DNA of 64,000 nucleotides from an uncultured Planctomycetota bacterium. GTDB taxonomy: Bacteria; Planctomycetota; Planctomycetia; Gemmatales; Gemmataceae. Positions 1-64,000 of the stretch are shown piece after piece; position 1 is the stretch's first letter, and each line of letters begins with the position of its first letter. The stretch is from contig CAWKHF010000005.1 of NCBI GenBank assembly GCA_963849325.1, forward strand, positions 96,001 to 160,000, written 5' to 3'. A program made the position numbers and the translations under genes. The notes below the pieces were generated by a model. The model saw nothing but the letters and a program-made list of their open reading frames with translations, was not told where the DNA came from and made no database searches.

Positions 1-457
1 AGAGTCAGGCCGACGAAGTAGCGGAGCTTGACGAGATCGGCCTTGAGCGGATCCTCGGCCGCCAGCCGGTCCAGGGCGTGGTCCAGGGCGAGCAGATCTT
101 CCCGCGGCTCGCGGGTGGCGGCCAGGTCCGGCTGGAGTTCGAGTCGGGCGAGCCCCCTCCGTGCCGGGCAGCCGCCTTGCGGCGGGCGTGATCCACCAGG
201 ATACGCCGCATGGCCTCGGCCGCGGCGGCAAAGAAGTGGCCGCGGTTGTCCCAGCGGGCGGCGTCGGCTGGCCCGACCAGCCGCAGATACGCCTCGTGGA
301 CAAGGGCCGTTGGGTCCAGGGTGTTGCCGGGAGCCTCCTCGGCCATCCGGACGGCCGCTAGTTTGCGCAGCTCCTCATACACCAACGGCAGCAACTGCCC
401 GGCAGCGTGTGTATTGCCCTGTGCGAGGTCGGACAGGATCTGGGTGACTTCGTTCAT
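1..457 (-). CDS. ECF RNA polymerase sigma factor, planctomycete TIGR02999-like type; frameshift near 150, 3' end runs off the window
   Basis: ORF shows LLPLVYEELRKLAA, TLDPTALVHEAYLRL and FFAAAAEAMRRILVDHARRK. The shifted frame continues DLLALDHALDRLAAEDPLKADLVKLRYFVGLT (region 4). Confidence 0.9.
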
Positions 458-769
458 CGCTCACCAGAAGGCACGAACAGGGTGCGGACACCTGCGACTG
501 CCATGCTCGGGCCGGTTGGGGAATGGTAGCGCTCTTTCTCGCGTCGAACCTGTTGTAGCGTCCAGGTCGATTCCCTCCCACGAAGACTGCCGATGAGTTT
601 ACCACCAGGGTGCCCACAAATCCTCGATTTTCTTGACATGCCTCTCGTGCGGGGTGCGTGCGCCGCGGGAAAACTGCGATCAACAAACGCGCCTGGTCAG
701 GGTACAATGACATTTCCTCGTCCAGGGTACATTTCTCAACCGGACGATGCAGGGGAGGACAGACCCATC

Positions 770-2380
770 ATGCTTTCTCCCGCGGTGTTGTCGAATCCTG
801 TGCGAGCGGGTCTCGACCTGGGCCGACATGGAATCCATTATCCGGGCGCGATTCATTACCAACTGCCGCCGGCAGCATGGGTCGAGCTGGCCCTGGCGCG
901 CGACGAGGGCGTACTGGCCGACAACGGCGCCTTCGTCGCTTCCACCGGCGCGCACACCGGCCGCTCGCCGCGCGATCGCTACCTGGTGGCCGAGCCGCTG
1001 TCGCAGGCGGACATCGCCTGGGGACCGACCAATCGGCCAATGGAACCGATCGTCTTCGATCGCCTGCTGCATCGCGTCCTGGCGTACTTGCAGGGGCGCG
1101 ACCTGTTCGTCTGCGACGCCAGCGCCTGCGCCGATCCCGACCATGCTCTTCCGGTGCGCCTCATCGCCGACCGGGCCTGGCACGCGCTGTTCGCCCAGTC
1201 GTTGCTGCGCCGCGCGCCGGGGACGGACGCCGCCAGCGAGGCGGGGTTGACCATCCTGTGCGCCAGCGGCATGCACGCCGAGCCGGTCCTCGACGGCACG
1301 CACAGCGACACCTTCATCGTCCTGCACCTGGCCCGCGGCCTGGTGCTGATCGGCGGCACCGAGTACGCCGGCGAGATCAAGAAAGCCGTCTTTTCGGTCC
1401 TCAATTATCTCTTACCCTTGCGCGGCGTCGCCACCATGCACTGTGGGGCCAACGTCGGCACGGCCAGCGATACCGCCCTGTTCTTCGGCCTCTCGGGCAC
1501 CGGCAAGACGACGCTGTCGGCCGACCCCCAGCGACGGTTGATCGGTGACGACGAGCACGGTTGGTCCGACGCGGGCATCTTCAACATCGAGGGCGGCTGT
1601 TACGCCAAGACCATTCGCCTGTCGCGCGAGGGCGAGCCGCAGATCTGGAACGCCATCCGCTTCGGCAGCGTGCTGGAGAACGTGACGCTCGACCCGCACA
1701 CGCGCCGGCCGGACTATGACGACGACCATTTCACGGAGAACACCCGCGCCGCCTACCCCCTGGCCCACATCGACGGCGTCGAGCCAACCAGCCGTGGCGG
1801 TCCTCCGCGCACGATCCTGTTCCTGGCCTGCGATGCCTTCGGCGTTCTGCCGCCGTTGAGTCGATTGACGCCGGAGCAGGCGTTGTATCACTTTCTGTCG
1901 GGATACACGGCCAAGGTGGCCGGCACCGAGGCCGGCGTGCGCGAACCGGAAGCGACGTTCAGCACCTGCTTCGCCGCTCCCTTCCTGCCGCTGCATCCGA
2001 CCCGCTACGCCGAATTACTGGCCGAGCGCATACGGAGGCACGGCAGCCAGGTCTGGCTGCTCAACACCGGCTGGATTGGCGGACCCTACGGCCGAGGCCA
2101 ACGCATTCCCCTGGCGCAGACGCGAGCCATGGTGCGGGCCATTCTCGCCGGCGCTCTCGACGATGTTGCCTTTTCGCCGGAGCCGTACTTCGGCCTGCTG
2201 ACGCCGGCGGGCTGTCCCGAGGTGCCGGCGGAACTGCTGCGGCCGCACCAGACCTGCGCCGACCGCGACGATTACGAGCGCCGCGCGCGCCAGCTCGCCG
2301 AATTGTTCCGCGCTAACTTCGAGACGTACTACGCCCCGCACGTCGCCGAGCCGGTGCGCCAGGCTGGGCCGCGCGTTTGA
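770..2380 (+). CDS. pckA: phosphoenolpyruvate carboxykinase (ATP)
   Basis: Motifs TGRSPRDR, YAGEIKK, FFGLSGTGKTTLS, LIGDDEHGW, FNIEGGCYAK, TENTRAAYP. GGAGG precedes ATG 770. Confidence 0.96.
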   Translation: MLSPAVLSNPVRAGLDLGRHGIHYPGAIHYQLPPAAWVELALARDEGVLADNGAFVASTGAHTGRSPRDRYLVAEPLSQADIAWGPTNRPMEPIVFDRLLHRVLAYLQGRDLFVCDASACADPDHALPVRLIADRAWHALFAQSLLRRAPGTDAASEAGLTILCASGMHAEPVLDGTHSDTFIVLHLARGLVLIGGTEYAGEIKKAVFSVLNYLLPLRGVATMHCGANVGTASDTALFFGLSGTGKTTLSADPQRRLIGDDEHGWSDAGIFNIEGGCYAKTIRLSREGEPQIWNAIRFGSVLENVTLDPHTRRPDYDDDHFTENTRAAYPLAHIDGVEPTSRGGPPRTILFLACDAFGVLPPLSRLTPEQALYHFLSGYTAKVAGTEAGVREPEATFSTCFAAPFLPLHPTRYAELLAERIRRHGSQVWLLNTGWIGGPYGRGQRIPLAQTRAMVRAILAGALDDVAFSPEPYFGLLTPAGCPEVPAELLRPHQTCADRDDYERRARQLAELFRANFETYYAPHVAEPVRQAGPRV

Positions 2381-2408
2381 CGGCGTGTAGAGCCCGAGAG
2401 GAGCATTC

Positions 2409-2675
2409 ATGCCGCCTGATGTCCGGAAATTGCGATCCGCCTTGACGGCCTGCGAACATGCCCTCCGCCGCATCGTGGATTCTCGTCTCGACCCCTTTCT
2501 CGACCAACGCTTGCGCGACCTGAGTGAACGCAAGGAGTGGCTCAGCGCGGTGGAGCATGACGAACTGCTAGCCCTGATCGCTTTCACCCAGCAACGCACG
2601 TTGGAGCAACTTGAGGCGGAAGCAGCGTTACGGGAACTGCAATCGGCTCGCATGGACTTGGCGCGGACGTCATAA
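2409..2675 (+). CDS. small helical hypothetical protein, antitoxin-like
   Basis: 88-aa ORF with GAGGAG Shine-Dalgarno; charged and helical, no motif recognised. Confidence 0.55.
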   Translation: MPPDVRKLRSALTACEHALRRIVDSRLDPFLDQRLRDLSERKEWLSAVEHDELLALIAFTQQRTLEQLEAEAALRELQSARMDLARTS

Positions 2676-2880
2676 CTACTCTCTCCGGTGAACTATCGCC
2701 CGCGCGGCAGCGAACTGCGAACCCTTGCGGGGCGTAGGGGAGAATACGGCCGCACGCAATCGGATCGCGGGGACGGTGGATCGTCGCCTCCCCTTGCAAT
2801 GCGTGCGCTCGCGCCCTAAAACACAAGTCTCCAAGGGAATTGCGTGCCCCGGACGGGATGGGACGGATAACGGTGGGACC

Positions 2881-3853
2881 ATGATTCACGTCGAGAACTT
2901 GAGCAAGTATTTCGGCCCCGTCATGGCCGTCAACAACGTCAGCTTTCAGGTCGAAGCCAACGAGATCGTCGGCCTGCTCGGCAACAACGGCGCCGGCAAG
3001 ACGACCATCATGCGCATCCTGACCACGTATCTGCCGGCCTCCAGCGGCATCGCGCGCGTGGCCGGCTTCGACGTCATGACGCAGTCGATGGAAGTGCGCC
3101 GCCGCGTCGGCTATCTGCCCGAGAGCATCCCCCTTTATCCCGAGATGCGCGTCGAGGAATACCTGTCCTACCGGGCCAAGCTCAAGGGCGTCGAACGCCG
3201 AAAGCGGCCGCAGCGCATCGCCTACTGCCTGGAGCGCTGCCGCGTGCGCGAGGTACAGCGCCGCCTGGTCGGCACGCTGTCCAAGGGCTATCGTCAGCGC
3301 GTCGGCTTGGCCGACGCCATGATTAACGATCCGCCCATCCTGATCCTCGACGAGCCGACCGACGGCCTGGACCCCGGCCAGAAGGCCGAGACGCTCGGCA
3401 TGCTCCGCGAACTGGGGCAGGACCACACGATCATGTTGTCGTCGCACATGCTCAGCGAGGTCGAGACGCTGGTGCAGCGCGTCATCATCATTCGCCGCGG
3501 ACACCTGGGGTTGGCCAAGAAGCTGTCCGAGCTGGAGACCGACGACGTCATCGTCGTCGAGGTGCGCGGCCCGGTCGATCAGGTGGCGGTGGCCCTGCGC
3601 AACACCGAGGGCGTGGCCCAGGTGACGACGCGCGACAGCGACGACGGCGTGACGCTGTTCGAGGTGCGCACGCACCAGCTCGAAGGATCTGCGCGAGCAG
3701 ATCTCGCAGCGGTTGGCCAAGAACGGTTGGCCGATCCGTCGTCTCGATCTGCGGCGGCGCAGCCTGCAAGACCGCTGGGACGAAATCAACAACTGGGCCG
3801 ACGTCGAGTCGCCCGCCAAGCCCGCCGGCAGCAACACGGCCGTGACGGTATGA
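2881..3853 (+). CDS. ABC transporter ATP-binding protein (GldA-like); frameshift near 3685
   Basis: Walker A GNNGAGKTT, signature LSKGYRQRVGLA, Walker B ILILDEPT, H-loop SSH. The C-terminus continues in another frame to TGA 3851-3853. Confidence 0.92.
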
Positions 3854-3904
3854 GCCGCTTGTGGCTTCGCGCGAACCGCAAGCAGCCCCTGTGAGGATGC
3901 CACC

Positions 3905-5489
3905 ATGTCCAGCAAGGCGATCACCCAACCCCAAGGCCCGCGTCCCGGCGGCGACTGGCAGTCGCGCCAGGAAACGGCGCCGTCGGTCCTCCGCAGCGAC
4001 GATCCCGGGTTCGCGCGCGTCGTCGGCATGATCGGAGCGGCCAGCGTCATCTTCGGCGGTATGGCCCTGATCCTGCAAGGCACCGGCCGCATCACGCCCT
4101 TGGGCACTGGCTGGTCAAGCTTCCTGCTGGCCGCCGGCGTCGCCGGGCTGCTGTTCCACGCCGCCTTCGATTGGGACCTGCAATTTCGCCGCCTGTACAT
4201 GCTGTTCGGCTCCGTCGTCGTCATCGTCGGCGTCTTCCTCGCCGTCGTGCCCTACAACGGCCAGATGGGTTCGCTGTTCGGCCACGGCTTTTTGTGCCTG
4301 CTGCTGGGTCTGTTGTTCCTGCTGGCCTTCCTGCGCAACGAGACCGACGCCTGGATGCGGCGATCCGTGTACAACGCCCTGGGCATCCTGGGCGGACTGA
4401 TGGCCGTCGTCGGCCTGGTCGGCGGCAACGTCAAGGGCGAGTTCCTGACGCCCATCGGTCTGCTGCTGTCGGTGCTCGGCCTCATCTACGCGACCGCCTA
4501 CGTCGCCGGCGTCGGCGTCAGCGATGACCGCGGCTACCGCGCCGGCCTGGGCCTCGGCGTCCTCGGAGTCCTTGTCTTCGTCGTCGCCCTGGGCCGCTCC
4601 GCTCTGCCGCCGTTGTTCTACCGCTGGCACTGGACGCAAAACCAGCCGGCCGACTACCTCGTCCCTTACGGCCTGCTGCTGATGGCCCTGGGGCTGCTCT
4701 ACGTTTGCGTGTCGCTGCTGTTGTGCTCGGATTGGACCCTGATCGTGTTGACGCGACGCGAACTCGGCTCGATGTTCTATTCGCCCATCGCCTACATCGT
4801 GCTGTTCGTCTTCGTCATTGCGCACTGGTGGGCGTACTTCTGGGTGCTGTCGGGCATGTTGCTCAGCGAGGCGTCGTCGCCGGAGCCGATTGTCAGCAAC
4901 TTCATTTTGCAGTGGTCCGCCGTCATCAGCACCATTGTCGTCATCCCCGTGCTGACGATGCGGCTGTTGAGCGAGGAGAAGCGCGCGGGCACGCTGGAGG
5001 TGCTGCTGACGGCGCCGGTCGATGAGGGGGCGGTAGTGATCAGCAAGTTCCTGGCCGCCTGCGTCATGTTCCTGACCATGTGGGTGCCGTTCGGCCTGTT
5101 TTTGGTGTACCTGCGCCTGGGCGGCGGCTCGGAGTTCGACTATCGGCCTCTGTTCAGCTTTACCATCGGCCTGGCGGTGACGTCGGCGGCGTTCGTCAGC
5201 ATGGGCGTATTCTTCTCCAGCCTGACGCGCAGCCAGGTCGCCAGCGGCGTGCTGACCTTCGCCGGCATGTTGTCGTTGACGCTGCTGTTCCTGGTCGGCG
5301 GCATGCTCAGTCGCTTCATGGCCTCCAGCGCCTGGGTGACGGTGCTCAAGCACCTGTCCTACATCGACGTGTGGATCGACACGCTGGATGGCCGGCTGCA
5401 TGCCGCGGCAGCTGATTTTCTTCGCGTCCATGACGGTGGTTTGGCTGTTCTTGAGCGTCAAGGTGCTGGAAGCGCGAAAATGGACGTGA
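3905..5489 (+). CDS. ABC-2 type permease (GldF-like) with long extra N-terminal multi-TM region; frameshift near 5400
   Basis: RRELGSMFYSPIAY and TMRLLSEEKRAGTLEVLLTAPV..VVISKFLA motifs with many hydrophobic helices. The shifted frame ends LEARKWT. Confidence 0.88.
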
Positions 5490-5502
5490 GCTAAGTTCCT
5501 CG

Positions 5503-5572
5503 AACCGGCGAGCGGGGGGCGTCAGCCCCCTGTTGGCAACAAACAGGGGGCTGACGCCCCCGCTCGCCAGTT
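5503..5572. repeat. REP-like palindrome (GGCGAGCGGGGGGCGTCAGCCCCCTG arms)
   Basis: Near-perfect inverted repeat between the permease and the GldG-like gene. Confidence 0.8.
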
Positions 5573-5595
5573 GAGGCGTCGTGAGGAGTGGAATC

Positions 5596-7726
5596 ATGTC
5601 GAGCATTCCATCGACAACGAATACAGGTGACGTCTACGAACGCCTGGCGGCCAAGCGGCAGACAATCGCCTACGCGCTGATCGTCGCCGGCATCGCGCTG
5701 GCGGCCATCCCCATCACCAACGTGGCCCTGTATCGCTGGCAGTCACTGGCGGTCTTCCTCTGGGGGGCCGGACTGTCGCTGTTCGTCCTCCTGGCGGGTG
5801 TGATCTACCTCGTGCTGGAGACGACCGGCAGCCGCCGCGACGAGGCGGACCGTCTGCGCGTCACCGTGCTTATCGTGCTGGGCGGCGTTGGCCTGCTGAC
5901 GGCCCTGCTGGGTTTGCTGCTGCCGTTCGCGTCGCCGCCGTTCGCCTTGACCAACTACCCGGACATCTTCGCCGGCGGCGTGCGCAAGTGGCGCGAACGC
6001 GACAACGCCCTGGCCCTGACTCGCTGCGGCGCGGCGCTCCTCGGCGGCCTGGTCCTGATGTTCGTCGGACTGATCCAGGCCCGCACCTTCGAGCGCACCC
6101 GCCCCAACCTGCGCCGCCTGCTCTACGGCTACAACGCCATCCTCACCAGTCTGCTGCTCGTCCTCATCGTCATTCTCGTCAACCTGCTGCCCTATTCGGG
6201 CGTTCGGCCGTTCAGCTACGCCAACGAGTCGATCGACTGGACGCGCGCCGGCATCCACACGCTGCACCCGGCGACGAAGAACCTGCTGGCCGAGCTGAAG
6301 CAGCCCGTCAAGGTGTACGTGCTCGGCTCGGCCAACGATCGCGTCATGTTCGAGATGACGGCGCTGCTGGAGAAGTGCCGGGCCATCGATCCGCAACTGA
6401 GCTGGGAGCAGGTCTCGCGCGACCGCAACCGCGACCGCCATGCTGCGAGCTGATGCGAGAAGTACAGCGTCCCCGAGAGCGAGGGCGTGCTCGTCGTCTA
6501 CGGGCCGGCCGGGAACGAGGTCCACGAGTTCATCAAGAGCAGCGACCTGTTCGAGACGAACATGGCCGACCCGGCCGGGCCAACGCTTCACCTTCAAGGG
6601 CGAGAACGCCCTGCTCAACGCGCTGACCTTCCTGTCCGCGGGCAAGACGAAGGCCGACGGTCTACTTCACGCAGGGCAACGGCGAACTGGCGTTCAACGA
6701 TCGCAGCGCCGACCGCATCGACGTGGGCATGGGTCTGCTGATCGACGAGCTGGGCCGCGTCAACTACCAGACGCGCGAGCTGGACCGTGACGGCGGACAC
6801 GGACAAGATGCCCGAGGACGCCGACATCGTTGTCGATCGCTCGGCCGCGCGAGGAGGTGCCGGCCAAGTTCGTCGACCGCCCTGCGCGACTACCTGCAGC
6901 GGCACCAATCGCAAGGACAAGAAGAAGGGCAAGCTGATCGTGCTGTTCGACGTGGTGCAGCGCGGCGGCAAGGGGCCGATGGTGCGCACCGGGCTGGAGG
7001 CGCTGGTGGCCGAGCAAGGCGTCCGCGTCGGCGACAACCGGGTGCTCGATCCGTCGAGCCGCCGCGATCCCCTGGCCCTGACCGTCATCGCCGACCCGCG
7101 CAGCAAGAACCCGATCGCCCGCGCCTTCTCCAACGAGGCTGAGGGATCGTCGCTGTTTTTGCTTCTACCAGGCCCGGACCGTGGAGCCGGCGCAAGCGAA
7201 CCCGCCCGGCGCGCCGGCGCCGTCCGGCCGACAACCTGATCATCACCTTCCCGGTACAGCGCGGTCCTGGTCGATGACGGACCTGAACGTCCCGCCGCGC
7301 GCCCTGATCGAGGAGTTGATGACGCGATCCGCGAGAAGATCAACGAAAAGTTGAGCCCGCACGCCGCGTGCCGTTGGCCGTGACGGTCGCCGAGGGCAAG
7401 ACGCAGGCGCCGCCGATCCCCGGCCACGATTTCATGGCCAAGGAGGGCCAGCCGCGCCTGGTGGTCTTCGGCGACGCCAGCTGGATCTCCAATCCGCTGC
7501 TTCAGCAGGCCGCTCCGAACCATTTCAACCTGTTCGCCAGCTCGTCTGTCGTGGCTGGCGGAACGAGCCGGACATCGGCAACCGCGTACCGCCGACGCAG
7601 CATGATCTGTATCGCCTCAAGGCGCCGCCCGGCAGCGGCGGCCGTCTGCTGTTTCTGCCCGGTTTCCTTCTGATGCTGGGCGTGCTGGCCCTGGGCGTCG
7701 GCGTCTGGGTGGTGCGGCGGCGCTGA
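5596..7726 (+). CDS. GldG-like ABC auxiliary component; several frameshifts
   Basis: IDWTRAGIHTLHPATKNLLAEL, then YFTQGNGEL, PRLVVFGDASWISN and a C-terminal TM helix ending WVVRRR, pieced across frames. Confidence 0.8.
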
Positions 7727-7748
7727 TCTTTACCGAGGTTCCCTCGCC

Positions 7749-10284
7749 ATGAATTTCAAAACAACCTACGTCCTCTTCGGCATTCTCGGTGTTGTACTGT
7801 TGGTGTTCGCCTGGGTGCTGTGGGTCGGCCCCACGAACGTCGAGCAGACCGCTTTCGTGCTGCCCTCCATGCACAAGGAGGGCAGTCCGCTCGATCCCAA
7901 GGACATCACCCGCGTCGAGATCGAGCGCAGCAGTCCCAGCGCCGAGAAGTTCGTCTTCGTCCGCGACGCCGGCGGCGATCCCTGGCGCATCGTCGAGCCG
8001 CGCGACTACGCGGCCAACAGCTCCGCCATCGACAATCTCGTCCGCCAGGTCTACAACGCCCGCCTCGAAGAGAAATCGGACGTGGTCAACAACCCCAAGC
8101 AGTACGGTCTGGAAACGCCGGTCGAGGTCGTCACGCTCATCAAGGAGGCCGAGCCGCGGCGCGAGGTGAAGCTCAACGTCGGCGAGGCCAGTCCCGGCAA
8201 GGATAAGGCCGTCATCTACGTCACCTCGTCGGATCGCAGCGAGGTCATGGCCGTGCGCAAGAACGACCTGGACAGCGTCAAGAAGACCGCTGGCCGAATT
8301 CCGCAGCCACGACCTGCTCAGCCCGGCGACCGGCGACATCCAGGCGTTCGCGCTCAGCCAGCGCAACAAGGACAAGGTGGTCAAGGGACCGATCGAAGTG
8401 AAGAAGGGCAGCGAGGAACGCTGGACCTACGTGCAGCCGCCCTACGGCGATGCCCAGGTGGAGGGAGCCGACCCGGCCGCGGCGGATAAGCCGCCCAGCA
8501 ACGTCCGCTCGGTGCTGACCGACATCTCCAACTTGAAGGTGGAGAACAACGGCGATTTCGTCAAGGACGACGTGACGGACCTGGGCAAATACCACCTCGA
8601 CCCGGCCAAGGACGACGTCTTGCGCATCGAGATCGAGCGCGTCGAGGAGATTGCCAAGAACGCCGAGGGCGAGAAGGAAAAGAAGACAACCAAGATCGCC
8701 CTGCTCGTCGGCATTGGCAAGAAGGTAGACGACAAAAGCGATCAGTATTATGCCTGCATCGACGATCCCAAACACAAGGACATCGTCAAGGTCGCGGTCA
8801 AGAACGTCGAGCGCTTCGTCAAGCTGCTGGACAAGCCGGACGCCCTGCGCGATCGCAATCTCGTCGCCCTGGGCAATATCCGCAAGCCGGACGCCATCGA
8901 CGTCAAGAACAGTTACGGCCTGCTGGAGTTCCGTCGTACCTCGGATACGCAGAAGCCGTGGAAGCTGTGGCGAGGCGACAAATCGTATCCCGTCGATGAG
9001 CCGTCCATCCAGAACCTGATTACGCTGCTGACGGCGCCGAACCAGGTCGAATCGTTCCCCGATCCCAAGGAGAAGGCACAGCTGGGCCTGGACAAACCGG
9101 ATGTCGTCGTGACGCTGTGGGCCGACAGTCTGCCGGCGGAGGACAAAAAGAAGGACGACAAGGACAAAAAAGAGGAGAAAAAGGACAAGAAACCGGAGCC
9201 GAAGGACAAGTCCAAGCCGGCGTACACACTGTCGTTCGGATTCCGCAAGGAGAACGCAGTGGCCGTCGAACGCAAGCGCGGCGACGACAAGAACAGCGTC
9301 CTTGTGATGGTGCCGGCCAAGCTGCTCGACCAGGTGCGCGAGGGACCGCTGGCTTACCTCGACAAAGAGTTGCCGCCGTTTGGCAACAGCCGCTTCGACG
9401 CCGTGACGGGGGTGACGAAGCTGGCGCTGACGCGCGACGGCACCACCTACGAAATCAGCCGCGAGAATAAGCCCGACGCGCCGTGGAAGATCGACAAACC
9501 GTCCGACTTCGCCGGCCGCACCGCCGACCGCGCCGCCGTCGAAAACATGCTGCGCGACCTCAACAACCTGCGCGCCGTCAAGATCGTCGAGGACAAGATA
9601 CCCGCCGACGCCAAGCTGGCCGAGTGGGGATTGAAGGAGCCGCGCATCAAGGCCGTCGTCACGGTGACCAAGGACGGCAAGCCCAAGACGTTCACCTACG
9701 ACTTCGGCAAGGAGGCTGACGACAAGAGCGGCGTCTATCTCCGCACCGGCCAGCAAGACACGATTGTCGTCGTTGCCAACAACGTCGTCACCACGTTGCA
9801 GCGCGAATTGCAGGACCCGACCGTGCTCCAGTTCGACACGGCCAAGGTCAAGGAGGTCAAGCTGACGGGCTGGATCACTCTGGCGAAGCAGCTCGGCAAG
9901 AACACACCGCTAACGCACACCTTCAAGCGCCACGCCAATGGCACCGACTGGGAGGCCGAATCGAAGGACGCGCTCAAGCCCGATGCCAAGCGGCTGAACG
10001 ATTTCCTCAAGGAACTGTCCAATCTCAAGGCGGTGAAGTTCGTCGCCCACAAGGCGACGCCGAAGGCCGAGCAGGAGCTGGACCCGGCCAAGGGGGCGCT
10101 GCTGATCGAGCTGACCGTTGCCGGCGACAAGGAGCCGAAGAAGCTGACGTTGACGGTGGGCAAGGCGGACGGCGACGCCGCTTACTTCGCCATCAGCAAC
10201 CAGCTGCCCGGCGACATCTTCGACGTTCGCAAGGACATCTTCGAGAAGCCGCGATCCGCCCCGGCGTACTTCAGTGGGCAATGA
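7749..10284 (+). CDS. DUF4340-repeat protein with N-terminal membrane anchor; frameshift near 8285
   Basis: MNFKTTYVLF anchor, repeated W-x-I-x-x-P and YGL/WGLxxP units, and the usual position after GldA/F/G-like genes. Confidence 0.8.
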
Positions 10285-10285
10285 T

Positions 10286-10353
10286 CCGTTTCGCCGCGAC
10301 TGCGCAGCGGAGCGCGGCACGCTCGCGCTCCGCTGCGCATCGCGGCGAAACGG
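10286..10353. repeat. REP-like palindrome family A (GTTTAGCCGCGACGCGCAGCGGAGCGCG arms), copy 1
   Basis: Long inverted repeat; related copies at 26347, 28539 and 31493. Confidence 0.85.
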
Positions 10354-10427
10354 CGTTTCTTGCAATCCCTTCCTCGTGTCCGTATAGTTCACACGTGCCT
10401 TTCGGGCGATGGAACGCGAGGAGAGCC

Positions 10428-11804
10428 ATGACCCCCCCGATCATGCGGCGCATTCATCTCGGCGGCGCCGGCGCCGCCGAGCAGCTGGCTCGTCTCCGCG
10501 CGCAGCTCGGCGCTCAGGGCAACGTGGTCTCGGCGCGCGGCCGCGCCTTGACCGAGAAGGTCTTCGGCGAAGCGCTGCCGCCGTCGCGCGTGGTCGAGCG
10601 GGTCTGTGAGGACGTGCGCCAGCGCGGCCGCGAGGCCGTCTTCCACTACACTGAGCAGTTCGACCGCGTCCGCCTCGACGCCGACACGCTGCGCGTCAGT
10701 CGCTCCGAGCTGGAGGAGGCGCACGCGGCGGCGGAGGCGGCCTTGCTGGAGACGGTGCGGCGCGTGCGGCAGAACATCCTGTCGTTTCAGCTTGGTCTGC
10801 TCCATCGCACGGCCCGGTTAGCGGTATCCGGCCGGCACGAGCTGCGCCTGCGCTATCGACCGATGCGGCGCGTCGGCATCCTGGTGCCGGGTGGGGCAGC
10901 AGCGTATCCCTCAACGCTGCTGATGACGGTCTGTCCGGCGCAGGCGGCGGGGGTGAAAGAGCTGGCCGTCGTCATGCCGCCGACGAAGACGGGCGCCTAC
11001 AACAAGGACATGCTGGCCGTCTGTCAGGAGCTGGGCGTCACCGAGGTTTATCGCGTCGGCGGAGCGCAGGCCGTGGCCGCCCTCGCTTACGGCATCGAGG
11101 GATTGCCGCCGGTGGACATGATCGTGGGGCCGGGCAACCTGTTCGTCGCCCTGGCCAAGCGGCACGTCTTCGGCCAGGTGGCCATCGACTGTATTGCCGG
11201 GCCGAGCGAGGTGGTGGTGCTGGCCGACGCTTCCGCGTCGCCGGAGTTCGTCGCCTCCGATCTGATCGCCCAGGCCGAACACGCTCCCGGCGCCAGTATC
11301 CTCGTCACCTGGCACGCGCCGCTGATGGACGCGGTCGAGTCCGCCTTGCAAGCGCAGTTGTCGCGCCTGTCGCGCGGCGAGCTGGCCCGCGAGAGCCTCG
11401 AACAGTTTGGCGCCCTCGTGCTGGCCCGCGACGCGAACGAGGCGGTCGCCTGCGTCAACGAGTTGGCCCCGGAGCACCTGCAGATCGCCGCCGACGACGC
11501 CGAGGCGCTGGGCGAGCGCATCGACAACGTCGGGGCGATCTTCCTCGGCCCGTACACGCCGGTAGCGGTCGGCGATTACGCGGCTGGTCCATCGCACGTG
11601 TTGCCGACCGGCGGCACGGCGCGCTTCACCAGTGGGCTGACGGCCAACGATTTCCTACGCCGCAGCAGCATCCTGTCGTTCACGCGCGACGGCCTGTCGC
11701 GCATGGCCGACGACGTGATCCGCCTGGCCCAGCGCGAAGGTCTGACCGCCCACGCCGCCAGCATCGAAGTACGCCTACCCGAGACCACCGAAACAAACAA
11801 ATAG
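10428..11804 (+). CDS. hisD: histidinol dehydrogenase
   Basis: VPGGAAAYPSTLLM, GGAQAVAALAYG, GPGNLFVALAK, AGPSE, QAEH, APEHL, GDYAAGPSHVLPT. Confidence 0.96.
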   Translation: MTPPIMRRIHLGGAGAAEQLARLRAQLGAQGNVVSARGRALTEKVFGEALPPSRVVERVCEDVRQRGREAVFHYTEQFDRVRLDADTLRVSRSELEEAHAAAEAALLETVRRVRQNILSFQLGLLHRTARLAVSGRHELRLRYRPMRRVGILVPGGAAAYPSTLLMTVCPAQAAGVKELAVVMPPTKTGAYNKDMLAVCQELGVTEVYRVGGAQAVAALAYGIEGLPPVDMIVGPGNLFVALAKRHVFGQVAIDCIAGPSEVVVLADASASPEFVASDLIAQAEHAPGASILVTWHAPLMDAVESALQAQLSRLSRGELARESLEQFGALVLARDANEAVACVNELAPEHLQIAADDAEALGERIDNVGAIFLGPYTPVAVGDYAAGPSHVLPTGGTARFTSGLTANDFLRRSSILSFTRDGLSRMADDVIRLAQREGLTAHAASIEVRLPETTETNK

Positions 11805-11805
11805 A

Positions 11806-11952
11806 CACCACGGAAAGCACGGAATACACGGAAAAAAGCCAAAAACCATAAAAGATCTATAGGGGAGAGCGCCCCATTTAGTTTGGGAAAGATGATCGGT
11901 ACGTTCATTCTGCTTTTGTCTTTTTTCCGTATTTTCCGTGTTTTCCGTGGTG
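11806..11952. repeat. inverted repeat of tandem CACGGAA units enclosing an AT-rich core
   Basis: CACCACGGAAAGCACGGAATACACGGAAAA ... TTTTCCGTATTTTCCGTGTTTTCCGTGGTG between hisD and hisC. Confidence 0.75.
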
Positions 11953-11973
11953 AAATGTTTTTGGAGGTCGGCG

Positions 11974-13023
11974 TTGATCGAGTCGCTTCGTCCCTGTATC
12001 CGCGCCATGGCCGGCTACGTTCCCGGCGAGCAGCCGCGCGACGGGACGTTCCTCAAACTCAACACCAACGAGAACCCCTACCCGCCCTCGCCGCGCGTCT
12101 TCGAGGCGCTGCACGCGGCGCTGACCGGCGATCGGCTGCGCAAGTATCCCGATCCGTCGGGGACGCACTTCCGCCAGACGGCGGGCAACGTGCTGGGCGT
12201 CGATCCCGATAGCATCCTCATCGGCAACGGCTCCGATGATGTCTTGACCATCCTCACGCGCGCCTTCGTTCCCGAGGGCGGTCTCGTCGTCTCGCCGACG
12301 CCGAGCTATTTGCTGTATCACACGCTGGCGAGCTTGCAGGGAGCGCGGTTTTTGACCGTGCCGTTCCTGGTCGATTGGAAATTGCCGGACCCGTGGCCGG
12401 TTCGCTACGCCAACCTGACCTTCCTCGCCAATCCCAATTCGCCTTCCGGGACGGTCGTTTCGCTGGCGGAGATCGATCGACTGCGCGGCAGCCTCGACGG
12501 GCCGCTGGTTGTCGATGAGGCGTACGCCGACTTCGCCGAGAACAACGCCCTGGAGCTGGTCCAGCGCGGGGCGAAGGATGTCGTGGTGACGCGCTCGTTC
12601 AGCAAATCGTACAGTTTGGCCGGCATTCGCTTCGGCTTCGCCGTGGCCGACCCGGCGGTGATTTCGCATCTGTTGAAAGTGAAGGATTCCTACAATTGCG
12701 ATGTACTCAGTCTCGTCGCGGCGGCGGCGGCCATCGAGGACCAGGATTATTTCCGCACCATCCGCGACCGCATCCGGGCGACGCGCGGCCGCATGGAGAC
12801 GGCCCTGACCGATCTGGGGTTTCTCATTTGTCCGAGTCAGGCGAACTTCGTGTGGTGCCGGCGGGAAGATCGAGCCGTCAAACCGATCTATGAAGAGCTA
12901 AAAAAGCGCAATATCCTGGTGCGCTACATGAATTACGAAGGGTATGGCGACGGCCTGCGCATCTCGGTCGGGACCGAGGACGAGATCGACCGGCTGCTGG
13001 CTGAATTCAGGGCGATTTTGTGA
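11974..13023 (+). CDS. hisC: histidinol-phosphate aminotransferase
   Basis: KLNTNENPY, GNGSDD, NPNSPSG, DEAY and PLP-lysine motif RSFSKSYSLAGIRFG. TTG start follows GGAGG. Confidence 0.95.
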   Translation: MIESLRPCIRAMAGYVPGEQPRDGTFLKLNTNENPYPPSPRVFEALHAALTGDRLRKYPDPSGTHFRQTAGNVLGVDPDSILIGNGSDDVLTILTRAFVPEGGLVVSPTPSYLLYHTLASLQGARFLTVPFLVDWKLPDPWPVRYANLTFLANPNSPSGTVVSLAEIDRLRGSLDGPLVVDEAYADFAENNALELVQRGAKDVVVTRSFSKSYSLAGIRFGFAVADPAVISHLLKVKDSYNCDVLSLVAAAAAIEDQDYFRTIRDRIRATRGRMETALTDLGFLICPSQANFVWCRREDRAVKPIYEELKKRNILVRYMNYEGYGDGLRISVGTEDEIDRLLAEFRAIL

Positions 13024-13034
13024 GAGAAACGGGC

Positions 13035-13621
13035 ATGGCACGAACGGCACAGATCCACCGGGAGACCGGCGAGACCAAGATCGACCTGACCCTCGACCTC
13101 GACGGCAGCGGTCGGGCGACCGTGGCAACCGGCGTCGGCTTCTTCGATCACATGCTGACGCTGCTGACCCGGCACAGCCTGATCGATCTGACCGTGCAGG
13201 CGCGCGGCGATCTGCACGTGGACGCACACCACACCGTCGAGGACGTCGGCATCTGTTACGGCCGAGCGCTGGCGCAGGCGCTGGGCGACAAGGCCGGCAT
13301 CCGTCGCTACGGTGACGCCACGGTGCCGATGGACGAGACCTTGGTGACGGCGGCGATCGATTTGAGCGGCCGGCCGTTCTGCGTCTGGCGGGCCGACGTG
13401 CCAATGGAGACGCTGGGCAGCTTCAACGCGCCGTTGGCCGAGGAGTTCTGGCGGGCCGTGTCGTCGAGCGGGGCGCTGACCCTGCACGTCGTCTGCCATC
13501 ACGGCCGCAATACGCATCATATCGTCGAGGGGATTTTCAAGGCGACGGCGCGGCGCTGCGCCAGGCGGTCGAACTCGATCCGCGCGGCGGCGGCGTGCCC
13601 TCGACCAAGGGCGTGCTGTGA
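13035..13621 (+). CDS. hisB: imidazoleglycerol-phosphate dehydratase; frameshift near 13550
   Basis: RETGET, FFDHML, DAHHTVEDVGI, PMDE, NTHHIVEGIFKA. The shifted frame ends PSTKGVL. Confidence 0.95.
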
Positions 13622-13622
13622 G

Positions 13623-13680
13623 CGTCGGAGCCTGAAGCGTAAGCGAAGAGCACTCTTCGCTTACGCTTCAGGCTCCGACG
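13623..13680. repeat. REP-like palindrome family B (GAGCCTGAAGCGTAAGCGA arms); relatives at about 34057-34112 and 45081-45142
   Basis: Perfect 28-bp arms between convergent hisB and mqnD; shared AGCGnnAGCGA core. Confidence 0.8.
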
Positions 13681-14517
13681 AGACAAACTCCACCTTCACC
13701 GGATTGGAGATGATGCCGGCGCGATGGCCTTCGGCCAGCAGGCGGCGCACCGCCTCGCGGCCGCGCGCGCCGTAGTCCAGCGTCCAGTCGTTGACGTACA
13801 TGCCGACGAAGCGATCCGCCAGCGCCTTGTCCATGTCGCGCGCATACTGCAAGGCGTAGTCCAGGGCCGCGTCGCGGTGCGCCAGGGCGTAGCGGATGCT
13901 CTCCTTGAGCAGCCGGCTGATGGTGCGCATCGGTCTCGGTGCCGAGGTCGCGGCGCACCACGTTGCCGCCCAGCGGCAGCGGCAGGCCGGTCTTCTCCTG
14001 CCACCACACGCCCAGATCGACGACCAGGTGCAGCCCCTGGTTCTGGAACGTCAGCTGCCCTTCGTGGATGATGAGGCCGGCGTCGAAACGGCCCTCGGCC
14101 ACCGCGTTCAGGATCTGGTCGAACGGCACCACCTCGTAAGCGAAGCCGTCCGGCAGCAGCAGACGCAGGGCCAGGAACGCCGTCGTCAGCGTGCCGGGCA
14201 CGGCGATGCGTGCGGTTCGCAGCTCGCTCGACCGTCAGCGGCCGGCGGGCGACGACCATCGGGCCATAACGGTCGCCCATGCTGCATCCGCTGGGCAAGA
14301 GGGCGTACTTGTCGAGCAGCGATGCATAGGCGTGGATGCTGATGGCCGTCACTTCCAGCTCGCCGCGCAGGGCGCGGCGGTTGAGCGTCTCGATGTCCTG
14401 CAAAACGTGGCGGAATTGTAGATCGCCGGTGTCGAGCTTGTCGTGGGCCAGGGCGTAGAACATGAAGGCGTCGTCGGGGTCGGGACTGTGGCCGACGGTG
14501 ATCAATCGTTTGCTCAT
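13661..14517 (-). CDS. mqnD: 1,4-dihydroxy-6-naphthoate synthase (futalosine pathway, MqnA/MqnD family); two frameshifts
   Basis: [33 protein letters not shown] and FVGMYVN found across three frames. Confidence 0.9.
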
Positions 14518-14606
14518 GAGAGGGGCCTGAAATAATCGTGGCGAAAAACATCCGATCCGCGGCTCGAAGGAGAGAACCGCAGGGAGGAGAGCGAGGTAAC
14601 GGGCGG

Positions 14607-15146
14607 TTACCGGAACACCGACTTGACGTCGGGACTGAGGAGCACGACCAAGGCCCAGATGCCGATGCCCTCCCCCAGACCGCAGCACGCCGTGGCCGAG
14701 ATGCACGGGATGGCAGCGGAAATCGCTCCGCACAGGGCCAGGGCGTAGGACTTCATCGATAGCATGCGCGCCCCCCCACGATGGGTAGGATCGAGGCCAG
14801 CAGGGCGAACAGGGTCAGCGGCCAGTTGATGAGCAGGGCCTGCATCTTCATCTCCGCGGCGCTCTTCGCCTCAGTGTCGCTGCATGGCCGGCGGCAGCAT
14901 CTCATACATCTGCATCTGCTGCGCCTTGAGCTTGTCCGCCGGCATCAACGTCGTCACGACACTGTTGAACACCATGTACAGGCCGAAGAACAGGTTGAGA
15001 ATGCCGACCACGATGAGGCCGATGGCGGGGGCCTGAACGCGGCCCTTCAGGCGGCTGGCGCCGCCCGGCAGCGGACGGTCGTCCTCGTAGGGTTCGCCGG
15101 GGCGAGGCTCGTCGGCGTCGTAGTTGCTGTAGGGGTCGTAACTCAT
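14607..15146 (-). CDS. hypothetical membrane protein; frameshift near 14870
   Basis: Acidic N-terminus, then PAIGLIVVGILNL, and in a shifted frame GIGIWALVVLLSPDVKSVFR*. Confidence 0.7.
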
Positions 15147-15417
15147 CGGTCTCTCTCCACGCGGATCGGCGGAGTCTGTAAGTTCGCCCTATTGTACAGG
15201 TTCGGCGACGAAAACGAAGAGGACGGCGAACCGGCCGACGGATCGCGCTGTCAAAATCCGCACAACGGGCGAGACGGGCAAACTCGACCGGGGCCAGCCG
15301 CGGCGGACGAATGGCACTGGACAAGATTTTTCCGACAGTTTAGAGTATTATTAGGACAGAGAGAACAAAACAGAAGTGTTGGAATCCTTAGTTACGGAGG
15401 TTTGTTTGACGACCGCA

Positions 15418-16650
15418 ATGATGGTGGAGCCGCGCAGCGGCTTCCACGACTTAGCCCTCTCCCCGCCGGTGCTGGCCGCGCTCGACCGAGCCGGTTACAG
15501 CGAACCCACCCCGATTCAGGCCGCTTTCATTCCCGAAGCCCTCACCGGACGCGACGTCATCGGCCAGGCCCAGACCGGCACCGGCAAAACCGCCGCCTTT
15601 CTGCTGCCCTTCCTCAACGGCTGGCGCGACGACAACCGGCCAGGACCGCAAGCCCTGGTGCTGGCGCCGACGCGCGAACTGGTCGTGCAGGTCAGCGAGG
15701 AGGCGGCCAAGCTGATGCCGAGCAGTCACTGCCGGGCCGTGCCCATCTACGGCGGCCAGCGCTTCGGCCAGCAATTGACTCTGCTGCGTCGCGGCTGCAA
15801 CATCGCCGTCGGCACGCCGGGCCGCGTCCTCGACCACCTGTCGCGCGGCACGCTGACGCTGGATCACGTCCGCTACGTCGTCCTCGACGAGGCCGACCGC
15901 ATGCTCGACATCGGCTTTCGACCGGACATCGAGAGGATCCTGCGCCGCTGCCCGCAGCAGCGCCAGACCTTGCTGCTGTCCGCCACGGTGCCGCCGCCGG
16001 TGCTGCGGCTGGCCCAGCGCTACATGGTCGATCCGCTCAACATCAACCTGTCGCCGGCCAAGATCACCGTCGAGAACATCCGCCAGACCTATTTCACCGT
16101 CGATGAGGACCGCAAGTTCGAGCTGCTCTTGAAAGTGTTCGAGCGCGAGGAGCCGCGACAGTGCATCATCTTCTGCGAGCGCAAGCGCTGGGTGGAAGAC
16201 GTGTACCGCATGTTGCGCAAGCACCACCGGCGCGTGGCGGCGATGCACGGCGATCTGCCGCAGTCGATGCGCAACCGCATCATGCAGGGCTTCCGCGACG
16301 GCAAGATCACCTACCTGGTGGCCACCGACGTGGTCGGTCGCGGCATCGACGTGCGGAACATCTCGCACGTCATCAACTACGACATCCCGATCGATTCGGA
16401 GAATTACGTCCATCGCATCGGCCGAACCGGCCGCATCGGCGCCGACGGCGTGGCCATCGCCTTCGTCACGCCCGAACAGGGCGAGCACCTGACCGAGATC
16501 GAGCGCTTCATCAACAAGCAGATCGACGAGGACCAGATGCCCGACTTCCAGGCGTACACGCCGCGCGTTCGCGTCGAGAAGTCGGAGTCTCCGCGCCGCG
16601 CCGCCCCGGTCTTCGGTCGCCGCGTCAAGCGCTACAGCAATCGGCTGTAA
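15418..16650 (+). CDS. DEAD-box RNA helicase
   Basis: Q motif PTPIQ, AQTGTGKT, PTREL, TPGR, DEAD, SAT, HRIGRTGR. Confidence 0.96.
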   Translation: MMVEPRSGFHDLALSPPVLAALDRAGYSEPTPIQAAFIPEALTGRDVIGQAQTGTGKTAAFLLPFLNGWRDDNRPGPQALVLAPTRELVVQVSEEAAKLMPSSHCRAVPIYGGQRFGQQLTLLRRGCNIAVGTPGRVLDHLSRGTLTLDHVRYVVLDEADRMLDIGFRPDIERILRRCPQQRQTLLLSATVPPPVLRLAQRYMVDPLNINLSPAKITVENIRQTYFTVDEDRKFELLLKVFEREEPRQCIIFCERKRWVEDVYRMLRKHHRRVAAMHGDLPQSMRNRIMQGFRDGKITYLVATDVVGRGIDVRNISHVINYDIPIDSENYVHRIGRTGRIGADGVAIAFVTPEQGEHLTEIERFINKQIDEDQMPDFQAYTPRVRVEKSESPRRAAPVFGRRVKRYSNRL

Positions 16651-16818
16651 CCTCCTCCATCCGAGCCGCTTGCGACTTCTCGCTAAGCCGCAAGCGGCGC
16701 CCGCGTCCGGCACCTCCTCTTTTTTTCTCTTTTTTGCGCGAACCTTTTGCCCCTTTTCGCGTCTCTTCCTTTAGGGGGCGATTGTGTCCGTCCCCGGCGA
16801 ACTTTTTCCGAAAAGTTC

Positions 16819-16846
16819 TGTCACCAACGTCGAATACCTCCGTATC
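16819..16846 (+). promoter_or_regulatory. candidate ECF-type promoter (TGTCAC-N16-CGTATC)
   Basis: -35/-10-like boxes with a 16-nt spacer, directly after the inverted repeat GAACTTTT..AAAAGTTC and upstream of an ECF gene. Confidence 0.4.
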
Positions 16847-16988
16847 AACAAGAGCGAGGCTCATCCCCTCGAATTCGTTGACACCAACCTGTGAGGTAGC
16901 CGAGAAACCGTATCGATTCTTCGCTCCGATGGACTCGCTGGCGTGCGAGTCCGGTCAACCCTTCTCTCTCGATCGCCGGAGGTCTCCC

Positions 16989-17312
16989 ATGGCCGTCCTG
17001 AATCGGAAATCCCTGGTGCTGCAAGGCTCCGCCGTCCTGTGGGTCGGCAAGGCCGGCAATCCGCGCCTCGGTACCGGTTCAGCGGCCAGCCCCGAGACCC
17101 CGGAGGTCCGCATCTCCATGCGACACCCGTCGCTCGGCTGGGGGCAGGAATATCAACCTGCCCGGCGGCTACGTCCCGCGGACGCTTTCCGCATGGATTT
17201 CGTAGCTGCTTATGGGGCCGGTCGGTCCCGCCGTACAACGGGTATCCGTAGTCGAAGCCGCTTGCCTCGGACCACCGAGCCGGCTTCGATAAGGGGATGC
17301 GAGGTCCGCTAG
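16989..17312 (+). CDS. possible small ORF (107 aa) upstream of the ECF sigma gene
   Basis: Strong GGAGGT Shine-Dalgarno just before ATG 16989; no recognised motif. Confidence 0.3.
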   Translation: MAVLNRKSLVLQGSAVLWVGKAGNPRLGTGSAASPETPEVRISMRHPSLGWGQEYQPARRLRPADAFRMDFVAAYGAGRSRRTTGIRSRSRLPRTTEPASIRGCEVR

Positions 17313-17513
17313 TCGGCAGCCCCGACATCGACCATCACCCCAATCGAAACACGGAGTCGCCGTCACCCTCGACCTGGCCCGGCGAGCAGCCGCGCGTCCC
17401 GGTGCCTGGCTGAGACGGAAGCGCAACGGTCCCGCGGTTGATCCCCGCGGCGTCGTCCGCTCCCGCACGTGGTGCAAGTCCATTCGCGCATGGATCGAGA
17501 AGGGTATCTGCGA

Positions 17514-18095
17514 ATGTCCTGGATCGAGATCAAGATCCTGGTGGAGAAGGCGCAGGCCGGCGACCGGGCGGCTTACGGAGAGCTGATCGAGCGCTTCCAG
17601 CCGACGGTCTACGCGGTGGCGCTGGCGCGTCTGCGCAACCCGACGGAGGCGCAGGAGCTGGCGCAGGAGGTGTTCCTGCACGGCATGACCAAGCTGCCGC
17701 AGCTGCGCGACGCTCAGTGCTTCGCCGGCTGGCTGCGTCAGATCACGGTGCGCATGGCGCTCAACCGTCTGACGCGGCGCGGCCCGGTGCAGAAGGTCGA
17801 GCCGGAGGTGCTGGACAACGCCGAGGCCGCCGGCGCCAGCCCGCTGGAGACGCTGGTGCAGGCGGAGCAGGCGGCCGAGCTGTACCGCGGCCTGGATCGC
17901 CTCAAGCCGGTGGACCGCGCCACGCTGGTGGCGTTCTACCTGCGCGGCCGTTCGCTGCAGCAGATGAGCCGCGACTTCGAGGCGCCCGTCGGCACCATCA
18001 AGCGCCGTCTGCACGTCGCGCGCAATCGTCTCAAGAAGGCGATGGAGCGCGGCGCAGCCGGCAAGGCCCGCCGCCGTGAGGCGGCGTGCGTGTAA
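17514..18095 (+). CDS. ECF-family RNA polymerase sigma factor
   Basis: LVEKAQAGDRAAYGELIERF, AQELAQEVF, FAGWLRQI, PVGTIKRRLHVARNRL. Confidence 0.93.
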   Translation: MSWIEIKILVEKAQAGDRAAYGELIERFQPTVYAVALARLRNPTEAQELAQEVFLHGMTKLPQLRDAQCFAGWLRQITVRMALNRLTRRGPVQKVEPEVLDNAEAAGASPLETLVQAEQAAELYRGLDRLKPVDRATLVAFYLRGRSLQQMSRDFEAPVGTIKRRLHVARNRLKKAMERGAAGKARRREAACV

Positions 18096-18129
18096 CCGCA
18101 CATGACCCTCGGCTCGCCGGGGACATGGG

Positions 18130-18168
18130 GAACGCCCGTCCTCCGTAAGAGGACGGGCGTTCTTTTTT
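18130..18168 (+). terminator. intrinsic terminator
   Basis: GAACGCCCGTCCTC-cgtaa-GAGGACGGGCGTTC perfect 14-bp stem followed by TTTTTT. Confidence 0.88.
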
Positions 18169-18244
18169 CTTGCCGTATCGCGGCCCCGACCCAACAATAC
18201 ACCTCCACGACCATCCATTCCGTCGGATGGCGGAGGGGTGACGG

Positions 18245-19832
18245 ATGTTGATCGGCTACGTCAGCGACGAGCGTTATGCGGCCCTGCCCGACGTGCTGCT
18301 GGAATTTGCCCGCGACAGCCAATCGTGGGAGACGCGCTCGCGCGCCAGCGGGGCCGTGTACGCCGAGCTGCCGCCCGGCGAGTACGAGGTGACGCTCGCC
18401 AAGCCCGGCTTCGGCGGCAAGCGCCTGCGTCTGACGCCGCGGCCGGGACAGCCGTATCACTTCCGCCTGCTCTCCGACGGCCTGCTCGGCTACGCCTGGC
18501 CCAAGTGCGTCCGCGCCGGCGAACGGGCCGAGTTCCGCGTCCACTCGGTCGAACCGTATCGGCTGGAGCTGTGGCGCTACGGCTGGCGCAAGGAGCGGGT
18601 GCGGAGCCTGGGCTGGCACGATGAACACGGCCCGCGCGCCGTCATGCAGATCACTCCCGACGGCGATTACACGCAGACCGGCGTGGCCTGGAACGAGGTC
18701 GGCTACGGCAGTCCGCACCACCGGCAATTCGTCGAGGCGCCGGCGCCGTCCGGTCTGTACTACTTCCACGCCCGCACTGGCTCCGGCCGCACGTTCGCCT
18801 TCCCGTGGGTCGTCGCTCCGGCCGCGCCGCAAGCCCCGGTGGCCGTGCTCGCCTCGAACATCACCTGGAACGCCTACAACAACTTCGGCGGCCGCAGCAA
18901 CTACATCCACGCCGACGCCTTTCCACCGACGCCGACCGTCAACGCACGCCAGGAACTGAAGCGCTACACCGATCCGCAGCACGCGACCTGGGGGGCGGCG
19001 TCGTATGCGCCGTTGTCGTTCGACCGTCCCGAGCCGATCAACGACATCGACCCCAACGAGGAGATCACTGACCCGATCGAGGGTCGGGCCGCCTGCCACG
19101 TCGCTCCCGCCGAGTGGCGCCTGCTCGGCTGGCTCCAGCGCGAAGGCTTCGCCTATGACCTTTATGCCGAAACACAGCTCCATCACGGCGTCCTCGACCT
19201 CGCCGCCTACCGCGTGCTCATTCTCGAGCACCCACCCGGAATATTGGACAAAAGAGATGTATTTTCGCGTCAAGACGTGGGTGTTCGAGCGCGGCGGTCG
19301 GCTGATGTACCTGGGCGGCAACGGCCTCAACAGCGAGGTCGAATTGCTGGAAGGCGAGCGCATGATCGTCCACAACGGCGTCCTCCGCAGTCTGTGGCCG
19401 GAAGGCATCGGCGCCGAGAGCCGCTTCGCCAAACGGCAGGAATCGGAGGCGAACCTGCTGGGCGTCGTCTTTTCGCCTGCGGGCATGATGACCGGAGCGC
19501 CGTATCGCGTTGTCGATGCTGCCCACTGGGCGTTCGCCGGCACCGGCCTGCGCGGCGGCGACCTGTTCGGCGAGAAATGTCTGCACCAGCGCTGCCCCGG
19601 CGGCGCCTCCGGGCACGAGACGGACAAGCGGTCGCCGAGTTCGCCGCCGAACGTGCGGCTGCTGGCCAAGGGCACCAATCCCGACGATGGCGGGGCGGAG
19701 ATGGTTCACTTCGACACGCCCAGCGGCGGCGCCGTGTTTTCTGCCGGTTCGATTTGTTACCCCAGTTCGCTGCCGGTGGATGACAACGTCTCGAAGATCA
19801 CGGCGAACGTGCTGCGGCGATTTCTGCAATAA
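18245..19832 (+). CDS. N,N-dimethylformamidase beta-subunit family protein; frameshift near 19230
   Basis: TWNAYNNFGGRSNY, HPEYWT, LMYLGGN, GHETD, GAVFSAGSI motifs. Confidence 0.8.
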
Positions 19833-19965
19833 TCCCCTTCGCGCTCCCCTTTTCACATTTTTCTCTCACTCGCGCGTTGTTCTTCCCCCTCGGTTTGCCT
19901 TATATTGAATCATCCTGCCCTCGCGTCCACCGATGACCCGCAACGACTGCCACAGCGAGGTTTCG

Positions 19966-22343
19966 ATGAAACCGTTTGCTTGTTCCTGCCTGGTCCTGAC
20001 CGTCCTGTTCGCCATCCCCGCACGAGCGTCGTCCGCCGAATCGGACGTCGATTACAACCGCGACATCCGGCCGATCCTGTCGAAGAATTGCTTCGCCTGC
20101 CACGGCCAGGACGACGGCCATCGCGCCGCCAAGCTGCGCCTGGACCGCCGCGAAACGGCCGTCCTGCCGCGCAAGCGCGGCGCCGCCGTCGTGCCGGGCG
20201 CGCCCGAAAAGAGCCTGGTCATTGCGCATCACCAGCGCCGATGAGGACGAACGCATGCCGCCGATGCAGACCGGCAATTCGCTGACGACGGCGCAGATAG
20301 CGACGCTGAAGCGCTGGATCGCCCGGGGGGCGACGTATGCCGAGCACTGGGCGTTCGTCAAGCCGACGCGCCGGCCACTGCCCGAAGTCCGACATCGCGC
20401 CTGGCCGCGCCGCGAACTCGATTTCTTCGTGCTGGCCCGACTGGAGAAAGAGGGACTGTCGCCGACGACGGAGGCGGATCGGTATACACTACTGCGCCGC
20501 GTCAGTCTCGACCTGCGCGGCCTGCCGCCGACGCCGCGAGAGGTGGAGGCGTTTGTCCGGGACACCTCGGCCGACGCCTACGAGAAGGCGGTCGATCGCT
20601 TCTTGCAGGACGCCGCCTACGGCGAACGCTGGGCGCGGATGTGGCTGGACCTGGCTCGCTACGCCGACTCAGCCGGCTACGGCTCCGATCCGCTGCGGCC
20701 CAACATTTGGCCCTACCGCGATTGGGTCATCGACGCCTTCAACCGCAACCTGCCCTTCGACCAGCTCACCCGCGAACAGCTGGCCGGCGACCTGCTGCCG
20801 CAGCCGGCGCTCGACCAGCGTATCGCCACCGCCTTCCACCGCAACACCATGACCAACACCGAGGGCGGCACCGACGATGAGGAGTTTCGCGTCGCCGCCG
20901 TCAAGGATCGCGTCGATACGACCCTGCAAGTGTGGATGGGCCTGACGATGGGCTGCGCCAAGTGCCACAGCCATAAATACGATCCCATAACTCAAAAAGA
21001 ATACTATCGCTTTTTCGCGTTCTTCAATCAGACGGCCGACAACGATCAGCCGGACGAACGACCGACGCTAGCCGTGCCGACGGTCCAGCAGCGCCAGAGG
21101 AATCGGGACATCGACCAGCGGATCGCCGAGCGGAAAAAACGACTGGCGGAGCCAGCGCGAGTTGCCGTGGCTGCCGTGCGACGGACGGCAATCCCCGTCG
21201 AGTCGCTGTCTCTCCTCGGCGAGATCGCGAAGCTGGAAAAGTCGCGTCCGGCCATTCTCGCGGTGCCGGTCATGGAAGAACTGCCGGCCCATCGGCAGCG
21301 GCAGACGCACCTCATGGTCAAAGGCAACTTCCTCAACCCGGGCGAGAAGGTCGAGCCGGGCGTGCCGGCGGCTTTTCATCCGTGGCCGAAGGATGCGCCG
21401 CTCAACCGCCTCGGTATGGCGAAGTGGCTGCTCGACCCGGACAATCCGCTGACCGCCCGCGTCGCCGTCAATCGCTACTGGGCCCAGCTGTTCGGCACCG
21501 GCCTCGTCGAGACCGAGGAAGACTTCGGCACGCAGGGCGAGATGCCCAGCCATCCTGAATTGCTCGACTGGTTGGCCACCGAGTACGTGCGGCTCGGCTG
21601 GGACACCAAGGCGTTTTTGAAACTACTGGTTACGTCGGCGACCTACCGGCAGTCGTCGCGGGTGATGCCGGAGGTATTGGCGAAAGATCCGCGCAATCGC
21701 CTGTTGTCGCGTGGGCCGCGTTTCCGATTGGAGGCGGAGATGGTGCGCGATCAGGCGCTGGCCCTGAGTGGCCTGCTCAGCCGCAAGATGCACGGTCCTT
21801 CGGTCTATCCGCCGCAACCGCCGGGGCTGTGGCAGGCCGCCTTCAACGGCCAGCGCACCTGGGCAATGAGCAGCGGCGTGGATCGCTATCGCCGCGGTCT
21901 GTACACGTTCTGGCGGCGCACGGTGCCGTATCCGTCGATGGCCGCCTTCGACGCCACCAGCCGCGAGACCTGCACCGTTCGCCGCATCCGCACCAACACG
22001 CCGCTGCAAGCGTTCGTCACCCTGAACGATCCGGTATACGTCGAGGCGGCGCAGGCATGGCGCGACGGATCGTCAAGGAAGGCGGAGCGACCGCCGAGGA
22101 CCGCGCCGCTTCGCGCTGAGGTTGTGCTTGTGCCGCCCGCCACGGCCGGAGCAGGTCAAGCACGTGATGACGCTGTTCGAGACGGAGCACAGGCATTATC
22201 GCCAGGACACGAAAGCGGCGCTGGCCCTGGCGACCGACCCGCTCGGCTCGCTGCCGGTCGGGATGAACGCGGCCGAGGCAGCGGCGTGGACGGTGGTGGC
22301 GAACGTGCTGCTGAATCTCGACGCGGTGCTGATGAAAGGATAA
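19966..22343 (+). CDS. planctomycete cytochrome c (PSCyt1) + DUF1549 + DUF1553 protein; frameshifts near 20220, 22057 and 22110
   Basis: DYNRDIRPILSKNCFACHG, HWAF, YGERWARMWLDLARYADS, CAKCHSHKYDPI, NPLTARVAVNR, PSHPELLDWLA, TNTPLQA. Confidence 0.92.
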
Positions 22344-22407
22344 GAATCGCGGGAGTGCCGCAGTACAATATCGGCAACCATTGTCCGTTGAGTAAAGGAG
22401 GATAATC

Positions 22408-22812
22408 ATGATCTCTGATGAGGCCGCCCAGCAGTTGCACGACCGAGCGACACGGGGAGAACCGTTGTCCGCGGAAGAGCGAGCTATCCTTGATGCCTGG
22501 TACGCGCGGCAAGACGCGGAGGAAGCAGAGCAGCTGGCGATTGGCTGGCTGGAGCAAGAAACATCCCTGCGCGAACGGATGAAAGATGTCCTCACGCGAA
22601 TGACGCTCCTCACGCAGAAGATGCAAGAAGCGATAGTGGAGAGCAAACAGTTGCAAGAAGAACTCGCCGCACTCTCGAAGTCGTCGCTTGAGGCGGAAAT
22701 TGCGGACATCCGTCAGGCCTATCCACTCATGGACGCCGTGGCGCGCCAAGAAGGTTGGGATGATCCAGAGATGGATAGCTACGACATTTACGCACGGAAA
22801 CCTCAACAATGA
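22408..22812 (+). CDS. hypothetical antitoxin-like coiled-coil protein
   Basis: AAGGAGG Shine-Dalgarno; acidic C-terminus GWDDPEMDSYD; ATGA overlap with a PemK-like gene. Confidence 0.65.
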   Translation: MISDEAAQQLHDRATRGEPLSAEERAILDAWYARQDAEEAEQLAIGWLEQETSLRERMKDVLTRMTLLTQKMQEAIVESKQLQEELAALSKSSLEAEIADIRQAYPLMDAVARQEGWDDPEMDSYDIYARKPQQ

Positions 22813-23059
22813 GCATCCACCGGGGTGATGTAATCATTATTGATTGGCCATTCGGAGCAGGCATTGGGGGAAAGGCTCGGCCGGCATCGTGATCCAGAAT
22901 GACCGCGATAACGCTCGACTAACCGCTATCATTGTGGCCATGATTACCAGCCGTACTCATCGCTCCAGGGAGCCAACACAGGTACTGGTCGATGTGAGTA
23001 CGTCCGCGCTGCTTCAGCAAGTCGAGGCCGCGCTGAAGGTGGCTTTGGAATTAACCTGA
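22809..23059 (+). pseudogene. degenerate PemK/MazF-family toxin
   Basis: MSIHRGDVIIIDWPF..GKARP, then in a shifted frame IVIQND..IIVAMITS, joined directly to the C-terminal QQVEAALKVAL helix. The central part appears missing. Confidence 0.75.
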
Positions 23060-23117
23060 TGCCGTAGGCGGGACGCCGCCCACCTGGCGAGAGTATCTTA
23101 ACGAAAGGCTGATCCTC

Positions 23118-24562
<1,445 letters not shown>

Positions 24563-24571
24563 GAGTCCACT

Positions 24572-25447
24572 ATGTTCCCGAGCATCGACCGCCGCGCGTT
24601 CTTGCAATCCACCCTGGCGACGACGGCGGCCCTTGCGGCCGGCGCCGCCGCTGACGCCGAGGAGAAAAAACCAAGGCTCAAGAAGGCCGTCAAGTTCGAC
24701 ATGATCCGCATCAAAGGATCGATCCAGGAGAAATTCGAGCTGATCAAATCGCTCGGCTTTCGCGGCGTCGAGATGAATAGCCCCAGCGACATCAACAAGG
24801 ACGAAGCGGTCAAGGCCCGCGACAAGACCGGCATCGTCATTCACGGCGTCATCGACTCGGTTCACTGGCGCGACACGCTGTCGCACCCCGACGCGACGGT
24901 GCGCGCCCGCGGACTGGCGGCCCTCGAAACCGCCTTGAAGGACGCCAACGTCTACGGCGCCGACACCGCTCTGCTCGTGCCTGGCGTCGTCAACAAGGAC
25001 GTTACCTATGAGCAGTGCTGGCAGCGCTCCTCGGCCGAGGTGCGCAAGGCCATCCCGCTGGCCGAGAAGCTCGGCGTCAAGATCGCCATCGAGGTCGTGT
25101 GGAACAACTTCCTCACCAAGCCGGAACAGCTGGTCGAGTACGTGGACCAGTTCAAGACGTCCTACGTCGGCGCCTATTTCGATTGCAGCAACATGATCAA
25201 GTACGGCGTCAAGCCCGGCGACTGGGTTCGCAAGCTCGGCAAGCGCATGCTCAAGTTCGACTTCAAGGGCTACAGCAAGAGCAAGGGCTGGGTGCCGATC
25301 GGCGAGGGCGATGAGGATTGGCCGGACATTCTCCAGGCGTTGGTCGAAGTCGGCTATCACGGCTGGGCGACGGCCGAGGTCGCCGGCGGCGGGCCGAAGG
25401 AACTCAAGGACGTTGCCGAGCGCATGAACAAGATCCTGGGGACGTGA
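24572..25447 (+). CDS. sugar phosphate isomerase/epimerase (xylose isomerase-like TIM barrel) with Tat signal
   Basis: DRRAFL signal, LLVPG, IAIEVVWNNFL, YFDCSN, GEGDEDW. Confidence 0.85.
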   Translation: MFPSIDRRAFLQSTLATTAALAAGAAADAEEKKPRLKKAVKFDMIRIKGSIQEKFELIKSLGFRGVEMNSPSDINKDEAVKARDKTGIVIHGVIDSVHWRDTLSHPDATVRARGLAALETALKDANVYGADTALLVPGVVNKDVTYEQCWQRSSAEVRKAIPLAEKLGVKIAIEVVWNNFLTKPEQLVEYVDQFKTSYVGAYFDCSNMIKYGVKPGDWVRKLGKRMLKFDFKGYSKSKGWVPIGEGDEDWPDILQALVEVGYHGWATAEVAGGGPKELKDVAERMNKILGT

Positions 25448-25546
25448 CACGGACGACGGACGCCGCCGCGTCGATCCCGTAAAACAATCGGTGCCGTGTC
25501 GGCGTTCATCGCCCCTCATGTCTGTCAGATGGAGGAGGACATACCC

Positions 25547-26326
25547 ATGCGCCGTACCCTGGGAGTTGGCATCGCGGTCCTGCTGCTGGCGTCGTCGGTC
25601 CGGCCCTGGCGGCCGAGACGAAACTCAAAACGACGGAGACCACCATCAAATCCGGCGATGAGGAGATCAAAGCGTTCCTCGCCGAGCCGGAGGGCAAAGG
25701 CCCGTATCCCGCCATCGTCGTCATCCAGGAGTGGTGGGGACTGACCGACTGGATCAAGGACAACGCCAAACGCCTAGCGGCGCAGGGCTACGTCACGCTG
25801 GCGCCGGACCTGTATCGCGGCAAGGTCGCCGAGGACATGAAGACGGCCAGCGAGCTGCGCAAGGGCATGCCGCACGATCGCGCCCTGCGCGACCTCAAGG
25901 CGGCGGTCGATACGCTGGCCGCCAAGGGCAACGTGGACAAGGGACGGATCGGCTCCATCGGTTGGTGCATGGGCGGCGGCTACTCGTTGCAGACTGGCGC
26001 TGCACGACCAGCGCATCAAGGCGTGTGCCATGTGCTACGGGGCCGTCGTGACCGACGCCGCCACGCTGGAGCCGTTGAACGCCACCATCCTGGGCATCTT
26101 CGGCGAGGACGACCGGGGCATCCCGCCGGCGCAGGTCCAGAAGTTCGAGGCGGCCCTCAAGCAGGCCGGCAAGAAGGTCGAGTCCATCAAGGAGTTCAAG
26201 GCCGGCCACGGCTTCATGCGCCCCGGCAACCCCGGCAGCAAGAACCCCGTCTACCGCGAAGCCGAGGCCAAGGAAGCCTGGCAGGACATCGACCGCTTCT
26301 TCGCCAAGGTGCTGCAAGGCAAGTAA
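25547..26326 (+). CDS. dienelactone hydrolase family protein; frameshifts near 25600 and 25990
   Basis: IQEWWGL, APDLYRG, nucleophile motif GWCMGG and AGHGF across frames. Confidence 0.88.
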
Positions 26327-26346
26327 GGTCGCGTCCAAGAATCAAT

Positions 26347-26417
26347 TCCGTTTAGCCGCGACGCGCAGCGGAGCGCGGGACAGACCCGCGCTCCGCTGCG
26401 CGTCGCGGCTAAACGGA
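26347..26417. repeat. REP-like palindrome family A, copy 2
   Basis: Perfect arms of about 33 bp between the two hydrolase genes. Confidence 0.9.
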
Positions 26418-26432
26418 GAACGTGTTCGTGTC

Positions 26433-27233
26433 ATGGTCGAATTCATGAGATATTTCTTTACTATTTTAATCGTTTTTCTGTCGCTCGGCTGTTCCTCATC
26501 CGCTCGCAAGGTTCGCGTGGTGGAGGGGCCTGGCGCGACAGCGGAGATGGTCTCGTACCGTTCGGGTGAGGAGAGCGTGCGCGGTTTTCTCTGTCGCCCG
26601 GAGGGCCGAGGGCCGTTTCCGGGCCTGATGCTGATCCACGACGATTTCGGACTGACCGACTGGGTGAAGGAACAGGCCAAACGCCTGTCCGATCAGGGGT
26701 ATGTCGTCCTGGCGGTCGATCTGTATCGCGGCGAGGTCGTCGCCGATCTGGAGGAGGCGCACATCATGGACCGCGGATTGCCGGAGGACCGCGTGTACCG
26801 CGACCTCAAGTCGGCGGTCGATTGCCTGGCAGCGCGGCGGGACGTGCGGGCCAAAACGCTCGGCGTCGTCGGCTGGGGCATGGGCGGCGGTTACGCCCTC
26901 GATGCGGCCATCCACGATCCGCGCCTGGGAGCGGTAGTGACGTGTTACGGCCGGCTGACAACCGATCCGCACGCGCTGGAACCTCTGAAAGCCTCGGTGT
27001 TTTGCGTCTTCGCCGGCAAGGACAAGGGCATCAGCCCCGAGACGATCGAGCAGTTCCGCGTCGCCATGAACAAGGCCGACAAACGCCTCGTCGGGATGCG
27101 CATGTACACGGCCTGTGCTCACGGCTTCCTCGACCCGGCGACATGGAAGACGCATGGGGTGCCGCCGGCCGACGACGTCAAGGATGCCTGGGGCCGGATT
27201 GACGATTATCTGGATAAGGCGCTGCATCAATAA
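26433..27233 (+). CDS. second dienelactone hydrolase family protein, possible lipoprotein
   Basis: IHDDFGL, AVDLYRG, GWGMGG, AHGF; LSLGC lipobox-like motif. Confidence 0.85.
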   Translation: MVEFMRYFFTILIVFLSLGCSSSARKVRVVEGPGATAEMVSYRSGEESVRGFLCRPEGRGPFPGLMLIHDDFGLTDWVKEQAKRLSDQGYVVLAVDLYRGEVVADLEEAHIMDRGLPEDRVYRDLKSAVDCLAARRDVRAKTLGVVGWGMGGGYALDAAIHDPRLGAVVTCYGRLTTDPHALEPLKASVFCVFAGKDKGISPETIEQFRVAMNKADKRLVGMRMYTACAHGFLDPATWKTHGVPPADDVKDAWGRIDDYLDKALHQ

Positions 27234-27272
27234 AGGTCGGCAATACACTGATCGTGGGAGGAGAGGAATTTC

Positions 27273-27527
27273 ATGGACATCAAGACAATCCCCCTGAGTC
27301 GCCTGGAAGCGGACCTGCGGGGAACGCTGAATGAGTGTGCCGACTCCGGGCAGGCGCTCGTTGTCGAACTGCCGGACCAGCGCTTGCTCGCTATCCAGCC
27401 TCTGGAGACGGCGGAGGACGACGATTTGGTCAGCGACCTGCTGGAATCGAACGCGGCTTTCCAAGCCCTTGTTGCCAAATCGAAGGCGAGTCCGCGTAAG
27501 CCATTCGCGGCGGATCACGGCGATTGA
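27273..27527 (+). CDS. orphan antitoxin-like protein (Phd/YefM-like N-terminus)
   Basis: KTIPLSRLEADLRGTLNECADSGQALVVE resembles the Phd fold; GAGG Shine-Dalgarno; no toxin gene follows. Confidence 0.55.
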   Translation: MDIKTIPLSRLEADLRGTLNECADSGQALVVELPDQRLLAIQPLETAEDDDLVSDLLESNAAFQALVAKSKASPRKPFAADHGD

Positions 27528-27563
27528 CTCTGTTTCCCAAAGACCAAACTCAGGAGAAACGCA

Positions 27564-28529
27564 ATGACGCAGGCAGCGACCTTTCGCGGCAGGATTTACG
27601 ACGACATCACGCAGGCCATCGGCGCCACGCCGTTGATCCGGCTGCGCCGGGTGGTGGGCGACGCCCGCGCCACGGTCGTCGCCAAGATGGAGAACTTCAA
27701 CCCCCTGTGGTCGGTCAAGGACCGTATCGGCGTGGCCATGATTACGGCCGGCGAGCGCGACGGCCGAATCAAGCCCGGCACGACCATCATCGAGCCGACC
27801 AGCGGCAACACCGGCATCGGCCTGGCCTTCACCTGCGCCGCGCGCGGCTACAAGCTGATTGTCACCATGCCGGAGAGCATGAGTCTGGAACGCCGTCGTC
27901 TGCTCAAGGCCTTCGGCGCCGAGGTCGTGCTGACGCCCAAGGAGACCGGCATGAAGGGCGCCATCGAGAAGGCCAACGACATGCTCAAGACCATCCCCAA
28001 TTCATTCATGCCGCAGCAGTTCGAGAACCCGGCCAACCCCGAAGTGCATCGACAGACCACGGCCGAGGAAATCTGGGCCGACACCGACGGCAAGGCCGAC
28101 ATCCTCGTCTCCGGCGTCGGCACCGGCGGCACCATCACCGGCGTCGGCGAGGTCATCAAGAAGCGCAAGCCGAGCTTCAAAACCATCGCCGTCGAGCCGA
28201 CCGCCAGCCCGGTCATCATGCAGACGAAGAACCATCAGCCCCTCAAGCCCGGCCCGCACAAGATTCAGGGACTCGGCGCCGGCTTCATTCCCAAGGTGCT
28301 CAACGTCGAGATCATCGACGAGGTGATCCTGGTCAACGACGACGATGCTTTCGCCATGTCGCGTCGGTTGGCCCGCGAAGAGGGCATCCTGGGCGGCATC
28401 AGCTGCGGCGCCGCCGCCCACGCCGCCGTCCAGGTCGCCCAGCGCCCCGACAGCGCCGGCAAGCTCATCGTCGTCGTCCTGCCCGATCTCGGCGAACGCT
28501 ACCTGAGCACGGCGCTGTATCCCGAATAG
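27564..28529 (+). CDS. cysK: cysteine synthase A
   Basis: SVKDRIG (PLP lysine), [39 protein letters not shown]. Confidence 0.96.
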
Positions 28530-28538
28530 CAACCCTTC

Positions 28539-28605
28539 GTTTAGCCGCGACGCGCAGCGGAGCGCGCGAGAGTCTCTCGCGCTCCGCTGCGCGTCGCGGC
28601 TAAAC
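28539..28605. repeat. REP-like palindrome family A, copy 3
   Basis: Between convergent cysK and folD; overlaps the folD stop. Confidence 0.9.
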
Positions 28606-29454
28606 TCTTTTGGCGGATTGCAGTGTGTTGTACAGAAGCATGGTAATGGTCATCGGCCCGACGCCGCCGGGCACGGGTGTGATGGCCGAGGCCACCTCGC
28701 GCACCGCGGCGAAATCCACGTCGCCCGCCCACGAGCCATCCGACAAGCGGTGCATGCCCACGTCGATGACCACGGCGCCGGGCCGAACCATGTCCGCCTT
28801 CAGGAAGCGCAGCTGACCGATGGCGACCACGAGGATGTCCGCCGTCCGCGTCAGGGCGGCAAGGTTCTTGCTGCGGCTGTGGCAGACGGTGACGGTGGCG
28901 TCGATGCCCTTCTGCATGAGGATCAAACTCATCGGCTTGCCGACGATGTTGCTGCGGCCCAGGACGACGACGTGCGCGCCGGCTACGGGAATGTTGTTGC
29001 GGACAAGGAGCTGCAAAACGCCGTGCGGTGTGCAGGCGAGGAAGCGCGGCCGGCCTGCGGCCAGAAGACCGAGGCTGTGGGGACTGAAGCCATCAACGTC
29101 CTTGTCCGGCGAGACCGCATCGACAATCGCGGATTCATGGATGTGAGGCGGCAGCGGCAGCTGCACGAGAATGCCATGGACGGCGGGGTCGGCGTTGAGG
29201 CGGGCGATCAGAGTGAGAAGGTCCGCCTCGCTGGTGCTGGCCGGCATTTCGTGCAAGAAGCTGGCGAGGCCGGCCTTGTCGCAGGCGCGGCGCTTGTTGC
29301 GGACGTAGAGATGGCTGGCGGGATTGTCGCCGACCAGCACCGCCGCCAGGCCGGGCCGGACGCCGTGTACCCGCATCAGCTCCGCCGTCTCGGCGGCGAT
29401 CTCCGCTTGCATCGTCTGGGCCAGTTGTTTGCCATCCAGTAGTACGGCCGTCAT
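28600..29454 (-). CDS. folD: methylenetetrahydrofolate dehydrogenase/cyclohydrolase
   Basis: YVRNK, GILVQLPLP, KDVDG, GRSNIVGKP, TPVPGGVGPMT. Confidence 0.96.
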   Translation of the reverse strand: MTAVLLDGKQLAQTMQAEIAAETAELMRVHGVRPGLAAVLVGDNPASHLYVRNKRRACDKAGLASFLHEMPASTSEADLLTLIARLNADPAVHGILVQLPLPPHIHESAIVDAVSPDKDVDGFSPHSLGLLAAGRPRFLACTPHGVLQLLVRNNIPVAGAHVVVLGRSNIVGKPMSLILMQKGIDATVTVCHSRSKNLAALTRTADILVVAIGQLRFLKADMVRPGAVVIDVGMHRLSDGSWAGDVDFAAVREVASAITPVPGGVGPMTITMLLYNTLQSAKRV

Positions 29455-29683
29455 GCGCGGTTCCTGAAATCGGTGAGCCGGCGGCGAATGGCTTGAGAAT
29501 AACGAAAGGGCGCGGCTGTGGCAAGAATGCGGTCGCTCTCACTCCTTTCCGAACGATGCCGGTTCCGGTTGGCATAAAGAATCGCTCTTGTTTTGCCGAC
29601 AGCAGGCCGATATGCCTGCTATCCGCTACCCGCCCCGAGACGCCATGCGGGGCGCTCGTTGGTCCCTCCAACCACGGGTAGAT

Positions 29684-30592
29684 ATGAGCACGACTTCACC
29701 TCCCCCCTTCGTGCCGGCCCGGACGGCCCTCGTCCTGGTATGGGGTCTCTGGTTGTCTTCCGCCGCCCAGGCCCAATCCTTCGGTCCCGGTTCCGATCTG
29801 TCTACCTGGGACCTCTCACAAGCTGCTTCGAGTAGCGCCGAGCCGACGCCGCTCCGTCGTATGCCGCACCTTCGCCTGTTCTGCATCGCGCCGGGCTTCC
29901 TCAACAATCCCGTCAGCATCCAGGACGACGACGCCACGCCGGCGCTGCCCGGCGTGCCGGGGCTGGGCGGTCCCTCGCCGCCGGCCGAGGCAGACAATGG
30001 CCCAGATTGGATTCAGTTCAACATGGGTACCGACAACCCGTACTTCGATTTGCGGCGACCCGGCGATCCCGGCGGCGTCGGCTACTACCGCGTCAACACG
30101 CAGGTCCAGCTGCTCGATTCGCCGACCACCGCCTGCACGATGGACTTGCAAGCGGTGACGCCGTCGGGCATCCAGTTCGCCGGCATGCCGGATGGACCGA
30201 CCGTGTTCAGTCCCGCCTTCAGCGTCTTCCACGCCCTGAGCGAATCCACGGCCGTGCAGGGGTTCGTGGCCAAGAACGTCGCCGTCAGCGGTGCCGACGG
30301 GCCGCGCCTGATCCAGCGCAATCTCCAGTGCGGCATGGCCGTGCAGCGACCGATCGTCGCCGATGGCCCAGAAGGCGTTCGCAGTCTGTTCCTGTCCGTG
30401 GGCGCGCTGGGGCAGGTCCGCCCGGAACGCGACAACTTGCAGCTGATGCCGACCTGTGACTTGCTGCCCGGCCTGCACTGGTATGTCAATGACAACTGGT
30501 GGCTTTCCAGCGCCGTGCTCCTGCCCATCGGCCCGACGACGCGCACCACGCCCGGCCAGCAGTGGCAGCTCACCTGCTCCGTTCGCTTCTAG
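29684..30592 (+). CDS. hypothetical exported protein, possibly outer-membrane beta-barrel
   Basis: Signal-peptide-like start (LWLSSAAQA), beta-strand-like segments, and C-terminal QWQLTCSVRF ending in Phe. Confidence 0.6.
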   Translation: MSTTSPPPFVPARTALVLVWGLWLSSAAQAQSFGPGSDLSTWDLSQAASSSAEPTPLRRMPHLRLFCIAPGFLNNPVSIQDDDATPALPGVPGLGGPSPPAEADNGPDWIQFNMGTDNPYFDLRRPGDPGGVGYYRVNTQVQLLDSPTTACTMDLQAVTPSGIQFAGMPDGPTVFSPAFSVFHALSESTAVQGFVAKNVAVSGADGPRLIQRNLQCGMAVQRPIVADGPEGVRSLFLSVGALGQVRPERDNLQLMPTCDLLPGLHWYVNDNWWLSSAVLLPIGPTTRTTPGQQWQLTCSVRF

Positions 30593-30726
30593 CCTTCCCA
30601 ATAGAACGCCAACGTCCACGCCTAGATCCCACGGAAATTTTCTTGTATCCGGCGGCGGATCGGTCACGATGGCGGAAGGCCGCCTTCCCAGCCCGGAGCG
30701 TCCGCGACGGGTTGGTGAGGTGGAGA

Positions 30727-31485
30727 ATGGTGTTGGAGATCCCCTCCGTGTCTGTTCGCGTAAGCTGTCCGCATTGCCGGACGACGTGTCTGGTGGCCGA
30801 GCAACACCTCGGCAAGCCGGTCCAGTGCGGCCGATGCGCCCGCACCTTCACGACGCGCGGCGAACAAGCCGGGGCGGCGCCGGTGCGTCTGGACATCGGC
30901 GTCGCCACGTCGCCGGGACGGGTGCGGCCGCGCAACGAGGACAGCTTTCTCGTGCAGCATTTGGTCTGGTGCAACCTCGACCAACGTCACGAAGTGGCGG
31001 TACTGATTGTCGCCGACGGCATGGGCGGCGCCGTGGCGGGCGACCGGGTCCGTGGGTTGGTGATCCGCGCCGCCGGCGCCGCCCTGGCCCCGCTGCTGGC
31101 GGATGTCCTCAACGGCTCGGCCCAGGACGCCTCCGCCGTGTCGGAGGCCATCACCGCCTGCAAGGGCGTGGGCGCCGCGGTGGCCGTCGCCGTCGTCTGG
31201 GACGGTCGGGTTCATGTCGGCCGCGTCGGCGATTGCCGGGTCTATCAGCAGCGCGGCGGTCGGCTGACGCAAATCCTGCGCGATCAAACGCTGGTACTGG
31301 CCGCCGGCGATTGGCTCGTCCTCGCCTGTGATGGGCGGCACGCCCACCTCGACGAGAACGTCCTGCAAACGGAGATCGCCCGAGCGGTCCCTTCCGCCGT
31401 CCAGGTGGCCCAGCAACTGGTCGAGCGCGCCGACCAGCTCGGCGGCAGCGACAATTGCACGGTCGTCGTCGCGCGCTGCTATTGA
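30727..31485 (+). CDS. zinc-ribbon + PP2C-type Ser/Thr phosphatase (shortened)
   Basis: CPHC..CGRC, then GRVRPRNEDSF, VADGMGG, VGDCRVY, LACDG, GGSDNCTVV. Confidence 0.82.
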   Translation: MVLEIPSVSVRVSCPHCRTTCLVAEQHLGKPVQCGRCARTFTTRGEQAGAAPVRLDIGVATSPGRVRPRNEDSFLVQHLVWCNLDQRHEVAVLIVADGMGGAVAGDRVRGLVIRAAGAALAPLLADVLNGSAQDASAVSEAITACKGVGAAVAVAVVWDGRVHVGRVGDCRVYQQRGGRLTQILRDQTLVLAAGDWLVLACDGRHAHLDENVLQTEIARAVPSAVQVAQQLVERADQLGGSDNCTVVVARCY

Positions 31486-31492
31486 CGAATTC

Positions 31493-31551
31493 GTTTAGCC
31501 GCGACGCGCCGCGGAGCGCGGAACACGCTCCGCGACGCGTCGCGGCTAAAC
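31493..31551. repeat. REP-like palindrome family A, copy 4
   Basis: Between the convergent PP2C gene and rex. Confidence 0.85.
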
Positions 31552-31572
31552 TCGAAATGAATTCGGCACGAC

Positions 31573-32244
31573 TTACTCCTCCGCCGTGAGCTGCACGAGG
31601 AAGGCGAGCTGTTCGAGCTGGACGGTGAGGTCCACGGACACGACGCTGACCGAGGACGGCAAGCGGAGCACTCGCGGCGTGAAGTTGAGCAGACCGCGAA
31701 CGCCGGCGGCGACGAGTGCCTCGGCCACGGCCTGCGCCGCCTCCGATGGGACCGTCAGCACGCCGAGTTCGGCCCTCGTCGCGGCGAGGACGAGGGGCAT
31801 CGCGTCCAGCGGAGACACCTCCAACCCTTCGACGCGCTGACCGACCTTGGCCGGGTCGGCGTCGAACAGGGCCACGAAACGGAAACCGCGTTCGATGAAT
31901 CCCTGGTAGCGGAGCAATGCCCGAGCCAGGTTGCCGACGCCCACGAGGGCGGCGGCCCAATCGCGGTCGAGTCCGAGAGCGCGGCGGATGGCCGCGATCA
32001 GTTCCGGAGCCGCATAACCGATGCCGGGATGGCCGAGGTTGCCGAGGTAGGCGAGATCCTTGCGCACCTGGGCGTCGGTGACGCCGAGCGCTTCGCCCAG
32101 CAAGCTGCTCGACACCTTGGTCGTGCCATCGCGGAGCAGACCCTCCAGGCGCCGCAGGTACAGGCTTAGACGTCCCACGCTCGCCCGAGAGGGTTTTGCG
32201 CCACCCGCGCTCTCATTCGTGGCAGCCTCGCCTTTTTTACTCAT
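31573..32244 (-). CDS. rex: redox-sensing transcriptional repressor Rex
   Basis: RLSLYLRRL, QVRKDLAYLG..GIGY, VGVGNLARAL, LLNFTP. Confidence 0.95.
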   Translation of the reverse strand: MSKKGEAATNESAGGAKPSRASVGRLSLYLRRLEGLLRDGTTKVSSSLLGEALGVTDAQVRKDLAYLGNLGHPGIGYAAPELIAAIRRALGLDRDWAAALVGVGNLARALLRYQGFIERGFRFVALFDADPAKVGQRVEGLEVSPLDAMPLVLAATRAELGVLTVPSEAAQAVAEALVAAGVRGLLNFTPRVLRLPSSVSVVSVDLTVQLEQLAFLVQLTAEE

Positions 32245-32512
32245 GCTCCGCGGCGATCTCGTCATCCCGACAGCGCGAGAAAATCCCCCTCAATGCTAGT
32301 TGTCGAGCGGGGTAGGGTCAAGCGCGCCGCCATCGCCGTCCCAATGGGGCGGTTTGGCGAAGTTCTACGGGGAGCGCTCGAAGTCCCTCCCTAACGGATC
32401 GCCACCGCTGCCGAAGGGGAGAAAAGCACCATTGTCGCGCGCGCACGCGGGCTGGTACAATCCGCCGCGAATCGCGGATCGTCCGGAATCGACCCGAGAG
32501 GAGGGAACCTCA

Positions 32513-33416
32513 ATGGAGAAAAAGTCGCGGCTGGGCCGTGGTCTGGATGCGCTCCTGAGCGGCGGCGACGATGGCGGCGTGGCGACGGCCGGGACGCAGG
32601 CGCGGGTGTCGGTCGAGGCGATCGAGCACAATCCGTATCAGCCGCGCAAGACCTTCGACGACGACGAGCTGGCGTCGCTGGGCGCCAGCATCCGCAGCCA
32701 CGGCGTCTTGCAGCCGCTGGTCGTGCGCCAGGTCGGCGAACGCTATCAGCTAGTGGCCGGCGAACGGCGTCTGCGCGGCCCGCGACGTCGGACTGACCAG
32801 CGTGCCCGTCACCGTCGTGGACTTCAACGATCAGCAGGTGCTCGAGGCCGCCCTCGTCGAGAACATTCAGCGCAGCGACCTCAACCCGATCGAGAAGGCG
32901 CAGGGCTTCAAGGAGTACCTGACGCGCTATCACATGACGCACGAGCAGTTGGCCGCTCGACTCGGTCTCGGCCGCGCCACCATCACGAACCTGGTGGCGC
33001 TGCTGGAGCTGCCCGCCGAACTGCAGGATTCGGTTCGCGTCGGCCAGCTCAGCACCGGACACGCCAAGGTCCTCAAGGGTGTCAGCGACGCGGCGCGGCA
33101 GATCGCCCTGGGCAAAGAGATCATCGCTCGCGGTCTGTCCGTACATGCCACCGAGGCGTTCGTCAAGCAGATCGCCGCCGAGGAGAGAGCGCGAAACGAG
33201 GACGACGGCACGGCCGGACCCTCCCCGGAAACGGCAGGAGGCAAGGAGGGCGCCGCCGAGAAGACGACGCACGTCCAGAGCATCGAAAACGAGCTGCGGC
33301 AGAAATTGGGCCTGCGCGTCGAGATCCGCGTCCGGGGCAAGGACAAGGGGCAGATCGTGTTGGCCTTCGAGTCTAACGACGACTTCGAGCGATTGCTCGA
33401 AGTGCTGCGCCGGTGA
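32513..33416 (+). CDS. parB: ParB/Spo0J partition protein; frameshift near 32780
   Basis: [49 protein letters not shown]. Confidence 0.92.
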
Positions 33417-33467
33417 GCGCTGGCGGACGGGGTTGTGTTCCGCTATGCTGACAGGGACAAGACGACA

Positions 33468-33543
33468 CGGGGCGTAGCGCAGCCTGGCCTAGCGCGTCTG
33501 CTTTGGGAGCAGAAAGTCGTGGGTTCGAATCCCACCGCCCCGA
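33468..33543 (+). tRNA. tRNA-Pro (anticodon TGG), CCA not encoded
   Basis: Acceptor stem CGGGGCG/CGCCCCG, anticodon stem TCTGC/GCAGA with loop TTTGGGA, T-arm GTGGG-TTCGAAT-CCCAC. Confidence 0.97.
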
Positions 33544-33589
33544 TTGACGAGACAGAAAGCCGCCTTGTCGTGAAAGACGGGAGGCTACG

Positions 33590-33837
33590 TTGGCACGAAA
33601 AAGCCTCTCACCGAACAGCCACGATCGGCTCGAAGAAGCGATGGCGATGCTCATTCAAAACCAGGCGGCGTTTCTTGGTCGCTTGGCGGAGATCGAGCGC
33701 ACGACTTCGGAGCGATTCGCGCGGATAGAAAGCGATATGACGGCGATACTCCGAGTCCTTTCCGAGCATAGCCGGTTGCTGGAACGTCTGCCCGAGGCTG
33801 TTCGCGACAAGAATTGGTTTCAAAGGACAACCATGAG
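33590..33837 (+). CDS. small coiled-coil hypothetical protein; end uncertain (probable frameshift near 33810)
   Basis: GGGAGG before a TTG start; heptad pattern ending LERLPEAVRDK. Confidence 0.5.
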
Positions 33838-33934
33838 CCGGAAGGTCAGCGCGCGTTCGGCTTGCAGTCGTCCAACTGCCGTCGCAACTGGGTGCCCCCG
33901 TTCAGGACGTCGGCGATAAGAGGCACGAACCGAA

Positions 33935-33993
33935 TGTGGCGGCACGTTTGTAACGTGCCGTACAATCCAACACGTTGAAAACGTGTTGCCACA
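33935..33993. repeat. REP-like doublet (TGTGGCGGCACGTT..AACGTGCC / CACGTT..AACGTGTTGCCACA)
   Basis: Two short palindromes in inverted orientation. Confidence 0.7.
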
Positions 33994-34130
33994 TTTTGTT
34001 AGAGCCTCTAAAAAGTTCCCTAGCCGTTTTGTCGCCCCAATTCGCGGTTTTCCTCGGAGCCCGCAGCGTCAGCGAGGGGTATTTCTTCTTCCCTCGCTCA
34101 CGCTGCGCGCTCGGAAGGATTTTTTCCTTC

Positions 34131-37100
34131 TTACGAGCTGGGCTGCTGCTGCAACAGCATGAAGAACGTTTCGACGCCGAAGATCTCCGCCTCCGGGGCC
34201 AACGATCCGGCGTACTGCGAGTTGAACGCGATGTCCGACTGTACCGCGCCGGTGGGCTGCCCGGTCACCAGGTCCAGCGCCAACATGAACCCGTCGAAGA
34301 AAATCGAGTACACGGCTTGGAGCTGGCTCGGCCCCGGACCCAGCGGTATCGGCGGCGGTGTGGGCGTCGGTGTTGGCGTCGGTGTCGGTGTCGGTGTCGG
34401 TGTGGGCGTTGGAGTGGGTGTCGGCGTGGGCGTCGGCGTCGGCGTGGGCGTCGGCGTACTGGTCGTGACGGTTAGCTGCCCGTTCGCGGTCTGGGCCAGG
34501 AAGTTGTTGCTGGGGCTGTCCGAGTACGTTTCCTGGATGGTATACGTGCCCGCGGCCACGTTCGCTTGCAGGATCAACGTCGCGGAAGCCAGGCCGCTGT
34601 TCACGTTGGCCGTCACCGGGCCGCCCAACACGTTGCTGTTTTGGTCGAGCACGGTGAACGTCACGGTGCCCTCGTTGACCGTTCCCTGGCTGGAGGAGAC
34701 CGTCGCACTGACCGACACGCTCTGGGATGTCGTGCTGGTGGGGACCGGAGTGACGGGGTTGGGCGTGAGGGTGACCGCGCTGGCGCTGATGCTCAGGGTC
34801 CCGACGGCGGTCTGGTCCTGCACGCTCTTGGTGGTGGTGTCGGTGAACTTCTCCAGAATGCTATACGTCCCCAGCGGCTGGCCGGCCGGGACGGTCAGGG
34901 TGCCGGTCGCCGTGCCGTTGGACACGTTGATCGGTCCGGTGCTGGCCAACGTGTTGTTGTTGCTATCGACCAGGGTGAAGGTCACGCCGCCCTCGTTGAC
35001 GGCCTGGCCGTTGGAGTTGGTGACCTTGGCCGTGACATTCACGGTCTGGGACGACAGGCTAAAGGGAACGGCGGCGTTGCCGGCCACGATGGTGTCGGTC
35101 CCCTGGTTGACGCTCAGTGTGCCGTAGGAACGTCACATTCTGGAAGTCGCCGCTGGCATCCTTGTAGGCTTCCTGGATGGTGTAGGCGCCGGGAGCCAGC
35201 CCGGCCGGCACCGTGTAGGTGGCGCTGGCTGCGCCGTTGGCGACCGTCGAACTGGTGACGGCCTGACCGATCGGGTTGCCACTGCTGTCCACCACGGTGA
35301 AGGTGACGTTGCCCTCGTTGATGGTGCCGGCGGGGCTGCTGAGGGTGATGTTGATCGGCACCGTCTGCGCGGACGTGCTATAGGGGACGGCGGCATTTTC
35401 GGGCGGCATGGTGACGAGGCCGCCGAGGACCGTCACCGGCGTCAGGGCCGTGGCGATGGTGACGTTGCTGGGAGGACCACCCACGCCGCCGAGTCCGCCG
35501 ATGTTGTAGATGGCCTCGACGTTATAGCTGCCCGGCGGCAGGTCGTTGATCGTGGTCGGCAGGGGAATCGAGCCGGTCGCCAAGCCGCCGGACGTGATGG
35601 GGACCGTCACCAACGTGTTGGCGATCGGATTGTGCAACGCGCTGTTATCGGTCAGCAGGAACGACACCGAACGAACCGTATTGGGATCGCCGGCGAGCTG
35701 GGAGGCGACCGTGGTGCTGTCGTCGGGGTTGGTAATGACCACCGAGACCGGCTCCGTCAGCGTCGTGCCGACGACAATGGTGGGCAGCGTCGCGGGCGCG
35801 AAGGCGAACGCATAGCCGCCGGCCACCGGCTGGAGCTGGTAGGCGCCGAGGTCGTCGTTGACGGCGGGGTTGCCGCTGCCCGTGGGCCGGGGCACGCCGC
35901 GCTGGTCCTGGCTGGTGGCGTTGCTGCCCTTGCCGATGATGTAGGTGGCGTCGGTGGTGTTGGTGTTCGTCGTGGGGATGGTGTAAGTGGGGCCGCCGTA
36001 GTTGCCCGGAGCCGTGAGGTCAAAGGGGTCGCCGTTGGTCACGCCCACGTAGTCGGTGGCGGCGCCGGTGGTGATGGTGCCGGCCAGGTCGGCCGAGGTG
36101 AAGGCGTTGTTTTGCGAAATGATGGAGTCGGTCACGGTGTTGCTGCCGCCGACCAGAAAGACGCCACCGCCGGTGGTGGTCCCGTTCGCGCCAGGGAGAC
36201 CGGATTGAGCTTTGCTGCCACCGCCGGGACGGCCGCCGATTCCGCCGATTCCGCCTACGGTGTTGTTGCCGGCGACCGTGAGGTTGAGGAAGGTGTTGGT
36301 GCCGCTGACGACGTTGATGCCTCCGGCCGTACCGTTGCCGCCGTTGCCGCCGTTGCCGCCGTTGCCGTTGCCCGCGCCGGTGGATTCCGGATTGGGAAAA
36401 GTCGGGGACCAGCCGCCACCGCCGGTGGCGGTGTTCTGGGCCACCGTGGTGCTGCTGACGGTCAGGGAGGCGTCGTTGGCGACGTAGAAGCCGCCGGCGG
36501 TGGCGTTGCCGCCGTTGCCGTTGCGGCCGCCGTCGGCGTTTTTGCCCCGGGCGTTGCTGCCCCAGCCACCCAGGCCGCCGCGCGCCTGATTGCCGAAGTT
36601 GAGGGGGTCGGGGCCGATCTCGCTGGCGCGCAAGGTCATGGTGCCCGAGCCGGTCAGGAAGACGCCGCCGCCCTGGCCGTCGCCGCCGTTGCCGCCGGCG
36701 CCGACAAGGCCCGTGGTGGCGCCCGGGCCCGCGTCGCCGCCGGCGCCGCCCTGAGCGACGTTGCCGGAGACGGACACGGCGACGAGGTTCACCGTGCCGC
36801 CGTTCAACCAAATGCCGCCGCCCTCGGCCTTGCCGCCGGGGGCGCCGTTGACGTTGACGGAGGTGAAGCCGTTGCCGCCCTCGCCGCCGGTGGCCGTATT
36901 GCCCGTGACCTCCAGCAGAGGGGTATTGAGCGTATCGACGTTAAAGTTGGGGGACAGGGCCGAGCCGGGTACGGCCGGCACGAGCGGCGATTTGGGAGCG
37001 ACATTGGTGTAGACGCTGGAGCCGAACGAGGCCAGTCCGCCGCCTTCGCCGATGCCGCCGCCCGTGGACGTGAGGCCCGGTTTTTTTTTGGCATTGAAGC

Positions 37101-37770
37101 CCAGCCCGCCCGTCGCGCTGTTGTTCTCCAGCGTTACATTGTCCAAGGTGAGCGTGCCGTTGAAAGTGAAAATCCCACCGCCGGCCGCGTTGCCGCCGTT
37201 CTGGAGGGCGCCTTTGGCCGTCGGCGTGCCATTGACGCCGGTGGCGTTGTTGTTCTCGAAAAGGTCGTTGCTGAGCGTCACGTTGCCATCGTCGTTGAGC
37301 AGGCCGCCGCCCAGGGCCGAAAAGCCGGCCAGCCCCAGCCCGCCTTCGTCGCCCGCCTTGCCGCCGCGGATGTTGAGGTTCTCCAGCACCACGTTGCTGC
37401 CGGGACCCACCTGAAAGATCCGCGACAGGCCCGTCTCGTTAATGGTCGTGCCCGGTCCGCCGCTGGCCGACAACTGACCCTGGATGATGATGGTATCCGT
37501 GGGGTTATCGATGACCAGCGGAGCTGAGGACGTTGTCAGCGTGATGACATTATTGGTTGCGAACGTGATCGTGAATGTGCCGCTGCTGTCGGCATTGGCC
37601 TGCTGGATCGCGGCGCACAGCGTGCCGGCACCCGAGTCGGCCGTACTGTTGACCGTGGCGCTGTTGCCCGAGGGCGTGATACGATCTTCCAGCACCTCCA
37701 GCAGAGGACGAAAGTAACGGGTTTTCCAGGGATTGTACGACTGAGGACGGCGCCGAGATAAGGGAAGCAT
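34131..37770 (-). CDS. G0: divergent surface protein (leader, Gly-rich passenger, anchor-Q-like domain, Ig-like repeats, short PT stalk, C-terminal module); frameshift near 35130
   Basis: LEVLEDRITPS leader, GGxGG repeats, DQRG..DLGAYQ, three Ig-like repeats with NEGxVTFT..YxIxExY/F, (PT)n, then FDGF..VQSDIA..AG..EIFG. Confidence 0.85.
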
Positions 37771-38117
37771 GACTAACCCTCAAGAGAGTTCAATCAGGAA
37801 GTGAACCTATTATTACCTGAGTTGCCCCATTAGTCGAGACCTCTTAACCGATTCTTTCCCTAGAATTGTGCTGTTCAGCTCGTGTTTCCCAGTCATCACA
37901 TCCGCTCCGAATGATAGTGAACGGATCGACACTTCTGCTACTCCGTTCCTCACTCCGCCATCGTCAGGACGCGAAGAACGCCCGGAAAAGACGCGAGAAT
38001 GGTTCCGAGAGACGGATTCAAAGTGTGATACGTGCGATCGCGCTGGTGTTTCCTTTTATTTACTCTTTTCTTCTCTTGCTCTTTTCTTGGCGTGTTGGCG
38101 GTTTGGACGGGCGAAGA

Positions 38118-38173
38118 GGCCCGCGGGCGAAATCGCCCGCGGGCCGAGAGTGACCGTAAAGGGTCGAGAGCAA
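38118..38173 (-). promoter_or_regulatory. conserved post-stop hairpin element, copy after G1
   Basis: GGCCCGCGGGCG-aaat-CGCCCGCGGGCC at 38118-38145, 28 nt from the stop codon. Confidence 0.85.
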
Positions 38174-41100
38174 TTAGTGGTTGTTGTTGCCCCCTCCACT
38201 GGAACTGCCGCCGTTGGAACTGCTGCTAGTGGAATGGTTGAGGATGTTGAGGGCCAGTTCGACGCCGAGCAGTTCGAAGAACTGCCCGAACGGTCCGGCG
38301 GCCTGCAGGTTGACGGCGATGTCGGCTTGCACCAGCGAGCCTGCCGCCGAGTTTCCGGTCAGGATGTCGAACACAACGTCAAAGCCGTCGAAGATCAGCT
38401 GCAACTCCGGATTGGCAGCTGGCATGGGCGTCGGCGTCGGCGTCGGCGTGGGAGTGGGAGTGGGCGTCGGGGTCGGAGTGGGCGTCGGCGTCGGAGTGGG
38501 TGTCGGGGTGGGCGTCGGCGTCGGAGTGGGTGTCGGGGTGGGCGTCGGCGTCGGAGTGGGCGTCGGCGTGGGAGTCGGAGTGGGCGTCGGCGTGGGCGTC
38601 GGGGTTGGGGTCGGCGTCGGAGTGGGCGTCGGCGTGGGAGTCGGAGTGGGCGTCGGCGTGGGCGTCGGGGTTGGGGTCGGCGTCGGAGTGGGCGTCGGCG
38701 TGGGAGTCGGAGTGGGCGTCGGCGTGGGCGTCGGGGTTGGGGTCGGCGTCGGAGTGGGCGTCGGCGTCGGCGTCGGTGTTGGGGTCGGAGTTGGGGTCGG
38801 CGTCGGCGTCGGAGTGGGCGTCGGCGTCGGCGTCGGTGTCGGAGTCGGTGTCGGTGTCGGAGTGGGCGTGGGACTGAATTCGGTGGCGCCGATGTCGATG
38901 ATGGCACCCTTGCCGCCGTTGATGACACGCGGGAAGCCCGTGCCACGCTGATCGAACGGACCCGTCAATGCCGTCGCCGCGTTGTCACCCGCATCGATGC
39001 CCGGACTGCCCGACTGCAACAGGATGGTCTGCGTCAGACCACCGTTGTTGCCCAGCGTGCCAATGCCCGCGGCCACGTTGGTGATGTCGCCGTGCGCCGA
39101 GCTGAAGCCGAAGCTGCCGGCGGAGTTGCCGATCAGGTTGTGGTCGCTGCTGTTGACCGAACCGAAGTAATCCGGCGACGAGGCGGCGTTGTTGAGCGCC
39201 ACCAGCGTGTTGGTGAGGATGACGTTGGCATTGGCGTTGTTGAAGACGCCGCCGCCCTGGCCGACGACGGCGCCGCCCGCCGTGCCCGGCGTGCCCGGCT
39301 TGCCGCCCACGCCCGGAGGCGCGCCGGCATCGCCGCCGTTGCCGCCGAAGCCCTGCAACGCCGAGTTGTAAGCGACGGTGACGTTGGTCAGCGTGACGCC
39401 GCCGGTGCCGGGTGTTACCAGCACGAAGACGCCGCCGCCCTTGACGGCACCGCTGTTGCCGCCGGCGCCGCCGCTGCCGGCCGTGCCTTCCGTGGCCGAG
39501 CCACCCGTGCCGCCATTGCCGCCGTTGCCCGCCGTGGCGGTGTTGTTGGACATGGTCGAGTTGGTCAGTTGCGTCTGACCCGAGCCGAACAGGTACGCAC
39601 CGGCACCCTCGGCGATGCCGCCGGCGCCGCCGGTACCGCCGGCGCCGCCGACACCACCGTTGCCGCCGTTGCCGCCGTTGCCACCGACGCCGCCGGTGAC
39701 GGAGTTACCCGACAACGTCGAGTCGAAGATCTTGCTGGGCTGGCCGGTGCCGCTGTTGGTGACGTAGACGCCGCCGCCGTAGGCCGAGCCGCCGATGCCG
39801 CCGCCGCCCGCGCCGCTGCCCAGACCGAACCCGATCGAGGCACCCGCGCCGCCGTTGCCGCCGGCGCCGGCGGTGCTGAGGTTGCCCGTGACGGACGTGT
39901 TGGTGATGCTCAACTGCAACGTGGTCCCGGCCGCCCCGAAGAAGTCCACGCCGCCGCCGAACGTGCTGCCGCCGAAGCCGCCCTTGCCGCCCAGAGCGCC
40001 GGCCGAGTTGCTGGCGCCGCCGGTGCCGCCGGCGCCGCCGACATCGATGTTACCCGTGACGGTAGACTGATCGACGGACACCTTGAGGGTGCTGGCGCCG
40101 ACACTAAAGCCGCCGATGCCGCCGCCGCCGCCCGAGGCGCCCGAGCCGCCGACGCCGCCGCCGCTGGTCGCACCGCCGCCGGTCCCACCAGCGCCACCGT
40201 TACCGCCGGCGCCGCCGGTGACCGTGTTGGTTTGCACGGTCGTGCCCGCATTGACCGCCACGTTGAGAGTGGCGCCGCCCGTGGCCAACGCTTCGATGCC
40301 GCCACCGAAGCCAAAGCCACCCGTGCCGCCGACGCCGCCGCCGGAGCCGGCGCCGCTGAGTCCATTGCCTCCCGCTCCACCAGCCCCGCCCGTCACCGTG
40401 TTGCTCGACACCGTGCTAGCATTGCCCGTCGAGGTGGACTTGCCCACCGTCACGCTGCCGCCGCCGCTGAGGAACACGCCGCCGCCCTGCGCCGTACCGC
40501 CCGTGCCGCCGCCGCCGCCCTTGGCGCCGGCCGCCGTGGCCGCGAAGCCCTGGCCGCCCAGGCCGCCCTGGGCCGAGTTGCCCGTCACCGTCACGCCGGT
40601 CAGGCTCAACTGCATGGTGGCGCCGCTGACGTACAAGCCGCCGCCCTGCGCCCACCGCCGATCTGGCCGGCGATGCTGGTCTTGTTGCCGTTGGCTCCGC
40701 TGCCGCCGATCGCCTTGTTACCCGTGATCGAGCTGGCGTCCAGCGTTATCGAGTTGGAGGCCGCGGTGATGAGGACGCCGCCGCCCTCGCCGAAGCCGGC
40801 CGCCGCCCCGCCCGCGACGCCGTTGCCGCCCAGCGCCTGGTTGTTGCTGATGACCGTGCCGTTGACAACGGTCAACTGACCGCCGGAGACGAAGACGCCG
40901 CCGCCCTCGCCGTCCTTGCCGGCGTTGCCGACCGCCTTGTTGTTCTGCACGACGGCGTTGCTCAGCGTCACGTTGCCGCCCAGGTCGAGGATGGCACCGC
41001 CCCGCGCCTCCGTGTTCGTGGTCACGCCGTTGTCGTGGGCCGTGCCGTGCTGGAGGGTCAACGACTGGAAGGTCACGTTGGTCGGGCCGGTCAGCAGGAA

Positions 41101-41442
41101 GGCGCGGTTGTTGGCGCCGGCGGCGTCGAGGACAACGTCGCCGGCCTTGCCGGTGGCGCCCTGGATGACCAGCGTGTGCGGCGTCGTCACCGTCAACTGG
41201 CTGGACAGGTTGTAGGTGCCCGCCGACAGGACGATGGTGTTGGTCGCGTCGGAGGCCGGAGCGTTGACGGCGTTGATGGCCTGCTGGAGTTGCGTGGCGT
41301 TGCTGACGTCGAAGACCGCTGGCGCCAGACGCTCTTCCAGCGATTCCAGTCGCGGCAAGACCGTGCGTCGTGCCGGGGACCGCTGCACGCGGCCCTTCTG
41401 GCCCGGACTCGTGAACTTGCGGAGCCATTTGTTGCGAAGCAT
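38174..41442 (-). CDS. G1: Gly-rich surface protein paralog; frameshift near 40650
   Basis: ORFs 40606-41442 and 38174-40636 join into the full paralog: [48 protein letters not shown], (PT)n and C-terminal module. Confidence 0.9.
38426..38873 (-). repeat. (Pro-Thr)n hexamer repeat in G1; equivalent tracts at about 34359-34458, 41813-42320, 48197-48563, 51464-51898, 54789-55074, 57955-58376 and 61618-62007
   Basis: ACN-CCN hexamers with variable third positions, in frame in every gene. Confidence 0.95.
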
Positions 41443-41495
41443 AAGACACCTCCAGGATCAGGGGAATATGGGACAACACGTTACTGCGTCGAGAT

Positions 41496-41551
41496 GGCCC
41501 GCGGGCGGGTTCGCCCGCGGGCCGAGGGTTACAGTAAGGGGCCGAGAGCAT
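41496..41551 (-). promoter_or_regulatory. conserved post-stop hairpin element, copy after G2
   Basis: Hairpin 41496-41523 plus GAGGGTTACAGTAAGGGGCCGA. Confidence 0.85.
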
Positions 41552-44500
41552 TTAGTGGCTGTGGCCGTTGCTGGTGCTGCTACTGCTGCTGGTGCTGCTG
41601 GTGCTGCCGGTGCTGCTGGTGTTGTGGCTGAAGAGGTTGAGGGCCAACTGGATACCGAACAGCTCGAAGAACGGTCCGAACGGTCCAGCCGCCGCCAGGT
41701 TGACAGCGATGTCGCCCTGAATGGCGATTACCGCAGCCTGGTTGCCGATCAGGAAGTTGAACGCCAAGCTGAAGCCGTCGATGACCAACTGCAACGCTGG
41801 ATTGGCCGCCGCTGTCGGAGTGGGCGTCGGCGTCGGTGTCGGAGTGGGCGTCGGCGTCGGTGTCGGAGTGGGTGTCGGCGTCGGAGTTGGAGTGGGCGTC
41901 GGCGTCGGCGTCGGCGTCGGAGTTGGAGTGGGCGTCGGTGTCGGAGTGGGCGTCGGCGTCGGAGTTGGAGTGGGCGTCGGAGTGGGAGTGGGCGTCGGCG
42001 TCGGCGTCGGAGTTGGAGTGGGCGTCGGTGTCGGAGTGGGTGTCGGTGTCGGTGTCGGAGTGGGCGTCGGAGTTGGGGTTGGAGTGGGCGTCGGCGTCGG
42101 CGTCGGCGTCGGAGTTGGAGTGGGCGTCGGTGTCGGAGTGGGCGTCGGCGTTGGAGTGGGCGTCGGTGTCGGAGTGGGCGTCGGCGTCGGAGTGGGCGTC
42201 GGAGTGGGCGTCGGAGTGGGCGTCGGTGTGGGCGTCGGCGTCGGCGTTGGAGTGGGCGTCGGCGTTGGAGTGGGCGTCGGTGTCGGAGTGGGCGTCGGAG
42301 TGGGCGTCGGAGTGGGCGTGGAGCTGAACTCGGTGGCGCCGATGTCGATGATGGCACCCTTGCCGCCATTGAGGACACGCGGGAAGCCGGTGCCACGCTG
42401 ATCGAACGGACCCGTCAATGCCGTCGCCGCATTGTCCCCGGCGTCGATGGCCGGACTGCCGGCCAGCAGCAGGATCGTCTGCGTCAGACCGCCGTTGGCC
42501 GCCAGCGTGCCGATCAGCGGAGCGACGTTGAGGATGTCGCCGTGGGCCGAGCTGAAGCCGAAGCTGCCGCTGGCGTTGCCGATCAGGTTGTGGTCGCTGC
42601 TGTTGACCGAACCGAAGTAATCGGGAGCCAAGGCGGCGTTGTTGAGCGCCACCAAGGTGTTGGTCAGGATGGTATTGGCGTTGGCGTGGTTGTAGACGCC
42701 GCCGCCCGAACCGGCCACGGCGCCGCCGGCGGTGCCCGGCGTGCCGGGGAAGCCACCGACGCCCGGAGGCGCACCGGCGCCGCCGCCGCTGCCGCCGAAA
42801 CCCTGCACCGCGGAGTTGTAGGCGACGGTGACGTTGGTCAGCGTGATGCCGCCGGTGGCGGGCGTGGCCGAGACGTAGACGCCGCCGCCGATGACGATGC
42901 CGCTGTTGCCGCCGTTGCCGCCGTTGCCGGCGGTGCCGGTGCTCGCCGCTCCGCCGGTGCCACCGCTGCCGCCGTTGCCGGCGGTGGAGGTGTTGTTGGC
43001 CACCGTCGAGTTGGTCAGCTGCGTCTGACCGGAGCCGAACGAGAAGACGCCGCCGCCATCGCCGGCGCCGCCGGTGCCGCCATTGCCGCCGTTGCCGCCG
43101 TTGCCGCCGTTGCCGCCGTTGCCCCCAGCGCCGCCGGCGCCGCCGGTGGCGGAGTTGCCCGACACCGTCGAGTCGAAGAGCTTGCTGGCGGCGCCGGTGC
43201 CACTGTTGCTGAGACCGAGGCCGCCTCCCACGGCCACGCCGCCGGTGCCGCCGGCGCCGGCATTGCCGCCGGTGACGACCCCGACCGAAGCGCCGCGCCG
43301 CCGTTGCCGCCGGCGCCGGCCGTGATGCTGTTGCCGCTGACGGTGGTGCTGGTGATGCTGAACTGCGAGGTGGTGCCGGCGATGCCGAAAAAGGCTATGC
43401 CGCCGGAGATGGCGGTGCCGCCGGTGCCGCCCAGACCACCGAGGGCGCCCACCGAGTTGCTGGCGCCGCCGGTGCCGCCGGCGCCGGCCGTGACGCTGTT
43501 GCCGCTGACGGTGGACTGATCGACGCTCAACTGGATGGTGCCGGTCGGGTTGACACTCTCGGCCCGGATGCCGCCCGATTCGGCCCCACCGCCCTTGCCG
43601 CCGACGCCGCCCACGGAGCTGGTAGTGCCGGCGCTGCCGCCGGCGCCGCCGGCGCCGCCGACGCCGCCGGTGACGGTGTTGCCCTGCACGGTCGTCCCCG
43701 CGCCGACCGCCAGTTTCAGGGTCCCTCCCGTCGCCAGACCCTCGATACCGCCGCCGAAGGCGACGCCGCCGACGCCGCCCTTGCCGCCGGCCGAGCCGGC
43801 GCCGCTCATTCCGTTGCCTCCCGCTCCGCCGGCCCCGCCGACGACGAAGTTGCCCGACACGGTGGTTCCGTTGCCGGTCGAGCCAGACTTGCCGACGGTC
43901 ACGTTTCCGGTCCCGCTGATGAAGACGCCACCGCCCTGGGCCGTGTTGCCGGTGCCGCCGCCGGCGCCGCCGGCCTTGCCGGCCGCCGTGGCCGCGAAGC
44001 CCTGTCCGGCCTGTCCGCCCTGGACCGTGTTGCCCGTCAGCGTCACGCCGGTCAGGCCCAACACGATGTTGGTGCCGCTGACCCACATACCGCCGCCGTC
44101 GGCGAAGCCGCCGGGCTGGCCGGCGATGCTCGTCTTGGTACCGTTGGCGCCGCTGCCGCCGACCGCCTTGTTGCCGGTGATCGAGCTGGCGTCCAGCGAC
44201 ACCGGATTGGTGGTGCCCGAGACGTACGCGCCGCCGCCCTCGGCGAAGCCGGCTTGCACGCTGCCCGTGATGCCGTTACCGCCCAGCGCCTGGTTGCCGC
44301 TGATGACCGCGCCGTTGAGCACGGTCAACTGTCCGCCGGAGACGAACACGCCGCCACCCTTGGCCGCCAGGCCGGCGTTGGCGACGGCTTTGTTGTTCTG
44401 CACGACGGCATTGCTCAGCGTCACGTTGCCGCCCATGTCCAGGATGGCGCCGCCCTCGGCCGTCGTGTTGATGGCCACGCCGTTGTCGTGGGCCGTGCCA

Positions 44501-44892
44501 TGCTGGATGGTCAAGGACTGGAACGTCACGTTGGTGCCCGGATCGAGCAGGAAGGCGCGGTTGTTGGCACCGGCGGCGTCGAGGACAACGTCGCCGGCCT
44601 TGCCGGTGGCGCCCTGGATGACCAGCGTGTGCGGCGTCGTCACCGTCAACTGGTTGGACAGGTTGTAGGTGCCCGCCGACAGGACGATGGTGTTGGTCGC
44701 GTCGGAGGCCGGAGCGTTGACGGCGTTGATGGCCTGCTGGAGTTGGGTGGCGTTGCTGACGTCGAAGACCGCTGGCGCCAGACGCTCTTCCAGCGATTCC
44801 AGTCGCGGCAAGACCGTGCGTCGTGCCGAGGACCGCTGGGGACGGCCCTTACTCCGTCCCGCGAACTTGCGAAGCCATTCGTTGTGAAACAT
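41552..44892 (-). CDS. G2: Gly-rich surface protein paralog; frameshift near 43295
   Basis: Start MFHNEWLRK after GGAGGAG; the two ORF halves align to the intact paralogs. Confidence 0.9.
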
Positions 44893-44947
44893 GAGACTCC
44901 TCCACCACTGAGAGAATCGGGATGGAAACACAGTGCTGCACCGAGGT

Positions 44948-45002
44948 GGCCCGCGAGCGGGTTCGCCCGCGGACCGAGGGTTACAGTAGGAGGCCGGCGA
45001 TG
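44948..45002 (-). promoter_or_regulatory. conserved hairpin element, copy between G3 and G2
   Basis: Hairpin 44948-44975 plus GAGGGTTACAGTAGGAGGCC. Confidence 0.85.
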
Positions 45003-45157
45003 TCACGCGCCGCCTTCCGCTTTCGATGATGTCCGGCCGGCGAAGGGTTCGGATAACCCGTCGCTTGTGCTCCGGACTTGTCACTAGCCCGGAGCGCCAG
45101 CGACGGGTCGAAGAATCCCATCGCTGGCGCTGGGGCTAGTGAGTTGGGAAACCGATT

Positions 45158-47692
<2,535 letters not shown>

Positions 47693-47745
47693 GGAGACCT
47701 CCACACTGAGAGAAACGGGATAGAAACACGATGTTGCGTCAAGGT

Positions 47746-47801
47746 GGCCCGCGGGCGAACCCGTCCGCGGGCTGAGGATTACTGTTAAGGGGCCAAGAGC
47801 C
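47746..47801 (-). promoter_or_regulatory. conserved post-stop hairpin element, copy after G4
   Basis: Hairpin 47746-47773 (loop aacc) plus GAGGATTACTGTTAAGGGGCCAA. Confidence 0.85.
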
Positions 47802-47804
47802 TTA

Positions 47805-47950
47805 GAATCTGTCCCCTAAGCTCTCCTCTCCCCCGCTTCGAGGGAGAGGGGTTGGGGGTGAGGGAGACAGAATCCCACGAAAAACCTAACCCTGCACCCC
47901 AACCCCTCTCCCCCGGAGTACAGGGGGAGAGGGGCTTATGGGACAGTCTC
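47805..47950. mobile_element. 146-bp MITE-like insertion with 16-bp TIRs and TTA target duplication
   Basis: Left end GAATCTGTCCCCTAAG, right end (reverse complement) GAGACTGTCCCATAAG, 13/16 match. Flanked by TTA at 47802-47804 and 47951-47953. Absent from the other spacer copies. Confidence 0.8.
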
Positions 47951-51121
<3,171 letters not shown>

Positions 51122-51175
51122 GCGAGACCTCCAAATGAAGAGAATCGGAATGGGAACGTGATGTTGCGTTGAGGT

Positions 51176-51231
51176 GGCCCGCGGGCGAAGCCGCCCGCGG
51201 GCCGAGGGTTACAGTAAGAGGGCCGACAGCA
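51176..51231 (-). promoter_or_regulatory. conserved post-stop hairpin element, copy after G5
   Basis: Hairpin 51176-51203 plus GAGGGTTACAGTAAGAGGGCCGA. Confidence 0.85.
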
Positions 51232-54474
<3,243 letters not shown>

Positions 54475-54528
54475 GCGAGACCTCCAAACTGAGGAAAACA
54501 GGATAGAAACACGTTACTGCGTCGAGGT

Positions 54529-54584
54529 GGCCCGCGGGCGGGTTCGCCCGCGGACCAAGGGTTACAGTTCGAGGGCCGACGGCA
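54529..54584 (-). promoter_or_regulatory. conserved post-stop hairpin element, copy after G6
   Basis: Hairpin 54529-54556 plus AAGGGTTACAGTTCGAGGGCCGA. Confidence 0.85.
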
Positions 54585-57650
<3,066 letters not shown>

Positions 57651-57694
57651 GAGGCTCCTTCACCACTGAGCGAAACAGGATGCTGCGTCGAGGT

Positions 57695-57750
57695 GGCCCG
57701 CGGGCGGGTTTGCCCGCGGGCCGAGGGTTACCGTTCGAGGGCCGACGACG
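57695..57750 (-). promoter_or_regulatory. conserved post-stop hairpin element, copy after G7
   Basis: Hairpin 57695-57722 plus GAGGGTTACCGTTCGAGGGCCGA. Confidence 0.85.
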
Positions 57751-60953
<3,203 letters not shown>

Positions 60954-61293
60954 GAGACTCCTCCACATCCGAGGGAAACGAAAGGAGACCAGGGGGTCCG
61001 TCCCGCGCGAACGGGGAGACACTCCCCGCGCCGCCGTCAGGGCCGCAACCAGCTCTGTCAGCCCCACTTCTCCACCTCCCCATAAAGGGGAGAAGGGAGA
61101 GCGGATACATCCGTGTGGAGGAGGACGGAATCGAGCCGCTCCGTCCGGAGAACATCCTGTTCACTTCTCGATGTCGAAATGCACGCCGTTCCGAGGAACT
61201 CACGGACGGCGCCCGTTTCCTTCCTTCCTTGCCAGGAACGGAGAATGAACCGGGTGCCTGCCCCGCATCCTGCTCGGGCGGCGCGGAGATCCG

Positions 61294-61349
61294 GGTCCGC
61301 GGGCGAAATCGCCCGCGGACCGAGGATTACAGTAAAGGTGCCAAGAGCG
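61294..61349 (-). promoter_or_regulatory. conserved post-stop hairpin element, copy after G8
   Basis: GGTCCGCGGGCG-aaat-CGCCCGCGGACC at 61294-61321, with a compensatory T-A pair. Confidence 0.85.
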
Positions 61350-64000
61350 TTAGTGGGTGCCGTTGCCAACACCGACGTTGCTTCCGCCCCCGCCGGAACT
61401 GGTGCTCCCGCCGCTCGTGCTGGTGTTGTGCGCGAAGGCGTTGATGGCCAGTTCGATGCCGAACAGCTCGAAGAACGGTCCGAACGGTCCGGCCGCCGGT
61501 AGGTTGACGGCGATGTCGGCCTGCACGCCGGCCGCCCCGGTCTGATTGCCGGTCAGCAGGTCGAGCACGAGGCTGAAACCGTCGAAGACCAACTGCAACG
61601 CCGGATTGGCCGCCACCGTCGGAGTGGGCGTCGGTGTCGGTGTCGGCGTTGGAGTGGGCGTTGGAGTGGGCGTCGGCGTCGGCGTTGGAGTCGGCGTGGG
61701 CGTTGGGGTTGGCGTCGGCGTCGGTGTTGGGGTCGGCGTCGGCGTCGGAGTGGGCGTCGGTGTTGGAGTTGGAGTTGGAGTCGGCGTCGGTGTCGGCGTC
61801 GGCGTCGGCGTTGGGGTCGGCGTCGGCGTCGGTGTTGGGGTCGGCGTCGGCGTTGGGGTCGGCGTCGGCGTTGGGGTCGGCGTCGGAGTGGGCGTCGGTG
61901 TTGGAGTTGGGGTCGGCGTCGGCGTCGGTGTTGGGGTCGGCGTCGGTGTTGGAGTCGGTGTCGGAGTGGGCGTGGGCGTGGGCGTGGGCGTGGGCGTTGG
62001 AGTGGGACTGAACTCGGTGGCGCCGATGTCGATGGTGGCACTCTTGCCGCCGTTGATGACTCGCGGGAAGCCGGTGCCACGCTGATCGAACGGACCCGTC
62101 AGGGCCGTCGCCGCGTTGTCACCCGCATCGATGCCAGGGCTGCCGGACAGGAGCAGGATGGTCTGTGTCAGACCACCGTTGTTGCCCAGCGTGCCAATGC
62201 CCGCGGCCACGTTGAGGATATCGCCGTGGGCCGTGCTGAAGCCGAAGCTGCCGGTGGCATTGCCGATCAGGTCGTGGTCGCTGCTGTTGACCGAACCGAA
62301 GTAATCGGCGGCAGAGGCCGCGTTGTTCAGCGCCACCAGCGTGTTGGTGAGGATGACGTTGGCGTTGGCATTGTTGAAGACGCCGCCGCCCTGGCCGGCC
62401 ACGGCCCCGCCGGCGGTGCCCGGCGTGCCCGGTGTGCCACCCACTCCCGGAGGCGCGCCGGCGTCGCCGCCGTTGCCGCCGAAGCCTTGGAGCGCCGCGT
62501 TGTAAGCGACGGTGACGTTGGTCAAGGTGACACCGCCGGTTCCGGGCGTGACCAGCACGAAGAGGCCGCCGCCCTTGACGGCGCCGCTGTTGCCGCCGTT
62601 GCCGCCGTTGCCGGCGGTGCTGGCGGTGGCCGAGCCACCCGTGCCGCCGTTGCCGCCGTTGCCGGCGGTGGCCGTGTTGGTGGACACGGTCGAGTTGGTC
62701 AGTTGCGTCTGACCCGAGCCGAACAGGAACGTGCCGGCACCCTCGGCGGAGCCGCCGATGCCGCCGCCGCCGCCCTTGCCACCGGCCTTGCCGTTGCCGC
62801 CGTTGCCGCCCGTGCCGCCGGCCCCGCCGGTGACGGAGTTGCCCGACAACGTCGAATCGAAGATCTTACTCGCCTGGCCGGTGCCGCTGTTGGTGACGAA
62901 GACGCCGCCGCCGTGGGCAAAGCCGCCCGCGCCGCCGACGCTACCGCCGCTGCCCAGGCCGGCCGCGGCCGTGGCCCCCGCACCGCCGTTGCCGCCGGCG
63001 CCGCCGGTGACGCTGTTGCCCGTGACGGACGTGTTCGTGATGGCGAACGACGAAGGCGTGCCGCCGACCGGGAAATAGTCGATGCCGCCGGCGAAGGTGT
63101 CGCCGCCGTCGCCGCCGGTGCCGCCCAGAGCGCCGGCCGTGTTGCTGGCGCCGCCGACGCCGCCGGCACCGCCGACGACCATGTTGCCCTGGACGGTAGA
63201 ACTGCCGAGCGTGAACTTTACCGTGCCGAAACCGTTGATGGCGATGCCGCCGGTGTCGCCCGTGCCGCCGGTGCCGCCGCCGCCGCCCGTGGTAATCAGC
63301 GTGCCGCCGGTGCCGCCAGCACCGCCGGCGCCGCCGGCGCCGCCCGTGGCCGAGTTCGTGTCCACCTGGGTGCCGGAGGTCACGTTGACGGTGAGCGTGT
63401 CTCCGCCTTTGGCCAAGGCATTGATGCCGGCGCCGAGCACGCCGCCGCCGTGGCCGCCGCTGCCGCCCGTCGAGCCGCCGCCACTCAGTCCGTTGCCTCC
63501 CGCTCCGCCGGCCCCGCCGATGACGAAGTTGCTCGACACCACGGTGGCGTTGCTGGTCGAGGTGGACGTGCCGACGGTCACGGTGCCGCCGCCGGTAATG
63601 AACACGCCACCGCCATGTGCCGAACCGCCGGTGCCGCCGCCGCCGCCGGACTTGCCGGCCGCCGTCGCCGCGAAGCCCTGTCCGGCCAGGCCGCCCTGGG
63701 CCGTGTTCCCTGTCAGCGTCACGCCGGTCAGGCTCAGCGACATGGTGGCGCTGCTGATCCACAGACCGCCGCCGTTGGCCGTCCCGCCGGCCTGACCCGT
63801 CGTACTGGTCTTGGTGCCGTTGGCGCCATTGCCGCCGATGGCCTTGTTGCCGGTAATCGAGCTGGCGTCCAGGGTCTGCGGATTGCTGGTGCCGACGATG
63901 AAGACGCCGCCGCCCTCGGCACTGCCGGCCAGCGCCCCGCCGGAGACACCGTTGCCGCCGACAGCCTGGTTGTTGCTAATGACCGTGCCGTTGACGACGG
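61350..64000 (-). CDS. G8: Gly-rich surface protein paralog, 5' end outside the window
   Basis: Frame is open to the window edge ([17 protein letters not shown]..); same anchor-Q-like domain, PT stalk and C-terminal module. Confidence 0.92.

Follow-up and report, generated by a model that had tools for sequence, protein, structure and literature searches.

A nine-gene tandem array in an uncultured Gemmataceae planctomycete probably encodes stalked beta-helix surface proteins sharing a rare C-terminal module

An uncultured Gemmataceae planctomycete, its genome assembled from long reads, carries a run of paralogous, glycine-rich genes, which raises the question of what kind of protein is produced in so many versions, and to what end. 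We analyzed a stretch of 64,000 nucleotides (the window) together with its surroundings. The original prediction of co-oriented paralogs was borne out; its "at least nine" became exactly nine, because genes of other kinds lie upstream of the outermost gene, copy A. All nine are on the minus strand, where the reading frames are favored by GC3 values of 0.85–0.90; long plus-strand ORFs were rejected as antisense artefacts of GGC/CCG-rich coding. The array runs from window position 34131 to 64568, its far end 568 nt beyond the window, so that copy A (61350-64568; in-window part 61350..64000; 1072 aa, 79% identity to D) is complete in the genome. Copies B (57751-60953), C (54585-57650, 1021 aa), D (51232-54474, 1080 aa), E (47951-51121, 1056 aa), F (45158-47692, 844 aa), G (41552-44892) and H (38174-41442) follow, then the distant paralog G0 (34131-37770). 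A, C, D and E are intact, and D served as the reference for fold and searches. The eight close paralogs show 64–90% protein identity to D, and G0 28%. The expected spacing of about 110 nt holds for four of the eight spacers (100–110 nt) and fails for the others (258, 265, 396 and 403 nt). Behind each close copy is a GC-rich hairpin (near 61297, 57698, 54532, 51179, 47749, 44951, 41499 and 38121; in D 12 bp, 51177..51204, minus strand, ~28 nt past the stop); no T tract follows these eight hairpins.

The proteins begin with a leader for which the predicted strings, M[FL][RH]N[EK]WLRK..LE[SA]LEERLAPA and, in G0, LEVLEDRITPS, are present. As had been proposed, it is basic and non-hydrophobic: it is Arg-rich, and over windows of 12 residues its Kyte-Doolittle mean peaks at 0.63–0.86. 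No classical N-terminal signal peptide was found. The leader of D (residues 1-45; 54340..54474, minus strand) is Arg/Lys-rich, lacks a hydrophobic core, is disordered in the structural model and terminates in [11 protein letters not shown]. LE.LE.R occurs eight times on the minus strand of the window and never on the plus strand, each time ~35 residues past an ATG, and all eight in-window leaders carry the core LExLExRxxP, although they do not exactly reproduce the Lx with which the published 12-mer opens. That motif, RRLxxExLExRxLLA / LxLExLExRxxP, marks planctomycete surface proteins (Studholme 2004, as cited in PMC8567305; Pfam PF07595). The available text of PMC8567305 describes LxLExLExRxxP as a putative cell-surface export signal on 52 genes of Tuwongella immobilis, also a Gemmataceae species; of these, 20 were seen by proteomics, 8 solely in the SDS fraction. 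Our genome resembles this in having dozens of such genes (the motif stands near the start of ~44 of 46 large ORFs) and in the build of the products, large repetitive proteins in which an Arg-rich N-terminus precedes LExLExRxxP. The array leaders differ in falling under the PF07595 threshold: four leaders gave no match at E<=10, and the best whole-genome score, 18.9 bits against a cut-off of 25.5, belonged to genes outside the array. NCBIfam leader models, LEPR-XLL included, also gave no match on the four leaders at E<=10, and no relevant NCBIfam family was found on whole proteins at E<=0.1. The motif is thus a planctomycete one by the published description, but membership in PF07595 or LEPR-XLL did not hold up. 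By analogy with the published, putative export role, a leader without a hydrophobic core may send the array proteins out by the route of the ~44 other large proteins.

Structure prediction, which had been suggested as a check, was run on D and returned an AlphaFold2 model with pLDDT 86.8 and pTM 0.87. Residues 41 to ~810 (~770 residues; 52045..54354, minus strand) are predicted to form a right-handed parallel beta-helix with Gly-rich loops, pectate-lyase-like in fold. In VIA-align the highest Z was 20.7, to the tailspike 7eea (rmsd 3.0, 432 aligned, model range 43-824), and further scores were 19.3 for the Vag8 passenger 7akv, 17.9 for RbmB lyase, 17.7 for AlgE4 and 16.1 for pertactin 2iou; 356 of 426 chains reached Z>=8. 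Foldseek returned six chains at E<=0.001, led by PL6 alginate lyases (E 1.4e-5) and AlgE4 epimerase. The body is 26% glycine with ~6.6% charged residues, and the expected xxN-GG units are there: [TS]x[VIL]xxNx(2-5)GG occurs 5–7 times per copy versus 0.35–0.51 in shuffles (maximum 3). Searching C, D, E and F against Pfam at E<=0.1 gave no family (so no Chlam_PMP, autotransporter, PE or RTX); the proposed likeness to Pmp and PE-PGRS proteins therefore survives in composition and fold class, but not in family. The GSPxIDAG..DQRG..DIGATEF block was correctly recognized as the choice-of-anchor Q motif (residues 794-858 of D; 51901..52095, minus strand). With a curated cut-off of 25 bits, NF041518 scored 58.2 in C, 54.0 in D, 54.1 in E and 51.7 in F, all four close copies tested, and 18.5, under the cut-off, in G0; the motif is visible in the translations of A, B, G and H. 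The head would then be a ~770-residue, nearly uncharged beta-helix on display, capped by this motif.

Next comes a proline-threonine stalk of 47–84 PT dipeptides in the stalk-bearing close copies ((PT)47 in C). In D, (PT)72 occupies 51464..51897 (minus strand); the dipeptides are perfect and the DNA repeat imperfect (~83% matches; 78–86% repetitive across PT-coding DNA). This linker may work as an extended stalk. It leads to a two-helix module of 60 residues (D 51283..51462, A 61434-61613, B 57775-57954, C 54609-54788, E 48014-48193, G 41630-41809, H 38240-38419, G0 34149-34334; all minus strand) with the motif DG...QAxI..NLPxAGPFGxFFELxG, modeled by AlphaFold2 as a helical hairpin at pLDDT 95.9. 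G0 reaches it through a leader, beta-helix, MG2/prealbumin-like Ig domains and a (PT)16 stalk. The predicted plan of passenger, unequal stalk and shared C-terminal module is therefore sound except for copy F, which has leader, beta-helix and choice-of-anchor Q, then a (GH)3(DH)n His-Asp repeat tail unique in the genome, and no PT stalk or module. Uniform anchoring of all nine copies is accordingly impossible.

The module is rare and previously undescribed. This genome holds 11 copies (eight in the array, two on C1, one on C2), behind passengers that include beta-helix, He_PIG Ig, PD40 propeller and DUF3466/MG2 domains. Among 1,835,955,588 representative proteins there were 29 matches at E<=0.001, all ending <=28 residues from the C-terminus; of 14 proteins fetched, 7 had a full leader, 2 began within the leader and 5 were N-terminally cut fragments. 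Only one of 150 other family genomes, from the same genus, contained it, in a 276-aa protein made of leader, Ig domain and module. It matched nothing in Pfam, NCBIfam or the PDB (NCBIfam on whole proteins; Pfam also on isolated 82- and 89-residue tails, E<=10), nor did the C-terminal region match Pfam or NCBIfam models of known sorting domains (PEP-CTERM, LPXTG, T9SS CTD, GlyGly-CTERM). A lipid anchor is doubtful because the module falls short of classical membrane-helix hydrophobicity (maximum Kyte-Doolittle mean over 19 residues, 1.26) and contains one invariant Asp and one invariant Glu. Docking or oligomerization is equally likely, and the hairpin may fasten the stalk either to partner proteins or to the envelope itself. 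Neither a sorting enzyme nor a receptor was found.

Accessory genes are missing from the window, as had been noted, and stand just outside it. Past position 64000, beyond the end of copy A, two co-oriented TPR-sulfotransferase genes stand directly upstream of the array, and a gene for a JmjC-type cupin lies there as well; the extension revealed no recombinase, and the 84 kb examined contain no type-1 secretion genes. Four of the five TPR-sulfotransferase loci in this genome adjoin leader genes. In other Gemmataceae genomes a same-strand leader gene starts 181–1375 nt downstream at 7 of 19 evaluable sulfotransferase loci (4 of 14 genomes). Of the 40 family genomes searched, 24 lack the sulfotransferase, which therefore is not needed for export as such. 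This recurrent pairing suggests that the cytoplasmic TPR-sulfotransferases probably modify leader-bearing proteins before export. There is a partial precedent in predicted bacterial operons that combine dioxygenases and sulfotransferases with glycine-rich substrates destined for secretion (Iyer et al. 2010, PMC2938197), which, as far as the accessible text goes, likewise place such genes beside those of exported glycine-rich proteins. Our locus differs from that description in that the sulfotransferases bear TPR domains, the JmjC-type cupin gene is single-copy and found at none of the other sulfotransferase loci, and the partner class is set by the LExLExR leader instead of collagen-like repeats.

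The relationships among the copies are mosaic. Nearest neighbors change along the genes, and trees of successive segments contradict each other at high local support (B+D 1.00 in one segment, D+H 0.996 in the next), which indicates gene conversion. With dN/dS of 0.17–0.87 at dS of 0.19–0.69, the four intact copies compared are under purifying selection, and such dS values point to old, stably maintained paralogs. Duplication of a unit comprising gene, hairpin and RBS may have built the array; gene conversion would then have homogenized it in patches while selection held the copies. The original prediction had also taken seven copies to be complete, but B, G and H have each lost a single nucleotide in this assembly, with frameshifts near 59349, 43294 and 40652, and F lacks stalk and module. 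A frame change near 35100 in G0 brings the total to four of nine. The shifts in B and G fall in the same alignment column, at which these two are not nearest relatives; we attribute this to context-dependent consensus error. rpoB and rpoC are each broken into four frame pieces, and the flanking DUF1501 gene and one sulfotransferase gene are also frame-split. Given the similar damage to rpoB and rpoC, the array frameshifts are best read as assembly consensus errors and not as pseudogenization.

Could the array itself be an artefact in which mis-assembled repeats have multiplied one or two genes? An error-prone long-read assembly and genes of repetitive, GC-rich sequence would allow for it, yet we find this scarcely credible. 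Mis-assembly yields near-identical copies, whereas these are 70–87% identical in DNA and have their own stalk lengths and spacers (100–403 nt, with individual insertions). The 13–30% differences and individual spacers exclude the collapse or expansion of one or two genes that had been raised as a concern, and the tandem array is genuine and chromosomal. A "variable" or "expandable" locus, if this is taken to mean one that switches, finds no support here. Were the array to serve contingency or antigenic variation, its frameshifted genes would act as silent cassettes or be phase-variable, and PT tracts would slip to alter stalk length; such a role would fit the four frameshifted copies (two at one column), the mosaic conversion and the unequal stalks. 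It is nevertheless very unlikely: frameshifts are denser per kb in the essential rpoB and rpoC than in the array, which makes the shifts assembly errors, the shift sites lie outside long homopolymer or repeat tracts, the imperfectly repetitive PT-coding DNA is unfavorable to slippage, the dS values speak for age and stability, and neither a recombinase nor any device for phase variation came to light nearby.

Other readings concern the proteins. The heads might be secreted or tethered polysaccharide-active enzymes (lyase, epimerase or depolymerase) and the array a glycan-degrading battery of differing specificities, as the Foldseek leaders and the high VIA-align scores of RbmB lyase, AlgE4 and phage tailspike depolymerases could suggest. 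We regard this as improbable, since the adhesin passengers Vag8, pertactin, PfbA and SRRP score equally well, no Pfam or NCBIfam enzyme family was matched at E<=0.1, charged residues are scarce, and no acidic or basic cluster is conserved: R113 and D833 are the only invariant or near-invariant charged body residues in a 17-sequence family alignment. Somewhat less improbable, though still unlikely, is that the C-terminal module is a type-1-secretion-like signal or an oligomerization or bundling domain, the protein being released or held by its leader. The absence of a classical signal peptide, the Gly-rich parallel beta structure, the conservation of the last 60 residues followed by a short variable tail, and conserved residues (G42, G45, G52, D11, E49) better suited to helix packing than to lipid all speak for it. 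Against it stand the lack of RTX or other Pfam repeats and of nearby type-1 secretion genes, and the stalk adjoining the module, an arrangement seen in anchored surface proteins such as LPXTG proteins and fungal GPI adhesins, whose stalk lies beside a C-terminal anchor.

Set beside known systems, the array proteins share with the choice-of-anchor Q proteins an above-cut-off 58-residue motif at the beta-helix end; their database relatives, from Gemmataceae metagenome bins, bear that name. The name presumably implies alternative, known C-terminal anchors, and the array proteins differ in ending in a module that has no NCBIfam or Pfam model. Like pertactin, Vag8, Ag43 and chlamydial Pmp they have a long right-handed beta-helix surface head (here predicted), and Pmp genes likewise form paralog families. 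Unlike autotransporters and Pmp, they lack a Sec signal peptide, a C-terminal beta-barrel translocator and a Pmp repeat HMM match, and their C-terminal 60 residues are predicted helical. They differ from PE-PGRS proteins in having the LExLExR leader at the N-terminus and no PE domain (no Pfam match), and from RTX/type 1 substrates in having no HemolysinCabind match at E<=0.1. Candida Awp and Hyr/Iff-like wall adhesins, as the accessible parts of two reports describe them (PMC8746771; 10.1101/2022.02.09.479577), also combine a beta-helix head, a variable Ser/Thr/Pro-rich stalk and a C-terminal anchor, and have also expanded into paralogs; with unrelated organisms and sequences and a GPI anchor, this is an analogy only. 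The available text of PMC8567305 on motif-bearing planctomycete proteins mentions no C-terminal module, tandem array or sulfotransferase pairing.

Altogether, we lean towards an array encoding surface proteins of one plan, namely leader, beta-helix, PT stalk and anchoring or docking module, whose converted paralogs are probably modified by sulfotransferases and whose frameshifts are assembly errors. A bolder possibility, which we put forward tentatively and with doubt, is an undescribed display system in Gemmataceae of this lineage, in which the leader would serve export, cytoplasmic TPR-sulfotransferases would recognize and modify leader-bearing cargo beforehand, and a new class of C-terminal hairpin anchor or docking domain could be attached to any passenger, the array being its main, conversion-diversified cargo. 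For the organism, the likely role of the array would be to provide a surface coat in many variants, for adhesion or protection.

The window corresponds to C5:96001-160000 in a genome of 8.16 Mb (14 contigs, numbered from C1; 65% GC). Stop-to-stop frames, a GC3 of 0.85-0.90 and the translations delimit nine co-oriented genes on the minus strand, extending from window position 34131 to 64568 and separated by spacers of 396, 100, 110, 110, 258, 265, 109 and 403 nt. Within the window we found LE.LE.R eight times, always on the minus strand; the leader of copy A, which is the ninth, falls 568 nt outside the window, and the array ends there. Relative to our reference, copy D (1080 aa, 51232-54474, minus strand), protein identity is 86-90% for B, 86-88% for H, 79% for A, 77% for E, 73-80% for G, 67% for C, 64% for F and 28% for the distant ninth paralog, G0. 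The eight close copies, A to H, share just 70-87% pairwise DNA identity, which rules out an expansion made by the assembly. The tandem array of the original prediction is therefore real, corrected to nine co-oriented minus-strand genes, and the repeat motif proposed for it is found 5-7 times per copy versus about 0.4 times in shuffled sequence.

In copies B, G and H the coding length falls one base below a multiple of three, with the missing base of B and G at an identical alignment column, and G0 changes frame as well. In the same assembly the essential genes rpoB and rpoC (C1:334967-343005) fall into four frame pieces each, a DUF1501 gene (window 23118-24562) and one sulfotransferase gene in the array's flanks are split in frame, and marker-gene completeness for the 14 contigs is 84.7%. 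In view of these broken genes and this completeness, the array frameshifts are best read as consensus errors, and, judged from sequence, the nine genes are probably all intact. Single-base errors are frequent in this assembly, so broken frames here are no evidence of pseudogenes, and we caution against inferring pseudogene status from its frameshifts.

Within the array GGAGG precedes the next ATG, and a 12-bp GC hairpin with no T tract behind it is kept 3' of the stop of each close copy. Neither a sigma-70-like promoter nor a canonical terminator was found in 44800-64000. The hairpin has 47 sites genome-wide, 8 of them in the array; we rejected it as a mark specific to a gene class, as 3 of the 39 non-array sites follow a leader or (PT)n ORF, and it is a dispersed element. 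Longer spacers hold extra palindromic inserts (45085-45157, between F and G; 47705-47950, between E and F), which may be small mobile or REP-like elements.

The nearest neighbour among the copies switches along the length of the gene. Trees of consecutive segments conflict with high local support, joining A with E (0.99), next B with D (1.00), then D with H (0.996) together with F with G (0.99), and then C with F (0.945), as expected from gene conversion. Comparison of four intact copies gave a dN/dS of 0.17-0.87 (dS 0.19-0.69), with its peak in the Gly-rich coils (0.54-0.70) and its minimum in the choice-of-anchor Q domain (0.21-0.30), and there was no sign of overall positive selection. The copies are old paralogs under purifying selection; the idea that their variability reflects a switching system is wrong or unproven.

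The predicted modular plan of leader, passenger, stalk and C-terminal module was borne out, with copy F lacking both stalk and module and having at its end a His-Asp repeat found nowhere else in the genome. Residues 1-45 of D are basic and lack a hydrophobic core (averaged over 12 residues, Kyte-Doolittle hydropathy peaks at 0.86); the whole stretch, which closes with an 11-residue string, is disordered in the AlphaFold model. None of the array leaders reached significance against PF07595, the search suggested originally, or against any NCBIfam leader model. Their identification as planctomycete leaders was nevertheless correct: the core LExLExRxxP matches the motif given by Seeger et al. (PMC8567305). 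These authors report it from Tuwongella immobilis, a member of the Gemmataceae, in which 52 genes have it, 20 of them seen by proteomics and 8 exclusively in the SDS-soluble fraction, and, following Studholme 2004, they regard it as a planctomycete-specific cell-surface export signal; beta-helix terms are absent from two of the paper's supplementary files. The genome studied here has 46 ORFs with the motif and at least 300 downstream residues, and in about 44 of them the motif is near the start, behind an Arg-rich stretch.

From residue 41 to about 810, D is modeled as a right-handed parallel beta-helix (AlphaFold pLDDT 86.8, pTM 0.87). The solved structures closest to this model are tailspikes, autotransporter passengers, alginate epimerases and lyases (VIA Z 20.7, 19.3 and 17.7; Foldseek top match E 1.4e-5), and the suggested kinship with Pmp or PE-PGRS proteins is wrong or unproven. 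The body is 26.7% Gly, with about 6.6% charged residues. Gly-rich stretches of 19-25 residues lie between the strands of the D model (51898-54474) at high model confidence, and one Foldseek match was a polyproline-II-bundle antifreeze protein (7jjv; probability 0.97, 25% identity); in the model the Gly runs may form a PPII layer upon the beta-helix. The choice-of-anchor Q assignment was correct, with residues 794-858 of D scoring 54 bits (cut-off 25). The stalk that follows is (PT)72 in D, 47-84 dipeptides over the copies and 16 in G0, and its coding DNA is merely 78-86% repetitive. At the strict threshold of E<=1e-30 the body had no match in 60 genomes of the family. Remoter relatives do exist, the best covering 6-31% of the query, in a search that scored the 8000 candidates with most words in common with this low-complexity query; a scan of genome contigs, our genome left out, gave two distant partial relatives and no others.

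D ends in a 60-residue module and a short Ser/Gly/Asn tail. Searching the genome with an HMM of the module, made from its eight array copies, gave 11 copies, 8 of them in the array. Of the rest, C1 has two within a second cluster, one borne by a He_PIG Ig protein and the other by a PD40 propeller protein, and C2 has one, on a DUF3466/MG2 protein. The second cluster (C1:494001-512000) is co-oriented and also holds two array-family paralogs; its He_PIG and PD40 proteins have the array-type PT stalk ahead of the module. Among 1.84 billion representative proteins, a profile search returned 29 module matches at E<=0.001, all 29 ending no more than 28 residues from the C-terminus. Fourteen of these module proteins were fetched; all seven that are full-length start with the leader and two more begin within it. 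A look-up of eight gave metagenome proteins with no name or with the label 'hypothetical'. Among 150 other family genomes the module was present in one, of the same genus, in a 276-residue protein composed of leader, Ig domain and module. The two loci that the module alignment picked up in metagenome contigs were both discarded as false, the match being antisense to an unrelated gene.

A 40-sequence alignment gives the module motif P..L..DG..L..D.L...vQAsI..N.PyAGPFg..FELaG, and AlphaFold models it as a helical hairpin (pLDDT 95.9). The model had no Foldseek match at E<=0.001, its best VIA-align Z against 48,161 chains (6.7) is at the noise level for helical hairpins, the module matched nothing in Pfam or NCBIfam, and the C-terminal 76 residues had no usable match in the ESM Atlas. 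The module is more polar than a classical membrane helix allows, and we therefore take it as a candidate envelope-docking or bundling domain rather than a lipid anchor. Several other leader proteins of the genome have differing hydrophobic helix-like tails behind Pro-rich linkers (for example C3:36133-43236, C12:163836-166094 and C8:77163-78848); a relaxed HMM comparison with such helical tails gave nothing beyond the 11 copies. A third cluster (C5:324000-352500, minus strand) has leader and PT-stalk genes around a TPR-sulfotransferase. Several of its genes carry behind the PT tract a short tail, PPHA[RK]HPGS, which recurs at C5:852-859 kb and C1:498 kb and may be another C-terminal signal.

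Downstream of the array are tRNA-Pro, ParB, a Rex-like gene and FolD. The tRNA-Pro(TGG) gene (window 33468-33543, plus strand) is about 590 nt past the G0 stop, with no integrase nearby, and adjoins an array whose stalks contain about 500 Pro codons. Directly upstream of copy A, on the same strand, are two TPR-sulfotransferase genes (PF13469, without signal peptide) at 703-2879 and 3508-5676 of the adjoining stretch C5:160001-180000, the nearer stop about 135 nt from A's ATG. Beyond them are a divergent Cupin_8/JmjC-type dioxygenase gene (5756-7039 of that stretch, plus strand), an aminoacyl-tRNA synthetase and an ECF sigma factor.

The genome has six TPR-sulfotransferase genes at five loci, four of which (the pair beside copy A, C3:43375-45474, C4:246815-248963 and C5:334011-337169) abut co-oriented leader genes. 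The enzyme is present in 16 of 40 other family genomes (E<=1e-30). We fetched 20 loci from 14 genomes, of which 19 were evaluable, one being at a contig edge. At seven of the 19 (4 genomes) the same strand holds a leader gene that starts 181-1375 nt downstream, and an eighth has a leader ORF whose end is just ahead of the enzyme gene. Gly makes up 13-27% of these eight partner proteins, which comprise two choice-of-anchor Q proteins, one with a GloVer choice-of-anchor repeat, two DUF4214, one FG-GAP and two without a family; the leader is their common feature, and the passengers differ. Leader genes number roughly one per 177 kb in our genome; set against that density, this adjacency is by rough estimate far above chance, and the TPR-sulfotransferase is a candidate cargo-modifying enzyme. 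According to Iyer et al. 2010 (PMC2938197), bacterial sulfotransferases and dioxygenases are predicted to modify co-encoded secreted glycine-rich proteins; the cupin here does not recur, and we rejected it as a recurrent partner because it is single-copy in the genome.

Altogether, the array is best read as a family of surface-displayed beta-helix proteins. Literature searched on leader names, choice-of-anchor domains, Gemmataceae beta-helix arrays and planctomycete sulfotransferases describes neither the array nor the module nor the sulfotransferase-leader pairing. To our knowledge the LExLExR leader has since 2004 been a motif and nothing more, and we know of no mechanism for the export and retention of the many giant surface proteins of planctomycetes. 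The array offers a compact, repeated cargo of about 1,000 residues, far below the giant proteins that usually bear the motif; the module is a candidate anchor small enough for fusion tests, and the TPR-sulfotransferase a recurrent enzyme partner for which leader peptides could serve as assay substrates. Should the pairing prove functional, protein or glycoprotein sulfation would here be linked to bacterial surface display, which is rare.

Follow-up and report, generated by a model that had tools for sequence, protein, structure and literature searches.

The segment at 38174-38420 on the minus strand of an uncultured Gemmataceae genome closes one of a series of tandem paralogous genes (G0 to G8), and it raises the question of what a conserved module is doing at the very end of proteins that otherwise carry such varied contents. 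To our knowledge, the retention of planctomycete surface proteins and the machinery behind their non-Sec-like leader are largely unknown. Within the window (the whole stretch of DNA analysed, 64,000 nucleotides), the segment resolves into the stop codon of G1, a 17-residue Ser/Gly/Asn tail and a 62-residue module core, and it is surrounded by the following features.

34131..35087, minus strand: G0 C-terminal part, with MG2/Ig-like repeats, a 36-aa Pro-Thr (PT) linker (34350-34457) and a divergent module (34134-34331)
35059..37770, minus strand: G0 N-terminal part, with leader, beta-helix and a weak choice-of-anchor Q match; a frameshift precedes the C-terminal part
38174..40636, minus strand: G1 C-terminal part, with beta-helix, choice-of-anchor Q core (38885-38953), PT linker and module
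38177..38227, minus strand: G1 Ser/Gly/Asn tail, last residue His
38228..38413, minus strand: G1 module core, 62 aa, from motif scan and alignment
38429..38872, minus strand: G1 PT linker, 148 aa
40606..41442, minus strand: G1 N-terminal part, with leader and beta-helix; a frameshift severs the remainder
41552..44086, minus strand: G2 C-terminal part, core 41618-41803, PT linker 41816-42319
43015..45084, minus strand: G2 N-terminal part with leader (frameshift)
45158..47704, minus strand: G3, same passenger and choice-of-anchor Q, GH/DH repeat at the end, without PT linker or module
47951..51121, minus strand: G4, intact, core 48002-48187, PT linker 48197-48562
51232..54474, minus strand: G5, intact, core 51271-51456, PT linker 51466-51897, choice-of-anchor Q at residues 794-858
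54585..57650, minus strand: G6, intact, core 54597-54782, PT linker 54792-55073
57751..59097, minus strand: G7 C-terminal part, core 57763-57948, PT linker 57955-58374
59070..61067, minus strand: G7 N-terminal part with leader (frameshift)
61350..64000, minus strand: G8, extending past the end of the window, core 61422-61607, PT linker 61617-62006

A single frameshift splits each of G0, G1, G2 and G7. A six-frame motif scan of the window found the module closing G1, G2 and G4-G8 and nowhere else, exactly as the preliminary description of the locus had it, and the distant version described there for G0 is confirmed as a divergent eighth copy. On alignment, the six other paralog cores are 58-66% identical to that of G1 and the G0 core 35% identical, with D9, G10, Q29, D31, I32, N35, A39, G40, E47 and G50 invariant across the aligned copies, G0 included. 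The Ser/Gly tail, described earlier as often ending in histidine, does so in four of the seven paralog copies, whereas G3 ends in a Gly-His/Asp-His repeat instead of the module. The choice-of-anchor Q domain (NF041518), for which the genome holds 22 matches, scores above its curated cut-off both in G3 (E 7.4e-14) and in G5 (E 1.5e-14), where it lies just upstream of the linker.

The module is uncatalogued in Pfam, NCBIfam, PDB sequences and PDB folds, in agreement with its original presentation as new. No Pfam family falls on it in five proteins and a further 98 from the clusters, NCBIfam gave no match to it, and the best match among PDB sequences has an E value of 0.89. Foldseek returned nothing from the PDB at E≤0.001 for either the short or the long model, the best Z in a wide VIA-align search (5.6) is lower than what that program gives as noise for helical models, the ESM Atlas gave no usable match, and a literature search found no description of the module. 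The resemblance to a T9SS CTD, dockerin or SLH domain, already doubted at the outset, is likewise rejected, as no family model matches (neither TIGR04183 nor Pfam SLH or dockerin), and an autotransporter barrel is rejected for a helical segment of 62 aa.

AlphaFold2 predicts a confident all-alpha domain, composed of helices only, in both the short and the long forms of the module. The helical character proposed in the preliminary description therefore stands; its count of three helices does not, since the short form (~60 aa) is predicted to contain two, at residues 2-19 and 22-59 (AlphaFold2 with DSSP). The pLDDT of that model is 94.2, and in a stand-alone long form (~110 aa, four helices) it is 92-98 over the module and 51-64 over the leader region, which is not packed on the module; the alignments behind these models are shallow (21 and 24 sequences), and high confidence is common for short helices. 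Together with its composition, these predictions indicate an acidic C-terminal domain that is all-alpha and folds on its own.

Across the family the module follows the signature PS(L/F)FQA..L(Y/F).DG ... VQA(D/S)I..NLPYAGPF(G/A) ... LAGE.A..QA(V/L)Q and ranges from 60 to 110 aa in length, the difference being an internal insertion. Its start is near-invariant (P1 0.97, A6 0.87, L10 0.89, D13 0.99 and G14 0.88 over 141 distinct rows), with Ser at 0.81 and, three residues past that Ser, Gln at 0.73. This pattern reads as a helix N-capping box, with the predicted helix starting immediately after the conserved Ser, and no cleavage site need be invoked for the conserved start. The extreme C-terminal tails are variable. 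Among 119 modules the median net charge is -6, the median 19-residue Kyte-Doolittle maximum is 1.22 (at least 1.6 in eight modules and at least 1.9 in none), and no basic cluster was found in the last 12 residues; the window's own copies have maxima of 1.1-1.55. These values argue that the module is neither a membrane anchor, a candidate we reject on hydrophobicity and charge, nor a classical sorting signal, and they bear out the original statement that it lacks a transmembrane segment with a basic tail.

A profile search of 1.84 billion proteins returned 98 clusters at E≤1e-3, 44 of them at E≤1e-10, which is far more than chance would give. In every one of the 98 the module ends no more than 30 residues from the C-terminus (up to 5 residues in 73 clusters, 6-15 in 21, 16-30 in 4), and the expectation of a constant C-terminal position is borne out. 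A previous word-indexed search with the eight-copy profile, covering longer proteins only, had found no homologs, a blank that reflects limited sensitivity in light of the 98 clusters that the exhaustive search later gave.

The passengers to which the module is joined are strikingly diverse, again as had been anticipated. Besides one truncated copy, the source genome alone holds 11 intact copies, on at least five unrelated kinds of passenger: choice-of-anchor Q beta-helix proteins, MG2/Ig repeats, Ig-like repeats, the protein L010 and HAF repeats. The Ig-like repeat passenger shows weak LapB-repeat and tandem-95 matches, and L010 is an unclassified repeat protein without a family match. Beyond this genome the passengers extend to Big_1/3_5/13, He_PIG, TIG, MBG_2, DUF11 and Beta_helix/NosD domains, and to two enzymes, a multicopper oxidase and a GH5 cellulase, bringing the range to at least ten kinds, enzymes among them. 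Pro/Thr-, Pro- or Gly-rich linkers join module and passenger, and P, T, S and G make up at least half of the 20 residues upstream of the module in 51 of 79 cases, compared with 24% of 695 background 20-mers, so the low-complexity linkers expected before the module are usually there. With the module carried by unrelated passengers, the notion of a tail peculiar to one set of paralogs is rejected. Neither of the two findings named beforehand as fatal to the idea of a new module, a match to a known family and restriction to these paralogs, was made. Domain shuffling appears to have joined the module to many unrelated leader-bearing proteins, for which export is predicted.

This breadth of passengers is set within a very narrow lineage. 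We searched species genomes comprising 267 from the order and a phylum sample of 400, and found the module in 6 of the 11 genomes of the window's own genus, in 0 of the 256 from the rest of the order and in 0 of the 400; among the species genomes searched, no member of the family lies outside a subset of this single uncultured genus. Marginal matches in two genomes (G578 and G660) were discarded as false, as they fall on N-terminal hydrophobic, apparently membrane-spanning regions, and a lone locus on a Myxococcota MAG contig (alignment A1) was judged spurious, its frame running antisense to an 802-aa coiled-coil gene.

The other recurrent element of the carriers is their leader, which in G1 and G3-G7 takes the Gemmataceae form LxLExLExRxxP. 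A regular expression for this leader matches 53 of the 98 clusters, and 49 of the 67 with an initial Met and a length of at least 90 aa, in keeping with the predicted co-occurrence of leader and module; many of the clusters without it look N-terminally truncated. The carriers have no classical hydrophobic signal peptide. The Pfam model PF07595 (Planc_extracel) matches none of six carrier N-termini at E≤10, and NF012209 (LEPR-XLL, NCBIfam) none of five N-terminal pieces at E≤1, nor the full-length protein L011. Judging from the leader alone, the carriers are probably exported. The same motif is reported on candidate cell-surface proteins of Tuwongella immobilis, where 20 of 52 motif proteins were detected, 8 of them solely in the SDS-soluble envelope fraction (PMC8567305).

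We propose that the module is a non-covalent docking or anchoring module of exported surface proteins, a reading to which we assign a probability of roughly 0.4; in broader terms, the function that we infer as most likely is the docking or assembly of surface proteins at the cell envelope. In this model, passenger and module would be exported together by way of the LxLExLExRxxP leader, after which the module would bind a shared envelope component or a partner protein, thereby tethering the passenger, on its long stalk, at or close to the cell surface. The constant C-terminal position, the unrelated passengers, the autonomous predicted fold of both forms, the P/T/S/G-rich residues upstream, the identity of the leader with the Tuwongella cell-surface motif and a conserved start explicable without a cleavage site all point in this direction. 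Furthermore, leader and module are at most 23 residues apart in 21 of the 53 clusters that carry the leader; such a protein is just leader plus module, so that the module also occurs as a separate product. These stand-alone proteins, common and 100-200 aa long, are consistent with docking and are not decisive for it, because some true sorting signals likewise occur in small proteins composed of leader plus signal. Against docking stand the acidic character of the module, its lack of any recognisable binding motif, and inspected neighbourhoods in which no partner candidate tied to the module is conserved.

It is possible, although we consider it unlikely, that the module is instead an export or sorting signal, such that the folded C-terminal domain would be recognised, and perhaps removed, by machinery specific to the lineage, which would carry the protein across the outer membrane or attach it there, on the pattern of the T9SS CTD. 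The NCBI name "choice-of-anchor" was given because varied anchors come after those domains, and the module occupies precisely this slot after choice-of-anchor Q and Z domains. With the leader counted, it also fits five of the seven attributes listed for C-terminal sorting signals (10.1101/2023.06.07.544157). However, the near-absence of transmembrane-like segments (8/119), the complete absence of basic tails (0/119), the variable extreme C-terminal tails and a length range of 60-110 aa generated by internal insertion would all be unusual in a recognition signal or speak against one, and helix capping would account for the conserved start. Moreover, the inspected gene neighbourhoods contain no processing enzyme, scaffold or sortase-like partner tied to the module; a recurrent TPR-sulfotransferase neighbour tracks the beta-helix passenger family and not the module. 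PEP-CTERM proteins and exosortase genes are already present in the source genome, and for a family this narrow (6/11, 0/256, 0/400) a binding domain is a simpler explanation than a new processing machine limited to part of one genus, which is not parsimonious.

A second end-module, B, is found in these genomes. Like the module described above (A), it takes the C-terminal position behind choice-of-anchor Q or Ig domains and Gly/Ser linkers, accompanies the same leader and is restricted to the one genus (its 7 carriers among the 267 order genomes all belong there), but it has a different signature, AGFxGLAIEEFELTLD...LDATIAQLQ.AI.NDPL.PT.EGQLA..LG.S.A..ALSG, and is equally uncatalogued. HMM searches drew no connection between A and B; profile-profile comparison aligned them over 62 columns with a probability of 87.8% (E 3.3e-6), and B is probably a sister of A. 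Further small C-terminal modules (types C-E) occur after choice-of-anchor Q domains in the genus.

Of the 11 genomes of the genus, G501, G502, G503 and G505 have neither module. Modules A and B co-occur in the same six genomes and stand on adjacent genes in two places (G506:C24 and G509:C8), and one could therefore envisage a self-assembly or pairing domain, in which the module binds itself, the stand-alone leader-plus-module proteins or module B, so that passengers are oligomerised or mixed surface assemblies built. The frequency of stand-alone modules would suit such a scheme, as would the geometry inferred from the models, in which the short form, an 18-residue helix facing one of 38 residues, may expose a hydrophobic surface and the two extra helices of the long form would fill the region that the short form leaves open. 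We nevertheless regard this as improbable. A and B are both acidic (B judged by inspection), which is unfavourable for pairing, their co-occurrence in one subclade is confounded by descent, and the adjacent pairs number only 2 among ~20 copies of A and 25 matches to B. A two-copy complex prediction of the module (alignment A4), run without controls, gave a score of 0.01 against a mark of 0.42, which speaks neither for nor against pairing. A yet more speculative extension, to which we give little credence, would make modules A, B and C-E a combinatorial docking code, a cellulosome-like surface organisation invented in one planctomycete lineage: helical end-modules would pair mutually or with stand-alone leader-plus-module adaptor proteins, assembling GH5 cellulase, multicopper oxidase and beta-helix/Ig adhesin-like proteins on long glycosylated PT stalks.

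An effector role, as a secreted helical peptide of hydrophobic character (for example bacteriocin-like or membrane-active) that is at times fused to carriers, might be read from the small stand-alone proteins and the rather hydrophobic copies of the window, but is very improbable given a strongly negative net charge, a conserved part that is C-terminal behind variable N-terminal parts (the reverse of polymorphic toxins), long-stalked passengers that include enzymes as well as adhesin-like repeats, and inspected neighbourhoods with no recurrent immunity-like gene.

Non-covalent docking remains our preferred reading, and the family offers a clean handle on surface retention in planctomycetes, being a small, portable and well-defined domain. 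A docking function would make it a new attachment principle and provide a ready-made surface-display tag for these bacteria, and a sorting function would point to an undiscovered machine. A Pfam or NCBIfam model for it would annotate the ends of about 100 clusters of "hypothetical" proteins.

Several known systems bear comparison with the module. With regard to type I secretion, the only transporter in the window is of the ABC-2 type and lies 30 kb away, and the carriers have a conserved N-terminal leader. The SHOCT domain is similarly described as short, mostly C-terminal and found with many other domains, but is widespread in bacteria, whereas the module belongs to one genus-level clade and has no Pfam match. 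T9SS CTDs (Por_Secre_tail, TIGR04183) are likewise small folded C-terminal domains, multicopy, often behind a linker and borne by unrelated secreted or surface proteins; their fold is a beta-sandwich, whereas the module is predicted to be all-alpha, and TIGR04183 has no match in the five proteins or in the genome. The LPXTG, PEP-CTERM, GlyGly-CTERM and MYXO-CTERM signals share with it an extreme C-terminal location, multiple copies, otherwise unrelated members, a near-invariant start and, if the leader of the carriers is taken as one, an N-terminal export signal, but have a hydrophobic transmembrane-length segment and a terminal basic cluster that the module lacks (10.1101/2023.06.07.544157); the module exceeds such tripartite signals two- to fivefold in length, is acidic and is predicted to fold. 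Finally, although it has no Pfam dockerin match and its sequence displays no duplicated Ca-binding loop-helix motif, the module resembles the dockerin of cellulosomal enzymes, the model for non-covalent docking, in being a non-catalytic C-terminal module of ~60-70 aa that sits behind Pro/Thr-rich linkers on enzymes and non-enzymes alike.

The C-terminal module of the surface proteins encoded in the window (module A, a 62-residue core) is a real, uncatalogued domain family, and a second module from the same genus probably forms its sister family. Nine paralogous genes, G0 to G8, occupy the minus strand between about 34.1 kb and the end of the window (67% G+C), the remainder of which is made up of housekeeping genes; the window also has PSD1/PSCyt2 and DUF1501 genes, which are typical of planctomycetes. 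The intact members have an Arg-rich N-terminus with a 14-residue motif and no hydrophobic signal peptide, followed by a Gly-rich beta-helix, a choice-of-anchor Q domain (NF041518; E 1.5e-14 in G5 and 7.4e-14 in G3), a Pro-Thr (PT) run of 94-168 residues and the module. A six-frame motif scan located exactly seven module sites, ending G1, G2 and G4-G8, which bears out the shared module of the preliminary description. The distant version that it placed on G0 is present too: this copy follows a PT run of 36 residues, itself preceded by MG2/Ig-like repeats, and is 35% identical to the G1 module, against 58-66% for the six other paralog copies, with ten columns invariant. G3 ends directly in a 32-residue Gly-His/Asp-His repeat in place of linker and module; possible explanations are a tail that binds metal and a deletion. 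One frameshift each breaks G0, G1, G2 and G7; because housekeeping genes of the same window are split likewise, we suspect assembly indels rather than decay into pseudogenes. Long antisense open frames (plus strand, 34000-64000, up to 1107 aa, Arg/Gly/Ala-rich) are not genes, being mechanical products of high G+C and repeat content.

Features of the window (contig C5 of its own genome, G000:C5:96001-160000)
23118-24562, split DUF1501 gene
25837-27233, split dienelactone hydrolase gene
32300-33416, split ParB gene
35059-35132, frameshift site in G0
38174-38420, minus strand, end of G1: module, tail and stop codon
40606-40717, frameshift site in G1
43015-44086, frameshift site in G2
45158-47704, minus strand, G3: leader, beta-helix and choice-of-anchor Q as in its neighbours, no PT linker, no module
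59070-59097, frameshift site in G7

Neither the modules of the window's proteins nor those of 98 relatives coincided with a Pfam or NCBIfam family. Among PDB sequences the best profile match had an E of 0.89, Foldseek returned no match at E<=0.001 for short or long models, the best match of a wide VIA-align search (Z 5.6) falls within noise for helical models by the tool's own note, and the ESM Atlas held no usable match. Exact-sequence lookup of ten relatives gave clusters of 1-4 members, named at most "hypothetical protein", and we found no description of the module in the literature.

The 98 relatives came from a profile broadened with divergent congener copies and run on all 1.84 billion cluster representatives, which gave 98 clusters at E<=1e-3 (44 at E<=1e-10). 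The preliminary description had asked whether the module is always C-terminal; it is so in this set, ending within 30 residues of the C-terminus in 98/98 clusters and within five in 73. The passengers, the parts between leader and linker, include Big_1, Big_3_5, Big_13, MG2, He_PIG, TIG, MBG_2, DUF11 and Beta_helix/NosD domains, together with multicopper oxidase and GH5 cellulase domains; of seven full-length proteins with module A that were tested, five have choice-of-anchor Q. Within the window's own genome there are 11 intact copies and one truncated, three of the intact ones lying outside the window behind Ig-like repeats with weak LapB-repeat and tandem-95 matches (L009), a repeat protein without family match (L010) and HAF repeats (L011; TIGR02913, E 4e-71). 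The idea was to fall if the module matched a catalogued domain or occurred on these paralogs only; with no family match, and with unrelated passengers in the genome and across the 98 clusters, neither is the case, and the module is more than a paralog tail. Genes for surface proteins with PT linkers form another cluster on contig C1 (G000:C1:493800-510200; L093, L094, L047, L052, L054), two of them module-bearing (L009, L010); others either have PT runs broken by PHA(R/K)HPGS and lack the module at their ends, or have a frameshift within the repeat.

Of the 98 clusters, 53 carry the leader motif, LxLExLExRxxP; among the 67 with a Met start and at least 90 aa, 49 do. Many clusters without it are apparently N-terminally truncated. 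P/T/S/G make up half or more of the 20 residues upstream of the module in 51 of 79 cases; among background 20-mers the share that reaches this level is 24%. Leader and module lie at most 23 residues apart in 21 of the 53 clusters that have the leader, which represent stand-alone leader-plus-module proteins, about 100-200 aa long. Two stand-alone loci, L086:7055-10303 (G508) and L087:5990-11372 (G507), share a neighbourhood between an HlyIII-family gene and a penicillin amidase gene. The modular grammar of leader, passenger, linker and end-module is clear.

With a 37-row profile run on species-representative genomes, the module was found in 6 of the 11 genomes of its own genus and was not found in the 256 others of the order; an even sample of 400 genomes of the phylum likewise gave none, and narrower, earlier profiles gave the same picture. 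We say "not found" because the genome sets are samples and many genomes are incomplete. Among the genomes searched, only part of one uncultured genus has the module. Two marginal matches were false, falling on N-terminal hydrophobic, apparently membrane-spanning regions.

The family logo (141 distinct rows) opens P(0.97) S(0.81) x F Q(0.73) A(0.87) x x x L(0.89) x x D(0.99) G(0.88) and continues, in its later part, A(0.74) x I(0.87) x x N(0.75) x P Y A(0.89) G(0.83) P(0.80) F(0.73) ... G(0.96). From shallow alignments, AlphaFold2 predicted helices at 2-19 and 22-59 for the 62 residues of G5 (21 rows; pLDDT 94.2, pTM 0.78); long variants insert about 45 residues between the two. For one stand-alone long form (P0006, 167 aa, 24 rows) the leader region scored pLDDT 51-64 and the module 92-98, with four helices (58-81, 92-104, 109-123, 127-160). 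The first begins directly after the conserved Ser, and a Ser at a helix start with a Gln three residues on is a helix N-capping box; on the model, the conserved PS..Q start would read as such a box, which would explain it without a cleavage site. With a median net charge of -6 the module is acidic, and the TM-plus-basic-tail signal is lacking, as had been stated, with a TM-like segment in 8/119 modules and a basic C-terminal cluster in none of the 119.

Two further choice-of-anchor Q proteins of the window's genome end, behind PT linkers, in another helical module (B), AGFFGLxIEEFELT..., which has no Pfam or NCBIfam match. Its relatives, at least 25 and all "hypothetical", share the C-terminal position and leader of A and have Gly/Ser linkers; among 267 genomes of the order, B occurs in 7, all within the same genus as A. 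Profile-profile comparison of A with B (87.8% probability, E 3.3e-6, full 62 columns; 75.7% with three B sequences only) makes it probable that the two are homologous. Genes bearing A and B adjoin in G509:C8 and G506:C24. Passenger homologs across the genus, including genomes without A, end in other small modules; these recurrent ends of choice-of-anchor Q homologs, of at least three types (C-E), are PPTLHTPxLLALFDELLHGIE...LLVSTYDGxGNLxSVTLFG, an Ig domain with a short ..ILVDFIFxLLA.. helix, and a beta-type end, ..ITYTPEIVQGL. In this lineage, then, different end-modules take turns in the slot after choice-of-anchor Q.

End-modules other than A
C5:451819-452034 and C5:596530-596736, module B in the window's genome (L050, L043)
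L085:6135-6356, a further module B site
L107, L116, L133, L118, L109, L119, L126, type C ends
L117, L110, L120, L130, L045, type D ends
L113, L114, L061, type E ends

The sole recurrent neighbour is a TPR-sulfotransferase (Sulfotransfer_3) fusion directly upstream of module-bearing beta-helix/PT genes, found just past the window end (C5:160706-165676; L097:706-5676), twice in G509, and in G507 and G504 (L082, L084, L089, L090); in L082, one of the G509 cases, only the TPR part was detected and not the sulfotransferase domain. Since all its neighbour genes share one passenger family, the association is with that passenger, or with the PT stalk it carries, and not with the module. Together with a TPR-GT41 glycosyltransferase additionally present in G504, it may modify the PT stalk or its glycans.

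The leader of the carriers is the Gemmataceae form of a planctomycete cell-surface motif. In Tuwongella immobilis (PMC8567305), 52 genes have this motif, the products of 20 were detected, and eight of these appeared only in the SDS-soluble envelope fraction. The module carriers are therefore probably exported surface proteins. The reading that we tentatively favour, at roughly 40%, is that the module would be a non-covalent docking or anchoring domain, because it is acidic, predicted to fold and variable in length, also exists in stand-alone form, is narrowly distributed and has no enzyme near it. That it would be a folded signal for export or sorting, on the pattern of the T9SS CTD, is less likely. 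Assembly through module-module contacts, in which the adjoining A and B genes might be read as partners, is a little more doubtful again, and an effector peptide is very improbable for this C-terminal domain of many passengers.

The window's genome also has a classical PEP-CTERM/exosortase system, with eight PEP-CTERM matches (e.g. C12:748629-749672) and two exosortase loci (C7:414706-415440 and C5:538698-539447), one of them broken into four frame pieces. No T9SS CTD was found in this genome, and the fold predicted for the module is helical, in keeping with the earlier view that the module is not such a CTD. Compared with tripartite sorting signals, for which Haft gives seven attributes (10.1101/2023.06.07.544157), the module agrees in its position, its number of copies, its signature and the lack of relation between its passengers; its leader is of another kind, and it has neither a transmembrane segment nor a basic tail. 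Its putative role would place it among the known C-terminal modules that target or anchor surface proteins.
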